Positions 1 through 64,000 are shown, numbered from the stretch's first letter. The stretch is 64,000 bases of DNA from Miltoncostaeaceae bacterium (GCA_963834875.1 CAWIDG010000025.1:61593-125592); one strand, 5' to 3'. A program made the numbers and translations. Notes: generated from the sequence alone by a model not told the origin.

Positions 1-966
1 CCGCCCCCGGGCCCGGCGGCGAGCTCACCCTCGGCTTCCACGCCCGCGGGCGCTGGGACGAGGTCATCGACGTCGAGGCCTGCCTGCTCGCCACGCCGCT
101 CGGCAACGCGGTGCGCGAGACGGTGCGGGCGGCGGCGGCCGAGGCCGGCCTCGCGCCCTACGACCAGCGGGCCCACGCCGGCGTCCTCCGGCACGTCGTC
201 GTGCGCGAGGGCATCGCCACCGGCCAGGTGCTGGTGACGCTGGTGACCGCCGCCGGGGCCGAGGAGGGCGTCAACGCTGTCGCGGCGCGCCTGGCCCGGG
301 CGCACCCCGAGCTCGTCGGGGTGCTCCACGCGGTCAACGCCGGGGTCGCCGAGACGACCGCCGGTCATCCGACCCGGGTCGTGGCGGGCCGCGACTGGCT
401 GGAGGAGCGGGTCCTCGGGACGACGCTGCGCCTGTCGGCGGGCTCCTTCTTCCAGACCAACACGCGCATGGCCGAGCGCCTCTACGAGCGCGTGGCCGAG
501 GCGGCCGGCCTCGACGGCTCCCAGGTGCTCTACGACCTGTTCTCCGGCGCCGGCAGCATCGGCGTCGTGCTCGCCCCCGGGGCGCGCGAGGTCGTGGCGA
601 TCGACGTCGTCCCGGAGGCGGTGGCCGACGCCGAGCGCAACGCCGCCGCCAACGGCCTGGCCAACCACACGGCGCTCCGCGGCGACGTCGGCGTCGTCCT
701 GCGCGAGCGCCGCGGCGAGCTCCCGCCGCGCGGACGTCGCCGTGGTGGACCCGCCGCGCGCGGGGCTCTCGGGGCGCGCGATCCGGCGGGTGTTGGAGCT
801 CGCCCCGGCGACGCTCGTCTACGTCTCCTGCCAGCCGGCCACCTTCGCCGACAACGCCGCCCGCCTCGTCGAGGGGGGCTACCGGCTGGAGTGGGTCCGC
901 CCGGTCAACATGTTCCCCCAGACGCCCCACATCGAGGCGGTCGCGCGCTTCACCCGTGAGCGCTGA
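1..966 (+). CDS. RumA/TrmA-family rRNA (uracil-5-)-methyltransferase, 5'-partial, apparent frameshift near 730
   Basis: The open frame from nt 3 reads LGFHARGRWDEVIDVEACLL...SFFQTN...LYDLFSGAGSIG. The SAM-MTase motifs VVDPPRAGL, YVSCQP and VNMFPQTPHIE continue in the +1 frame (ORF 742..966). The junction lies at about 727-733. Confidence 0.8.
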
Positions 967-996
967 CCGCTCCGGCCGCGGCACACCCCCGCCGGC

Positions 997-2016
997 CTAG
1001 TACGGACTGGCCGTTCGGCCGCACCGCGCCGGCGAGCGCGGCCGAGGTAGGCGCCGACGGCGTTGGCCGGCCCGGTGACCGCCGCCGGGCCGACCGTGAT
1101 GCGCGCGACCCGGCCCGGGTCAGCGCTGTGGACGAACCAGATCGCTCCGTCAGGCCCCGCCGTGATCCCGATCGGGGAGCCGTTCGGGCTGAAGCCCGGC
1201 GTACGCCGCCGGTGAACTCCCTGACCTCGCCGGAGGGCGTGATGCGGGCCACGCGCCCGGGGCTGAGCGTCAGCGTAAACCAGAGGTTGCCGTCGGGACC
1301 GGCGGTGATGTTGTTGGGCAGGGCGTTCGGCGTGAAGCCTGGGACGACGCCGGCAGTGAACTCGGTGACCTGGCCGGCCGGGGTGATCCGCCCGATCCGG
1401 CCGGGCGGCGACGCCTGGGTGAACCACAGGTTGCCGTCGGGGCCGGCCGCGATGTCGGCCGGGCCGCTGCCGGCGCTAAAGCCCGGCGTGACGCCGCCGG
1501 TGAACTCGGTGACCTGGCCGGCCGGCGTGATCCGCGCAATCCGCCCCGGCGCGAACGACATCGCCATCCAGAGGTTGCCGTCGGGGCCGCTCGTGATCCC
1601 GTTGGGTCCGGCGTTGGCGCTGAACCCCGGCGTCGAGCCGCCGGTCAGCTCGGCCGCCTCGAAGGTCGGCGTGATCCGGACCACCCGGCCCGGGTTGAGG
1701 CCGAGCGTGAGCCAGACGTTCCCGTCGGGCCCGGCGGTGAGCTCCGTCGGTGCGCCGTTCGCGCTGAAGCCGGGGAAGCCGGCGGTCAGCTGGCCGACGC
1801 CGGCGGTGAGGCGGCCGACGCCCCCGGGGTTGGCCTGCTGGGCGAACCAGATCGGCCCGTCGGGCCCGGCGGCGATCCCCAGCGGCTCCCGGTCGACGGG
1901 GAAGCCCGACGTGAGGCCGCCGACGAACTCGGTCACCCCCGGCTGGCCCGGCGTAATGCGACCCACCCGTCCGGGGTCGTTGAGCTGGGTGAACCAGACG
2001 TTGCCGTCGTTTCCGG
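997..2016 (-). pseudogene. Vgb (virginiamycin B lyase)-like 7-bladed beta-propeller repeat protein, truncated and frameshifted
   Basis: Seven tandem ~42-aa blades (ITAGPDGNLWFT..GRIGRITPAGxVTEFT) lie in ORF 950..2737 and continue in ORF 879..1427 after a frame change at ~1203. No in-frame start exists downstream of the AKR stop at 2017. The tail is split over three frames. Confidence 0.6.
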
Positions 2017-3012
2017 TCAGCGCTCGCTGTCGAGCTCCGCCATCAGCGGCTCGGCGTAGCGGGCGCCGGCGGCGGCGGCGGCCGGGACGGCGCCCTCGAT
2101 GCGGGCGAGGTCGTCGGCCGAAAGCTCGACGCCGAGGGCGTCCAACGCCTCGTCGAGCCGCTCGCGCGTCCGCGCGCCGACCAGGGGGACGATGTCGTCG
2201 CCGCGCGAGAGCACCCAGGCGATCGCCGCCTGGGCCACCGTGATCCCGCGCCCCTCGGCGACGGCGCGCAGCGCCTCCACGAGGTCCAGGTTGCGGGCGA
2301 GGTTCTCGCCCTGGAAGCGCGGCGAGTGGGCCCGGAAGTCCCCGCCGTCGAGCGCGCGATCGCGGGTCCAGTGGCCGCTCAGGAGGCCCCGGGACAGCAC
2401 GCCGTAGGCCGTGATCCCGATCCCCAGCTCCCGGCACGCCGGCAGGATCTCGTCCTCGATCCCGCGCGAGATCAGCGAGTACTCGATCTGCAGGTCGGCG
2501 ATGGGATGGACGGCCGCCGCTCGCCGGAGCGTCTCGGCGCCGACCTCCGACAGGCCGATGTGGCGCACGTGGCCCGCCGCCACCATCTCGGCGATCGCGC
2601 CCACGGTCTCCTCGACCGGGACCGCCGGGTCGAGCCGCGCCGGCCGGTAGACGTCCACGTGGTCCGTGCCCAGCCGCGACAGCGTGTGGCCGAGGAAGTT
2701 CTTCACCGCGCCCGGGCGGGCGTTGACGCCGAGCCACCCGCCCGCCGGGTCGCGCAGCGCGCCGAACTTCACGCTGATCAGCACGTCGTCGCGCCGGCGG
2801 TCGCGTAGGGCGCGCGCGATCAGGAGCTCGTTGCGCCCATGCCCGTAGAAGTCGCCCGTGTCGAGCAGCGACATGCCGGCGTCGATCGCCGCGTGGATCG
2901 TGGCGATGCTCTCGGCCTCGTCGGCCGGCCCGTAGAGGCTCGACATCCCCATGCAGCCCAGCCCGATCGCGGAGGTCCGCGGGCCGGTCGCCCCGAGCGT
3001 CCTCGTGTCCAT
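2017..3012 (-). CDS. aldo/keto reductase (331 aa)
   Basis: [24 protein letters not shown]...DTGDFYGHGRNE...HVDVYRPARLDP...IGLSEV...RFQGENL is a typical AKR signature. The ATG at 3012 is preceded by GGGAGAGGAA. Confidence 0.9.
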   Translation of the reverse strand: MDTRTLGATGPRTSAIGLGCMGMSSLYGPADEAESIATIHAAIDAGMSLLDTGDFYGHGRNELLIARALRDRRRDDVLISVKFGALRDPAGGWLGVNARPGAVKNFLGHTLSRLGTDHVDVYRPARLDPAVPVEETVGAIAEMVAAGHVRHIGLSEVGAETLRRAAAVHPIADLQIEYSLISRGIEDEILPACRELGIGITAYGVLSRGLLSGHWTRDRALDGGDFRAHSPRFQGENLARNLDLVEALRAVAEGRGITVAQAAIAWVLSRGDDIVPLVGARTRERLDEALDALGVELSADDLARIEGAVPAAAAAGARYAEPLMAELDSER

Positions 3013-3108
3013 TTCCTCTCCCGTCTCCCGAGTCGCCTGGGATGATTGATCCGATGGCCGGTCGTGTGAAACGCCGATCGGCGGTGGAGCCACCACCGCG
3101 AGGCGTCG

Positions 3109-3984
3109 ATGCCTGAGCTGCGCCAGCTGCGCGCCTTCGTCGCCGTCGCCCAGGAGCTGAACTTCACCCGCGCGGCGGAGCGGCTGCACCTGGGCCAGCA
3201 GGCCGTCTCGAAGTCGGTGCGCCAGCTCGAGCGCGAGCTCGGCGTGACGCTGCTGGAGCGCACGACCCGCGAGGTGCGGCTCACGCAGGCCGGGCTGGCG
3301 CTGCTCGACGGGGCCACCAGGGCCCTGGACGCCGCCGACGCGGCCGTCGCCCGGGCCCGCGAGGTCGGCCGGGGGACGGCGGGCACGGCGCTGGTCGGCG
3401 TCACGCCCGCGATCGGGGCGGGCGAGCGCGACGACATCGTGCGGGCCCTCCGCCACGGGGCGTCCGACCTGTCGGTCTCGTTCCACGACCTCCGTCCAGG
3501 CGAGGTCGGGGCGGCGCTCCGCTCGGGCGGCGTCGAGCTGGTGGTGGCGCGGACCGCACCCCCCGACGCCGAGCTGGAAGCGGCGCCGCTGCGCCCCACC
3601 CCGGCCGAGTTGCGCGTTCCCGCCGGGCACCGGCTGGCGGGCGGCAACGAGGTGGCGCTCGCGGAACTCGACCGCGAGCGGCTGCTCACGTGGAGCCCCC
3701 CCGGGACGGCCTACACCGACATGCTCCTCGCGACGGTCGCGGGCGCGGGCGGCCGCGTGACGCCCGTCGAGGCGCACATCACGGGCGGCTCGTCGCTCGC
3801 CGAGCTCGCCGAGACCGGCGCCGTCGCGCTCGTGCCGGTCGGATGGCCGGACACGGCCGGCACGGTCGCCGTCGCGCTCGCCGACGACGTCCGCCTGCCG
3901 CTCGTCGCGCTGTGGCGGCCGGGCCCCGCCCCGCCGGCCGTCCGCCGGCTGCTCGCCGGGATGGGGGCGTCAGCGGATCAGTAG
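3109..3984 (+). CDS. LysR-family transcriptional regulator
   Basis: The N-terminal wHTH reads MPELRQLRAFVAVAQELNFTRAAERLHLGQQAVSKSVRQLERELGVTLLERTTREVRLTQAG. The gene is divergent from the AKR gene. Confidence 0.9.
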   Translation: MPELRQLRAFVAVAQELNFTRAAERLHLGQQAVSKSVRQLERELGVTLLERTTREVRLTQAGLALLDGATRALDAADAAVARAREVGRGTAGTALVGVTPAIGAGERDDIVRALRHGASDLSVSFHDLRPGEVGAALRSGGVELVVARTAPPDAELEAAPLRPTPAELRVPAGHRLAGGNEVALAELDRERLLTWSPPGTAYTDMLLATVAGAGGRVTPVEAHITGGSSLAELAETGAVALVPVGWPDTAGTVAVALADDVRLPLVALWRPGPAPPAVRRLLAGMGASADQ

Positions 3985-4658
3985 GGCGGCTGGGCCTGGT
4001 GCCAGTCGCCGACGGCCCGGAACGCCTCCCAGAAGGCCCGCTTGGAGCTCTGCTCGTCGAGCGAGGTGTCGATGTCGGGGACGTAGATCGCGTCGATCGT
4101 GGGCGTCCAGCGCCGGACGGCGCCCGGCTCGGCGACCAGCGGCTCGGAGAGGGGGAACGCGAGGCCGTTGAGGGTCTCCAGCACCTGCTCGCCCATCGGC
4201 ACGATGAGCTTCGGCTGGACGATCTGCAGCTCCTGGGCCAGCCACGCCGGACAGAGGCGCGCCGCCTCGGCGGGGTCGAGGTGCGTGCACTTCACGCAGA
4301 GGGTCCCGTAGAGCATCAGGGGGTCGATGCCGAGGCGTTGCACGCTCTTGAGGATCGCGGAGCCCGCCCGGCCGAAGAACGCGACGCCCTCCTGGCGCTC
4401 GGAGAGGCTGGCGGTCCACTTGATCAGCATGATCTCGGCCTGGGGCGAGCCGGAGCTCATGACCGGCAGCTCGGCGTCCGGGCGGCAGCGCTCGCAGGCG
4501 GTGATGGCGTCGTTGAGCGCGGCGATCTCGGCGATCGCGCGGCGCTGGTACGCGTCCTGGATGTCCTCCGGGCTCGCGCCGCCGACGCCGGCGCCCGGCG
4601 CACGGCGGCTGCCTCGCGAGCGCCGGGTCGAGCGCGGGGTGGATGGGTCAGGGCTCAT
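3978..4658 (-). CDS. uracil-DNA glycosylase superfamily protein (family 4/5-like)
   Basis: CERCRP...SPQAEIMLIKWTASLSERQEGVAFFGRAGSILKSV...LYGTLCVKC...PMGEQ shows the UDG-fold layout. The catalytic motif is atypical. Confidence 0.65.
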   Translation of the reverse strand: MSPDPSTPRSTRRSRGSRRAPGAGVGGASPEDIQDAYQRRAIAEIAALNDAITACERCRPDAELPVMSSGSPQAEIMLIKWTASLSERQEGVAFFGRAGSAILKSVQRLGIDPLMLYGTLCVKCTHLDPAEAARLCPAWLAQELQIVQPKLIVPMGEQVLETLNGLAFPLSEPLVAEPGAVRRWTPTIDAIYVPDIDTSLDEQSSKRAFWEAFRAVGDWHQAQPPY

Positions 4659-4709
4659 GGCCGACGGTCCTCTTTGGCGGGTCCGACGCTACTCCTGCCG
4701 GGGGGTGTT

Positions 4710-6524
4710 TCACGAGTCCGGAACGCGCCGGCCGCGCCGCCGGCCCTGCGGGGCACGGGCCCGGCGCCGGCGCGGCGGCCGCGCGAGGCGGGCCTCGCCG
4801 AGCGCGTCGAGGAAGTCGGAGGGCCCGTGGAAGGGGCGCAGCTCCGTGACCGCGGAGCCGACGTCCTCGGGGCGGACGGCCCCGCTGCCCGCGCAGCCGA
4901 GAACGCCCATCCGCTGGGCGATGCGGGCCGTCTCGTCCTCGGCCTGCCCCGGTGCCGCACCGCTGACGAGCTGGCGGCAGTCCACCTCGCCGCCGAGGCG
5001 CCGCAGCCCCTGCGCGGAGGGCGGCGGGGCGGGGCCGTCGGGGTGGGGCGCCATGACCACGCCCCCCTGCGCGTGAACGGCCGCGGCAGCCGCCTGGGGG
5101 TCGAGGCCGGGCTCCACGTCGCGCGTGAGGAAGAGCCCGATCAGCGCCCCGTCGGTCGTGGGGATCTCCTGGCCGATCACCACCGCGAGGTCGTCCGGGG
5201 CGGCGGCGGCAACGGCGAGGGCGGGCGCGATCCCGTCCGGCGAGGCCACGGCGACCGCCCCCAGGCCTCGCTCGCGGCACGCGGCGACGATCCGCTGGGG
5301 GGCGACATCGGCCGCCGGGCGCAGGCGCAGATCGGCGAGCACGCGGTCCTCCGCCGCCACCGCGCGCCGACCCGAGGACAGCGCCGTCCGATAGGCCGCC
5401 TCCAGGTCGGCGGCGACGTCGTCCCATCCGCGGCGACCCCGCGCCGCGGCCGCGCTGCCGAGGGCCGCGCGCCGGCGGCCGTCGACCGCCAGGTCGGCGA
5501 CCGCGGCGGACCACAGGTCGCGCGAGAAGGGCGGCAGGACGAGGGCCTCGACGCCGTGGCGGGCAGCCTCGTCGACCGCGGGGCACCGCGGCGCCAGCAC
5601 GGCGCACCCGGCGGCCATCGCCTCCCGCATCGCCGCGCCGGCAGCGTCCTCGGGCGCGACCATCACGGCGATCGCGCCCGGCGACAGGACCGCCGCGCGC
5701 GCCTCCGGGCCCGAGTCCGGGACGACCTCGACGCGATCGCGCAGGGCCTTCGGCACCGCCGCGCGGGTCCGCCAGGGCGCATCGGGCGGGCCGACGAGCG
5801 TCACCCGGCCGATCGTCTCCAGGTCGAGGGACCTGAGCATCCCGAGGGCGAAGCGGACGCCGGCCCGGTCGCGGCCGCGGGCCACGAGGGTCAGCGCCGG
5901 CGGGCCGGACCTCCGCCGGGCAGGGGGCGCGAGCAGCCCGAGGTCCACGCCGGGCGGGATCACGGCGTAGTCGCCGGGCAGGATCTCGGAGAGCGCCTCC
6001 GCCGCGGCCCGGGTGGTCGCCACGCGCAGGTCGGCCCGCGACAGCGCGCGGTCAACGAGCGGGCGCAGGAACGCGACCCCGGCGAGGGGCTCCGCGCGGT
6101 GGAAGGTGACGGCCGCCACGCCGTGCGCGTGGCGCAGGGCGGCCAGGGCGGGGCTCGGGGCGAGCGGCTCGTGCAGGTCAACGATGTCGAAGGCCGGCCG
6201 CGAGAGCGCGGCCTCGAGCGCCGTCACGAGGTCGAAGGGACCGCCGACGCGGCGGCCCGGACCGGCGGGGAGCGCGCGCCCCACCGCCACATCGCGCACC
6301 TCGCCCGGGGCCGCGACGACCGCCGAGGGGTCTCCGGCCTCGGCGGCGCGCAGCCGCGCCCTCCCGGCCGCGACGCGGTCGCGAGCCGTGGCGGGGGCGA
6401 GCACCGTCACGCCGTGCCCACGGCCCGCCAGCGCCCGGGCGACCTCGGCGACGTGGTGCGCGACCTCGTCGCGGGGCGGCGAGGGCAGCGGCGAGACGAG
6501 CGCGATGCGGAGGGGCCGGCTCAC
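4710..6524 (-). CDS. GT4-family glycosyltransferase fused to a C-terminal degenerate PHP-like domain (604 aa)
   Basis: The N-terminus RIALVSPLPSPP...GHGVTVLAP plus a C-terminal Rossmann half look GT4-like. The last ~200 aa align in pattern to PHP domains (GxEIxTxxGxLIGLFL, QGGVVMAPHP), but the HxH and GSDAH positions read RLR and GSGAV. The GTG start overlaps the upstream stop (GTGA). Confidence 0.75.
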   Translation of the reverse strand: MSRPLRIALVSPLPSPPRDEVAHHVAEVARALAGRGHGVTVLAPATARDRVAAGRARLRAAEAGDPSAVVAAPGEVRDVAVGRALPAGPGRRVGGPFDLVTALEAALSRPAFDIVDLHEPLAPSPALAALRHAHGVAAVTFHRAEPLAGVAFLRPLVDRALSRADLRVATTRAAAEALSEILPGDYAVIPPGVDLGLLAPPARRRSGPPALTLVARGRDRAGVRFALGMLRSLDLETIGRVTLVGPPDAPWRTRAAVPKALRDRVEVVPDSGPEARAAVLSPGAIAVMVAPEDAAGAAMREAMAAGCAVLAPRCPAVDEAARHGVEALVLPPFSRDLWSAAVADLAVDGRRRAALGSAAAARGRRGWDDVAADLEAAYRTALSSGRRAVAAEDRVLADLRLRPAADVAPQRIVAACRERGLGAVAVASPDGIAPALAVAAAAPDDLAVVIGQEIPTTDGALIGLFLTRDVEPGLDPQAAAAAVHAQGGVVMAPHPDGPAPPPSAQGLRRLGGEVDCRQLVSGAAPGQAEDETARIAQRMGVLGCAGSGAVRPEDVGSAVTELRPFHGPSDFLDALGEARLARPPRRRRARAPQGRRRGRRVPDS

Positions 6525-7165
6525 CGCGAGGCGTTGTGGACGAGCAGCATGCGGTGCCCGGCGGTCATGAGGCTCAGCCCGGCGAGGATGGCCATGCCGA
6601 CCGGCAGCACATCGCCCACGCCCCCGAGGAAGAGCGCGGCGCCCACGATCACGAGCCGCTCGGGCCGGCCCATCAGCCCGCCGCTCGAGCCGGGGATGCC
6701 GAGCCCCTCGGCGCGCGCGCGCGCGTAGGAGACGAGGAAGGAGGCCGTGAGGGCGACGAAGCAGGCCGCGAGCCCCCAGATGTCATCGTCCTGCGCGAGC
6801 GTGATCCCGATCGCGCCGATGATCACGCCCTCGGCGAGGCGGTCGAGCGTGGAGTCGAGGAACGCCCCGAAGGCCGTCACGCGGTTCTGGTAGCGCGCGA
6901 GCAGCCCGTCGAGGGAGTCGACCAGCCCGGAGGCGATGAACACCAGCGACGCGAGCACCCACCAGCGCGCGAGCGCGAGCCCCGCCGCGGCGCAGATGCC
7001 GAGGAAGCCGATGATCGTGACCGCGTTCGGCGTGATCCCGCTGCGGTCGACCAGCCGGAGCACCGCGCGCGACGGTCCCGACCTGCGACGCGGCGACGCG
7101 GCGTCAAGCTCCTGAAGCTCGGTGGCGATGTCCGCTCGCCCCTCGGGGGTTGGGGTCACGTGCAC
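6521..7165 (-). CDS. CDP-alcohol phosphatidyltransferase (PgsA/PIP-synthase-like)
   Basis: The motif DSLDGLLARYQNRVTAFGAFLDSTLDRLAE (D-G-x2-A-R-x8-G-x3-D-x3-D) and multiple TM segments are present. The start is uncertain (GTG at 7165 or 7159). Confidence 0.85.
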   Translation of the reverse strand: MHVTPTPEGRADIATELQELDAASPRRRSGPSRAVLRLVDRSGITPNAVTIIGFLGICAAAGLALARWWVLASLVFIASGLVDSLDGLLARYQNRVTAFGAFLDSTLDRLAEGVIIGAIGITLAQDDDIWGLAACFVALTASFLVSYARARAEGLGIPGSSGGLMGRPERLVIVGAALFLGGVGDVLPVGMAILAGLSLMTAGHRMLLVHNASR

Positions 7166-7202
7166 GGGGGCCCGCGCCCCGCCCCGACTAGGATAGCGGC
7201 GC

Positions 7203-7994
7203 ATGCGCCTGTGCACGTACCGCGACCGGGGCGGCTCGCGGCTGGGGTCGGTCGAGGACGGGTTCGTCGTGCCGCTCGCCGGCCGCGACGTGGCGGATGC
7301 CCTCTCCGGGACGCCCGAGCCCGCCGGCCCGGCGGTGCCCCTCGAGGGCCTGGAGCTCCTCGCGCCCCTCGCGCCGGGCAAGCTGATCGGCGTGGGGCTG
7401 AACTACCGCGACCACGCGGCCGAGACCGGCGCCGAGCTCCCGCGCGAGCCGCTGCTGTTCGCCAAGCTCCCGTCGTCCGTCACCTCCCCGGCCGGCGACG
7501 TCGTGCGGCCCGCCTACACCGACGAGCTCGACTACGAGGGCGAGCTCGCGGTGGTGATCGGCCGCAGGGCCCGTGACGTGGCGACCGGGAGCGCGCTCGA
7601 CCACGTCTTCGGCTACGCCGTGATGAACGACGTCACCGCCCGCGACCGCCAGCGCGCCGAGCCGCAGTGGGTGCGCGCCAAGGGCGGCGACACCTTCGCC
7701 CCCTTCGGGCCGTGGGTCACGACGGCGGACGAGGTCCCGGACCCCCAGGCGCTGGCGATCCGCACCACGGTGAACGGGGAGCTGCGCCAGGACGGGAGCA
7801 CCGCCGACATGGTCTTCTCCGTCGCCGCCCTCGTCGCCTGGTGCTCGGCGAGCTTCACCCTCGAGCCCGGCGACGTGATCACCACCGGCACGCCGGCGGG
7901 CGTCGGGGTCGCGCGGGGCTCCTTCCTGGCGCCCGGCGACCGGGTGCGGGTGGAGATCGAGGGGCTCGGCGCGCTCGAGAACACGGTGCGGTGA
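7203..7994 (+). CDS. fumarylacetoacetate hydrolase (FAH) family protein
   Basis: GVGLNYRDHAAE...PLLFAKLPSS...YEGELAVVIGR...NDVTARD...KGGDTFAPFGPW...PGDVITTGTPAGVG are the FAH-family signatures. Confidence 0.9.
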   Translation: MRLCTYRDRGGSRLGSVEDGFVVPLAGRDVADALSGTPEPAGPAVPLEGLELLAPLAPGKLIGVGLNYRDHAAETGAELPREPLLFAKLPSSVTSPAGDVVRPAYTDELDYEGELAVVIGRRARDVATGSALDHVFGYAVMNDVTARDRQRAEPQWVRAKGGDTFAPFGPWVTTADEVPDPQALAIRTTVNGELRQDGSTADMVFSVAALVAWCSASFTLEPGDVITTGTPAGVGVARGSFLAPGDRVRVEIEGLGALENTVR

Positions 7995-8749
7995 CCCCTG
8001 AGGAGGCCTTGCTGCGCGTGCTCGCCCTCACGGGGCTGGGCTTCCCGCGCGGGGTGCTCGGGCCGGAGATATGGGCGCTGGCGCGGGCGCTGTCCGAGGA
8101 GGGCGCTCCCGGCGCCGACCCGGCGGAGCTGGCCGAGGCGGCCGCGGAGGCCCACTGGCCGGAGCTGCGCGGCCCGATGGACGCGGCGCTCCGGCGCGGG
8201 GCGGCGGCGGCCGGGCCGGAGGACCGGGAGGCGTTCGCGATCGTCCTCCCGTGGGCTGCGGACGAGAGCCCCGACAACCCCCTGGCGCGCGCCCTCGCGG
8301 TCCGCGCCGCCACCGAGCTGGCGGCGGCGGACGCGCGGGCCCGGGAGCGCCTGCGCGCGGCCGAGGGGGCGATCGCGGAGGGTGGTCCCGGGGCGGCGAT
8401 CGCCGCCGCGACCGCCGCCGGCGCGATCGCCGCCGACCTCCTCGACCTCGACCCCGAGGACTTCGGCCAGGAGATCGCCACCTACGTCGAGGCCGGGCGC
8501 CGGCCCGAGGACATCGCCCAGCTCGCGCGCTCGACCGGGGACCCGGAGATCCGCGCCTGGGCGCGCGGCGCCGTGGCGGCCGCCGACGACGGCGAGGCAC
8601 CCGCGGCCGCCGCCGGGGTGCGCCACCTGGCGTCCGGCCCGCCGCCGGAGGACCCCGCCGAGGACCTCGTGTGGGTGCCGACGATCCTCTCGCTGGCCGA
8701 GGAGGCCATCGAGCGGGCGCTCGTGGACGAGGCCGGGGACGCGGCCTAG
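7991..8749 (+). CDS. hypothetical Ala/Glu/Asp-rich protein
   Basis: The GTG overlaps the FAH stop (GTGA). The composition is non-random (WPELRGPMD, EDFGQEIATYVEAGRRPEDIAQLARSTGDPEIRAW). I recognise no family. Confidence 0.5.
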   Translation: MTPEEALLRVLALTGLGFPRGVLGPEIWALARALSEEGAPGADPAELAEAAAEAHWPELRGPMDAALRRGAAAAGPEDREAFAIVLPWAADESPDNPLARALAVRAATELAAADARARERLRAAEGAIAEGGPGAAIAAATAAGAIAADLLDLDPEDFGQEIATYVEAGRRPEDIAQLARSTGDPEIRAWARGAVAAADDGEAPAAAAGVRHLASGPPPEDPAEDLVWVPTILSLAEEAIERALVDEAGDAA

Positions 8750-8756
8750 GGCCTGC

Positions 8757-9581
8757 TCAGGTCGCGCGCAGCTGGCCTGACCGCGGCGAGCGCAGGTTGG
8801 GCCGCAGGCCCGCCTCGGCGAAGCCGGCGCGCAGCATGTTGCGGTAGGAGGGGCCCGGAGCCTCGTCGCCGACGGGCGCGCCCGTCTCCGTCGCGACCTC
8901 CCGGAGGCCGAGCCGCTCGGCGCGCCGCAGCCGCTCGGCGAACAGCGCGCCCTGGGCCCCGCGCCCGCGATGCTCCGGGAGGGTGGCGCCGAAGCCGAGC
9001 CAGCCGCTGTCGCCGTGGGCGAAGAGGGCCGCCGCGCCGACCGGCTCGCCGCGGTCGAGCGCGACCAGGCAGGTCCAGCCCGGGCGGCCCACGAGGGCGC
9101 CCATCCAGGCCGAGAAGTCGGGGGGCATCTCGAACGCGGCCGCGACGATGCTCCCGAACTCCGACGCGCGGGACGGCCCGGCGTCCTGGATCGTCAGTCC
9201 GTCGCGGGCGCCGGCGCCCGGCCGGCCTCGCGCCTGAACCTCATCCACGGCCGGCCCGCCTCGAAGCCCCGCCGCGCCAGCCGCTCGCCGAGGCCCGGCG
9301 CCTCGGGGTCCACGGCGATCGAGTACGCGGCCCCGACGCGGCGGTAGAAGCCGCTCGAGCTCGTCGAGCTCGGCCTCGCCCGCCGGCGCGGTGACGCCGA
9401 GGCCGATCGCGTGGTTGACGACCGGCGTCCCGGACAGGGAGGCGCATGCCAGGCAGACGCCTCCGGCGAGGTCGAGGTGCGCGACGCCGTGGCGCTCGGC
9501 GAGGGCGGGCGGCACCGCCGACCAGAGGTCGCGGAAGGCGGCCACCTCGGCCGCGACGGGCGGAGCGGCGATCACGCCCAC
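8757..9581 (-). CDS. GNAT-family N-acetyltransferase with an internal out-of-frame segment
   Basis: The C-terminal half (LVALDRGEPVGAAALFAHGDSGWLGFGATLPEHRGRGAQGALFAERL) is GNAT. Residues encoded by ~9200-9350 only look GNAT-like in the -1 frame (FYRRVGAAYSIAVDPEAPGLGERLARRGFEAGRPWMRF). Confidence 0.75.
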   Translation of the reverse strand: MGVIAAPPVAAEVAAFRDLWSAVPPALAERHGVAHLDLAGGVCLACASLSGTPVVNHAIGLGVTAPAGEAELDELERLLPPRRGRVLDRRGPRGAGPRRAAGAAGLRGGPAVDEVQARGRPGAGARDGLTIQDAGPSRASEFGSIVAAAFEMPPDFSAWMGALVGRPGWTCLVALDRGEPVGAAALFAHGDSGWLGFGATLPEHRGRGAQGALFAERLRRAERLGLREVATETGAPVGDEAPGPSYRNMLRAGFAEAGLRPNLRSPRSGQLRAT

Positions 9582-9934
9582 TCCATCGGCTCGTAGCCGC
9601 TCGTGCGCGGGGCCGACACGATCAGCACCGAGGCGACCTCGTCGCCCTCGTTGACCACGGTGCGCTTCGGCTCGGGGTCGAGGCGCGCGAGCGTGCCCGC
9701 CGGCGCCGGGGTCCGCTCGCCGTCGATGACGAGCACGGCCGAGCCGCTCAGGACCATGAAGAGCTCCTCGTGATCCCGGGAGGTCTCGTCGTGCTCGGGG
9801 ATCCCCTCGCCGGGCGGGATGTTGACGATGTTGATCCCGAAGGAGCTGACCCCGAGCGACCGGCGGACGAGCGACCAGTTGCCGGTGCGCTCGAGCTCGT
9901 CGCGGTGGGCGATGGTGATGGCGGCGGTGGACAT
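9572..9934 (-). CDS. cupin domain protein (120 aa)
   Basis: MSTAAITIAHRDEL...FGINIVNIPPGEGIPEHDETSRDHEELFMVLSGSAVLVIDGE. The ATG at 9934 is preceded by AGGAGGA. Confidence 0.8.
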   Translation of the reverse strand: MSTAAITIAHRDELERTGNWSLVRRSLGVSSFGINIVNIPPGEGIPEHDETSRDHEELFMVLSGSAVLVIDGERTPAPAGTLARLDPEPKRTVVNEGDEVASVLIVSAPRTSGYEPMEWA

Positions 9935-10041
9935 CTGATCCTCCTGGTCGTCGTGCGATGGGTGCACCGTACGTCGTCGCCGTCGTGGGCGCGTCTCGGG
10001 GTGCGTCCCGGCAGCGTCAAGGGGGGCACTAGGCTGCCGCG

Positions 10042-10719
10042 ATGGCATCGCCGCGCCCCGGCACCCGCGCCCACGCGCGGGAGATCGCCGCCCGCCTGGA
10101 GGAGGCGCAGGGCCACATCGCGTGGCGCCGCCGTCACGACCCCGTGAGCGAGCTCGTCACGACGCTCCTCAGCCACAGCACGACCGACCTCAACCAGCTG
10201 AGGGCGTTCGAGGCGCTGCGCGCCCGCTATCCGAGCTGGGACGAGGTGAGGCGCGCGCCGACCGCCGAGGTGGAGGAGACGGTGCGGGTCGCGGGCCTCG
10301 CGGGCCAGAAGGCGCCGCGCATCCAGCGCGTCCTCGACGTCATCGCCGACGATCCGCGCGGCTCGGACCTGGAGTGGCTCGGCGACACCCCGCTCGACGA
10401 GGCGATGGCCTTCCTCACCGCGCTCCCCGGCGTCGGGCCGAAGACCGCCGGCTGCGTCATGTGCTTCTGCTTCGACGCCCCGGTCGTGCCCGTCGACACC
10501 CACGTCCACCGGATCGCCCTGAGGACCCGGATCGTCCCCCCGAGGGCGAGCGCGGAGGAGGCCCAGGAGCGCCTGAGCCGCTGGATCCCGCCCGACCTGG
10601 CCTACGCCACCCACATGCACCTGATCGCCCACGGCCGCACGATCTGCACCGCCCGCTCCCCGCGCTGCGGCGAGTGCCCGCTGCTCGACCTCTGCCCCGA
10701 AGGGCGCCGCCGCGCATAA
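10042..10719 (+). CDS. nth: endonuclease III / HhH-GPD DNA glycosylase with a 4Fe-4S loop
   Basis: LPGVGPKTAGCVMCFCF...VPVDTHVHR is the HhH-GPD motif. The C-terminal CTARSPRCGECPLLDLC is the C-x6-C-x2-C-x5-C cluster. Confidence 0.85.
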   Translation: MASPRPGTRAHAREIAARLEEAQGHIAWRRRHDPVSELVTTLLSHSTTDLNQLRAFEALRARYPSWDEVRRAPTAEVEETVRVAGLAGQKAPRIQRVLDVIADDPRGSDLEWLGDTPLDEAMAFLTALPGVGPKTAGCVMCFCFDAPVVPVDTHVHRIALRTRIVPPRASAEEAQERLSRWIPPDLAYATHMHLIAHGRTICTARSPRCGECPLLDLCPEGRRRA

Positions 10720-10727
10720 TCGCGACC

Positions 10728-11485
10728 GTGGATGTCTGGCTTCACGGCTTCGCTCACGCTCGGCGCACGGCCCAGCTTGCGCGCCGGGTCGAGGCGTGGG
10801 CTTTGACGGGCTGTTGGTCGCCGACAGCCAGAACCTGAACGCGGACGTCTGGATCGAGCTCGGGCTCGTCGCGGCGGCCACCGAGCGGATCCGCCTCGGT
10901 CCCGGCGTGACAATCCGGCCACTCGCCATCCGGCGGTGACGGCGTCGGCGGCGGCGACCCTTCAGCTCGAGAGCGGCGGCCGCGCGGTGCTCGGGTTCGG
11001 CCGCGGCGACTCGGCGTTGACGCAGATCGGGCGTCGCCCGGTGAGCGTGGATGAGTTCGAGTCGGCCCTGGTCGAGATCCAGGGTTCTTGCGGGGAGAGC
11101 GGGTCCACCTCGGCGGCGTCAGCAGCGCCATCGCCTGGATCGCAGACTCGGGCCAGCCGAAGGTGCCGGTCGCTGTGGCCGCCGGCCCCGGACCAGGCGG
11201 CCAGCCGGGCAGCCCAGGTCTGGCCGACCGGCGCGAGCGAGGCCAAGTGGCCAACCGGGCAACGGCCTCGTGCGCCGGCTGAGGGCGACGATCGGAGTTC
11301 AGAGGCGCCCGTCTCGCTCTCGGCGATCGGTCGACGGCGCTCCTGCGGCGTCCCGGCTCGAGCGCTCGACCGGCCGTGCGCGACTGGCGGCGCGCCGCGC
11401 CGGCCTCGGGCAGCACGCGAAGCCCGGGGTCGACCACCACCGGCTCGAGCCGCTCGCGGATGAGGTGTTGCCGGCGTTGCACTGA
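10728..11485 (+). pseudogene. LLM-class (luciferase-like, F420/flavin-dependent) oxidoreductase, decayed
   Basis: Homologous text is scattered over three frames: VDVWLHGFAH..., GFDGLLVADSQNLNADVWIELGLVAAATERIRLGPGVT, RHPAVTASAAATLQLESGGRAVLGFGRGDS, RGERVHLGGVSSAIAWIADSGQPKVPVAVAA, ...LEPLADEVLPALH. There are at least 4 frame changes, and the total length is too short for the family. Confidence 0.7.
11241..11253. repeat. solitary GGCCAAGTGGCCA element inside the decayed LLM gene
   Basis: An exact 13-mer identical to the units at 11524, 11547 and 27628. Confidence 0.8.
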
Positions 11486-11501
11486 GCGCGCCGCGGAGCG
11501 C

Positions 11502-11559
11502 TCTCAAATGGCCACCGCGCGACGGCCAAGTGGCCAACCCTGAGACGGCCAAGTGGCCA
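11502..11559. repeat. phased array of the GGCCAAGTGGCCA near-palindrome (2 exact units plus 1 degenerate)
   Basis: Exact units lie at 11524-11536 and 11547-11559, with centres 23 bp apart. A degenerate copy, CAAATGGCCA, lies 22 bp upstream. The array sits between two convergent gene ends. Confidence 0.85.
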
Positions 11560-11576
11560 CCTGGCGGCGGCCCGGC

Positions 11577-12417
11577 TCAGAGCTCCTGGTCGAGCGGCTC
11601 ACCCGCGGGCCGGGCCAGGGCGAATGCGGCTCCGCCGATGACCGTCAGGGCCGAGAGGACGACGATCCAGGTCGCGCGGGCGGAGCCGGCCTCCATGTCG
11701 CCGAAGCCCGTGAGGGCACCGAGGAGCGCGCCGGCGGGGAAGGCGACCAGGGCCAGCAGGGGGATCCGGGCCTCGCGGCGGCCGCGCAGGGCCGGCCAGG
11801 CGGCCATGACCGCCATGAGGAGGCACCAGGCGCCCAGGAACCGGCCGCCCAGAAGGGGCACGTCGAACGGGGCGGGGAAGGCCCTCGGGTCGGCGAGGAA
11901 GGCGATCGCCCCGGCCAGATAGGCGAGCGCGAGGACGGCGAGGCCGGCGCGCAGCCACCCGGGCGGCAGGGGCCCCGGGGGGCCGCCCTCGCGGCGCAGG
12001 GCCACGAGGATCGCCGCGAAGGTGAGCGGGCTCGCGACGAAGAGGATGACCCAGATCACGGCGAGGGCGCGCGAGAAGTCGAAGACGTCGCGGTGGGCGA
12101 TCGTGGCCGCGAGGGTCGGGAGGGTGAGCGCCAGCGCCCCGACGCAGAGGCCGCGGCCGGCCGGCCACCGGGTCCCCGGCGGCCGTGCCGAAGACGACGG
12201 CCGAGGCCACGTAGAGCCCGCCGACGATCGCGGCGAGTGGGCTCGGAGCGAGCGCCCACGCGAAGTAGTCCTCCGTGTCGCCGGGAACGATCAGCATGAG
12301 GATGCCGGCGATCGCGGCCGCGACTGCGACGATCAGGCACGCGGCCAGCAGCACCCGCTCGGCGGCGGCGCGGGCGGGCGCCTTCGGGGCCGCGACGACG
12401 GGAGCCGGCTCGCTCAT
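11577..12417 (-). CDS. polytopic membrane protein, apparent frameshift near 12170
   Basis: ORF 11599..12417 supplies the N-terminal TM helices and ORF 11577..12059 the C-terminal ones. The hydrophobic reading continues across a frame change within GGCCGGCCGGCC at ~12165-12175. Confidence 0.6.
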
Positions 12418-12475
12418 CGCCGTCGAGCCTATCCGGCCGCCTCGGGGCCGCGCAGACGTACGCAGCCCGCAGAAA

Positions 12476-12529
12476 TCTGAGTCATTACCACTGAGATCGA
12501 CTTGACATGACCAGACTAAGATCTACCAT
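12476..12529 (+). promoter_or_regulatory. dnaK operon promoter (TTGACA-16-TACCAT) with HAIR-like inverted repeats
   Basis: In an AT-rich patch, TCTGAGT-N7-ACTGAGA lies at 12476-12496 and CTTGACA-N7-ACTAAGA at 12501-12521. The -35 TTGACA is at 12502-12507 and the -10 TACCAT at 12524-12529. The HspR HAIR consensus is CTTGAGT-N7-ACTCAAG. Confidence 0.5.
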
Positions 12530-12589
12530 TCCCTCGGACAAACCCGAACCGCTGGCTGGGCGCGCCCCGGCCGAGGAGGACGTGAACGC

Positions 12590-14482
<1,893 letters not shown>

Positions 14483-14521
14483 CCGACCCGACCGACCGAC
14501 GAACAAGGAGGATCAGACACA

Positions 14522-14974
14522 ATGCCCGCTGTCGTGAGGTTCGATCCGTTCCGCGACATCACCTCGCTTCGCGACGAGATGAACCGCCTGTTCACCCGCA
14601 CCCTGGGCGAGGGCTCCTCGGCCGGGGCCGCGTGGACCCCGGCCGTGGACATCTTCGACGCCGCCGAGGCCATCGTGCTGAAGGCGGAGCTGCCGGGGCT
14701 GTCGCCGGACGACATCGACATCGAGATCGACGAGAACGTCCTCACCCTCAAGGGCGAGCGGCGCTTCGAGGAGAAGGTCGAGGAGGGCCGCTACTACCGC
14801 GTCGAGCGCGCGTACGGCTCCTTCCAGCGCAGCGTCACGCTGCCCCAGGGCGTGAAGCCGGACGAGATCACGGCCACCTTCGAGCACGGCGTGCTGACCG
14901 TGCGCGTGCCGAAGGCGGACGAGGTCAAGCCGCGCAAGATCGCCGTGGCCGGCAACGGGACCGCGTCGGCGTGA
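14522..14974 (+). CDS. Hsp20/alpha-crystallin small heat-shock protein
   Basis: [40 protein letters not shown]...[14 protein letters not shown]...GVLTVRVPK. The RBS is AAGGAGG. Confidence 0.93.
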
Positions 14975-15113
14975 ACCACGCCGACCCCCAGCGGGCTCCG
15001 GGGCCCCCGGCTCCGGAGCCCGAGGGCCCGGCCCATCCGGAGCCCGAGGCCGCCGGCCGGCCGCCGAGGCGCCGTCGCCCGCCGAGCAGAACGGCTCGGA
15101 GGAGCTCGCGCGC

Positions 15114-15578
15114 GTGGCCGCCGAGCGCGACGACTACCTCGACGCGCTCCAGCGCCTGAAGGCCGAGTTCGACAACTACCGCCGGCGCACCGAGCGCGAT
15201 CGCGAGGCCGTCGCCGTGGCCGCCCAGCGCGAGCTCGTGCGGGGCCTGCTGCCCGTGATGGACAACCTGGAGCGGGCCGTGGCCGCCCTCGGCGGGCCGA
15301 GCCCGACGATCGTCGCGGGGCTCGAGATGGTCCGCGGCCAGCTGGCGGAGCTGCTCGCCGGCCACGGCGTGGAGGAGATCGAGGCCGCCGGCCGGGTGTT
15401 CGACCCCAACGTCCACGAGGCCGTCGCCCAGGTGCCGTCGGACGCGCATCCCGACGGCGCGGTCGTCGACGTCGTGGAGAAGGGCTACCGCATCTCGGAC
15501 CACGTGCTGCGCCCGAGCCGGGTCGTCGTGGCCGCGACGCCCCCGGCCCCACCCGGCGAGCCGACGGACGAGGTCTGA
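15114..15578 (+). CDS. grpE: nucleotide exchange factor GrpE (start uncertain)
   Basis: [24 protein letters not shown]...[11 protein letters not shown]...FDPNVHEAV...[18 protein letters not shown]. The open frame continues upstream ([12 protein letters not shown]) without a start codon. The true start may be the GTG at 14971 if there is a frame change near 15060. Confidence 0.88.
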
Positions 15579-15589
15579 GGGGACGGGGC

Positions 15590-16682
15590 GTGGAGGACCT
15601 CTACGCCACGCTCGGGGTCTCGCGCAGCGCAAGCGCCGACGAGATCAGGAAGGCGTACCGGAAGCTCGCCCGCGAGTACCACCCGGACGCGAACGCCGGC
15701 GACCCCAAGGCGGAGGAGCGCTTCAAGGCGATCTCCCACGCCCATGACGTGCTGTCCGACCCGGACAAGCGGCGCGAGTACGACGCCATGGCCGCGTTCG
15801 GCGGGCGGCGCCCGAACGGAGGCGGCGGCGCGACGTGGACGACCGGCGGCGAGGGGGGCGGCTTCGGCGACTTCGCCGACCTGTTCTCGTCCATCTTCCG
15901 CGGCGGACGCGGCCCAGGAGGCGGGCGAGCCCGCCGCCCGGCGCGGCGCCGACGTCGAGGTCGAGGTCAACCTGTCGTTCGATCAGGCGATGGCCGGCGC
16001 CCAGGTGCCGGTGCAGGTGGAGACGCCGGTGGCCTGCGCCGACTGCAACGGCAGCGGCGCGAAGCCGGGCACCAGCCCGCGCCTGTGCCCCGAGTGCAAG
16101 GGCCGGGGCGTCCGGGGCCGCGACGTCGGCTCGTTCGCCTTCAGCGAGCCCTGCCCGCGGTGCGGCGGCAACGGGACGGTCATCGACGACCCCTGCCCGA
16201 CCTGCCGCGGCACCGGCAGCACCTCGACGCGCTCGCAGATCAAGGTGAAGATCCCGCCGGGCGTCAAGGACGGCACCAAGATCCGCCTGAAGGGCAAGGG
16301 CCAGGCGGGCCTCCGCGGTGGTCCCGCGGGAGACCTGCAGGTCATCACGCGCGTCGCCCCGAGCCACCTCTACACCCGCCGGGGGGACGACCTGGTGATC
16401 GAGGTCCCGGTGACCTTCGCCGAGGCCGCCCTCGGCGCCCAGGTCGAGGTGCCGACCATCGACGGCCGCGTGAAGCTGCGCGTGCCCCCCGGCAGCGCCG
16501 ACGGCCGCCAGCTCCGGCTCGCCGGCAAGGGCGCCCCGCGCCTGAAGGGCGAGGGCCGCGGGGCCCTGATCGCCAAGCTGCGCGTGCAGGTGCCCCGCCG
16601 GCTCACCGACGAGCAGCGCGAGGCGCTCGAGCGCTTCGCCGAGCTCGACGGCGACGACCCGCGGGAGGCGCTGTTCCGATGA
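15590..16682 (+). CDS. dnaJ: co-chaperone DnaJ, apparent frameshift at about 15900-15945
   Basis: The J domain ([29 protein letters not shown]) and G-rich linker lie in the frame of ORF 15590. The Zn-finger repeats ([32 protein letters not shown]) and the C-terminal domains lie in ORF 15744..16682. Confidence 0.92.
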
Positions 16683-17116
16683 GCGCCCGCCGCCCCCCCG
16701 CGTTCCTCATCGGCCTCGCGGCCGAGCTCGCCGGGATGCATCCGCAGACGCTCCGCGTCTACGAGCGCCGCGGCCTGATCACGCCGGCTCGCAGTCCTCG
16801 GAACACGCGGCTCTACTCCGAGCAGGACGTCGCGCTGCTGCGGCGCATCCAGGAGCTCTCCGAGGAGGGCCTCAACCTGGCCGGCGTCGAGCGCGTGCTG
16901 AAGCTCGAGAAGCGGCTCGAGCGCGCCGAGCGCCGGATCCGGGACCTGGCCGACGAGCTGATGGAGACCACGGAGCGCCACCGCGCGGAGCTGGCGGCCG
17001 CGCGCGCGGCCCGCGGGCAGGTGATCGTGGCGGCACGGGACGAGACCGCCCTGGTGCCGCGCTACGCCCCGGCGGTGCCGCGCGTGACCACGACGACGAA
17101 GGGGGGGCGGGTCTGA
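16679..17116 (+). CDS. hspR: MerR-family heat-shock repressor HspR
   Basis: [62 protein letters not shown]. The ATG overlaps the dnaJ stop (ATGA). Confidence 0.9.
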
Positions 17117-19713
17117 TGGCGGTGGACAGGCCGACCGAGCGGGCCCAGCAGGCGATCGCCGAGTCGGCGCGCCTCGCGGGCGACCGCGGCAACCAGGTGG
17201 TCGAGCCCGAGCACCTGCTGCTCGCGCTCATCGACGCGCGCGAGGGCGTCGTGGAGCCGGTGCTCCAGCGGGCGGGCGCGGACCTGGCGGCGCTGCGCGC
17301 CGCGACGATGGCCGCGATCGAGCGCCGCCCCCAGGTCAGCGGCGCGGCCGCGGGCGCCGAGCTCTCGAACGCCTACCGGGCGGTCCTGCGGCGCGCCGGC
17401 CAGGAGGCCGAGGGGCTGTCGGACGAGTACATCTCCACCGAGCACCTGCTGCTGGCGCTGCTGGACGAGCCATCGCCCGCCCGCGAGGCGATGCGCGCGA
17501 GCGGGGTGACCCGCGACGGGCTGCTCGGGGCGCTGCAGTCGGTGCGCGGCTCGGCGCGGGTGACCGACCCCAACCCGGAGGACAAGTACCAGGCGCTCGA
17601 GCAGTACGGGCGCGACCTCACCGAGGCCGCGGAGCAGGGCGCGCTGGACCCGGTGATCGGCCGCGACGAGGAGATCAGGCGGGTCATCCAGGTGCTGTCC
17701 CGGCGCACGAAGAACAACCCCGTGCTGATCGGGGAGCCGGGCACCGGCAAGACCGCGATCGTCGAGGGCCTTGCCCAGCGGATCGTGGCCGGCGACATCC
17801 CCGAGGGCCTGGCCGGGAAGCGGGTCGTGGCCCTCGACATCGGCGGGCTGCTCGCCGGCGCGAAGTACCGCGGCGAGTTCGAGGACCGCCTCAAGGCCGT
17901 GCTCAAGGAGATCCAGGACGCCGCGGGCCAGGTCATCCTCTTCATCGACGAGCTGCACACGATCGTCGGGGCGGGGGCGGCCGAGGGCGCGGTGGACGCG
18001 GCCAACCTCCTGAAGCCCATGCTGGCGCGGGGCGAGCTGCGGGCGGTGGGCGCCACCACCCTCGACGAGTACCGCAAGCACGTCGAGAAGGACGCCGCCC
18101 TCGAGCGCCGCTTCCAGCCGGTGATGGTGGGCGAGCCCTCCGTCGAGGCGACGGTGGCGATCCTCCGCGGCCTGAAGGAGCGCTACGAGGTGCACCACGG
18201 CGTCCGCATCCAGGACGGCGCGCTCGTCGCCGCCGCCCGCCTGTCGGACCGCTACATCACGGCGCGCTTCCTGCCCGACAAGGCGATCGACCTCATCGAC
18301 GAGGCCGCCAGCCGCCTCCGCATCGAGATCGACTCGGTGCCTGCCGAGCTGGACGCCGTGCAGCGGCGGATCATGCAGCTCGAGATCGAGCAGCAGGCCC
18401 TCGAGCCCGAGACCGACCCCGGCTCGGAGGCGCGGCGGGACGCGATCGCCGAGGAGCTCGCGTCGCTGCGCGAGGAGGCCGACGCGATGCGGGCCCATTG
18501 GGAGCTCGAGAAGGCCACCATCGCGCGCATCCGCGAGGTGAAGGAGCAGATCGAGACGGCCCGCCAGGAGCTGGAGCGGGCCCAGCGCGACGGCGACCTC
18601 GAGGGGGCCGCGCGCCTGCAGTACGGCACCCTGCCCGAGCTCGAGAAGGCGCTCGAGGCGGCCAACGACGAGCTGGCCGAGCAGCAGGCGAGCCGCCGCA
18701 TGCTCAAGGAGGAGGTCGACGAGGAGGACGTGGCCGAGGTCGTCGCGTCCTGGACCGGCGTGCCGGTCAGCCGCCTGATGGAGGGCGAGGTCGAGAAGCT
18801 CCTGCACATGGAGGAGCGCCTGCACGAGCGGGTCGTCGGCCAGGACTCCGCCGTCTCCGCCGTCGCCAACGCCCTCCGCCGGGCGCGCGCCGGCCTCTCG
18901 GACCCGAGCCGGCCCATCGGATCGTTCATCTTCCTGGGCCCCACCGGGGTGGGGAAGACCGAGCTCGCCCGGGCGCTGGCCGAGTTCATGTTCGACGACG
19001 AGCGCGCCATGGTCCGCATCGACATGAGCGAGTACATGGAGCGCCACGCGGTCGCGCGCCTGATCGGCGCCCCGCCGGGCTACGTCGGCTTCGAGGAGGG
19101 CGGCCAGCTCACCGAGGCGGTGCGCCGCCGCCCCTACTCGGTGCTGCTGCTCGACGAGATCGAGAAGGCGCACGCCGACGTCTTCAACGTGCTCCTGCAG
19201 CTGCTCGACGACGGGCGCCTGACCGACGGCCAGGGCCGGGTCGTTGACTTCACCAACACCGTCGTGATCATGACCAGCAACATCGGCAGCCAGTTCCTGG
19301 CCGACGCCGGCGACGAGGAGATCGCGGAGGAGCGGGTGATCGGCGCGCTGCGCGACCACTTCCGCCCCGAGTTCCTCAACCGCGTCGACGAGATCGTCGT
19401 CTTCGGCCGCCTCGACCGCGAGCAGCTCGCGCAGATCGTCGAGCTGCAGGTGGCGCGGCTGCGCGACCGCCTGCGCGAGCGCGGGGTGGAGCTGGAGCTC
19501 ACCGAGGCCGCCGCCGGGCTCCTGGCGCGCGAGGGCTACGACCCGGTCTACGGCGCCCGCCCGCTCAAGCGGCTGGTGCAGCGCCGGATCGAGAACCCGC
19601 TCGCCCAGCGGCTCCTGGCGGGCGAGGTGCGCGACGGCGACGTCGTGGTGGTCGACGCGGAGGGCGACGAGCTGACCTTCGCCGTCGCCGAACCGGCGGT
19701 GGCAACCTCCTAA
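17116..19713 (+). CDS. clpB: ATP-dependent chaperone ClpB
   Basis: Two AAA+ modules ([15 protein letters not shown]; [13 protein letters not shown]) and a long middle coiled coil are present. The gene is intact at 865 aa, and its ATG overlaps the hspR stop (TGATG). Confidence 0.97.
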
Positions 19714-19747
19714 AGATTGACGGTCCGGCGCCCGATGCATCCGGTGG

Positions 19748-19894
19748 ATGCACAGGCAGCTCCCCACCCGGCAGGCCGTACGCCACCGCCCAGCGCGGCC
19801 GGCGCGGCTGCCGGGCTGGGCGCTGGCCCTCGGCATCGCCGTGGCCGGCGCGCTGCTGGCCTGGCTGAACGTGGTCGTGCTGATCGGGGGGTGA
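19748..19894 (+). CDS. possible 48-aa single-TM peptide
   Basis: The ATG at 19748 gives MHRQLPTRQAVRHRPARPARLPGWALALGIAVAGALLAWLNVVVLIGG, a basic N-terminus followed by one hydrophobic helix. It is below the ORF-track length cut-off and has no homology support. Confidence 0.25.
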   Translation: MHRQLPTRQAVRHRPARPARLPGWALALGIAVAGALLAWLNVVVLIGG

Positions 19895-19928
19895 CGTCCC
19901 CGGCTCCGGCCGCTCGCCGGGCGCTACC

Positions 19929-20252
19929 GTGAGCGGGATGGCGCAGGGGACCCCCAACGGGCGCGCGGCGGCCATCGCGACGGCCTCGGCGATCGGCGCG
20001 GCCGCGGTCGCCGGCATCGCCAGCGTCGTCGTCCAGCTCGACGGCATCGCGGCCCACGTCGTCTTCGCGCTGCTCGTCCTCGTCGCGCTGGCGCTCCTCG
20101 TCAGCGCCGGCTACTGGATCCGCCGGGCCCGGTGCAGTGAAGCGGATGAGCGCCTCTTACGGGCGCTCATGCGCCTCCGGGCTCTGGCCGGGCCCTCCCG
20201 GCGAAGCCGGCGCACCGGCTCGCCGGGGGCCCGGCGCCGGGAAGAGCCATGA
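19929..20252 (+). CDS. possible small membrane protein
   Basis: Two hydrophobic stretches (AIATASAIGAAAVAGIASVVV; VVFALLVLVALALLVSAGYW) are followed by a basic tail. I recognise no family. Confidence 0.35.
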   Translation: MSGMAQGTPNGRAAAIATASAIGAAAVAGIASVVVQLDGIAAHVVFALLVLVALALLVSAGYWIRRARCSEADERLLRALMRLRALAGPSRRSRRTGSPGARRREEP

Positions 20253-20278
20253 GCGCCCGCAAGCGCGCGCATCCGCTC

Positions 20279-20731
20279 TTACTCACGGGTGGCGATCAGG
20301 GCGAGCCCGCTGAGGATGCCGCCGAGGGCGCCGGCCGCCGCGAGGTAGACGCCGATCTGGCGCGACAGGAACTGCGCCGGGTCGGGGAGCACCAGCAGGC
20401 GGTAGCCGACGAGCACGGCGGCGATGACCGACGCGCCGATGACCACCCAGGCGACGGCGTCGCCCAGCCCGGAGTCGAGGCGCATCCCGCCGCGGGCCTC
20501 CAGCGCGGCGACGGCCGAGGCGACGGCGACGATCGCCCCCATGAAGACGGATGCCTTCGCCAGGTTGCTGGCCTCCCAGCCGGCGACGCTCTCGGGGGAG
20601 AACGGCGGCCCGAGGTTCGTGGCGTACCACGGCAGGAACGCCGCGATCACGATGAGGACGCCGGACAGCATGCCGATGTAGGGCGCCCCGCTCCGCGGCG
20701 GGCGGAGGATGGCCTGGCGGCGAGCGCTCAC
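20279..20731 (-). CDS. 4-TM membrane protein (FLPWY family, paralog of 23291..23719)
   Basis: The GTG at 20731 overlaps the upstream stop (GTGA). TM1 ends in AAFLPWY, and three further TM helices follow. Confidence 0.6.
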   Translation of the reverse strand: MSARRQAILRPPRSGAPYIGMLSGVLIVIAAFLPWYATNLGPPFSPESVAGWEASNLAKASVFMGAIVAVASAVAALEARGGMRLDSGLGDAVAWVVIGASVIAAVLVGYRLLVLPDPAQFLSRQIGVYLAAAGALGGILSGLALIATRE

Positions 20732-21021
20732 GCCTGGGCGATCCCGACGGCGAGGACCACGGGGATCCAGATGCAGAGGGCGCAGATCGCGCACACCATC
20801 CCGCCCACGGCCATGCCCCGCCGGCCCGGGTCGCCGCGCCCCTGCGCCTGGTCCTGGAGCTCCAGGGAGGCCAGCGTGATGGCGACGACGGCGCAGAGCA
20901 GGGTCACCACGGCGAACCCCGCGACGAGGGCGACGATCCCGAGGACCAGCACCGCGACCGGCCTCCGCCCTGCCCGGCTCGTCGCCGGCGCGATCGCGGC
21001 CGGTGGGGAGGTCCGCTCCAT
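20728..21021 (-). CDS. small membrane protein (97 aa)
   Basis: MERTSPPAAIAP...VAVLVLGIVALVAGFAVVTLLCAVVAITLA...MVCAICALCIWIPVVLAVGIA has two or three hydrophobic helices. Confidence 0.5.
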   Translation of the reverse strand: MERTSPPAAIAPATSRAGRRPVAVLVLGIVALVAGFAVVTLLCAVVAITLASLELQDQAQGRGDPGRRGMAVGGMVCAICALCIWIPVVLAVGIAQA

Positions 21022-21046
21022 CGGCGCCAAGACTACGCGCGGCCGG

Positions 21047-21980
21047 GTGCTGCTAGCGTCACCGGCCGTGGGGCGGCGGCCGAACTTCTTCATCCTCGGG
21101 GCGCCGAAGTGCGGGACCACGGCGCTGAGCGAGTACCTGCGCGATCACCCGAGGGCGTTCCTCTCGCAGCCCAAGGAGCCCCACTACTTCTGCGGGGACT
21201 TCGACTACTACTACGCGCCCGGGCAGCGGACCGAGGCGCACTACCTGCGCCTCTTCGAGGCGGCGACCGACGACCACCTGGCCGTCGGCGAGGCGTCGGT
21301 CTGGTACCTCTACTCGTCCGACGCGGCGCGCAACATCGCGGCCTTCGACCCGGCGGCGAGGGTCATCGTGATGCTCCGGAACCCCGTTCGACCTGGTGCC
21401 GTCGCTGCACTCGCAGCTCCTCTACATGCTCGACGAGGACGAGCCCGACCCCGCGCGGGCCTGGGAGCTCCAGGAGGCCAGGAGCCGGGGCGAGCGCCTG
21501 CCGCCGCGCGTGCGCGTGCCCGAGTTCCTCCAGTACGGCGAGGCGGCGCGCCTGGGCGCGCAGCTGCGGCGGGTCTACGAGGCCCTGCCGCGGGAGCAGG
21601 TCCTGACGCTCGTCTTCGACGACATGCGCGACGACACCGGCGCGGTGTACCGGCGGACGCTCGCGTTCCTCGGCCTCCCCGACGACGGCCGCGTCCACTT
21701 CCCCCGCGTCAACGAGAACAAGGTCCACCGGGCCGAGGCCGTCGCCCGCTTCACCCAGCGCCCCCCGGCGCCCCTCGTGAGCGTCGCCCGGGGGGTGAAG
21801 CGCGTGGCCGGCGTCGAGCGGCTTGGCGTGCTCGAGCGGGTGCGGCGCGGAAACCGCCAGGTCACCCGGAGGCGCGAGATCGACCCGGAGCTCGCGGCCG
21901 AGCTGCGCGACCACTTCCGCGACGACGTGGGCGAGCTGGGCGAGCTGATCGGACGGGATCTGAGCGGTTGGGTCTCCTGA
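21047..21980 (+). CDS. cytosolic-type sulfotransferase, apparent frameshift near 21386
   Basis: PNFFILGAPKCGTTALSEYLRDHP is the 5'-PSB loop. The first part ends ...VIVMLRNPV, then LVPSLHSQLLYMLDEDE... continues in ORF 21396..21980. An extra T in GTTCGAC accounts for the shift. The start is GTG 21047 or 21068. Confidence 0.8.
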
Positions 21981-22051
21981 GGGCGGGGCCGCGGCCCCGC
22001 CCGGTGGTACGCTCGACCGGTCCCGGTGAGCGGTCCGAAGGAGCCGACACG

Positions 22052-22336
22052 GTGCCGACCTACATCCTCCTCAGCACCCTCAGCCCGCACGGCGTGGGAA
22101 CCCTCAAGGCCAACCCCCAACGCCTCCTCGAGGTGAACGCCGAGGTCGAGCAGATGGGGGCGAAGGTGGTCGAGCAGTGGGCGGTGCTCGGGCCCTACGA
22201 CTTCGTGAACATCGTCGAGGCCCCGGACGAGAAGGTGATCGCGCGCGTCTCGGTGGAGCTCGGCGCCCGCGGCACGGCGCACTTCCAGACGTTGACGGCG
22301 ATCCCCGTCGACGAGTTCCTGTCGCTCCTGAAGTGA
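22052..22336 (+). CDS. GYD-domain protein (94 aa)
   Basis: VPTYILLSTLSPHGVGTLKANPQRLLEVNAEVEQMGAKVVEQWAVLGPYDFVNIVEAPDE is the GYD-family pattern. The RBS is GAAGGAG. Confidence 0.8.
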   Translation: MPTYILLSTLSPHGVGTLKANPQRLLEVNAEVEQMGAKVVEQWAVLGPYDFVNIVEAPDEKVIARVSVELGARGTAHFQTLTAIPVDEFLSLLK

Positions 22337-22554
22337 GCACGCCCCGCCGGCGCCTGCTGATCGCGGGCGGCATCCTCGGGCTGGCGCTCTCCCCGCAGGC
22401 ACGCCGGGCCGGGATCGAGCTCCGCGCGCGCGCCGCCCGCCTCGGGCGCGGAACGGGCGACCCGGTCACGCCGTTCCAGCAGGCCCCGTGCTATGAGCAC
22501 GACCGCGCCGAGGCGCGCGCCGCCGGCTCGGCCCGGACGGAGGCCGCGCCCTAG
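22333..22554 (+). CDS. hypothetical 73-aa protein
   Basis: The GTG overlaps the GYD stop (GTGA). The N-terminus STPRRRLLIAGGILGLALSP is signal/Tat-like. There is no homology support. Confidence 0.3.
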   Translation: MSTPRRRLLIAGGILGLALSPQARRAGIELRARAARLGRGTGDPVTPFQQAPCYEHDRAEARAAGSARTEAAP

Positions 22555-22558
22555 GACG

Positions 22559-23257
22559 ATGTGGCGCGCGGAGGTCCTCGTCCCCGCGCACCGGATCGTC
22601 TTCGCGCTGACCGGGGACGAGGTCGTCGAGCTGCGCGGATCGAGCACCTTCGGCACCTTCGGCGCCTACGGGGGCCTGCCGGACGCCGTCCACGGGATGA
22701 TCGCCTGGCCGAACACGGTGCTGCTGACCGGCCCTGAGCACGTGATCGTCGACCCCGGCTACCAGACCCAGGGGGACATGCTCGTGGGCGCGCTCGCCGC
22801 GCGCGGCCTCTCGGCGGACGACGTCCGCACGGTCCTCGCCACCCATCTGCACTCGGACCACGTCTCGGCGCTGCCGCAGCTCGGCGAGGTCGACCTCCAC
22901 GTCCACGAGGCCGAGCTCGCGACGCCGCACGCCCGCGCCGGGCGCGGCTGGCGCGACCGGGCGGCGGAGCGGCCGTTCTCGGGCGCCTCGGGCGAGGTGC
23001 TGCCGGGGGTGCGCTGGATCCACACGCCCGGCCACACCGACGGCCACGTCGCGTTCCTGGTGCAGACGGCCGACGGCGTCGTCGCGATCGCCGGCGACAC
23101 TCCCGGCCCCGACCCCTCGTGGTTCGCGGAGGGATGGCTGCCCGACGACCACGACCGCCGCGACGAGCACCTGGCCGCCTTCCGGGCGATCCGGGACGCC
23201 GGGGCGACCGTGCTGATCCCGGGCCACAACCCGCCCGCGCCGATCGTCGCCGGCTGA
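22559..23257 (+). CDS. MBL-fold metallo-hydrolase
   Basis: VLATHLHSDHVSAL (HxHxDH), TPGHTDGHVAF and LIPGHN are present. Confidence 0.85.
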   Translation: MWRAEVLVPAHRIVFALTGDEVVELRGSSTFGTFGAYGGLPDAVHGMIAWPNTVLLTGPEHVIVDPGYQTQGDMLVGALAARGLSADDVRTVLATHLHSDHVSALPQLGEVDLHVHEAELATPHARAGRGWRDRAAERPFSGASGEVLPGVRWIHTPGHTDGHVAFLVQTADGVVAIAGDTPGPDPSWFAEGWLPDDHDRRDEHLAAFRAIRDAGATVLIPGHNPPAPIVAG

Positions 23258-23290
23258 CGCGCGGGCAGGGGACCCCCCGGCCCGCGTCGA

Positions 23291-23719
23291 ATGGCGCAGC
23301 GTTCGTCCCCGGCACCGGAGGGCCTCATGTTGCGATCCATCACCCGTGAGCAGAGGATGCTCGGCGCCGCGGCCGCGAACGTCCTCTTCCTCATCTGCCT
23401 CTTCTTCCCCTGGTACGGGATCGGCGACGTTGACGCCGACGGCCAGGACGTGATCCCGTCGTGGTGGCTCATGCTGATCTTCGCGGCCGTGGCCGCCGTG
23501 ATCTTCGTGGCCGACGCCTACAACTTCGAGCTCCCGGCGGTCGTCAACCCCACCCTGTTGGCGGCCTACCTGACCTCCGTGACCTTCATCGTCACGCTGA
23601 TGGTGTTCCTGGACGGGTTCGGCGCGGCGGGCCGCAAGTTCGGCGTCTGGCTGGGCCTGATCTTCTCGCTCGTGGCGACCGTGCTGGCGGTGCTGCACGC
23701 CCGCGAGGAGGCGCGTTAG
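23291..23719 (+). CDS. 4-TM membrane protein (FFPWY family, paralog of 20279..20731)
   Basis: VLFLICLFFPWYG is followed by three further TM helices. The layout matches the 20279 gene. Confidence 0.6.
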   Translation: MAQRSSPAPEGLMLRSITREQRMLGAAAANVLFLICLFFPWYGIGDVDADGQDVIPSWWLMLIFAAVAAVIFVADAYNFELPAVVNPTLLAAYLTSVTFIVTLMVFLDGFGAAGRKFGVWLGLIFSLVATVLAVLHAREEAR

Positions 23720-23756
23720 ACTCGCGCCTCGCGTCTCAGGGAAAAGGGGGCGGGCA

Positions 23757-24004
23757 GTGGCACTCGTCGACGACGTCCGTGACTACGCGCAGCGCGCGAG
23801 CGACGCCGCCAAGAAGGGCGTTTCCACGGCGCGCAACAAGGGCCAGGGGGTGAACCTGAAGCGGAAGCAGAGCGCGCTCGCGGCCGACCTCGGCCGCATC
23901 GTGTTCCGCCAGCGCGAGGGCGAGACGGGCCTGGACGCCGAGATCGACCGGCTGGTGTCGGAGATGCGCGGCGTGCGCGCGGAGATCGAGGCGCTCGACG
24001 AGGC

Positions 24005-24008
<4 letters not shown>
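23757..24008 (+). CDS. small coiled-coil protein (83 aa)
   Basis: The composition is balanced and charged ([17 protein letters not shown]...[22 protein letters not shown]). A G-rich RBS precedes the GTG start. Confidence 0.5.
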
Positions 24009-25016
<1,008 letters not shown>

Positions 25017-25022
25017 GCGGGC

Positions 25023-25671
25023 TCATCCGACGCGGCGGTAGCGGTAGTGGGCGACCGCGCCGGAGGCGACCAGGCGGGTCGCGCTCGTAGCGCTCCTGCC
25101 AGCCGGGGGGCAGGTCGAAGAGCCGCGCGCCGGAGCCCAGCAGCACCGGCACGACGTGCACCTCGAGCAGGTTGACCAGCCCGGCCGCCAGGTACTGGCC
25201 GATCGCGTCGGCGCCGCCGGCCAGGTTGATGTCCCGGTCGCCGGCGACGTCGACCGCCTGCTCGAGGGCGCGCTCGATGCCCTCGGTGACGAAGTGGAAG
25301 GTCGTGCCGCCCTCCATCTCGAGCGGCTCGCGCGGGTGGTGGGTCAGGACGAAGACCGGCGTGTGGTACGGCGGGTCCGGCCCCCACCAGCCGGTCCACG
25401 GGTCCCGCTCGTCCCAGGGCCCGGGGCCGCCGCCGAACATGTTGCGCCCCATGATCGTGGCCCCCAGGTCGGCGAAGGTCTCGGCCAGGACGTCGTCGTC
25501 GAGCCCGGTCTCGCCGCCCTCGCGCCCCTGCACGCGGTTGAAGGTCCGGAGCGGGAAGGCCCACTCGTGCAGCGCCTCGCCGCCCACCCCGAGCGGGTCG
25601 TCGACGCTCTGGTCCGGCCCGGCGACGTAGCCGTCGAGCGACATCGTGATCCCCACGCGCAGGCGCGCCAT
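25023..25671 (-). CDS. RibD C-terminal / dihydrofolate-reductase-like family protein, apparent frameshift near 25065
   Basis: [22 protein letters not shown]...IMGRNMF...VFVLTHH...[38 protein letters not shown]. The expected tail [16 protein letters not shown]-stop lies in another frame. Confidence 0.75.
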
Positions 25672-25744
25672 GACCGCCTCCCTCGTCGGTGTCGAACCTT
25701 CGACCGCCGCGCCCGGCCGAATTCATCGCCGGGCCGCCGGGAGC

Positions 25745-27522
25745 CTACGGCCGCCGCGGCGGCGGCTTCATGGTGACGCTGCGGACCAGGCCCGAGGTGC
25801 CGAACCGGCTCCGCGCCTCGACGGTGACCTGCACGGCGCCGGACACGATCGACCGGCCGCGGCGGCGGTCCCACGCGATCGTCGTGCGCCCCGGCCGCGT
25901 GAGGCGGTTGCGGGCGAGCGTCGCGAGCGTGGCCCCCGAGGCCGACAGCACCCGCACGGTGACGCGGGCGGGGCGCAGCAGGCGGAAGCCGACCGCCAGC
26001 CGGGCCCGCGCCCGGCGCCCGGCGCCGCTCACCGAGGGCCGCGCGGTCAACGCCGAGAGCGTCCGGTCGAAGATCACGCGGCGGCGCTGCTCGGTCTCGC
26101 CGCTGTTGTCGTCCGGCGTGAACCTGGCGACGACCACGTAGACGCCGTCGCCCAGGCGCAGCCGCTTGGGGTCGACGTTGACCTTGACGGCGCCGGGGCC
26201 GAGCCGCCCCTGCCAGAGCCGCTTCGTCGGCCGCCCCGTGCGCTTGGCGATCGTCACGGTGGCGACCCCGGGCGCCGGCGAGCGCACGACCTCGGTGGCG
26301 CGGTCGTCGACGTGGTCGCCGTTGGCCGACAGGCGGAAGGGGAGCGGCTGGAGGGTGACGCCGCTGTAGGAGAGCAGGAGCACGTCCGAGAGGCTGCGCG
26401 GCGAGGACCACGGGATCACGAGGTCGGTCCCGATGGCGAGCTGGGCGCTGCCCCCGGCGTCCATCGCGAAGGCGGTCTGCGCGCCGAGCGAGGTCATCAG
26501 GCCGGCCTGGTCCGCGGCCGTCATGCCCGGGCTCCCCTGGGACGGGCCCTCGGCGGTCACGAGCAGCAGCGAGCCCTGGGCCGTCTGGCCGACGGCCGAG
26601 CGCGAGGTGCGCGCGTCGAGTTGCGACGAGGTGTAGCCGCTCGACGGGCGCGGCACGGCGGCGCCGCCGCTCACGAGCGCGGGCCCCCCGCCGATCGCGT
26701 TCAGCGCGTCAGGGGGCAGGCCGAGGAGACCGGGGGTCAGGGCGACCGGCTGGCCGAGGGGGAACTCGGCGACCAGCGGCGGCCCGGACGAGCCGACCCC
26801 CGCCAGCACCACGTTGCCGGGGGCGATCGCCATCCCGCCGCCCTGCGCCGCCGCCACGACGGTGCCCGTGCGCGGGAGGTTGGGCGTGAGCGGCGCCGGG
26901 CTGGTCGAGCCGCACGCTCACCTCGTAGACCGATCCGGACGCCGGGGTGGTCGCGCCGAAGGCCGGCGTGTAGAGGATCGTCTCGCTGCCGCGCAGGGGC
27001 GGCCGGTTGATGCCGCCGAAGGCGCGGATCGCGAAGCGGCGGACGCCGGTCGGGTCGACCGCCTGGAACCTCCCCTGGAGCACCAGCCTGGCCGAGGCCA
27101 GCACGCCGGTCGACGGCAGCACCGAGTGCCGGGCGGCTCGCCTCGGGCTCGTGGATCAGGTCGCCGCCGATCAGCAGCACCCCACTCGGGGAGTTGGTGT
27201 CGTAGCTGAAGAAGTCGCCGTTCATCCCGGCGACGACGCCGGAGTTCAGCCGTGCCCCGACGGCGTCGGTGAGCGGCCCGCGCCGCACCGGAGAGCCCGC
27301 GGCCAGCGCGGGTGCGAGGCCGATCCGCGGCGAGGGCCCCGCCCGCACGACGTGCACGACCTGGCCCGAGTCCTGCACCTCGCGCTGGTAGCCGATGCCG
27401 GGCGCCACCTGGACCACCGACGGCGGCTTGGGCGGCGGCAGGGCCTCGACCGGGCCCTGCCCGAGGGCGGGAGCCGACCCGGCGGCGAGCGCCACGAGGG
27501 CGAGGGGGAGCGCGCGCCTCAT
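25745..27522 (-). CDS. secreted phosphodiester glycosidase (NAGPA/DUF2233-like) protein with a C-terminal Ig-like region, 2 apparent frameshifts
   Basis: The signal peptide is MRRALPLALVALAAGSAPALG. GMNGDFFSYDTNSPSGVLLIGGDLIH lies in frame a, FAIRAFGGINRPPLRGS...YEVSVRL in frame b, and GGGPALVSGG...SAVGQTAQGSLLLVTAEG...AFAMDAGGSAQL in frame c. The junctions lie at about 27125 and 26870. Confidence 0.7.
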
Positions 27523-27581
27523 CCCGGGCACCCAATCATGCGCCCCCGGCGACGCCCAAGCCGGCCGGGCGGGGCCGGGTG

Positions 27582-27662
27582 TGCCAATTGGCCAACGACC
27601 GCGCGGCCAAGTGGCCGATGCGCGTTCGGCCAAGTGGCCACAGAGCGCGCGGCCAATTGGCC
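27582..27662. repeat. four-unit phased array of the GGCCAA(G/T)TGGCC palindrome, exact 23-bp period
   Basis: The units are 27582-27593 (TGCCAATTGGCC), 27605-27616 and 27628-27639 (GGCCAAGTGGCC), and 27651-27662 (GGCCAATTGGCC). Their centres are 27587.5, 27610.5, 27633.5 and 27656.5, and each spacer is 11 nt. The array lies between divergent start codons at 27522 (-) and 27681 (+). Confidence 0.9.
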
Positions 27663-27680
27663 GTCTGCGACACTGACGGC

Positions 27681-28833
27681 GTGGTCGTCGCGGTGATCCT
27701 GCTGGCGGTCGCGGTCCTCGCGCTGACCGGCGCGGCACTCGTCCTCGTGTCCCGTTCCCGCGCCGAGGCCCGGCGGGCGCGCGAGCGGGCCGCGCGGGCC
27801 GAGGCCGAGCTGGCCGTCGCCGAGCGGCGCGGCCGGCAGGTGTTGCAGGACCTCCCGTTCGTCGCCCTGCGGGTCGACCGCGAGGGGCGACTGGTGGAGG
27901 CGAACCCCGTCGCGCTGGAGCGCTTCCCCTTCCTCGTCGCCGGGATGACGGTTCTCGAGGCCTTCAGCGAGCACAGCCTGGCGCGGCACGTCGACGAGGC
28001 CCTCGCGGGCCTTTCCCGCCAGAGCTTCGAGGTGCGCCTCTTCGCCGGCGGGCGCCGCACCTACCGCGCCGCCGTCGAGCCGTACGAGGTCGGGGAGGCC
28101 CGCGAGGCCCTGGTCTTCCTCACCGACCACAGCGAGGCGGTCGCCTACCAGGAGCTGCGCTCGCAATTCGTCGCCAACGTCTCGCACGAGCTGCGCACCC
28201 CGCTGACGGGGCTGCGGGGCCTGCTCGAGGCGCTCGACGACCCGCAGATGGACCCGGAGACGCGGCGGCGACTTCGTCGCGCGCGCCGCGAGCGAGACCC
28301 AGCGGCTGGAGGCGCTGATCACCGACATCCTGTTCCTGTCGGAGCTGGAGACGACCCCGGGGCTGCCCTCGTCCTCGCGCAGCGACCTGGCCCAGGCCGC
28401 CGCCGTGACCGTCGCCGACCTGCAGGGCGTCGCCGAGGAGCACGGCGTACACCTCGGGCTCGACGCCCCTGGCCCGGCCTGGACCCCGCTGACCGACCGC
28501 ATGGCCGCCACCGTGGTGCGCAACCTGGTGGAGAACGCGGTCAAGTACGCAGGCCCCGGGGCGACGGCGACGACGACGGTGCGGCGCGAGGACGGTGCCG
28601 TGACCCTGACGGTCGCCGACGACGGCGGGGGCATCCCCGAGCGCGACCTGCCGCACGTGTTCGAGCGCTTCTATCGCGCCGACCCCTCGCGGTCGAAGCG
28701 CCTCGGCGGCACCGGCCTCGGCCTGTCGATCGTCAAGCACATCGCGGAACGGTTCGGCGGGCGGGCCGAGGCCTCCTCCCGCGAGGGGTTCGGGACGACC
28801 GTGACCGTGACCCTCCCCGCGGAGAGGCCGTGA
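27681..28833 (+). CDS. PhoR/SenX3-like sensor histidine kinase (TM-PAS-HisKA-HATPase), apparent frameshift near 28268
   Basis: The N-terminal TM is VVVAVILLAVAVLALTGAALVLV, followed by a PAS-like segment. The H-box is FVANVSHELRTPLTGL. After DPETRRR the reading continues in ORF 28405 frame text (DFVARAASETQRLEALITDILFLSELE...NLVENAVKY...DDGGGIPE...GGTGLGLSIVKH). No response regulator is adjacent. Confidence 0.85.
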
Positions 28834-28853
28834 TAGCGTCCCGCGCCGCCGCA

Positions 28854-29994
28854 ATGGCCGTTCCCCTGATGGACATCAAGGCCCAGTACGGGCCGCTGCG
28901 GGCCGAGATCGACGCCGCCATCGCCGCGCGTCCTCGAGAGCGGCCGCTTCATCCTCGGCCCCGAGGGCCAGGCCCTCGAGGCGGCCGTCTCCGAGCGGCT
29001 CGCGGGCCGCCCCGCGGTGGGGGTCGCCAACGGCACCGACGCCCTCGTCATCGCGCTGCACGCCCTGGACATCGGCGCGGGCGACGAGGTCGTGACGACG
29101 CCCTACACCTTCTACGCGACGGCGGAGGCCATCGCCCGGGTGGGCGCCACGCCGGTCTTCGCCGACATCGACCCGGTCACCTACTGCCTCGACCCGGCGG
29201 CCGCCGAGGCGCGGATCGGCCCGGCGACGAAGGCGATCCTGCCGGTGCACATCTTCGGCCACCCGGCCGACATGACGGCGATCCGGTCGCTCGCCGAGGC
29301 CCACGGCCTGGCCGTCGTGGAGGACGCGGCCCAGGCGTTCGGCGCGCGCACGGCCGACGGCGAGGTGGGGACGCTCGGCGACGCCGCGACATTCAGCTTC
29401 TTCCCGACCAAGAACTTCCCCGGCATGGGCGACGGCGGCATGGTCGTCTGCCGCGACGAGGCGCTGGCCGAGCGCGTCCGCCGGCTGCGCTTCCACGGCT
29501 CGGCCGACAAGGTGGTCTTCGACGAGGTCGGCTACAACTCGCGCCTCGACGACCTCCAGGCCGCGATCATCCGCGTCTTCTACCCCCACCTGGACGACTG
29601 GAACGCGCGCCGCGCCGAGGCCGCCGCCTGGTACGCCGCCGACGGCCTCGGCGACCGGATGGCGCTTCCCGGGGTCGCGGCCGGCGCCCGCCACATCTAC
29701 CACCTCTTCATGGCCCGCCACCCCCGGCGCGACGAGGTGCGCTCCGCGCTCGCGCGGGCCGGGGTCGGCAGCGCCGTGTACTACGGCATCCCGATGCACC
29801 TGCAGCCGGTCTTCGCCCACCTCGGGTACTCCGAGGGCGACCTGCCGGTGGCCGAGGAGTGCGCCCGCACGGCCCTCGCGCTGCCGATGCACCCCAACCT
29901 GAGCCGCGAGGACGTCGCCGCGGTGGTCCGCGCCGTCGAGGGGGCGCTGGACGATCGACCGGTCGCGGCGCCGAGCGGGGGTCAGGCCGCCTGA
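28854..29994 (+). CDS. DegT/DnrJ/EryC1/StrS-family PLP aminotransferase (PglE-like), apparent frameshift near 28925
   Basis: MAVPLMDIKAQYGPLRAEIDAAI is in one frame. VLESGRFILGPEGQALE...GVANGTDALVIALHALDIGAGDEVVTTPYTFYATAEAI...SFFPTKNFPGMGDGG follows in the frame of ORF 29017..29994. Confidence 0.88.
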
Positions 29995-31012
29995 GCCAGG
30001 GCGCCCGCCCGGCGGGCGCTGAGGTGACCGGCGGCGTGGAGCCAGCGGACGGTGTCGCGGATCGACTCCTCCGGGGGCCGGAACGACACCCCGAGATCGC
30101 GGGCCGTGGAGGAGGCGTCCAGGGGCCCGTCCTGGGAGGCGAGCCAGGCGGCCTCCCGCGTCGGCAGCAGGTCGATGCCGACCCGGGCCAGCGCCTGGCC
30201 GGCCACGGCGCTCGCGGCGGCGACGGGCGCGGGGACGGTCACGAGCCGGCAGGCGGCGCCCGGTGAGCCGCACCGCGGTGCGCATGATCTCGGCGACCGG
30301 CAGGTTGCCGCCCCCGACCGGCGTATCGCCGCGCGCCGCGCCCGGGCACGGCCAGCGCGGCGTGGACGGCGGCCAGGTCCCGAACGTCGCTGACCGCCAG
30401 CGTTCCGGGGGCCAGCGCCGGCAGGCGGCCCGCGAGCGCCAGGAGCGCCAGGCGCGACGTCTCGCCGAGGTGCGGGTCGTGCGGGCCCCAGACCATCCCG
30501 GGGTAGGTGATCGCGACCGGGGCGCCCCGCTCCTGCAGGTCCCGCGCGATCCTCTCGGAGGCGGCCTTCGAGGCGCAGTAGGGCACCGTGGCGGTGCCGA
30601 TCGGCGAGTCGCCGTCGAGGGGGCGCTCCGAGCGGCGCGGCAGCAGGGCGGCGTAGCTCGAGACGTGGACGATCGGGTCGAGCCGGGCCTCGGCCGCCGC
30701 CCCCAGCACGGCCTCGGTCCCGGCGGCGTTGACGCGCTTCATCTCGTCGGCGCGCCGCGGGTCGAGCGACCAGACGCTCGCGACGTGGACGACGGCGTCG
30801 CAGCCCGCGATCGCCTCCCGCACGGACGCGCGGTCGGTGACGTCGCCGACGGCGACCTCGACGCCGGCAGGATCGACGCCGACGGGCCCGAGCGCCGGGG
30901 CGATCCGGTCCCGCGAGCGCACGAGCAGGCGGAGCTCGTTCCCGGCCCCGAGCAGCGCGGCGGCCGTATGACAGCCGACGAAGCCGGTGCCGCCGGTCAC
31001 GAGGATCCGCAT
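29982..31012 (-). CDS. NAD-dependent epimerase/dehydratase (SDR), 2 apparent frameshifts (about 30320 and 30240)
   Basis: MRILVTGGTGFVGCHTAAAL...VHVSS...PYCASKAASE lies in ORF 30239..31012. The middle piece VGGGNLPVAEIMRTAVRLTGRRLP lies in a second frame. The tail ...FRPPEESIRDTVRWLHAAGHL lies in ORF 29982..30242. Confidence 0.8.
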
Positions 31013-31042
31013 CGCGGCCGAGCGTACCTAGACTCGGCGCCG

Positions 31043-32062
31043 GTGCGGGTCTGGGTCAACATCACGAACTCGCCTCACGCGGTCATCTTCCGCCCGCTGA
31101 TCGCGCGGATGCGCGACCGCGGCCACGAGGTGACCGTGACCTCCCGCGAGTTCGCCCAGACCGTCGGGCTGCTCGACCGCTTCGGCATCCCCCACACGGT
31201 CGTGGGCGCGCATGGCGGGGCCTCGCGACGCGGCAAGGCACTCGCGATGGCGGGCCGCTCGGCCGCGCTCGCCCGCCTCGCGCGGGAGGAGCGCTTCGAC
31301 CTCGCCGTCGCCCACGGCAGCACCGACCAGCCGGCCGCTGCCCGTGTCGCCGGCACCCCGCAGGTGACGATGTTCGACTACGAGTTCGCCGCGGCGATGC
31401 ACCACTGGAACGGCCGCCTGGCGAGCCGGGTGCTCGTGCCGGCGGCGATCCCCGAGGAGGTCCTGTCGCGCTACGGCATGCGCCCGCCGCGCCTGGTCCG
31501 CTATCCGGGGCTGAAGGAGGAGTACTACCTCGCCGACCACGCGATCGACCCGGCGGTGGGGGACGAGCTGGGCCTGGATCGCGGGCGGATCCTCGCCGTC
31601 GTGCGCCCTCCGCCCGAGGTCACCCTGTACCACCGCGGCGCCGGCACCGACCTCTTCGCCGCCACCCTGGCCCGGCTGCTCGCGGCGCCGGAGGTGCAGA
31701 CCGTGGTGCTGCCCCGCACCGAGGAGCAGCGGCGGGCGCTCGCGGGAGGCCCGGCCGTCGTGCCCGAGCGGGCGATCGACGGGCCGAGCCTCGTGGCGGC
31801 GGCGGACCTCGTCGTGAGCGCCGGGGGCACGATGAACCGCGAGGCCGCCGCGCTGGGGGTGCCCGCCTACACCCCGTTCGCCGCGCGGCTGGGCGCGGTC
31901 GACCGGCTGCTCATCGCCGAGCGCCGCCTGAACCGGCTCGAGCGCCCCGAGGACGTCGCGCTCCGCCGCCGCGACCGGGGCCCGGCGCCGCCGTTGCGCG
32001 ACCCCGAGGCACTCGTGGACCTGATTCTCGACGCCCCCCGCGCTAGGGTGCCTGCCACGTGA
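31043..32062 (+). CDS. DUF354-family protein (GT-B-like fold)
   Basis: VRVWVNITNSPHAVIFRPLIARMRDRGHEVTVTSREFAQTVGLLDRFGIPHTVVGAHGG...VAHGSTDQ...MFDYEFA is the pattern I recognise as DUF354. Confidence 0.75.
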   Translation: MRVWVNITNSPHAVIFRPLIARMRDRGHEVTVTSREFAQTVGLLDRFGIPHTVVGAHGGASRRGKALAMAGRSAALARLAREERFDLAVAHGSTDQPAAARVAGTPQVTMFDYEFAAAMHHWNGRLASRVLVPAAIPEEVLSRYGMRPPRLVRYPGLKEEYYLADHAIDPAVGDELGLDRGRILAVVRPPPEVTLYHRGAGTDLFAATLARLLAAPEVQTVVLPRTEEQRRALAGGPAVVPERAIDGPSLVAAADLVVSAGGTMNREAAALGVPAYTPFAARLGAVDRLLIAERRLNRLERPEDVALRRRDRGPAPPLRDPEALVDLILDAPRARVPAT

Positions 32063-33969
32063 GCCTTGCCCCCCTCACCTGGCGCCCCCGTGCGCTCGCG
32101 CACCGCGCCGCCCAGGTGGCGGTTGACATGGCGCTCGTCACGGCCGCCTACTGGCTCGCGTACTACTTCCGCTTCGACGGCGACGTGCCCGGCCGCTACG
32201 AGCGGCTGTTCGTCGGGACGGTGGGCATCGTCATCGGCGTCAAGCTCGTCGTCTTCGTGGCGATGCGCTTCTACACGAAGTGGTGGCGCTTCACGAGCCT
32301 GCGCGACCTGCAGGCCATCCTGCTGGCGACGGCCGGGTCCAGCCTGATCCTGGCGGCGCTGCTCTCGACATGGCGCCCGGACGACCTCGTGCCCGTGCCG
32401 CGCGGCGTCCTGGCCTTCGACCTCCTGCTGACCCTCGTCCTGATCGGGGGCGCCCGCTTCGCGGTGCGCAGCGTGATCGAGCGGCCGCCGCGCTCCGAGC
32501 TCGTGAGCAGCGGCAAGGAGGTGCTGATCTGCGGCGCGGGCGACGCCGGCAACACCCTGCTGCGCGAGATGAAGCGGAACCGCGCGCTCGGCTACACGCC
32601 CGTCGGCCTCATCGACGACGACCCCCGGAAGCGCCGGCTGCGCGTGCAGGGCACCCGCGTGCGCGGCACCCGCGCCGACCTGCCGAGGGTGCTGCGCGAG
32701 GTGCACGTTGACGAGGTCATCATCGCCATGCCGTCCGCGCCGGGGCGGGTGCGCGAGGAGATCGTCCAGGCGTGCCGCGCCGCGGGCGTTCAGTGCACGA
32801 CCCTCCCGGGCCTGCCCGAGCTGATCACCGGCGAGGTCACGGTCAGCCAGCTGCGCGAGGTCCGCGTCGAGGACGTGCTGGGCCGCGCCGCGATCGAGGT
32901 CGACTTCGCCCGCGTCGCCCGCTACCTCAACGGCCGAGCGGTGCTCGTCACCGGCGCCGGCGGGTCGATCGGGCGGGAGCTCTGCCGGCAGGTGTCGGCC
33001 ACCGGCGCCCGCCGCCTGGTGATGGTCGACCACTCGGAGAACAACCTCTTCGAGATCGACCTCGAGCTGCGCGAGCGCGGCCACTCCGGGCTGCTGGTCC
33101 CGGTGATCGCCGACTGCAAGGACGCGTCCGCGATGGAGCGCCTCTTCGCGTCCGAGCGGCCCGAGATCGTGTTCCACGCGGCGGCGTACAAGCACGTGCC
33201 GATGATGGAGCTCAACCCGGTCCAGGCGATCGCCAACAACGCGCTCGCCACCGCGGTCCTGGCCGACCTCGCCGAGCGGTTCGCGGTGGAGCGGTTCTGC
33301 CTCATCTCCACCGACAAGGCCGTCGAGCCGAAGACCGTCATGGGCGCCTCCAAGGCTCTTGCGGAGCGGGTCGTCGAGGCGCGCGCCGGCGTCTCGGGCA
33401 CCCGCTTCGCGGCCGTGCGCTTCGGCAACGTCCTCGGCAGCTCCGGCTCGGTGCTCCCGATCTTCCGGCGCCAGATCGCCGAGGGCGGGCCCGTGACGGT
33501 GACGCACCCCGAGATGACGCGCTTCTTCATGACGATCCCCGAGGCGGTCCAGCTCGTCATCGAGGCCACCGGCATCGCCGAGGGCGGCGACATCTTCGTG
33601 CTCGACATGGGCGAGCCGGTGCGGATCATGGACCTCGCCCGTCGCACGATCGAGCTGGCGGGCCAGGACGTCGCGATCGAGATCGTCGGGATCCGGCCGG
33701 GCGAGAAGCTCCACGAGGAGCTGTTCAACGTGGACGAGGAGGTGCGCCCGACCCGCTACGGGAAGATCATGCGCGCCACCCGGCCGCCGCTCGACCCCGC
33801 GGTCCTGAGCGACGGCATCGACGAGGTCGCCCGCCGCATCGCCGCCGGCCCGCCCGAGTCGGTCGCCGACGCCCTGTGGTCCACCCTGCGCGGCGCAAGG
33901 ATCGCCGCGCCGGACGGCGAAACGAGGATGGCGCCGCCGACCGTCACCCATCCCCGGGAGAGCCCATGA
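32059..33969 (+). CDS. membrane-anchored polysaccharide biosynthesis protein CapD / PglF / WbpM-like nucleotide-sugar 4,6-dehydratase
   Basis: Four N-terminal TM helices are followed by VLICGAGDAGNTLL and VLVTGAGGSIGREL...FHAAAYKHVPMME...STDKAVEPKTVMGASK. The gene is intact at 636 aa, and its GTG overlaps the DUF354 stop (GTGA). Confidence 0.9.
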   Translation: MSLAPLTWRPRALAHRAAQVAVDMALVTAAYWLAYYFRFDGDVPGRYERLFVGTVGIVIGVKLVVFVAMRFYTKWWRFTSLRDLQAILLATAGSSLILAALLSTWRPDDLVPVPRGVLAFDLLLTLVLIGGARFAVRSVIERPPRSELVSSGKEVLICGAGDAGNTLLREMKRNRALGYTPVGLIDDDPRKRRLRVQGTRVRGTRADLPRVLREVHVDEVIIAMPSAPGRVREEIVQACRAAGVQCTTLPGLPELITGEVTVSQLREVRVEDVLGRAAIEVDFARVARYLNGRAVLVTGAGGSIGRELCRQVSATGARRLVMVDHSENNLFEIDLELRERGHSGLLVPVIADCKDASAMERLFASERPEIVFHAAAYKHVPMMELNPVQAIANNALATAVLADLAERFAVERFCLISTDKAVEPKTVMGASKALAERVVEARAGVSGTRFAAVRFGNVLGSSGSVLPIFRRQIAEGGPVTVTHPEMTRFFMTIPEAVQLVIEATGIAEGGDIFVLDMGEPVRIMDLARRTIELAGQDVAIEIVGIRPGEKLHEELFNVDEEVRPTRYGKIMRATRPPLDPAVLSDGIDEVARRIAAGPPESVADALWSTLRGARIAAPDGETRMAPPTVTHPRESP

Positions 33970-34160
33970 CCGTCATCGACCGCACCCAGGCCGATCTCCC
34001 CCCCGGAGCGGTCGCGGTCGCGCCATGGGGGCTCCTCTCGCGGGTCCGGCGCCCGTGCCCCGACCACGGCGGCGAGTGCCCCTGCGTCGCCCGCCGCGAG
34101 GACGAGGGCTGCCTCGTCTTCTGGTGCGAGGCGGCGGTGCACCACTTCACGACGCGCTAG
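33966..34160 (+). CDS. 64-aa Cys/His-rich protein, translationally coupled to capD-like gene
   Basis: The ATG overlaps the upstream stop (ATGA). The sequence ...RRPCPDHGGECPCVARREDEGCLVFWCEAAVHHF carries 5 Cys and 3 His within 30 aa. I recognise no family. Confidence 0.45.
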   Translation: MTVIDRTQADLPPGAVAVAPWGLLSRVRRPCPDHGGECPCVARREDEGCLVFWCEAAVHHFTTR

Positions 34161-34195
34161 GCGGGCTCGCCCCGAGCCCGTCCGACGCGCCGGGC

Positions 34196-34607
34196 TCAGC
34201 CCTCGTCGGTGAAGGGCAGCTTCGTGTGGCGCGCCTCGTCGGCCTCGATGACGAAGATCACCGTCGCCTCGCCGCGCAGCGGGAAGGGGTCGCCGGTGTA
34301 CTTGCGGGCGATGCGGTCGGCGAGGACGAGGGCGGCGTCGCCGTCGATCCGGTCGACGACGCGGCCGCGCAGGTCGATCTGGCGGTAGGGGTCGCGGCGG
34401 TCGGCGATCGAGAGCGCGACGCGTGGGTCGCGCTCGATGGCCGCGGCCTTCCGGCTGCCGAGCTGGGTCACGAAGATGACGCGGTCCTCCTCGACGTCGA
34501 CCCGACAGGGGGCGGACCGATGGGGCGCCGTCGGCCTCGATGGTGGCCAGGTGGGCGAAGTTGCGCTCGCCGATCACGTCGGCGACCTGGGGAGGGAGCT
34601 CGGCCAC
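34196..34607 (-). CDS. PPOX-class (pyridoxamine 5'-phosphate oxidase-like, probably F420-dependent) protein, apparent frameshift near 34520
   Basis: The N-terminus MAELPPQVADVIGERNFAHLATIEADGAP lies in ORF 33756..34607. The remainder, TQLGSRKAAAIERDPRVALSIADRRDPYRQIDLRGRVV...KYTGDPFP, lies in ORF 34196..34471. Confidence 0.75.
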
Positions 34608-34611
34608 GCGG

Positions 34612-35425
34612 TCAGTCTACGTCGCCGCCGCGCCCCTCGGCCGGACGGCCCGGCACGATCCCAGGCGGACGGCGGAGGTGGACCGACGCGTAGCGGAGGC
34701 CGGCCGGCCCCGCGCGCGCCGCGCGCTCACAGCCCGCGGGGACGAGCGCCCCCCAGCCCGCGCTCACCTGGTGGGCGCGGCCGTTGACCACGAACTCGCC
34801 CCCGCCGTCCAGCACGATCCAGAGGACGTCGCGCTCCGAGTTGACGTGGGGATCGACGCCCGCGCCGGGCGGCCAGACGACCACGTTGACGTTGAGATCG
34901 TCGCTGCGGGCGGACCACGCCACGCCGCGGCCCTCGTGGAGCGTGGAGGTCCGCGACGGCCGCCGTCCCGCGCCGGGCGCGGTCGGCCCCGGGCAGCCGC
35001 AACGCCGCGAGCCGCTCGTCGTCCACGTCCTGCTCGATGAGGGGGAACAGCACCCGCTCCTCCAGCCGCACGTGGGCCTCCAGCAGCTCGCCGGCATCCT
35101 GCAGCAGGTCGCCCGGAACCGCCCCGTCGGCGACCGCGGCGGCGATCCGCCCGGCGAGGGCGTGCAGCTGCACGTGCTGCAGCAGCGCGCGCACGAGCGG
35201 CTCCGGCGGGTCCCCGCCGCCGTCGGTCGCGAGCAGGGGGAAGAGGTCCTCCTCCTCGGCGCGGAAGTGGGGCACGGCGTGCCCGGCGAAGAACGCGCCG
35301 AAGCGAAGGCCCGCCTCCAGGCGGCCCGGCGCGTCGGCGCCCGCGGCCCGCCGCGCCGCGGCGGCCTCGACCAGCGCGCCGTGATGGTCGCGCGAGAGCG
35401 GGGCCAGCGCGGGATGACGCCTCAT
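34612..35425 (-). CDS. hemerythrin (HHE)-like domain joined to a cupin domain across a frame change near 34960
   Basis: MRRHPALAPLSRDHHGALV...HFRAEEEDLFPLL...LLEAHVRLEERVLFPLIE is hemerythrin-like. The cupin text (NVNVVVWPPGAGVDPHVNSERDVLWIVLDGGGEFVVNG) lies in a second frame that has no start codon of its own. The ATG at 35425 overlaps the HxlR stop. Confidence 0.6.
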
Positions 35426-35784
35426 CGCCGGGCGACCGGCGGGCGCCTCGTCTCCGCGTCCTCGGCGGCGTCGTCCCAGTCCTCCACCCACGCCTCGATC
35501 TCGTGCACGACGCGGGAGAGGGCCTCGCCCTTCGGGGTGAGGCGGTACTCGACCACCCCGCCGCCGCGCTCGCGCCGTTCCATCAGCCCGGCCGCCTCCA
35601 GCTCACGCAGCCGCTCGGCCAGCAGCCGGGCCGAGAGCCCGTCGACCGAGCCGCGGATCTCCGTGAAGCGGGCGGGGCCCTCCATGGTCGCCCGGATCAC
35701 CGCGGCGCTCCAGCGCCGGCCGAGCAGCTCGGCCGCGCGCTGGTAGCGCTGGCAGACCGGGGGGATGGAGCGGCAGCGATCCAT
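35422..35784 (-). CDS. HxlR-family winged-helix transcriptional regulator
   Basis: CQRYQRAAELLGRRWSAAVIRATMEGPARFTEIRGSVDGLSARLLAERLRELEAAGLMERRE. Confidence 0.85.
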   Translation of the reverse strand: MDRCRSIPPVCQRYQRAAELLGRRWSAAVIRATMEGPARFTEIRGSVDGLSARLLAERLRELEAAGLMERRERGGGVVEYRLTPKGEALSRVVHEIEAWVEDWDDAAEDAETRRPPVARR

Positions 35785-35794
35785 CGCCGGAAGG

Positions 35795-38141
<2,347 letters not shown>

Positions 38142-38176
38142 GTCGGATCTCCCGCGGAGGGTGGGACACGGGCGGC

Positions 38177-38236
38177 GGTTACCTCGCGTAACCCACCGGT
38201 GTCCGTGGAGGTTACCGCGAGTAACCAGCGATGCAA
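38177..38236 (-). promoter_or_regulatory. putative lon promoter (TTGCAT-16-TAACCT on the minus strand) embedded in two 17-bp palindromes GGTTAC-N5-GTAACC
   Basis: IR1 is at 38177-38193 (GGTTACCTCGCGTAACC) and IR2 at 38210-38226 (GGTTACCGCGAGTAACC), with centres 33 bp apart. On the lon strand, the -35 TTGCAT maps to 38231-38236 and the -10 TAACCT to 38209-38214. IR2 fills the spacer and the -10, and IR1 lies in the leader. Confidence 0.5.
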
Positions 38237-39042
38237 AGGGTTGTCCTGGCGGGACGCGTTCAGCCGGCGAGCTGGCACTTTGGACGTCGTTGGAGATTGC
38301 GCCCGCAGCCGCGACCTCGGCTGGAGAAGGTCACGGAGGCGCCAGCCGGCGCGCCTCGCCGGCGACTCGGTCGAGGATCGAAGCGCGAAGGGTCATGAGC
38401 AGGACGCATCAGGTCGTCGGTGCACGCCGGTCGAGGCACGCGCCGGCTCGGCGCTGCGCCGGCCGGCGCGCTGCCATGGCGTGCGGTCGCTGCCGTGCTC
38501 ACGCTCGAGGGCGCGCGCCAGCCGGAGGCCGGCGACGTACGGCTACTCGGAAGAAGGGTCGAGTCTTGCACTCGAGGGCTCGGCCAGCGTACGTCAGGCG
38601 ACGTACGCGCATGGCGCCTGATCGGGCTCGCGACGTCCGCACGTCCCCGAGCCGGCAAGCGCTACGACCAGGAGGCCCAGATCGCGATCGTCACGCTCGG
38701 CCTCGAGCCAGCACTGGCCTGCGGCTCGAGGTAAGCGCACCTACGACTGGAGCCGCCCACGACCGGGCGCTGACCACCGTCCTCGACGTACGGGCGTGCA
38801 AGACCGCCGTGGGCCCGACGGTCGCTCGGATCCGTCGCGGCCCTCGAGCGCCTGAGCGACCCGGTCGAGGCTCACGGAACGCGTCAGGACACCCGCAGGC
38901 CTGGCCCCGGTCGTCTGGAAGTACGAGGTCCGGGCGGCGAAGTTCATCTGCCCCGTCGTGCGGCGGCGGCGGGTCTCGGCCCCGGGTCCAGGGCGCCGGG
39001 ACGGGGCGTAGGCGAGCGGAGGCTGACGCCGGGCGCGGCAGT

Positions 39043-39963
39043 ATGGTTGCGCGCGTGGACCTCCGCCACCTCGTGACCCTCCGCACGGTGGTCAACAAGG
39101 GCTCCTTCTCGCAGGCTGCGGAGGAGCTCGAGATCTCCCAGCCCGCGGTGTCGTTCCAGATCCGGGCGCTGGAGGAGCGCCTGGGCCACCGCCTGCTCGA
39201 TCGCAGCGGCCGCCGGGTGACGGTGACCGAGGCCGGCGAGGTGGCCTACCGCTACGCGAAGCGGATGATCGGTCTCGAGGCGGAGCTCGAGCGCGAGATG
39301 GGCGAGATCGGCACGCGCGTGTCCGGCCGCCTGGTGCTGGGCTCGTCAACCGGGCCGGGAGAGCTGCTGCTGCCCCGCCTGCTGGGGGCCTTCCACGAGG
39401 CGTACCCCGACGTCCGCGTGAGCCTGATGGTCAGCGACACCCAGACCGTCTGCGAGCGGGTGCTCGACGACGAGCTGGAGCTCGGCGTCGTCGGCGCCGC
39501 CCGGCCCCAGCGGGGGCTCGAGTTCGAGCCCTTCCTGCGCGACGAGCTGGTCGTGATCGTCCCGCCCGGGCACCACCTGGCCGCCCAGCCCGCCGTGACC
39601 CTCGAGGGCCTCGTGGCCGAGCCGATGCTGCTCCAGCAGGAGGGCTCCGGCGTGCGCTCGGTCGTCGAGGCCGCCATGCGCGAGGGCGGCCTGCGCGATC
39701 GCGACCTGCACGTGGCGATGGAGCTCGGCCTGCAGCAGTCCGTCAAGGCCGCCGTGCTCGACGGGTTCGGGATCACCGTGATCTCGCGCCTGGCGGTGGA
39801 GCGGGAGGTCGCCGAGGGGAGCCTGGTTGCGCTGCGCCTGGAAGGGCCCGGGCTCGAGCGCCACTTCTTCTCCGTCCGCCATGCCGGGCGGACGCCGAAG
39901 CGCGTCACGTCGACGTTCCTCGACTTCGCCAAGGCCGAGCTCGGGGAGATCGCCGCTGCATAA
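39043..39963 (+). CDS. LysR-family transcriptional regulator
   Basis: VDLRHLVTLRTVVNKGSFSQAAEELEISQPAVSFQIRALEERLGHRLLDRSGRRVTVTEAG. It is intact and lies immediately upstream of the FAD/ComA/Sat operon. Confidence 0.9.
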   Translation: MVARVDLRHLVTLRTVVNKGSFSQAAEELEISQPAVSFQIRALEERLGHRLLDRSGRRVTVTEAGEVAYRYAKRMIGLEAELEREMGEIGTRVSGRLVLGSSTGPGELLLPRLLGAFHEAYPDVRVSLMVSDTQTVCERVLDDELELGVVGAARPQRGLEFEPFLRDELVVIVPPGHHLAAQPAVTLEGLVAEPMLLQQEGSGVRSVVEAAMREGGLRDRDLHVAMELGLQQSVKAAVLDGFGITVISRLAVEREVAEGSLVALRLEGPGLERHFFSVRHAGRTPKRVTSTFLDFAKAELGEIAAA

Positions 39964-40009
39964 GGCCCGCTTATTGGAAGCATCGGCGGCGGTCGGCTAG
40001 GCTCGCCGG

Positions 40010-41236
40010 GTGTCGAGGTCCAGCGACGCGCGCGCCGACGTGCTCGTGGTCGGGTCGGGGGGCGCCGGGATGTCGGCCGTCCTCGCCGCCCGCGCGGCCG
40101 GCGCCGGCGTGGTCGTGGTCACGAAGTCGGCCCTGGGCGCCGGCAACACCGGCCGTGCCCAGGGCGGCATCCAGGCGGCGATCGGCGAGGAGGACTCCAC
40201 CGAGTCGCACTTCGATGACACCTTCGCCGCCGGCCATCGCGCGGCGCGGCCGCAGCTCGTCCGCACCCTGACGGACGGGGGGCCCGGAGCCGTCGCCTGG
40301 CTCGAGTCGCTCGGGGTGGGATTCAGCCGCGATGAGGGCGAGCTGCGGCTCCTGCGCTGCGGCGGTGCCAGCAGGCCTCGGCTGCTGCAGGCGGGCGAGC
40401 GAACCGGGGCCGAGATGGTCAAGGCGCTGCGCGCGGCGGTGCGCGCGAGCGGCGCCGAGGTTCGCGAGGCGACCCGTCTCCTCGAGCTGGCGCCGCGCGG
40501 CGACGACTGGGTCGCGACGCTCGCGCCGAGCGGCAACGGCGGGCGGGCCACCCTGCGGGCCGGGGCCGTCGTGCTCGCCGCCGGCGGCGGCCTGCGCGGC
40601 GAGGCCGACGCCCTCGGGGTCGGCAGCACCAACCACCCCGACGCGACCCCCGAGGTGCTGCGGATGGCGCTGGAGCTGGGGGCGGAGGGCCGGGAGGTCA
40701 ACTCCTGGCAGCGCCACCCGACCGGCTCGCTCTGGCCCGAGGCGCTGGCCGGGTACGCGCTCCCGGAGACCACGCGCGGCTACGGCGCGACCCTCCACGA
40801 CGCCGAGGGCGAGCGCTTCGTCAACGAGCTCGCGCCGCGCGACGTGGTCGCCCAGGGGATCATCGACGCCGTCGCGGCGGGCCGCGGGGCGGCCGCCCCG
40901 GACGGCCAGGTGGGCGTCTGGCTCGACACTCCGGCGATCGACCGCGAGAACGGCGCCGGCTTCACCGCCGACCGCCTGGCCTACGTCCACAATCGGTACC
41001 TCAAGGCGGGGCTCGACATCACCCGGGAGCGTGTGCTCGTCTATCCCGTGCTGCACTACCGCAACGGGGGGCTTGCGATCGACGAGCGCGCGGCGACCAC
41101 GCTTCCGGGCCTGTTCGCCGCGGGCGAGATCGCCGGCGGCGTGCACGGCTCCAACCGCCTGATGGGCAACTCGCTGCTCGACACGGTCGTCTACGGGCGC
41201 CGCGCCGGCGCCTCGGCCGCGGAGGCCGCCGCATGA
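40010..41236 (+). CDS. FAD-binding flavoprotein of the succinate dehydrogenase / fumarate reductase / L-aspartate oxidase / AprA superfamily (short form, 408 aa)
   Basis: DVLVVGSGGAGMSAVLAA is the dinucleotide fold. RAQGGIQAA, WQRHPTG and GLFAAGEIAGGVHGSNRLMGNSLLDTVVYGRRAG are present. The C-terminal helical domain of the long family members is absent. Confidence 0.8.
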   Translation: MSRSSDARADVLVVGSGGAGMSAVLAARAAGAGVVVVTKSALGAGNTGRAQGGIQAAIGEEDSTESHFDDTFAAGHRAARPQLVRTLTDGGPGAVAWLESLGVGFSRDEGELRLLRCGGASRPRLLQAGERTGAEMVKALRAAVRASGAEVREATRLLELAPRGDDWVATLAPSGNGGRATLRAGAVVLAAGGGLRGEADALGVGSTNHPDATPEVLRMALELGAEGREVNSWQRHPTGSLWPEALAGYALPETTRGYGATLHDAEGERFVNELAPRDVVAQGIIDAVAAGRGAAAPDGQVGVWLDTPAIDRENGAGFTADRLAYVHNRYLKAGLDITRERVLVYPVLHYRNGGLAIDERAATTLPGLFAAGEIAGGVHGSNRLMGNSLLDTVVYGRRAGASAAEAAA

Positions 41237-42063
41237 CGATCGACGCGGGCCCCATGAGCACCGAGCTCGGGACCGCCCCCGGGGCGGGCTTCCTCTCGCT
41301 CCCGGGACGCCCGCCGAAGCCGCGCCAGGTCGGGGTGACGCACGTCATCGACAAGGGCCTCAGCCTCCCCGCCGTCGAGGGGGTCCTCGAGGCGAGCGGG
41401 GACTACATCGACATCGTGAAGCTCGGCTGGGGCACCGCCTACGTGACGCGCAACCTGCGCGAGAAGCTCGCGCTCTTCCGCGACGCGGGCATCCCGGTGG
41501 TGCTCGGGGGGACGTTCTGGGAGATCTGCCAGTCCCAGCGGAAGCTCGATGACTGGCGGCGCTGGGTGAGCGACCTCGGGCTGCAGCACGTCGAGATCTC
41601 GGACGGCACGATCACGCTGGCCCACGACGCCAAGCTCGAGCACATCAGCCGGCTGGCGCAGGACTTCGTCGTCCTCAGCGAGGTCGGCTCCAAGGACCTC
41701 GCGACGGTCATCGCGCCCTACCGCTGGGTCGAGATGATCGAGGCCGAGCTGCGGGCGGGGGCCTGGAAGGTCATCACGGAGGCCCGCGAGACCGGCACCG
41801 CCGGCATCTTCCGGGGCGACGGCGAGGTCAGGATGGGCCTCATCGACGAGATCGTGCACGCCATCGACCCGAACCGACTGATCTTCGAGGCGCCCCTGAA
41901 GGCGCAGCAGGTCTGGTTCATCCGCAAGTTCGGCCCCAACGTCAACCTGGGGAACATCCCACCCGACGAGGTGATACCGCTGGAGACACTACGGCTCGGC
42001 CTGCGCGCCGACACGCTGCTCGACGCCACGACCACCGGGAACGTCAACGGAGCGGGGATTTGA
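41233..42063 (+). CDS. comA: (2R)-phospho-3-sulfolactate synthase (ComA family)
   Basis: KPRQVGVTHVIDKGL...DYIDIVKLGWGTAYV...GGTFWE...VEISDGTI...LSEVGSKD...EARETGTAGIF...LIFEAPLKAQQVWFIRKFGPNVNLGNI is the ComA-family pattern. The ATG overlaps the upstream stop (ATGA). Confidence 0.85.
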   Translation: MTIDAGPMSTELGTAPGAGFLSLPGRPPKPRQVGVTHVIDKGLSLPAVEGVLEASGDYIDIVKLGWGTAYVTRNLREKLALFRDAGIPVVLGGTFWEICQSQRKLDDWRRWVSDLGLQHVEISDGTITLAHDAKLEHISRLAQDFVVLSEVGSKDLATVIAPYRWVEMIEAELRAGAWKVITEARETGTAGIFRGDGEVRMGLIDEIVHAIDPNRLIFEAPLKAQQVWFIRKFGPNVNLGNIPPDEVIPLETLRLGLRADTLLDATTTGNVNGAGI

Positions 42064-43229
42064 CCCCCGCCGCCGCGACGCCCGGGCCCATCGCCCCGCA
42101 CGGGGGCGCGCTCGTCGAGCGCTTCGACGACTCGCTGGACGAGGGGGGCGGGCGGCCCCGGGTCACCCTCACCGCCCGCCAGCAGGCCGATCTCGACCTC
42201 ATCGCCGCGGGCGCCCTCTCGCCGCTCGACGGCTTCATGGGCCGCGAGGCCTACGAGGCCGTGGTCGAGGACATGCGCCTGCCGAGCGGGCTCGCGTGGT
42301 CCGTGCCGGTGACGCTGGGGGTCGCACCCGACGAGCTGGAGGGCGCCGGCACCGCTGACGAGGTGGAGCTCGTGGACGAGGGCGGGCGCTTCCTCGGCGT
42401 CATGGAGGTCACCGACCGCTACGAGACCGACCCCGCCCGCGAGGCGCGCCTGGTCTTCGGCACGGAGGACGCCGCGCACCCCGGGGTCGCCTCGCTCTAC
42501 GCCCACGGGACGACGGCCCTCGCGGGCCCGGTGCGGGTGGCGGCCCGGATGCCGCTCGACCCGGCCGCCGTGCCGTTCCTGCTCGACCCGCGGCGCTCGC
42601 GGGAGGAGTTCGACGCACGCGGCTGGCGGAGCGTGGTCGGCTTCCAGACGCGCAACCCGATCCACCGGGCGCACGAGTACCTCACCAAGGTCGCGCTCGA
42701 GACGGTCGACGGCCTCTTCATCCACCCGCTGGTCGGCGAGACCAAGAGCGACGACATCCCCGCCGACGTGCGGATGCGCTGCTACGAGGTGCTGATCGAG
42801 GGCTACTACCCGCAGGAGCGGGTGGTGCTGGGCGTCCTGCCGGCGGCCATGCGCTACGCGGGGCCCCGCGAGGCCGTGCTGCACGCGATCATGCGCCAGA
42901 ACTACGGCTGCACCCACTTCATCGTGGGCCGCGACCACGCGGGCGTGGGCGACTACTACGGCACCTACGACGCCCACCGCGTCTTCGACGACATCAGCGC
43001 GGACGAGCTGGCGATCCAGCCGCTCTTCTTCGAGCACTCCTTCTGGTGCAACCTGACCGGCGGGATGGCGACGACGAAGACCTCCCCCGCGGCGCCCGAG
43101 GACCGCGTCTTCCTCTCGGGCACGAAGGTCCGCGAGATGCTCGGCCGCGGCGAGATCCCGCCGGTGGAGTTCACCCGCCCCGAGGTCGCGAAGGTGCTCA
43201 TCGAGGCGTACTCGGGGACGCCCGCCTAG
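42060..43229 (+). CDS. sat: sulfate adenylyltransferase (ATP sulfurylase), no APS-kinase domain
   Basis: FQTRNPIHRAHEYL, HPLVGETKSDDIP and GCTHFIVGRDHAGVGDYYGTYDAH are present. The TTG start overlaps the comA stop (TTGA). Confidence 0.9.
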   Translation: MTPAAATPGPIAPHGGALVERFDDSLDEGGGRPRVTLTARQQADLDLIAAGALSPLDGFMGREAYEAVVEDMRLPSGLAWSVPVTLGVAPDELEGAGTADEVELVDEGGRFLGVMEVTDRYETDPAREARLVFGTEDAAHPGVASLYAHGTTALAGPVRVAARMPLDPAAVPFLLDPRRSREEFDARGWRSVVGFQTRNPIHRAHEYLTKVALETVDGLFIHPLVGETKSDDIPADVRMRCYEVLIEGYYPQERVVLGVLPAAMRYAGPREAVLHAIMRQNYGCTHFIVGRDHAGVGDYYGTYDAHRVFDDISADELAIQPLFFEHSFWCNLTGGMATTKTSPAAPEDRVFLSGTKVREMLGRGEIPPVEFTRPEVAKVLIEAYSGTPA

Positions 43230-43236
43230 TCAACGA

Positions 43237-43259
43237 TCGACCCCGCGCTCAGGGGTCGA
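43237..43259. terminator. stem-loop between convergent sat and P460-like genes
   Basis: TCGACCCC-gcgctca-GGGGTCGA forms an 8-bp GC-rich stem. The loop contains the minus-strand stop codon, and there is no U-tract. Confidence 0.35.
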
Positions 43260-43875
43260 GCGGCGTGAAGACCCAGTCGGTGTCCTCGGCGATCTGGTGG
43301 CAGCCCCAGCAGGTCGCGCCGGTCAGCGAGGCGTCCGTCGCGAAGGCGGCGTCCGGGCTGGAGCGCTTGTACTCCACGAACTCCCAGTCGCCGTGGGCGG
43401 GGTCGACCCCCTGGATCTTGCGCATGATCGCGGCGAGCGTGATGGCGCCGTCGGTGCGGGCCGCCTTCACCAGGATCGTGCCCACCGGGAACTCGCCGCC
43501 GCGGGTCAGCCGCGCACGCGGGACGCTCACGTAGACGTCCTTGGTGCCGCGGTGGGCGTCGAAGCCGACCCGCCGGGTCTGCGGCGAGTCGGGCGGGATC
43601 GGCTCGGCGTTGAGGCGGTCCCAGCGCTGGAAGCCCGCCGTGAACGCCGGCAGCCCGGCGAGCGCCTTGGGTCTGGGCTTCGGCTTCGGCGCGGGGGCGG
43701 GCGCCGGCGCCGTGGTCGCGGGCGGGGCGGTCGCCGCGGGCGGGGCCGTCGTCGCGTCGCCGGCGCCGGCGGAGCCCGCGTCGTCGCCCCCGCAGGCCGC
43801 CAGGCCGAGCCCGAGCCCGGTGGCGAGCAGCAGCGCGGCGGCGCGGCGGCGCGGGTCCACGGCCCCCATCCTCAC
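43249..43875 (-). CDS. lipoprotein with a cytochrome P460-like c-heme domain
   Basis: The lipobox is LGLGLAAC, followed by a Pro/Ala/Thr linker. GDWEFVEYK...ATCWGCHQIAEDTDWVFT carries a CxxCH heme motif in the P460-family context. Confidence 0.7.
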   Translation of the reverse strand: MRMGAVDPRRRAAALLLATGLGLGLAACGGDDAGSAGAGDATTAPPAATAPPATTAPAPAPAPKPKPRPKALAGLPAFTAGFQRWDRLNAEPIPPDSPQTRRVGFDAHRGTKDVYVSVPRARLTRGGEFPVGTILVKAARTDGAITLAAIMRKIQGVDPAHGDWEFVEYKRSSPDAAFATDASLTGATCWGCHQIAEDTDWVFTPLDP

Positions 43876-43932
43876 CTCGGGTGCCGCGCGCCGCCACCAC
43901 GTTTCATGGACCTGTAAGGAAACCGGGCTCGA

Positions 43933-45957
43933 TTGAGCCCCCCGGCGGGCGCGGGCATGATGGGCGCGGCCGTGGCCCGTCCCCGCCCCGTCATCGCGCT
44001 CGCCACCGTGGCTCTCGCCGCCGGCTCCGTCGCCCCCGCGGCCGCCGCTCCCGCGACCGGCGACCGGCCCGCGGGCAGCGTCTCAACCTGGGCCCACGAG
44101 CTGAACCAGAACGAGCTCCCGCGGTGGAACCCGAGTACGGCGCCGGTGATCCCGGCGCGCCGCTGGTACGGGATCGTCAACGGCATCCTGAGCGAGTCGG
44201 GCGCGAACGGCCTCTGGTTCAGCGGCCCGAGCGCCCTGCCCTTCCCGCCGCTGCCCTTGAGCCCGAAGGAGCCGGTCGGCTGGCGCACCCCGGCGCGGTT
44301 CTCGGCCCAGTTCCGGCGCACGGGCCTGCGGTGGGACGTGGCGGTCGAGGTGTGGGCCGCCCGCAGGGCGCTCCAGCGGAAGACCGCGACGGTCTCCGAC
44401 CCGACCGCCGACCCCACCGCCTACACGCGCAGGCTGTCGCTGCTCGACCCCGGCTACCGGCGCGAGGCGCTGCGCGAGATCCGCAGGATCGTCCCACGCC
44501 TGCGGAACGCGCCCTTCGTCAACTTCTACACCGGCAGCGACGAGCCGATCGCGCTGCTCCCTCGCGGCCGGGCGCGCTCGAGCGCCTTCGGCCGCCGCCT
44601 GGCGCGCGACTTCCGCCGCGCGACCGGCTTCTCGCTGCCGAACCCGGCCGCCCGCCCGAGCACCTCCGACCGCGAGCGGCTGCGCTGGCTCGCCTGGTCG
44701 CGCTTCTCGGGCGACCGGTTCTTCGGGATGAAGGAGGAGCAGGCGCGCCTCATCCGCCGGCTGGACCCGGACGCGGTCGTCAGCCCCAACGACTACGGCT
44801 TCATCGACGGCTTCATCCCCTGGGACTACTCCCGCCTGGGCAGCTTCGCCGACGTCGTGGAGGCCGATCCCTACGTGAGCTACGCGGAGCGCGACAGGGC
44901 CGGGCGGGGCCGCTACAACCCCGGCTTCGGCGCCAAGCTGCTGTCCGATCTGACGGGCAGGCGAACGCGGATCATCGTCCAGGGCTTCGACTACTCGCGC
45001 TACCAGCCGGTGCCCGGCGACCTGTGGACCTGGAGCGCGCAGGCGCTGCGCGCCGGCGCCACCGACATCAGCTTCTTCGCGTCGGACAACCCGCGCTTCA
45101 CCAACCGGCGCCTGCACCGGGCGATGCTCGACGTGGCACGCAACCTGCGCGGGACCCGCCTCCCCGCGCCCCCGGCCGACCCAGAGCAGATCGTCCTCTA
45201 CGCGACCGCCAGCGAGGGTCAGGGCCAACCCGACCGCGCGGGGAACCTGCGATACCGCACCGATGGGGACGCCATCTACACGACCTACTCGCTGCTCGGC
45301 GAGCTGGCCGGCGCCGCCTTCAGCTTCGACGCCGACACCCGCCTGGCCGCCCAGCCCGCCCGCCTCGCGGCCGCGCGGACGATCTGGCTCCCGCGCGCCG
45401 ACACCCTGGACGCCCCGCTCGCCGACCAGCTCGCGGCCTGGGTCCGGGGCGGCGGCACGCTGGTCGTCACCGACCCCGAGGCCTTCACCAGGACCTCGGG
45501 GGGCGCGCCGCTGACCGCGGTCCGCGACGCGCTGATCGGTGCCCCGCTCGGCCCGCCGCGCCCCGGCCGGATCCTGCAGGTGGACCAGGGCGCGCTCGGC
45601 GCCGGCCTGCCCGACGACCTCCTGAGCGTGCCGATCGACGCCGTCCAGGCCCGCGCATTCGCGGGCGTCCCGGCCGGCGGCTCGGTCGTCGCCCGCTTCA
45701 TCGACGGCGCCCCCGCAGCGATCGCCCGTCCGGTCGGCGCCGGGCGGGTGCTGGCCTTCGCGTCGGACCCGATGGTGCCATCGGTGCTGGACGAGCCGCT
45801 CGACCTGGCCAGGCTCGCCGCCGCGATCCACCGCTGGGCCGGCGGTGCGCTCGACCATCCCGCCTGGCGCTACCGCATCCCCGGGGACCCCCAGCCGACC
45901 CGCCTGCCGTGGTCGGACGCCGTCGAGCCCGAGGCGGCGCGGGCCGGCTTGCCCTAG
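43933..45957 (+). CDS. secreted hypothetical protein, GH42-like / glutamine-amidotransferase-like architecture (674 aa)
   Basis: A signal-like N-terminus (VIALATVALAAGSVAPAAAAP) is present and the gene is intact. The region TIWLPRADTLDAPLADQLAAWVRGGGTLVVTD resembles the trimerisation/GATase-like domain of GH42 enzymes. Catalytic residues were not verified. Confidence 0.5.
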   Translation: MSPPAGAGMMGAAVARPRPVIALATVALAAGSVAPAAAAPATGDRPAGSVSTWAHELNQNELPRWNPSTAPVIPARRWYGIVNGILSESGANGLWFSGPSALPFPPLPLSPKEPVGWRTPARFSAQFRRTGLRWDVAVEVWAARRALQRKTATVSDPTADPTAYTRRLSLLDPGYRREALREIRRIVPRLRNAPFVNFYTGSDEPIALLPRGRARSSAFGRRLARDFRRATGFSLPNPAARPSTSDRERLRWLAWSRFSGDRFFGMKEEQARLIRRLDPDAVVSPNDYGFIDGFIPWDYSRLGSFADVVEADPYVSYAERDRAGRGRYNPGFGAKLLSDLTGRRTRIIVQGFDYSRYQPVPGDLWTWSAQALRAGATDISFFASDNPRFTNRRLHRAMLDVARNLRGTRLPAPPADPEQIVLYATASEGQGQPDRAGNLRYRTDGDAIYTTYSLLGELAGAAFSFDADTRLAAQPARLAAARTIWLPRADTLDAPLADQLAAWVRGGGTLVVTDPEAFTRTSGGAPLTAVRDALIGAPLGPPRPGRILQVDQGALGAGLPDDLLSVPIDAVQARAFAGVPAGGSVVARFIDGAPAAIARPVGAGRVLAFASDPMVPSVLDEPLDLARLAAAIHRWAGGALDHPAWRYRIPGDPQPTRLPWSDAVEPEAARAGLP

Positions 45958-45993
45958 GGTTCCGCCGGCGCCGGGTCCCGACCGGGGGGAGCG

Positions 45994-47148
45994 ATGCACA
46001 ACAGGGGGCGTGTGGTGGCGGGACTCGTCGCCGTGGCGGCGGCGATCGCCCTCGTGGTCGGCACCGTCGCCTGCGGCGGCGGGGACGACGACGCGCCGGC
46101 GAGCGCCGTGGCCGCCGTGCAGGACGACCACCTGCCGATCGACGCGCTGGAGACCCTCGACGAGCGGCTGGACCTGGTGGCCGGCACCGGGGTGACCACG
46201 ACCCGCTACGACGTCTTCTGGTCCCAGGTCGCACCGGCGCGGCCGGCGAGCCCACGCGACCCCGCCGATCCCGCCTACGACTGGGAGCGCGCCGACCTGG
46301 TGCTGCGGGGCTTCGCCGAGCGCGACGTCACGCCGATCGTCTCCGTGTACAACGCGCCCACCTGGGCGACCGGCGGCCGGTACGAGCCGCCCGGCTACCA
46401 GATCAACACGGCGACGCCCGACCCGGACGACTTCGCCGACTTCATGGCCGCGCTGACGGCCCGCTACTCCGGTGAGTTCACCCCATCCGGGGGCGACCCG
46501 CTCCCCGAGGTGCGCCACTTCGAGCTCTGGAACGAGCCGAACCTGTCCGGGTTCCTCCGGCCACAGTTCGAGGGCGGCCAGCCGGTCTCCCTCGACCGCT
46601 ACGCCGCGATGGTGAAGGCGGCCCACCCGGCGATGAAGGCGGCCAACCCGGACGTGCAGGTGATCGCGGGCGTCGGCGGCCCGCGCGGCAGCACCGGCGA
46701 GACCGGGATCGGCGCGATCGACTGGCTCCAGGGCCTGGTGCAGCGCGGCATCCCGCTGGACGGCTACTCGCAGCACATCTACCCGTCGGCCGGCCCGGAG
46801 GTGCCCACCGACGCCATCCCGAGCTGGAGCAGCATCGGCCGCTTCCTCGAGGAGATCGACGGCTTCCGCCCCGGGCTGCCCTTCTACATCACGGAGGCCG
46901 GCTACACGACCGCGCCGACGCCCTACCGGGACGTCGCCGTCACCGAGGAGGAGCAGGCCGAGTACCTGACCCAGATCTACTCGCTGCCCCAGCTGCGCAC
47001 CGAGCAGGTCAAGACGGTCGTCTGGTTCAACCTGGAGGACAACGTCAACTGGCCTGCGGGCCTCTACCGCGAGGGCCTGGACCCCAAGCCCAGCCTCCAG
47101 CGGTTCCTCGACGTCGTGCAGGGGCAGGGGGGCGCCCGCCTCGGCTGA
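45994..47148 (+). CDS. lipoprotein glycoside hydrolase, clan GH-A (GH5/GH39-like TIM barrel)
   Basis: The lipobox is [17 protein letters not shown] carries the acid/base Glu and [10 protein letters not shown] the nucleophile Glu. Confidence 0.75.
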
Positions 47149-47172
47149 CCGGCCGCGGCCTCGGACGTGCGC

Positions 47173-48541
47173 TCAGGGCGCCCGGCCGGCCGCCGGGCGA
47201 TGTCGTCGCGACACGGCCACGAGCGCCGTCAGGCCGGCGGCCGCCGCCACGACGGAGCCACCGAGGATCCCGATCTTCGCGGCCTCGAGGTTCACGGGGT
47301 CCGAGTAGGCGAGGCCGGCGACGAAGAGCGACACGGTGAACCCGATCCCGGCCAGGGCGCCGACGCCCACCACGTGGGCCCAGCGGACCCCGGCCGGCAG
47401 GGCGCCGATTCCCAGCCGCACCGCGATCGCGACGCCCGCCGTGAGCCCGATCGTCTTCCCGAGCACCAGCCCCAGGGCCGCGGCGAGCGCGATGCGCGTC
47501 TCGGTGGCGGCCTCGAGCGACTCGGAGTCCAGCACGATGCCGGCGTTGGCGAGGGCGAAGATCGGCAGGACGACGAAGCTCGACCACTCGTGCAGGTTGT
47601 TCTCCACCCGCGTCAGGGGGGAGACGGCCTCCCGCGACAGCCACGCCAGGCGGCTCCAGTGCTCGGCGTCCGCGTCGGGGTCGTCGGGCTCGTCGGCCGT
47701 CTCGCGGGCGATCCGCATCGCCTCGGCGCTCACGGCGGCGGGGTCCTGGAACGGCCGCACGGGCGTCAGCAGCCCGATCGCGACCCCCGCGATGGTGGGA
47801 TGGACCCCGGACTCGAGCATGCAGAGCCACACGGCCACCCCCAGGACCACGTAGGGGAACAGGTGGCGCACCTGCATGCGCTGGAGCGCCGCGATGGCGA
47901 CCAGGCCGCAGAGCCCGGCCGCGAGCCACCCGAACGCGAGGCTCTCCGTGTAGTAGATCGCGATGACGAGGATGGCCCCGATGTCGTCGATCACCGCGAC
48001 GCCGAGCAGGAACGCGACCAGCCCGGTCGGCACCCGGCGGCCGAGCGCCGCGAGCGCGCCGAGGGCGAAGGCGACGTCGGTGGCCATCGGGATCCCCCAC
48101 CCGCGGGCCCCCTCTCCGCCGCCGATCACGGCCAGGAAGACGAGCGCCGGGACCACCATGCCGCCGACGGCCGCGACGAGCGGCAGCAGGGCGGCCTTCG
48201 CGGTCGAACAGCTCCCCCACGACGAGCTCGCGCTTGACCTCCAGGCCGATGACCAGGAAGAACAGCGCCATGAGGCCGTCGTTGACCACGTCGCGGAGGG
48301 TCTCCTCGATCTGGAAGTCGCCGATCGTCACCGACACCTCGGTGGTCCAGAAGTCCTCGTAGGCGCCGCCCGCGACGTTCGCCCACACGAGGGCCGCCAG
48401 CGTGGCCGCGAGCAGCACCAGCGCGCCGGAGGCCTCCAGGCGGAAGAACTGCTGCAGCGGCTGCACGACGAGTCGCGGGACCGGCCGCTCGGTGCGCGAC
48501 CACGGCCGCCGTGGCCGTTGAGGGGGCGCGTCGCTCGTCAC
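47173..48541 (-). CDS. nhaA: Na+/H+ antiporter NhaA, apparent frameshift near 48195
   Basis: LVWANV...[24 protein letters not shown] lies in ORF 47045..48541. [22 protein letters not shown]...[15 protein letters not shown]...[14 protein letters not shown] follows in ORF 47173..48159. Confidence 0.9.
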
Positions 48542-48608
48542 CGGGCCATCCCGGCGTGCACGCTACCTGGCGCGCCGCGCGGGCGCGCCCGCTCACCCGC
48601 CGCGCCTC

Positions 48609-48980
48609 CTACGAGGGGCGAACCCCGGCGCCGCCGGCGATCGCGAGGGACAGCCTCTCCCCGCCGTCGGCGCTGTCGACGCTCCACCGGTTGACCAGCC
48701 GCTCGACGATCGCGCCGACGCCGGGGACGGCCGTGCCCTCGACCACGCGGGTGGCGGCACCTGCCGGCAGCGGGCCCAGCCGCACGGTCACCGAGCCCGG
48801 CTCGCTGACGAACTCGACGCGCAGGGGCTCGTCGGCCAGCTCGCGGCTCGCGGCGACGGCGAGGGCCGCGCTGGCGATCTGGGCGTCCGAGACGCGGTCG
48901 ATCGGCAGGTTGACGCGGGCGGCGAGGGCCGCGACGACGCGCTCGAGCACCGGTCCGGCGAGCTCGGGCCGGCGAACCAC
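48609..48980 (-). CDS. hypothetical protein downstream of the anti-sigma kinase
   Basis: The composition is balanced and the gene sits within the sigma operon. I recognise no family. Confidence 0.45.
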   Translation of the reverse strand: MVRRPELAGPVLERVVAALAARVNLPIDRVSDAQIASAALAVAASRELADEPLRVEFVSEPGSVTVRLGPLPAGAATRVVEGTAVPGVGAIVERLVNRWSVDSADGGERLSLAIAGGAGVRPS

Positions 48981-49007
48981 GAGGCGTGCGCTCGGGCTGC
49001 TCCTCCA

Positions 49008-49454
49008 TCAACGGCTCGGCGCGTCGGGCGAGAAGCTCATCCTGACCTCGGTGGCTCCCTCGCTGTCGCTGGTGAAGGCCACCTCGTCGCTGATGGCGAG
49101 CATCAGCGGGAGGCCGAGGCCGAGCCCGGCCGCACGGGAATCGAGGCGCGGGGCGATCCCCTGCCCGTGGTCGCGCACGGCGACGACCAGGCGCTCCGGC
49201 TCGACCCATGCCCTGACCGCGTACTCCCCGCCGCCGTCAGGGTAGGCGTGCACGACGGCGTTGGTGCAGGCCTCGGTGACCGCGATGGAGATGTCGTTGC
49301 GGCTCGTGTCGTCCCAGCCGAGGACGTCGATCAGCCCGCGCACCATCTGGCGCGCGACGACGACGCTTTCCGCCTCGGCGGGCAGGACCAGCTCGACGTG
49401 AGCATCCGGTCCGGTCACAGCCCGGCCTCCCGGCGGCGAGAGCCTCGCGTGCAT
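49008..49454 (-). CDS. anti-sigma factor serine kinase (RsbW/SpoIIAB-like, HATPase_c_2)
   Basis: ISIAVTEACTNAVVHAY...VAVRDHGQGI...GLGLGLPLMLAISDEV. Confidence 0.85.
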   Translation of the reverse strand: MHARLSPPGGRAVTGPDAHVELVLPAEAESVVVARQMVRGLIDVLGWDDTSRNDISIAVTEACTNAVVHAYPDGGGEYAVRAWVEPERLVVAVRDHGQGIAPRLDSRAAGLGLGLPLMLAISDEVAFTSDSEGATEVRMSFSPDAPSR

Positions 49455-49551
49455 CGCCTGCCCGTCTCCCTTCGCCCGACGGCGCGTGCCTTCGCCATGG
49501 CCCTGCCCATCCTCGCACAGGCCGAAACCCGGGGAGCCGGTGCGCCGGCCG

Positions 49552-50274
49552 TCATGCCCGGCCCGCGGATGGGGGGCCCTCCGCGCTCTCGCGCAGCCGC
49601 TCGAGCGCCCGCCGGATCAGGCGCGAGACGTGCATCTGGGAGACGCCGACCTGCTCGGCGATCTGGGACTGCGTCAGCCCCTGCTCGAACCGGAGGTGCA
49701 GGATGACCCGCTCGCGCGCGGGCAGCTCCGACAGCCCGGAGTGCAGCGTCGCGCGCGCCTCGGCCTGCTCGAAGCCCGGGTCCTCGAGGCCCACGGCGAT
49801 GCCCTCGTCCTCGTCGCCCTCCCGTCCCGGCGAGGCGAGCGGAGCGGGCCGCTGGGCGCTGCCGGCGGCGAGCGCGTCCAGGACGTCGTCGATGGAGAGG
49901 TCGGCCGCCTCGGCGATCTCCCTCACCGACGGGCTGCGCCCCTCCTGCGCCGCGACGTCGTCGACGGCCTGCGCGATGCGCGCCCGCGCCTCCTGGATGC
50001 CGCGGGGCACGCGCACCGTCCAGGAACGGTCGCGGAAGTGGCGGCGGATCTCGCCCAGGATCGTCGGCGTGGCGAAGCTCGCGAGCTTGTAGCCGCGCGC
50101 CGGGTCGAAGCGGTCGATGGCCTTGATCAGCCCGATCGTCCCCACCTGCACGAGGTCGTCGAGCGGCTCACCCCGCTCGGCGTACCGGCGCGCGAGCCCG
50201 CGCACGAGCGGGAGGTGCTCCATGATGAGCCGCTCGCGTTCGGCGTCGCTGAGCGGCTGGCTGCGTGCCGCCAT
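49552..50274 (-). CDS. SigB/SigF-type group 3 sigma-70 factor
   Basis: EPLDDLVQVGTIGLIKAIDRFDP is region 2. RSWTVRVPRGIQE is present. ERVILHLRFEQGLTQSQIAEQVGVSQMHVSRLIRRALERLR is region 4. Confidence 0.9.
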   Translation of the reverse strand: MAARSQPLSDAERERLIMEHLPLVRGLARRYAERGEPLDDLVQVGTIGLIKAIDRFDPARGYKLASFATPTILGEIRRHFRDRSWTVRVPRGIQEARARIAQAVDDVAAQEGRSPSVREIAEAADLSIDDVLDALAAGSAQRPAPLASPGREGDEDEGIAVGLEDPGFEQAEARATLHSGLSELPARERVILHLRFEQGLTQSQIAEQVGVSQMHVSRLIRRALERLRESAEGPPSAGRA

Positions 50275-50369
50275 TCCGTCGCCACCCCCGGCCGACGCGT
50301 GACGAGACGTCGGCCCGGAGTGTGCCCGATCGCCCGGGGCGGGAAACGCCCCTTGCTAGTCTGGCGCGC

Positions 50370-50696
50370 ATGTCGGACCCCGCCCCGGGCACCTTTCGCG
50401 CGCGCGCCGAGCAGCGCCCCGAGGGGGTGGTGGTCGTCGCCGACGGGGAGCTCGACCTGGTCGGCGCGCCCGCGCTCGCCGCCGCCCTCCCCGAGCAGGG
50501 CGACACGCCGGTGATCATCGACCTGGCCGGCGTCGGCTTCATGGACTCGTCGGGGCTACGGGCCCTGCTCGAGGCGCGGCAGGCGTGCCTGGAGGCCGGG
50601 CGTCCGTTCGCCATCGCGCGCCCGTCGGACGCCGTCCGCCGCGTGCTCGAGCTGGTCGACCTCGCGCGCGAGTTCGAGGTCGTCGAGACGCTCTAG
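50370..50696 (+). CDS. STAS-domain anti-sigma-factor antagonist
   Basis: VVVVADGELDLVGAPALAAAL...VIIDLAGVGFMDSSGLRALLEA carries the phosphorylatable Ser context DSSG. Confidence 0.85.
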   Translation: MSDPAPGTFRARAEQRPEGVVVVADGELDLVGAPALAAALPEQGDTPVIIDLAGVGFMDSSGLRALLEARQACLEAGRPFAIARPSDAVRRVLELVDLAREFEVVETL

Positions 50697-51538
50697 GAGA
50701 TCGTCCCCGCCGCCGTCAGGGCGATCACGATCGCGCCGAGCACGAGCCGGTAGACCACGAACACCATCATGGAGTGGGTGGTCAGGAAGCGGAGCAGGAA
50801 GGCGATCGACAGGTAGCCGAAGATGAACGCGAAGACCGTCGCGATGGCCAGTGCGCCGAGGCTGACGTCGTCATCGCCGGTGAAGATCTCCAGCAGCCCG
50901 TAGAGCCCGCTGAGGACGATCGCCGGCACCGACAGCAGGAACGAGAAGCGGGCGGCGGCCTCGCGCTTCAGGCCCAGGAAGAGGCCGGCCGTGATCGTCG
51001 CCCCCGAGCGCGAGGTGCCGGGGACGAGCGCGAGCGCCTGGGCGAGGCCGACCCAGAGCGCGTCGCGCATGCCCACGTCGTCGACGTCGCGGACTCGCTT
51101 CGAGGTCACGTCCGCGGCCAGCAGGACCAGGCCGAGGACGATCAGCATGACGCCGATGAGGTAGAGGTTGCGCGCCCCGCTCTCGATCTGGTCCCGGAAG
51201 GCGACGCCGAAGATCACGATCGGGATCGTCGCCACGATCACGTACCACCCCATGCGGGCGTCCAGCTCGTCCCGCAGCTCGGGCCGGCGCAGGCTGAGGA
51301 ACCAGGTCCGGACGATGCGCAGGAGGTCGCGCCAGAAGTAGATGACGACCGCCAGCATCGTTCCGAGCTGGACCACCGCCGTGAAGAAGGCCCCGGGGTC
51401 CTCCCAGCCGGCGAAGGCGGGGACGATGCGCAGGTGGGCGGTGCTCGAGATCGGCAGGAACTCGGTGAGCCCCTGGGCGATCCCGAGGACGATGGCCTCG
51501 AGCCAGGACACGACCGCGGAATCGTAGGCGTTTCGCAT
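50693..51538 (-). CDS. uppP: undecaprenyl-diphosphate phosphatase (BacA/UppP)
   Basis: WLEAIVLGIAQGLTEFLPISSTAHL...PGTSRSGATITAGLFLGL, with 7-8 TM helices. Confidence 0.92.
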   Translation of the reverse strand: MRNAYDSAVVSWLEAIVLGIAQGLTEFLPISSTAHLRIVPAFAGWEDPGAFFTAVVQLGTMLAVVIYFWRDLLRIVRTWFLSLRRPELRDELDARMGWYVIVATIPIVIFGVAFRDQIESGARNLYLIGVMLIVLGLVLLAADVTSKRVRDVDDVGMRDALWVGLAQALALVPGTSRSGATITAGLFLGLKREAAARFSFLLSVPAIVLSGLYGLLEIFTGDDDVSLGALAIATVFAFIFGYLSIAFLLRFLTTHSMMVFVVYRLVLGAIVIALTAAGTIS

Positions 51539-52016
51539 GGGGGCGCCGACCAGGGACGCCGCTACCATTGGGGAGGTGCCGGTCTTCCTCTGTCCGCGCT
51601 GCGCCTACCGCGAGGCGGGAGGCGACCGCAACGTGCGCCACCAGCCGCGGGGCTGCTCGCGCTGCGGCTTCGGCTTCGCCTTCGAGCTGCTCGAGGACTA
51701 CTACGCCAGCCCGAAGACCGCCCTGATCGTCTGCGACCAGGACCGGCGGATCCTCGTCGCCGGCCACGCGGCGTTCGCGGTCACGGGCTACCAGGAGGGC
51801 GAGCTGATCGGGCACGAGGTGGTCGAGCGGCTCGGCCTCGCCGGGTTCGCGAACGGCGACCCGGCCGCCACCAGCCTCGAGTGGGGCGTCCGCGTGCTGA
51901 ACGTGGACTGCACCTTCCGTCCCAACGGGACCGGCGGCGACGTCGCCGCGACCGCCGACTTCTTCCCGGCCTACGATGCCGACGGCGGCCTGCTGGTGGC
52001 GCTGACGCCCAAGTAG
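51537..52016 (+). CDS. hypothetical protein with a C4 zinc-ribbon and a PAS-like segment
   Basis: CPRCAYRE...CSRCGF is followed by LIVCDQDRRILVAGHAAFAVTGYQEGELIGHEVVERL. The start is uncertain, because its ATG overlaps the divergent uppP ATG in CATG. Confidence 0.5.
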   Translation: MGAPTRDAATIGEVPVFLCPRCAYREAGGDRNVRHQPRGCSRCGFGFAFELLEDYYASPKTALIVCDQDRRILVAGHAAFAVTGYQEGELIGHEVVERLGLAGFANGDPAATSLEWGVRVLNVDCTFRPNGTGGDVAATADFFPAYDADGGLLVALTPK

Positions 52017-52041
52017 CCTGGCCGGCAGCGAGGGGAGGGAC

Positions 52042-53043
52042 GTGGAGCGACGCCGCCTCGGCGGTACGGACATCGAGCTGTCGGTCATCGGCCTGGGGAC
52101 CTGGGTCTTCGGCGGCCGCTGGGGCGGCGCCGACGACGCCGACTCGCTGGCCGCGTGCCACGCCGCCATCGACGCGGGCGTCAACTGGATCGACACCGCC
52201 GACATCTACGGTCAGGGCCGCGCCGAGCGCATCGTCGGCCAGGCCGTCCGCGAGCGCCGCGACGAGGTGGTCGTGGCCACCAAGGGCGGGGTCGCATGGG
52301 AGAGCGGCCCGCCGCTCCGCATCTGGCGCGAGGCCTCGGCGGACTACCTGCGGTCGGCCTGCGACCGCAGCCTCGCCGAGCTCGGCCTCGACCGGATCGA
52401 CCTCTACCAGGTGCACTGGCCGGTCGCCGGCGTGGCCGCCGAGGAGACGATCGGCGCGCTCGAGGAGCTGCGCCGGGCCGGGAAGGTGCGCGCGATCGGG
52501 GTCTCGAACTACGCGCTGGCCGACCTGCAGGCCGCCCAGGCCGTGGGCCCGATCGACTCGTTCCAGCCGGGCTACCACCTGATGCGCCGCGACATCGAGG
52601 CGGCCGAGCTGGCGTGGTGCCGCGAGAACGGCGTCGGCGTGATCGCCTACGGGCCGCTCGCCCACGGCCTGCTCACCGGGAAGATGTCGGCCGAGACGAC
52701 CTTCGCCCCGGGGGACTGGCGCGCCGAGAGCGAGCTGTTCGCCGACGACGCCTTCCCGGAGCGTGTGGCCGTGGCGCGCGAGCTCGACGAGGTGGCGCGC
52801 GAGGCCGGCCGCGAGGGCGGCGTCGCCGAGCTCGCGGTCGCGTGGGTCCTGCGCCGGCCCGAGGTCACGTCCGCCATCGTGGGCGCCCGGACGGCGGAGC
52901 AGGCGGTCCGCAACGCGGCCCTGGCCGCCTCGCCGCTGACGGCCGACGAAGAGGCCGCGATCGAGGCCGTCCTGGCCCGCCACCCCGCGGCGTCGGGCCA
53001 CTACGGCCACGGTGAGCCGCCCGATCCGTCCTCGGACGCATAG
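52042..53043 (+). CDS. aldo/keto reductase (333 aa)
   Basis: RRLGGTDIELSVIGLGTWVFGG...IDTADIYGQGRAE...IDLYQVHWP...IGVSNY. Confidence 0.9.
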   Translation: MERRRLGGTDIELSVIGLGTWVFGGRWGGADDADSLAACHAAIDAGVNWIDTADIYGQGRAERIVGQAVRERRDEVVVATKGGVAWESGPPLRIWREASADYLRSACDRSLAELGLDRIDLYQVHWPVAGVAAEETIGALEELRRAGKVRAIGVSNYALADLQAAQAVGPIDSFQPGYHLMRRDIEAAELAWCRENGVGVIAYGPLAHGLLTGKMSAETTFAPGDWRAESELFADDAFPERVAVARELDEVAREAGREGGVAELAVAWVLRRPEVTSAIVGARTAEQAVRNAALAASPLTADEEAAIEAVLARHPAASGHYGHGEPPDPSSDA

Positions 53044-53051
53044 GCTGAGGT

Positions 53052-53518
53052 ATGGCGGTCACCGGGCCACGACGCCGGCGCACCGACGGCGCCACTCCGC
53101 GGCAGCCGCCGTTCGGGCCGGCGCCGGCGGCGCTCGGCCCCCCCGACCCTCAGGGGCTGCTGGGCTCGCTCGGTGAGGCGCTTCGAGCGGCGCGAGCCAG
53201 CGCCGGCCGATGACGCTCGTCTGCCTGGGAGTGCCCGCGGACGGCGGGCCGGCCCTGGAGCGGGTCGCCGAGCTCACCCGCAACACCGTGCGCGACACCG
53301 ACGCGATGTGGCGGGACGGCGAGCGCGGCCTGGCGCTGCTGCTGGCCGACGCGGACGGGCCGACCTCCGAGCCGGCGCTCGCCCGGCTGAGGCTGCGGCT
53401 GCGGGGCCGGGGCCTGGGGACGGTCACGATGGGGCGTGCCGCGCCGCCGCCGGGGATCGGCGCGGAGGAGCTGCTGCTGCTGGCGCGGGCCGACCGCAGG
53501 CCGGTCGGCGGCCGGTGA
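53052..53518 (+). CDS. stand-alone degenerate GGDEF-like domain protein (possible frame change near 53205)
   Basis: ORF 53210..53518 reads ALERVAELTRNTVRDTDAMWRDGERGLALLLADAD...ALARLRLRL. This is the GGDEF layout with RxxD retained and GG(D/E)EF replaced by GERGL. An upstream ATG at 53052 gives a leader that ends in an ATGA overlap at 53210. Confidence 0.45.
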
Positions 53519-53540
53519 CGGCGCCGGCGGAGGGCGCGCG

Positions 53541-54443
53541 ATGAGGGTCGCGGTGGTCGGCGCGACCGGGATGATCGGCGGCGCGGTGAGCCGCGCGCTC
53601 CTGGCGCGGGGCGACGAGGTGGTGGCGGTCTCGCGCCGGGGGCAGGCGGGGGTCGACGGCGCGGAGGACGTGCGCTGGGACCCCGCCGAGGGCCCGCCGC
53701 CGGACGCCGCCCTCGAGGCCGATGCCGTCGTCAACGTCGCGGGCTCCAAGACGGCCGACCTCCTGCCGTGGACCGCCGCGCGCAAGCGGGAGCTCCGCGA
53801 GAGCCGCGTCAGGACGACCCGCCTGCTGGTCGACGCGCTCGCCGGCGGCGATCGCCCGCACACGCTGGTCAACGCCAGCGGAGCCGACTACTACGGCCCG
53901 CGCGAGGAGCCGACCGACGAGAGCGCCCGCCCCGGCTCGAGCTTCCTGGCGGCCGTCGCCGTGGCCTGGGAGCGCGAGGCGGTCCGCGCCGAGGACCGCG
54001 GGGTACGGGTTGTGCGGCTGCGCACCGGGGTCCCGCTCTCGCCGGACGGCGGCGCGCTCCCCCAGCTCGCCCTGCCGGTGCGGCTCTTCGCCGGCGGGCC
54101 GATCGGCGGCGGGCGCCAATGGCTGCCCTGGATCCACATCGACGACCAGGTCGGGCTCAACCTGCTGGCCCTGGACGACGACCGCCTCTCGGGGCCCGTC
54201 AACGCAGCCTCGCCGGGCATCGTCCGCCAGGGCGAGTTCACCAGGGCGCTCGGCCGGGTCCTCGGGCGGCCCACGCTCCTCCCGACGCCGGGCATCGCGC
54301 TGCGGCTCGCGTTGGGGGAGAAGGCCACCTTGGCCCTCGACAGCCGCCACATCGTCCCCCGCGCGGCCCTCGACGCCGGCTACGCCTTCCGCTTCACCGA
54401 GGCCGAGCCGGCCCTGCGCGACCTCCTGGGCGGGGCGGGGTAG
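53541..54443 (+). CDS. TIGR01777 / YfcH-like epimerase-family (SDR39U1) protein
   Basis: MRVAVVGATGMIGGAV...NVAG...SRV..T..L...NASGADYYG...VVRLRTGV...GGGRQWLPWIHIDD...FRF. Confidence 0.85.
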   Translation: MRVAVVGATGMIGGAVSRALLARGDEVVAVSRRGQAGVDGAEDVRWDPAEGPPPDAALEADAVVNVAGSKTADLLPWTAARKRELRESRVRTTRLLVDALAGGDRPHTLVNASGADYYGPREEPTDESARPGSSFLAAVAVAWEREAVRAEDRGVRVVRLRTGVPLSPDGGALPQLALPVRLFAGGPIGGGRQWLPWIHIDDQVGLNLLALDDDRLSGPVNAASPGIVRQGEFTRALGRVLGRPTLLPTPGIALRLALGEKATLALDSRHIVPRAALDAGYAFRFTEAEPALRDLLGGAG

Positions 54444-54454
54444 CCTCCCGCGCG

Positions 54455-54636
54455 GCCTCGACGCGGGGGATCACGATCCACGCCCCGCCGGACGAGGTCT
54501 GGCCGTGGATCGTGCAGATGGGCTACCCCGCGCACCGGGCCGCCTGGTCCTGGGCCCGCTGATCGGCCTCGGGGACTTCGTGAACGCCTCGGTCATGCTG
54601 CGCGGCATCAGGGCCCGGTGCGAGGGGGTCGGCTAG
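54455..54636 (+). pseudogene. SRPBCC-family gene remnant (internal deletion)
   Basis: An N-terminal piece, ITIHAPPDEVWPWIVQMGYP, and a C-terminal piece, GPLIGLGDFVNASVMLRGIRARCEG, lie ~60 nt apart in different frames. About 100 codons of the usual family length are missing. Confidence 0.55.
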
Positions 54637-54896
54637 CCCCTCGAGCCGGGGTCCTCGGGGAAGAGCCGCTGCAGCTCGGCGTCCACCTTCAGCCACTGCT
54701 CGCGGACGAACGTGGTGCTCACCAGGTAGCGCGCCCCGGGCAGGTTGCGGGCCATCCTGAGCCGGTCCTCGTCGGCCCGCTCCTCGAGGTCCTCGACGAG
54801 CTTCTTGTACTCGTCCACCAGGCCGGCCATCTCGAAGTGCTTCATCTGGAGCTCGTCCAGCAGCCGGTAGACGGTGCCGAAGGGGTCGCCGCTCAC
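54633..54896 (-). CDS. hypothetical 87-aa protein
   Basis: The composition is balanced and lower in GC (FGTVYRLLDELQMKHFEMAGLVDEYKKLVEDLEERADEDRL). I recognise no family. Confidence 0.55.
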   Translation of the reverse strand: MSGDPFGTVYRLLDELQMKHFEMAGLVDEYKKLVEDLEERADEDRLRMARNLPGARYLVSTTFVREQWLKVDAELQRLFPEDPGSRG

Positions 54897-54948
54897 TGGG
54901 CCTCGCTGTCGGGGGCGGGGGGCGCCGATGCTACCGTTTGCCCGCCCC

Positions 54949-55021
54949 GGGGGATTAGCTCAGCTGGGAGAGCGCCGCCTTTGCAAGGCGGAGGTCACCG
55001 GTTCGATCCCGGTATCCTCCA
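54949..55021 (+). tRNA. tRNA-Ala (anticodon UGC)
   Basis: I folded the cloverleaf by hand. The acceptor is GGGGGAU/AUCCUCC with the G3:U70 Ala identity pair. D stem GCUC/GAGC, anticodon stem CCGCC/GGCGG with loop UUUGCAA, T arm ACCGG-UUCGAUC-CCGGU, discriminator A. CCA is not encoded. Confidence 0.95.
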
Positions 55022-55252
55022 CTCGCCTGGCTCGGCCGTCATGCGTGGGAAGGGGATCTCGGGCCGCGCGGCAGACCTGGCGAGGATCGGCCGTCCGGGG
55101 GCGGCGCCCCCCGCGTGGGGCCTCCCGCCAGAGCGCGTGCCCGGCCAGCGGCGCGCGGCATGAAGCCAGCGGATCTGGCGCATGCGAGCGGAAATCCTTT
55201 GGTTCCGGCTAGCTGCAATGCGCCGGCTCGAGGTCCCTGCGACGCTGGTTGG

Positions 55253-55690
55253 ATGGCCGTCCGCTGCTTGATCGTCGACGACAATCGACGCTTCCTGCGG
55301 GCGGCTCGAACACTCCTCGAGCGAGAAGGGCTCGCGATCGCGGGGGTCGCGACGACGAGCGCGGACGCGCTGCGACAAGCCGAGACGCTTCGGCCGGATG
55401 TCGTGCTCGTCGATGTCGCACTCGGGGACGAGAGTGGCTTCGAGCTCGCGCGGCGCCTCGTCGCCGATCAGGCTGACACAGCTCCGGTCATCCTGATCTC
55501 CACTCGCTCTGAGGCCGACCTCGCCGACGCGATCGGGCGGAGCCCGGCGGCCGGCTTCCTCGCGAAGTCGGAGCTGTCGGCGGACGCGATCCGCGGTCTT
55601 CTCGACGAAGCTAACGAGCGTCGAGGAAGGCGACCACGGCGAGCACACGGCGGTGATCGTCCTCCCCCTCCGGCAGGCGCAGCTTCCTGA
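55253..55690 (+). CDS. stand-alone response-regulator receiver domain protein
   Basis: RCLIVDDNRRFLRAARTLLE...PDVVLVDVALGDESGFELARRL...VILISTR...AAGFLAKSEL. The last ~25 codons overlap the convergent gene, so the 3' end is uncertain. Confidence 0.75.
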   Translation: MAVRCLIVDDNRRFLRAARTLLEREGLAIAGVATTSADALRQAETLRPDVVLVDVALGDESGFELARRLVADQADTAPVILISTRSEADLADAIGRSPAAGFLAKSELSADAIRGLLDEANERRGRRPRRAHGGDRPPPPAGAAS

Positions 55691-56283
55691 GGATGCTGTG
55701 CACGTGCTTCTCGACGGTTCCTTCGGTCACCCACAGTTGGCGCGCGATTCCGGCGTTTGAGCGTCCTTCGGCCATCAGCGCGAGCACCTCGCGCTCGCGC
55801 GGGGAGAGGTTGTCGAGCGGGTCGGTGACACGCCGGGCGGAGACGAGTTCCTGGACGAGGGCGGAGTCGACGACCGATCCGCCGTTAACGATCTGATCGA
55901 GCGTCTCGAGAAAGTCGTCCACGTCGGTCACGCGGCTCTTCAGGAGATAGCCGATGCGCTCCCCGCTTGCGAGGAGGTCCATCGCGTGCTCTACCTCGAC
56001 GTGTGCGGAGAGAACGAGGATCGCGGTCTCCGGGGCCTCCTCGCGGATCACCCGCGCCGCGTCGAGCCCTTCAGTCGTATGGCTCGGCGGCATGCGGATG
56101 TTGACGATCGCGAGTTCGGGTTCGGTGCTCGCGGACGACCTCGATCAGCTCGGAGGCATCCCCGCACTGGCCCACGATCTCGAACCCCGAACGCTCGAGC
56201 AGGCCCGCCAAGCCCTCGCGGAGAAGGACGTCGTCGTCGGCCAGAGCCACGCGCGTCGCGCGGGCGGTCATAGCGCCGATCAT
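55611..56283 (-). CDS. NarL/LuxR-family response regulator, apparent frameshift near 56115
   Basis: The receiver N-terminus (RVALADDDVLLREGLAGLLERSGFEIVGQCGD) lies in ORF 56071..56283. EPELAIVNIRMPPSHTTEGLD...LSPREREVLALMAEGRSNAGIARQLWVTEGTVEKHV lies in ORF 55611..56093. An extra C in CACCGAA accounts for the shift. Confidence 0.85.
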
Positions 56284-56345
56284 AGGTACCGTGGCGTCGT
56301 GAGCCGTCGCCAGCCGGCCCGGCGCGCTCGACGCTCGTTCAGGTC

Positions 56346-58061
56346 ATGGCGCATCCGAACGTGAGCGATCGGGCGGCGTCCGGGCGGCTTGCCGAGGAGC
56401 AGGCGGCGTTACGCCGGGTGGCGACGCTGGTGACGGGGCGCCTCCCCGGCCGAGGTGTTCGAGGCCGTGGCGCCGAGATCGGCGACAGGTTCCCGGAGCG
56501 GACAGCCGCGGCGCTCAGCCGCTACGAGGCCGATGCGACACGCTCACGACGATCGAATGGAGCCGATCGGCGGTACGTCACCGGTCCGGGGAGCGATCCT
56601 CCACTGGTGACGGATGGTCAGGCCTCATCGCCGGCACTCGTCGGCCTGACCGGGTCGGTATCGATACGACGGATTCCGTTCACTCCCGGCCCTCGTTCGC
56701 GATCTCGTGGCTCGCGGTGCGTCGGCGCCCCGATCCTCGTCGAGGGCCCGTCTGGGGCGTGATCGGCGTCTCCTCGACGACCGAGCGATCGTTGCCTCGT
56801 CGACACCGAAGGGCGCCTCGCGAAGTTCACCGAGCTCGTGGCAACGGCGATCGCCAATGCCGAGAGCCGCGAAGCGCTGACGCTGCTTGCTGAGGAGCAG
56901 GCGGCGTTGCGCCGGGTGGCGACGCTGGTGGCGCGGGGCGCGCCGCCAGCCGACGTATTCGGCGCCGTGACCGCTGAGGTCGGTCGGGCGGTTCCTCGCG
57001 CGATGCCGCAGCTCTCGGTCGCTACGAACCGGATGGCACGCTCACCACGGTCCGGCGGCTGGGGCAGAGAGGACGGCTACTTCCCCTTGGGGGAGCGACT
57101 CGAGCGACTCCCGCTCGAGAGGGCACCGTTTCTGTGGCTCGTCTTCGAGACGCGCGGGCGACCCGGCCGGATCGACAGCTATGATGGAGCCGTCGCGGGC
57201 CGGTCGCCACCCTCGCCCGCGAGCGGGACTGGCGCTCGGCAGCTCGGGGGCGCCGGTCATCGTCGAGGACCGCCTCTGGGGCGTGATGGTCGTCGCCTCG
57301 GCGAGCGACGGGACGTTGCCGCTCGACACGGAGCAGCGACTGACGGAGTTCACGGAGCTCGTGGCAACGGCGATCGCCAACGCCGAGAACCGGGCCGAGC
57401 TGGCAGCCTCCCGCGCGCGGATCGTTGCGACTGCCGACGCGACTCGGCGGCGCATCGAGCGTGATCTGCACGATGGCGCCCAACAGCAACTCGTCTCGCT
57501 GGCGCTCGAGCTGCGCGCCGCGCAGGCGGCGTTGCCGGCCGAGCTCGCGAATCAGCGAGCTGAGCTGTCGCGCGTCTCGAGGGGATGAGGACAGTGCTTG
57601 ACGAGCTGCGCGAGATCTCGAGCGGAATCCACCCGGCGATCCTGTCCGAGGGCGGGCTCGGGCCGGCGCTGAAGACGCTCGCGCGCCGCTCGCCGATCCC
57701 GGTGATGCTCGATGTCCGCGTCCAGGGGCGGCTACCGGACAGCGTCGAGGTGGCCGGCTACTACGTCGTCTCGGAGATGCTCACGAACGCGGCGAAGCAC
57801 GCGCACGCGTCGATCGTCCAAGTGGACGTCGCGGGTACCGACGAAGTGCTACGTGTCTCGGTCCGCGACGATGGCGTCGGCGGCGCCGATCCAGCACGCG
57901 GCTCGGGGCTCGTCGGGCTCCGTGACCGCGTCGAGGCTCTGGGCGGGACGGCTGCAGTCGAAAGCCCCAGGGGCGCGGGCACCGCGATCGAGGTCGCGCT
58001 TCCGCTTGACCGAAACGCGAGGCGGCGAGCCGGCAGCAGGAGGCGCCCTTTCCGCGGGTGA
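56346..58061 (+). pseudogene. GAF-GAF-HisKA_3-HATPase sensor kinase, at least 6 frame changes
   Basis: Two tandem GAF units each begin EEQAALRRVATLV and end FTELVATAIANAE(S/N)R. The H-box region is RRRIERDLHDGAQQQLVSL. The ATPase part (ORF 57585..58061) reads YYVVSEMLTNAAKHA...DDGVGGAD...GSGLVGLRDRV. The coding text hops between all three frames. Confidence 0.75.
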
Positions 58062-58198
58062 GCGCGACCGGCCGGCTCTTCCGGCTAGCCCGAATCGAAG
58101 ACTGCGGCTAGCGCCGATGACAGCGCGTCGCGGCGGAGCGACGCTGCCGGCCGGCTGGTCAATGCGCGAGGACCGAAATCTCATAGAAGGGAGCTCTC

Positions 58199-58890
58199 AT
58201 GAGCAAGGCGGAGACTCCGACCGTCCTCCTTGTCCACGGCGGTTTCGTGGACGGCTCCGGTTGGCAGGGCGTCTACGAGCACCTGAAGAGGGACAGCTAC
58301 AGCGTCGGCGTCGTCCAGAATCCGACGCTCTCGCTCGCCGACGACGTCGCCGTTACCACGCGGGCCATCGACGCGGCGAGCGAGGCGGTCATTCTCGTCG
58401 GCCATTCCTATGGTGGGGTCGTGGTCACCGAGGCGGGCACGCATCCCAAGGTTGCGGCGCTCGTCTACATCGCGGCCTTCGCGCCGGACGTGGGCGAGTC
58501 GGTCAACACGCTCATCGCGGATCCGCCGCCCGGCGCGCCCGTGCCGCCGATTCTCCCGCCCAAGGACGGGTTTCTCTTCCTCGACCGAGAGAAGTTCCAT
58601 GCTTCATTCGCGGGGGACCTGAGCGCCGAGCAGGCCGCGTTCATGGCCGACTCGCAAGTCCCGTGGGGCGTGGACGCGCTCGGCGGCACGGTCAGCGAAC
58701 CTGCGTGGCGGAGCAAACCGAGCTGGTACCTCGTCGCGACCGAGGACCGAATGATCCCGCTCCGGCCCAGCGGGCGATGTCAGCGCGGGCGGGTTCGACC
58801 GTGATCGAGGTCGCGGGGAGCATGCGATCAAGTCTCGCAGCCCGAGCAGTGGCCGAGCTGATCCAGGCTGCGGCTCCACGACGTCGTAGG
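58199..58890 (+). pseudogene. alpha/beta hydrolase, at least 2 frame changes in the 3' third
   Basis: VLLVHGGFVDGSGWQGVY...ILVGHSYGGVVVTEA...ALVYIAAFAPD lies in ORF 58199..58804. The expected tail (AQRAMSARAGSTVIEVAGSH...AVAELIQAAA) lies in other frames, and the 3' end is uncertain. Confidence 0.65.
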
Positions 58891-58931
58891 ACGATCAACC
58901 GACTGAGACGCCTGCTGAGTTGGGGGGAGAG

Positions 58932-59378
58932 ATGGCAGCGAGACGAGTATTGATCATTACGAACGAGTCTGTTGCGGATCCAGCCGGCGTCCCCGAAGTG
59001 GTTGCGCGACAGGTCCGCGAGGCCGACCGCGTGTGCGTGGTTGCCCCGGCCTTGACCGGGAGGCTGCACTCGTGGGTTTCCGACATCGATGCCGAGTACC
59101 GAGAGGCGGACGAGAGGATGCGGATGCTCGTCGGCGGCATCGAGTCATCCGGCCCGGCCGTCAGCGGCCAAGTCGGTGACGAAGACCCGCTCCAGGCCGT
59201 GGCGGACGCCCTCGTGTTCTTCCCGGCCGACGCCCTGATCCTGGGCGTGCACGCCCCCGACGATGCGAACTGGCGCGAACGGCGCTTCAGCGAGAAGGCA
59301 CGTGAGCGTTTCGGCCTGCCCGTCACCGAGGTGATGCTCGACCGCGGGGGGCAGGTTCTCTCGGTCACGACCCAGTAG
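58932..59378 (+). CDS. conserved hypothetical protein (Rossmann-like, USP-like layout)
   Basis: RVLIITNESVAD...VCVVAPAL...SWVSDIDAEYREADERM...GQVGDEDPLQAVADAL..FPADALILGVHAP. The RBS is GGGGGGAGAG. The gene is intact. Confidence 0.6.
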   Translation: MAARRVLIITNESVADPAGVPEVVARQVREADRVCVVAPALTGRLHSWVSDIDAEYREADERMRMLVGGIESSGPAVSGQVGDEDPLQAVADALVFFPADALILGVHAPDDANWRERRFSEKARERFGLPVTEVMLDRGGQVLSVTTQ

Positions 59379-59413
59379 GACACACGTTTCGTCAAACACC
59401 GGAGGGACACCTC

Positions 59414-59872
59414 ATGATCTACAGCGCGATCGTCAAGAAGCGAATCCGAGAGGCCTTCGATCACGTCAACAACCATCGCTGGGATGAGTTGATGACGTCG
59501 ATCACGGCGAATGTCCATCACACCTTCGGCGGCGCCCACGCGATCGGTGGTCAGCGTCACGACGCCGTGACTCTGCGTCTCTGGTTCGAGCGCCTCGCGC
59601 GCGTCCTGCCCAACCTCCATCTCAAGATCAACAACATCTGGGTGAAGGGCTGGCCCTGGCACACCATGGTGTTCGTGCAGTGGGACGGGACCGCGACGCT
59701 GCTGAACGGTGACTCCTCGTACTTCAATCGGGGGCTTCACGTGATCACCCTGCGGTGGGGCAAGATCGCCGCCCTCGATGTCTTCGAGGATTCGCAGGAG
59801 GTCGCCCGCGGGCTTGCCGCCCAAGCGGCAGCGGGCCTCGACGAGGCCGTCGCCCCGCAGATCGTGAGCTAG
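59414..59872 (+). CDS. NTF2-like / SnoaL-like family protein
   Basis: IVKKRIREAFDHVNNHRWDELMTSI...LRLWFERL...INNIWVKGWPWHTMVFVQWDGTA...VITLRWGKIAALDVFEDS. The coding sequence is noticeably lower in GC. Confidence 0.7.
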   Translation: MIYSAIVKKRIREAFDHVNNHRWDELMTSITANVHHTFGGAHAIGGQRHDAVTLRLWFERLARVLPNLHLKINNIWVKGWPWHTMVFVQWDGTATLLNGDSSYFNRGLHVITLRWGKIAALDVFEDSQEVARGLAAQAAAGLDEAVAPQIVS

Positions 59873-59915
59873 CGGAGCGCCGGTCAGGAGCAGGCGATCG
59901 GGCGAGGAGTCGCAG

Positions 59916-60927
59916 ATGCCCGCGACCGCGATCAGCGCAGCATTCTCGGGGGCCGGATGGAACACCCCCGACGAGCTGATCCCGAAGCCCCACGAACTCG
60001 TGCCCCGGAACGGGGCACCGGACACGATCGCCGGGTGGAAGGCGCTGGTCGACGGTCTCCTGACCAACCAGTCCTGCGTCTTCCACCGCAACCTGGAGAT
60101 CTCGTCACGCTACGCGTGGATCTACAAATCCCTGCCCGCGTGCTTCAAGTGGGCCGGGATGGCCGCGTTCGCGTCGCACCACGTCCGGCTCGCCCTCTTT
60201 CCGTTCAGGCTGGACACCGACCGCACCGGCTACGTGGACATCCCGCACAGCCTGGGTCGCCAGAAGGCGCTGCTGACGGACGGACGTGGACACGATCCGC
60301 GCGATCAACAATGCCATCTTCGACGACATCTTCTGGGTTCACCTCGCGTACGGCACCGCCGAAGACGGGATCGAACGTCTCCGCGCGCTCCTCGGGGCCG
60401 AGCGCCACTATGCCCCCGTCCTCTCCGGCTTCGAGGCGATCGACCAAGGACGCCGTGTCTTGGAGGACGGGACGGCGTCCGCGGAGGCTCGACGGGCGGC
60501 TGTTGATCTCATTTGGGAGGGCAACGTCCAGCTCCTCGAGCACGAGCAGCGCGCCCTGGTGCAACCCAGCTTCGATCTCCTCTCGTGCCCGTTCGCCAGG
60601 CTCTTCTCCATCGGCTCGGCCCTGAGCTTCGAGGTGCGCGGCGTGCGGCACGAGGTCTTGTACTTCAGCTCGTTCTACCTCTACTCGCTCACACGAGGGG
60701 TCCCGCAGGCTCTGCACGCGCACGCGTGGCCGAGGATGACCCGCTTCGACGACCGCTGGCGTTGGATCGTGACGAGCATCGTTCCCCGCTTCCGGAGAAT
60801 CGATGCCGACAGGCGCGTGGTCGACGCCAGCCTGCGCCGCATCTTCGACGCAGCCCGCCACTACGCGTCGAACCCCTGCGTCCTCCCGCGTTCACCGCAG
60901 ACGGAGGCGTCCGCGCCGAACGGCTGA
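59916..60927 (+). CDS. conserved hypothetical protein (~337 aa), apparent frameshift near 60280
   Basis: ORF 59916 (...ISSRYAWIYKSLPACFKWAGMAAFASHHVRLALFPF...GRQKALLT) continues as DVDTIRAINNAIFDDIFWVHLAYG... in ORF 60286..60927. I cannot name the family with confidence. Confidence 0.6.
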
Positions 60928-60978
60928 CAACGGCGACCCGTGGCGACTGGTTTCGAGTAGATCGCACCCAGCCGCCTT

Positions 60979-61078
60979 TGCCGAGCTGTCCGGCGCGCCT
61001 CGGGAGACTCGAACGCCGACCCCGCGTGCCCAGACAGGGCCCTCAACCCTGTCGCGGTTCTACTGGCCGATGCTCGGC
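60979..61078 (-). other. aberrant tRNA-Leu(GAG)-like element (pseudo-tRNA or tRNA with indels)
   Basis: The minus strand reads GCCGAGC-AU-CGG-CCAGUAGAA-CCG-C-GACAGGG-UUGAGGG-CCCUGUC-...UUCGAGU...-GCUCGGC-A. It has a perfect 7-bp acceptor pairing, a 3-bp type-II D stem, and an anticodon hairpin with U33, GAG and G37. However, it is 100 nt long and has no proper T stem or variable arm. Confidence 0.45.
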
Positions 61079-61220
61079 ACGGGCGTCGTGGTCGCGGTGG
61101 TCGCGGTCGTCATGCTCGGCGTCGGCGGGCTGTTCGGTGCCGACTGGGAGCGGCGCCGGGTCGAGCGATACCTGGAACGCCACGACGACGTCGACCGCGG
61201 CGGTGCCGCGTAGCTCGCGG

Positions 61221-62267
61221 TCAGGTCGTGAGCGCGCCCTCCGCGAACGCGAGCGCCCGCCGCGCCAGGTGCCCCACGCCCTCCTCCAGCGCCGCGAAGG
61301 TCGGGTGGTCGGCGACCCCGGCCCGGAAGCGCAGGTACGACGTCTCCATGATCACGGCGATCTTCCAGCCGCCCAGCGCCGCGTACCACCGCGCGTCGGG
61401 CACCGGCGCACCGGTCAGCCCCTCGTAGCGACGGCGCAGCTCGGCGCGGCCGGAGAAGCCAGGCAGGTGCGTCACGTTGGCGACGGGGATCGCGAAGGGC
61501 TCCTCGCCCTCCTCGCGCCAGAAGTAGAGCAGCCACCCGAGGTCGGCGAGGGGGTCGCCCAGCGTCGAGAGCTCCCAGTCGATCACCGCCGCGACGCGCG
61601 CCGGCGAGGCGGGCGCGAGGATGACGTTGTCGAGCTTGAGGTCGCCGTGCAGGAGCGCCGGCGCCGGCGAGTCCGGCACGTGGTCTGCGAGCCACGCGCC
61701 CACCGCGTCGAGCTCGGGCAGCGCGCGGCCCCGCACCGCCTCCCGCTGCTCGCCCATGCGCCGGAGCTGACGCGCGAGGTACCCGTCCGGGCGCCCGTGG
61801 CCCTCCAGGCCGACCGCGCCGACGTCGATGGCGCGCAGGGCGACCAGCACGTTGACGAGGGCCTCGCCCATGCGCCGGCGGTCCGCGCGGCCCGCCAGGG
61901 CGGGGGGAAGCGCGGTGCGGACGCTGTGCCCGTGGACCCGCTCCATCAGGTAGAACGGCGCGCCGAGCACGTCCGGGTCCTCGCAGAGCGCGAGCGGCCG
62001 GGGGACCGGCACGCCCGTCCCGGCATCCGTGAGCGCCGCCAGCACCCGGTGCTCGCGCACGACGTCGTACGCCCCCCGCGGCAGCTCGCCGCGCGGCGGG
62101 CGGCGGAGGACCACCTCCCAGCCGGTGCCCGAGAGGAGGTACGTCAGGCACGACTGCCCCTCGCCGAGCCGGGCGATCGTGAAGGGGCCGTCGAGCTCCG
62201 GGACGTTGGCGGCGAGGAAGGCGGCGACCGCTGCGGGGTCGACCGCCGCCGGCTCGTCCGCCGTCAA
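61221..62267 (-). CDS. APH-family phosphotransferase (acyl-CoA dehydrogenase-associated kinase type)
   Basis: IARLGEGQSCLTYLL...FYLMERVHG...ALLHGDLKLDNVIL...AVIDWELSTLGDPLADLGW. The TTG start overlaps the upstream stop (TTGA). Confidence 0.8.
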   Translation of the reverse strand: MTADEPAAVDPAAVAAFLAANVPELDGPFTIARLGEGQSCLTYLLSGTGWEVVLRRPPRGELPRGAYDVVREHRVLAALTDAGTGVPVPRPLALCEDPDVLGAPFYLMERVHGHSVRTALPPALAGRADRRRMGEALVNVLVALRAIDVGAVGLEGHGRPDGYLARQLRRMGEQREAVRGRALPELDAVGAWLADHVPDSPAPALLHGDLKLDNVILAPASPARVAAVIDWELSTLGDPLADLGWLLYFWREEGEEPFAIPVANVTHLPGFSGRAELRRRYEGLTGAPVPDARWYAALGGWKIAVIMETSYLRFRAGVADHPTFAALEEGVGHLARRALAFAEGALTT

Positions 62268-63846
62268 CCGACTCGCCGCTCGCGTCCGGCCCACTCGCCC
62301 TCGCGCAGCACGAACTTCTGGACCTTGCCGGTGGAGGTCTTCGGCAGCTCGCCGAAGGCGACGGCCACCGGGCACTTGAAGTGCGCGAGGTGCTCGCGGC
62401 AGAAGTCGATGATCGCCTCGGCGCTCGTCTCCGCGCCGTCCTTGAGGGCCACGAACGCCTTCGGGCGCTCGCCCCAGCGGTCGTCTGGGATCGGCCACGA
62501 CCGCGCACTCGAGCACCGCCGGGTGGCGGCAGACGACCTGCTCGACCTCGATCGTGGAGATGTTCTCGCCGCCCGAGATCACCACGTCCTTGATGCGGTC
62601 GCGCAGCTCGATGTACCCGTCGGGGTGCCAGACGGCCACGTCGCCGGTGTGGAGCCAGCCTCCGCGGAACGCCTCCTCGGTGGCCTCCGGGTCGTCGTAG
62701 TAGCCGCGCATCACCGTGTTGCCGCGGGCCACGACCTCGCCGAGCGTGGCGCCGTCCCGCGGGACGTCCTCCATCCGCGCGTCCACCACCCGGACCGGGT
62801 CCGCGAGCAGGTGGCTGTGGCCCTGGCGCGCGAGCAGCCGCGACCGGGCGTCCTCGTCGAGGGCGGACCATCCGGGCTGCTCCACGCAGCTCGTGATCGG
62901 CGTGTAGGTCTCGGTGAGCCCGTAGAGGTGGATCGGGTGGAAGCCCAGCTCGCGCAGGCGGGCGAGCAGCGTCGGCGAGGGCGGCGCGCCGCCCATCGCG
63001 ACGGTCACGGCGCGCGCCAGCGGCGCGCGCCGCGGCGTGGTGGACGACGCCGATCTGCACCGTCGGCGCGCTGCACATGTGCGTGACGCCCTCCGCCTCG
63101 AGCAGCTCCCAGACGCGCGCCGGATCGGGCGCGCGCAGGCACACGTGCGTGCCGCCGACGGCCGTGACGGCCCAGGTGAAGCACCAGCCGTTGCCGTGGA
63201 ACATCGGGAGCGTCCACAGGTAGACGGTCCCATCGCCGAGGCCGGTGTGGAGGACGTCGCCGAGGGCGTTGAGGTGGGAGCCCCGGTGCGTGCACATGAC
63301 GCCCTTCGGCCGCCCGGTGGTGCCCGAGGTGTAGTTGATCGAGATCAGCTCGTCCTCGTGCTCCGGCGCGCCGCCCTGCGGTCCGCTCGGGTCAGCGGTG
63401 GCGAGCAGGTCCTCGTACGGATCGCCCGGGGCGCCCGTGTCGTCGACCCGGACCACCTGCAGCGCCGACAGGTCGAGGCCCTCCAGCGACCCGGTGAGCG
63501 CCGCGTCGACCAGCAGGAACCGCGCGCCCGAGTGGCCGAGGATGTAGCCGATCTCGGGCGCGGTGAGGCGAACGTTGACCGGCACCATCACCCCGCCGGC
63601 GAGGGGCACGCCGAAGTGCGCCTCGAGCATCGCCGGCGTGTTCGGGCACAGCAGCGCCACGCGGTCGCCGCGCGCGAGCCCGGCCGCGCGCAGGGCGCTC
63701 GCCAGCCGCCCGCAGCGGCCGGCCAGCTCCGCGTAGCCGTACCGGCGCGCCCCGTGGACGACCGCCGTGCGCTCGGGGAAGACGCGCGCCGACCGGTCCA
63801 GGAAGCTGACCGGGGTGAGCTCGGTGCGGTGGACGGGGCGGGTCAC
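62264..63846 (-). CDS. AMP-dependent acyl-CoA synthetase/ligase, 2 apparent frameshifts (about 63030 and 62490)
   Basis: INYTSGTTGRPKGVMCTH lies in frame 1. HLYGLTETY...WLHTGDVAV...ELRDRIKDVVISGGENI lies in frame 2. The tail, PDDRWGERPKAFVALKDG...ELPKTSTGKVQKFVLR, lies in frame 3 (ORF 62264..62452). Confidence 0.88.
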
Positions 63847-64000
63847 GCCGCGCCCTCCCGCTCGCGCCGCCGCCGGCTCACGGCGCGCCGCGCGATCGAC
63901 CAGCGGTGCGCCTCGGAGGGGCCGTCGTAGATCCGGAAGGGCCGCACCTCTGACATGTAGCGCGCGAGCGGGAGGTCGTGCGAGACGCCGAGCGCGCCGC
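63843..64000 (-). CDS. acyl-CoA dehydrogenase, C-terminal end only (5' part outside the window)
   Basis: The minus-strand reading ...GALGVSHDLPLARYMSEVRPFRIYDGPSEAHRWSIARR is a typical ACAD C-terminus. Its stop overlaps the ACS GTG (GTGA). Confidence 0.75.
   Translation of the reverse strand, partial: GALGVSHDLPLARYMSEVRPFRIYDGPSEAHRWSIARRAVSRRRREREGAA

Follow-up and report, generated by a model that had tools for sequence, protein, structure and literature searches.

The window analysed here is a stretch of 64,000 nucleotides from a member of the Miltoncostaeaceae (Thermoleophilia), a soil or water actinobacterium with a 75% GC genome. In it, a LysR-family regulator gene is followed by three overlapping genes that encode a short flavoprotein, the phosphosulfolactate synthase ComA and the ATP sulfurylase Sat, at the positions given for them in a preliminary description of the locus. 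The features are:

39043-39963, plus strand: LysR-family regulator, 306 aa (Pfam HTH_1, 3e-23, and LysR_substrate, 2.7e-47)
40010-41236, plus strand: short FAD flavoprotein, 408 aa, GTG start (PF00890 FAD_binding_2, 1.5e-59)
41233-42063, plus strand: phosphosulfolactate synthase ComA, 276 aa (PF02679, 8.5e-88, 294 bits)
42060-43229, plus strand: homo-oligomeric ATP sulfurylase Sat, 389 aa, TTG start (PUA_2 and ATP-sulfurylase domains)
43237-43259, no strand: 8-bp GC-rich inverted repeat, TCGACCCC-GCGCTCA-GGGGTCGA, read from the sequence between the convergent Sat and P460-like genes
43933-45957, plus strand: secreted GH42-like protein, 674 aa (PF02449, 8e-09, partial match)

The LysR gene ends 46 nt upstream of the flavoprotein start and is co-directional with the three genes, which it presumably regulates; the score of its product against NCBIfam NF040786 is borderline (256 bits, cutoff 250). 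Reading the sequence, the flavoprotein stop and the ComA start overlap in ATGA (41233-41236), and the ComA stop and the Sat start overlap in TTGA (42060-42063), with a GGAG motif 8-14 nt 5’ of the latter. From these overlaps, the flavoprotein, ComA and Sat genes are translationally coupled. The three ORFs have GC3 values of 0.95-0.99, typical of real genes in a 75% GC genome. The inverted repeat is a possible bidirectional terminator that has no T-run, and a terminator scan, which depends on the T-run, does not call it.

Profile HMMs bear out the names proposed earlier for the three proteins. ComA scores 248 bits against TIGR03849, slightly below the cutoff of 280, and we identify it from matches over the full length to PF02679 and the solved structures of B. 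subtilis YitD (1u83, 1.5e-64) and M. jannaschii ComA (1qwg, 1.5e-48, residues 21-262). Sat is above the ATP sulfurylase cutoffs of both NF003166 (511.8 bits, cutoff 387) and TIGR00339 (392.9 bits, cutoff 323). The preliminary description also listed CysH, CysC, AprB, ComB and ComC as missing from the window, and our searches agree. About 50 window ORFs with GC3 support were scanned against Pfam, the one search that covered ComB and ComC, and none has a PAPS_reduct, APS_kinase, Fer4/AprB, ComB or Ldh_2 domain. A tblastn search of the whole window with CysH, APS kinase, fumarase, XcbC-like, His_Phos and ATP-grasp queries gives no match (for the XcbC-like query, nothing at E<=0.1), and near the operon there is no Lyase_1 or PLP enzyme.

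The flavoprotein falls far below the cutoff of every NCBIfam equivalog, with nadB and TfrA as the best matches. It scores 248.5 bits against the NadB equivalog TIGR00551 (cutoff 452.75), 206 bits against TIGR01812 for SdhA/FrdA (cutoff 567), and 81 bits against NF006130 (cutoff 369), and on this last score we reject tricarballylate dehydrogenase TcuA as its identity. The alignment to NadB covers residues 7-403 of 540, and the flavoprotein ends where the C-terminal helical domain begins in NadB and FrdA, which confirms that it lacks the C-terminal domain, as first described. We map its active site to N46, C117, H236, P252, E253, R256, R277, H349 and R383. The catalytic His-Arg-His-Arg dicarboxylate site of Frd and NadB is kept (His236, Arg277, His349, Arg383), and Glu253 and Arg256 of the Glu/Arg proton pathway are also conserved. 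The covalent-FAD His of SdhA/FrdA is replaced by Asn46, and the FAD is predicted to be non-covalent, as in Fcc3 and NadB. Cys117 takes the position of Fcc3 Met236 and of NadB Glu121 (E. coli numbering), the residue that binds the substrate amino group in NadB, and Pro252 takes that of FrdA Thr244 in the active-site loop.

An AF2 model of the flavoprotein (pLDDT 94.8) has Fcc3, FrdA, SdhA and NadB as its top structural matches by Foldseek, with a TMq of 0.90 on FrdA (rmsd 2.0-2.1) and of 0.87 on NadB. No SdhB/FrdB gene is adjacent, Pfam scans of the window ORFs find no AprB/Fer4 ORF beside it, and no electron-input domain or partner is evident. By sequence and model, the flavoprotein is a member of the catalytic core of the fumarate reductase / succinate dehydrogenase / NadB superfamily. 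The original placement in the superfamily of the APS reductase subunit AprA holds only in a broad sense; the flavoprotein is most closely related to Frd, Sdh and NadB. We reject a respiratory SdhA/FrdA subunit (Asn46 in place of His, no Fe-S partner gene, scores below cutoffs), and also L-aspartate oxidase NadB, the name used in public annotations (Glu121 replaced by Cys117, no C-terminal helical domain, score below cutoff).

To describe the conservation of the locus, we use 77 species-level genomes of Miltoncostaeales. Of 71 testable loci, 70 have ComA next to the flavoprotein, and 72 of 74 orthologous loci have LysR adjacent, so that LysR-FAD-ComA is a near-invariant unit across the 77 genomes, an arrangement far beyond chance. 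The flavoprotein and ComA genes are both intact in the 77 species, at 69-94% identity, which indicates that the pair is functional. Sat is optional: of 67 orthologous loci, 27 have it adjacent and 40 lack it beside FAD-ComA; in one locus (L021) CysD is found in its place (543 bits). The adjacency of all three genes is thus conserved for the flavoprotein and ComA and only in part for Sat. A GH42-like gene lies directly 3’ of ComA in 29 of the 40 loci without Sat, and in 54 loci overall; it is conserved as a downstream neighbour and may or may not belong to the operon. The P460-like ORF convergent with Sat (PF16694, 1.4e-11), for which a relation to the operon had been left open, is unrelated, as it is present in only 6 of 77 loci.

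In a tree, the window flavoprotein falls outside NadB and outside Sdh/Frd, within a group linked to ComA. We name this group here the short clade, and define it by a length of about 400 aa with no N- or C-terminal extension, by a Pro at the FrdA T244 position, and by a gene context next to ComA and/or an XcbC-like or fumarase-like gene. The window flavoprotein has 408 aa, P252, and a stop codon overlapped by ComA; the Pro is present in all aligned members of the clade but one (P0145). The short clade on its own is recovered in 136/200 NJ bootstraps (68%), while its grouping with a sister N-extended family, and that of the Miltoncostaeales with the Gaiellales flavoproteins, are each found in 200/200. 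ComA is found in 0/73 loci of the N-extended family.

The short clade is tied to ComA in at least four independent architectures from several distantly related lineages. In the sister order Gaiellales (L173-175), the cassette reads HIT / FAD / FumA / FumB / ComA / CysH / CysC / Sat / TauE. The window shares its gene order, with identities of 53% (FAD), 64% (ComA) and 59% (Sat), and the active-site residues of the flavoproteins are identical. Given this full set, the window operon reads as a pruned derivative of a fuller cassette. Other arrangements are ATP-grasp / FAD / XcbC-like / ComA / CysH (L088), ComA / FAD / XcbC-like fused to an AMP-ligase (L087), FAD / XcbC-like / ComA (L168 and L169), CysH, ATP-grasp / FAD / XcbC-like (L084), and FAD / FumA / FumB / ComA / His_Phos_1 (L086). 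Intergenic gaps in L086, L088, L168 and L169 go from -11 to +18 nt. Each of the ComA-linked architectures has a potential sulfoacrylate maker: some carry a phosphosulfolactate lyase that resembles XcbC, others a class-I fumarase-like pair. The cassette lyases match Xanthobacter XcbC at 1e-77 to 1e-98 and XcbD at 1e-8 to 1e-14, and one scores 444 bits against NCBIfam CoM_syn_XcbC. The cassettes are located in glycan-biosynthesis loci, often with an ATP-grasp or adenylating ligase, or with TauE. The Bacteroidota-like cassettes carry CysH, and its presence beside the flavoprotein clade there and in Gaiellales suggests that the step from APS to sulfite, when encoded in cis, is filled by the standard enzyme.

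We propose, at about even chances, that the window operon belongs, in pruned form, to a widespread and as yet uncharacterised type of cassette that converts sulfate and phosphoenolpyruvate (PEP) into a C3 sulfonate. Sat, a member of its family at equivalog level, would activate sulfate to APS, and an ordinary CysH-type reductase encoded outside the window, by analogy with the fuller cassettes, would make sulfite. ComA, assigned by family, would then add sulfite to PEP to give (2R)-phosphosulfolactate, the established reaction of the family. Phosphosulfolactate would next be converted into sulfoacrylate, the sulfonate isostere of fumarate. The related cassettes would do so with an XcbC-like phosphate lyase, as XcbC has been experimentally shown to make sulfoacrylate from phosphosulfolactate (PMC9457059), or with a phosphatase and a class-I fumarase-like dehydratase. 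No XcbC-like, fumarase-like or phosphatase gene is found in the window or within about 6 kb in the 77 Miltoncostaeales loci, which leaves the proposed flavoprotein substrate with no encoded source here; it would have to come from an enzyme encoded elsewhere or from the flavoprotein's own activity. In the last step, the 408-aa soluble fumarate-reductase look-alike with its non-covalent FAD would reduce sulfoacrylate to 3-sulfopropanoate. From gene context only, sulfoacrylate reductase (sulfoacrylate + 2[H] to 3-sulfopropanoate) is the most likely activity of the flavoprotein. That it would reduce rather than oxidise we infer solely from the assimilatory CysH and CysC genes in relatives. The product would probably be exported or attached to a cell-surface glycan, and we know of no 3-sulfopropanoyl glycans. 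The literature that we searched names no sulfoacrylate reductase and describes no such route. Of two roles first suggested for the flavoprotein, action on a C3 sulfonate made by ComA gains support from the comparative genomics, as does the idea of an undescribed bacterial sulfonate route from the literature; the other role, making sulfite from APS, is taken up below.

Among the alternatives, the one that survives best, although we consider it unlikely, is that the Miltoncostaeales flavoprotein acts directly on the ComA product with no sulfoacrylate-forming partner. It could eliminate phosphate from phosphosulfolactate and reduce the product, desaturate C2-C3 to give sulfo-enolpyruvate phosphate, or replace ComB/ComC in an FAD-dependent oxidation of sulfolactate to sulfopyruvate. 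The conserved core of FAD and ComA alone, with no lyase or dehydratase nearby, and the intactness of the pair speak for it, and active sites of the Frd type are capable of fumarate hydration and malate oxidation. Against it, the active site is identical to that of the Gaiellales orthologues, whose cassette includes a fumarase-like pair, and so gives no sign of a changed substrate. Moreover, the Gaiellales FumA-like subunit is above the cutoff for ordinary fumarate hydratase (319 vs 276), which makes it plausible that a housekeeping fumarase substitutes in trans. Slightly less probable still is a specific form of direct action, in which the flavoprotein processes phosphosulfolactate itself, by phosphate elimination and reduction or by C2-C3 desaturation, after the fumarase-like and CysH/CysC genes were lost from the ancestral cassette. 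In that case, the flavoprotein and ComA would be the only two enzymes needed to turn PEP and sulfite into a C3 sulfonate, with electron input possibly based on the Cys117 thiol, and the flavoenzyme reaction would have no described precedent.

We regard it as improbable that the operon is catabolic or detoxifying, with imported 3-sulfopropanoate or sulfolactate oxidised by the flavoprotein, ComA reversed to release sulfite and PEP, and Sat reversed to turn sulfite into sulfate. Degradation of 3-sulfopropanoate through sulfoacrylate to sulfolactate is reported from a Roseovarius thesis, as cited in PMC11489063, and it has been suggested that ComA works in reverse in SAR11 (PMC11796062). A LysR regulator would be typical of a catabolic operon, and TauE is present in the Gaiellales cassette. 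However, the CysH and APS kinase of the relatives are assimilatory enzymes that do not work oxidatively, the window has no sulfolactate kinase, APS reductase or hydratase, and the cassettes lie in glycan-biosynthesis loci with ligases.

A non-canonical APS reductase, AprA-like but working without AprB and joining Sat to ComA via sulfite, is very improbable. AprA belongs to the same broad flavoprotein superfamily, and in the window, which has no CysH or AprB, Sat and ComA connect only through the conversion of APS to sulfite. Yet Sat is missing in those 40 of 67 orthologous loci. A Gaiellales operon encodes a clade member together with canonical CysH, CysC and Sat, and the L088 and L084 cassettes also include CysH. 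The flavoprotein keeps the full Frd/NadB dicarboxylate tetrad, and AprA is absent both among its 53 PDB sequence matches at E<1e-10 and among its top 50 Foldseek structural matches. With no such neighbours, no AprB, and Sat adjacent in only 27 of 67 loci, we reject AprA as its identity, and the earlier suggestion that it supplies sulfite from APS is not supported. Finally, we see next to no chance that this is an ordinary soluble fumarate reductase or aspartate oxidase lying beside ComA by accident, as its annotation and its best matches (nadB, TfrA) might suggest, given equivalog scores far below cutoff (nadB, 248 vs 453), the changes of NadB Glu121 to Cys and FrdA Thr244 to Pro, the repeated appearance of the ComA linkage across several lineages that are only distantly related and in four architectures whose genes overlap, and its complete absence from the N-extended sister family.

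To our knowledge, bacterial sulfonate synthesis of the ComA type is understood only for coenzyme M and spore sulfolactate, and 3-sulfopropanoate has been described to date only as a product of degradation and as a substrate that gut sulfite reducers respire. This locus led to a cassette family in Thermoleophilia, Bacteroidota-like and other bacteria that reuses ComA, and often XcbC, and adds a dedicated fumarate-reductase-like flavoprotein and frequently a ligase, in cell-surface glycan loci. If the proposed sulfoacrylate pathway is right, there would be two new activities, a sulfoacrylate reductase and a fumarase-like sulfolactate dehydratase, together with a biosynthetic source of 3-sulfopropanoate and possibly sulfonated glycans of a new class in soil actinobacteria that are very abundant. 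The malate-fumarate-succinate module would have been recruited for sulfonate isosteres, and many proteins of the clade now annotated as ‘L-aspartate oxidase’ would be re-annotated.

The closest known system is the coenzyme M pathway of Xanthobacter autotrophicus Py2 (XcbB, which is ComA, XcbC, XcbD, XcbE and XcbA; PMC9457059). Both start with ComA and go through phosphosulfolactate, the window ComA and XcbB share 38% identity, the xcb cluster too has a LysR gene next to it, and XcbC-like lyases that would make sulfoacrylate lie beside relatives of the window flavoprotein. Unlike the xcb cluster, the window has an Frd-like flavoprotein and no XcbC, XcbD, XcbE or XcbA is found in it, and sulfoacrylate is predicted to be reduced to 3-sulfopropanoate instead of receiving cysteine on the way to coenzyme M. 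With the archaeal ComA-ComB-ComC and B. subtilis YitD/YitC routes to sulfolactate, the window shares the first enzyme and sulfite from sulfate assimilation, but no ComB phosphatase or ComC dehydrogenase is present among the roughly 50 scanned window ORFs, and the companion of ComA is a flavoprotein of the fumarate reductase superfamily. Compared with Shewanella Fcc3, E. coli FrdA and NadB, yeast Osm1 and urocanate reductase UrdA, the flavoprotein has the same two-domain fold of FAD and capping domains (TMq 0.78-0.90), the catalytic and Glu/Arg residues are kept, and the FAD is predicted to be non-covalent as in Fcc3 and NadB. It differs from them in lacking the C-terminal helical domain and any haem, FMN or Fe-S partner domain, in its Pro and Cys substitutions, in forming a separate clade, and in having ComA as a genomic partner instead of TCA or NAD-synthesis genes. 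Dissimilatory AprAB with Sat has in common the broad flavoprotein superfamily and a Sat gene in the operon, but here there is no AprB, AprA is not among the sequence or structural neighbours given above, Sat is optional, and relatives have canonical CysH with the clade. The degradation of 3-sulfopropanoate proposed for Roseovarius nubinhibens, in what PMC11489063 cites of the thesis, is catabolic, runs in the opposite direction, names no genes and does not involve ComA, but it goes through the same intermediates and the same formal 3-sulfopropanoate/sulfoacrylate redox step that we predict for the window flavoprotein.

The window operon lies in DNA with a G+C content of approximately 75%. It comprises four genes on the forward strand, and a fifth gene converges on it.

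39043-39963, forward strand: LysR regulator, with HTH_1 and LysR_substrate domains (Pfam/NCBIfam)
40010-41236, forward strand: flavoprotein of 408 aa (FAD_binding_2, 1.5e-59)
41233-42063, forward strand: ComA, phosphosulfolactate synthase (ComA family, 8.5e-88), with full-length alignments to B. subtilis YitD and M. jannaschii ComA
42060-43229, forward strand: Sat, ATP sulfurylase, with PUA_2 and ATP-sulfurylase domains (NF003166, 512 bits versus a cutoff of 387)
43249-43875, reverse strand: cytochrome P460-like lipoprotein (PF16694, 1.4e-11) with a LAAC lipobox and a CWGCH haem motif, convergent on Sat

The LysR, flavoprotein, ComA and Sat ORFs are exactly where the preliminary description placed them, and the two overlaps it reported (ATGA at 41233 and TTGA at 42060) are both legible in the sequence. 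It had also listed missing partner enzymes; Pfam likewise finds no CysH, APS kinase, AprB-like ferredoxin, ComB or ComC among the approximately 50 window ORFs with gene-like GC3. Queries for CysH, APS kinase, fumarase, XcbC-like, phosphatase and ATP-grasp proteins have no tblastn match in the 64-kb window. The operon is flanked by glycan genes: DegT at 29017, DUF354, a PglF-like dehydratase (32059-33969), GH42-like and GH39-like proteins, and BacA.

Scanning one genome per species and then counting neighbours by tblastn, we find 77 orthologues of the flavoprotein at 69-94% identity, all from Miltoncostaeales or Thermoleophilia MAGs. The window protein is 99% identical to a Miltoncostaeaceae-labelled protein and 84% identical to the Miltoncostaea marina counterpart, placing the organism in Thermoleophilia (Actinomycetota). 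LysR is adjacent to the flavoprotein in 72 of 74 testable loci. The three-gene adjacency of the preliminary description is conserved for the flavoprotein and ComA (70/71 testable loci), but only in part for Sat, which is adjacent in just 27/67. A secreted GH42-like protein comes directly after ComA in 29 of the 40 loci without Sat; in the window, the GH42-like protein is downstream of Sat and the P460-like gene. In L021, a Thermoleophilia MAG locus, a CysD gene (8085-9005; NF009214, 543 bits) begins 4 nt after ComA. CysD belongs to the other ATP sulfurylase type, as its small subunit; in L021 it replaces Sat, a sulfate-activating enzyme to which it is not orthologous, in the operon position that Sat otherwise takes. 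Because LysR and ComA are near-constant while Sat is frequently absent or, in L021, replaced, we describe LysR-FAD-ComA as the conserved core, and sulfate activation as an optional module at its 3' end. The P460-like gene, found in 6/77 orthologous loci, is ruled out as part of the system.

Several features around the operon are recorded here as observations. The LysR protein scores marginally above the cutoff of the NCBIfam model NF040786, "selenium metabolism-associated LysR" (256 vs 250 bits). The Lon gene (35795-38141, reverse strand) is split by a 1-nt frameshift with a junction near 37871: 38141-37872 encodes the equivalent of M. marina Lon residues 1-90, and 37870-35798, in a different frame, that of residues 91-777. 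Either the sequence has an error here or the gene is a pseudogene. The Lon-LysR spacer (38142-39042, about 900 bp) has no convincing ORF, Rfam match or sigma-70-like promoter, and an RNA element or promoter there was dropped on the latter two counts. The spacer is not kept in relatives, with a match of only about 50 bp, and the gap in M. marina is 110 bp. Lon adjoins the operon, and a heat-shock cluster of DnaK, Hsp20, GrpE, DnaJ and ClpB (12590-19713) is about 20 kb upstream. HSA32, a plant homologue of ComA, is a heat-stress protein; the heat-shock genes near the ComA operon are probably a coincidence. An ORF of 670 aa (61221-63233, reverse strand) is unusual in its architecture, with an APH-type phosphotransferase domain alongside the C-terminal portion of an AMP-binding enzyme.

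The closest outgroup flavoproteins (loci L089 and L091) belong to Gaiellales, where three contigs carry one tight operon.

L173, 7568-15110 (also L174 and L175): nine genes encoding HIT, FAD, fumarase alpha-like, fumarase beta-like, ComA, CysH, APS kinase, Sat and TauE; Wzy_C follows

The CysH assignment is well above its cutoff (NF002537, 276 vs 154 bits). The gene order is that of the window, and identities to the window proteins are 53% for the flavoprotein, 64% for ComA and 59% for Sat, so that the window operon is a pruned derivative. By this sequence comparison, the Miltoncostaeales operon has lost the dehydratase pair from between FAD and ComA, as well as CysH and CysC from between ComA and Sat. 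The HIT protein could be a phosphosulfolactate phosphatase or have a role in APS turnover. In a fourth contig, L172 (11203-13480), Fumerase_C and ComA are apparently fused (457 aa), the Fumerase N gene is split, and the genes for APS kinase and TauE are in fragments; all of these are probably long-read assembly frameshifts. We withdrew the fusion as Rosetta-stone evidence, as the genes are separate in the three other Gaiellales contigs.

More distant flavoproteins of about 400 aa, the short forms, occur in other cassettes, with gene spacings of -11 to +18 nt in L086, L088, L168 and L169.

L086 (flavoprotein P0131, 40% identical): FAD, class-I fumarase alpha-like and beta-like, ComA, His_Phos_1 phosphatase, PIG-L, in a glycan locus
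L084 (P0125): CysH-type reductase, then ATP-grasp, FAD, Lyase_1
L088 (metagenome scan with P0131 as head): ATP-grasp, FAD, Lyase_1, ComA, CysH
L087 (same scan): ComA, FAD, Lyase_1 fused to an AMP-binding ligase
L168 and L169 (P0139 and P0137): FAD, Lyase_1, ComA

All five Lyase_1 proteins are similar to XcbC of the bacterial coenzyme M (CoM) pathway. In blastp they match Xanthobacter XcbC at 1e-77 to 1e-98 and XcbD at 1e-8 to 1e-14, and NCBIfam gives 444 bits for CoM_syn_XcbC versus 283 for argH. Their best plasmid matches are in the CoM clusters of Xanthobacter, Nocardioides JS614, Mycolicibacterium chubuense and Methylocystis. XcbC has been experimentally shown to eliminate phosphate from phosphosulfolactate, giving sulfoacrylate (PMC9457059). 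In the L087 fusion (2371-5394; 1007 aa), which comes immediately behind ComA and the short flavoprotein, the XcbC-like lyase is joined to an adenylate-forming ligase; this suggests that the acid product is activated for ligation.

In the profile search, the orthologues form a single 50% cluster; next come the other short forms (35-43% identity), and after these a sister family with approximately 85 extra N-terminal residues. A neighbour-joining tree (200 bootstraps, with NadB-like and Sdh/Frd-like comparison groups) sets the short and N-extended families apart from both groups in 200/200 replicates. The Miltoncostaeales, P0122 and Gaiellales sequences group in 200/200, the XcbC-linked flavoproteins in 197/200, and all short forms together in 136/200. 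None of the 73 metagenome loci of the N-extended family (L090, L092-L166) has a neighbouring ComA, and class-I fumarase genes adjoin at least 16 of them, as expected of ordinary pairs of fumarase and soluble fumarate reductase. The N-extended proteins (P0124, P0129 and P0138 also) have 530-560 aa, and their conserved extension of about 85 aa has no Pfam match. In another relative, P0132 (727 aa, 42% identity), a 4Fe-4S dicluster ferredoxin domain precedes the flavoprotein in the same chain, which may hint at how electrons enter related enzymes.

The window flavoprotein scores far under all NCBIfam equivalog cutoffs (nadB 248/453, TfrA 245/718, sdhA/frdA 206/567, TcuA 81/369), and so fails membership in NadB, SdhA/FrdA and TcuA; it also fails the tests for flavocytochrome c and AprA. 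Among proteins of solved structure, it is closest to mycobacterial Sdh1 A, Shewanella flavocytochrome c3 and E. coli NadB, and the 53 sequence matches at E<1e-10 include no AprA. A residue alignment finds the full Frd/NadB superfamily set for substrate and catalysis (His236, Arg277, His349, Arg383, with Glu253 and Arg256), and an Asn at the position of the covalent-FAD histidine. The chain stops where the NadB/FrdA C-terminal helical domain starts. The AlphaFold model (36-sequence alignment; pLDDT 94.8, pTM 0.93) superposes on E. coli FrdA (TMq 0.90, rmsd ~2 Å), SdhA (0.87-0.90) and NadB (0.87), and AprA is not in its best 50 structural matches. Given the residues kept and these structural neighbours, the modelled site looks shaped for a dianion like succinate, fumarate or aspartate rather than for APS, and by sequence the protein resembles a soluble fumarate reductase and may work like one. 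The active-site residues are identical in the Miltoncostaeales and Gaiellales proteins. Pro252, a loop residue at the position of FrdA Thr244, is Pro in all short forms aligned except P0145. Cys117, at the position of NadB Glu121 and Fcc3 Met236, is typical of the Thermoleophilia subclade and also found outside it in P0150. A small residue at 117 was dropped as a sulfonate-binding marker, as the N-extended family, which is not linked to ComA, has Gly, Ala or Ser there.

Every fuller cassette has one of two non-homologous routes from the ComA product to sulfoacrylate, either the XcbC-like lyase or a phosphatase with a fumarase-like dehydratase. Sulfoacrylate is isosteric with fumarate, 3-sulfolactate with malate and 3-sulfopropanoate with succinate, and (R)-sulfolactate corresponds spatially to L-malate by CIP bookkeeping. 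The simplest role for the common partner, the fumarate-reductase-like flavoprotein, would be to reduce sulfoacrylate to 3-sulfopropanoate. That the specific activity is that of a sulfoacrylate reductase is reasoned from gene context, and we hold it at an even chance. A less likely and more novel alternative is that the flavoprotein acts directly on phosphosulfolactate. The preliminary description had offered two roles, and action on a ComA-derived C3 sulfonate, which encompasses sulfoacrylate reduction, is well supported by gene context. The other, converting APS to sulfite, is not supported and was rejected on the active site, the structural neighbours and the context: the fuller cassettes pair the flavoprotein with the standard sulfite route (CysH, sometimes with CysC and Sat), and a protein found beside CysH in each of them is no stand-in for an APS reductase.

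For the sulfoacrylate reductase reading, assimilatory CysH and CysC in the cassettes point to a biosynthetic direction. What surrounds the cassettes (ATP-grasp and adenylating ligases, DegT aminotransferases, glycosyltransferases, Wzy and TauE) suggests that the acid product is either exported or joined to a glycan of the cell surface. In the window organism, sulfoacrylate would be supplied by a housekeeping fumarase in trans, a conservative guess given the identical active sites and a Gaiellales FumA-like subunit that still scores above the fumarate hydratase cutoff (319 vs 276).

We rate the system as a new branch of sulfonate biosynthesis from phosphosulfolactate, with the window as a reduced form, of interest to specialists in sulfur metabolism and glycobiology. 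The literature searched yielded no description of a FAD-ComA-Sat or FAD-ComA cluster, a sulfoacrylate reductase or a sulfolactate dehydratase. In that literature, sulfoacrylate occurs only as the XcbC product (PMC9457059) and on a catabolic route that starts from 3-sulfopropanoate and is cited from a thesis (PMC11489063), and 3-sulfopropanoate is otherwise a DHPS fermentation product and a Bilophila electron acceptor. Like the sulfolactate routes of archaea and Bacillus, the window system has ComA, but it is without ComB and ComC. Compared with bacterial CoM synthesis, it is without XcbD, XcbE and XcbA, whereas ComA is common to both and, in relatives, so is XcbC.
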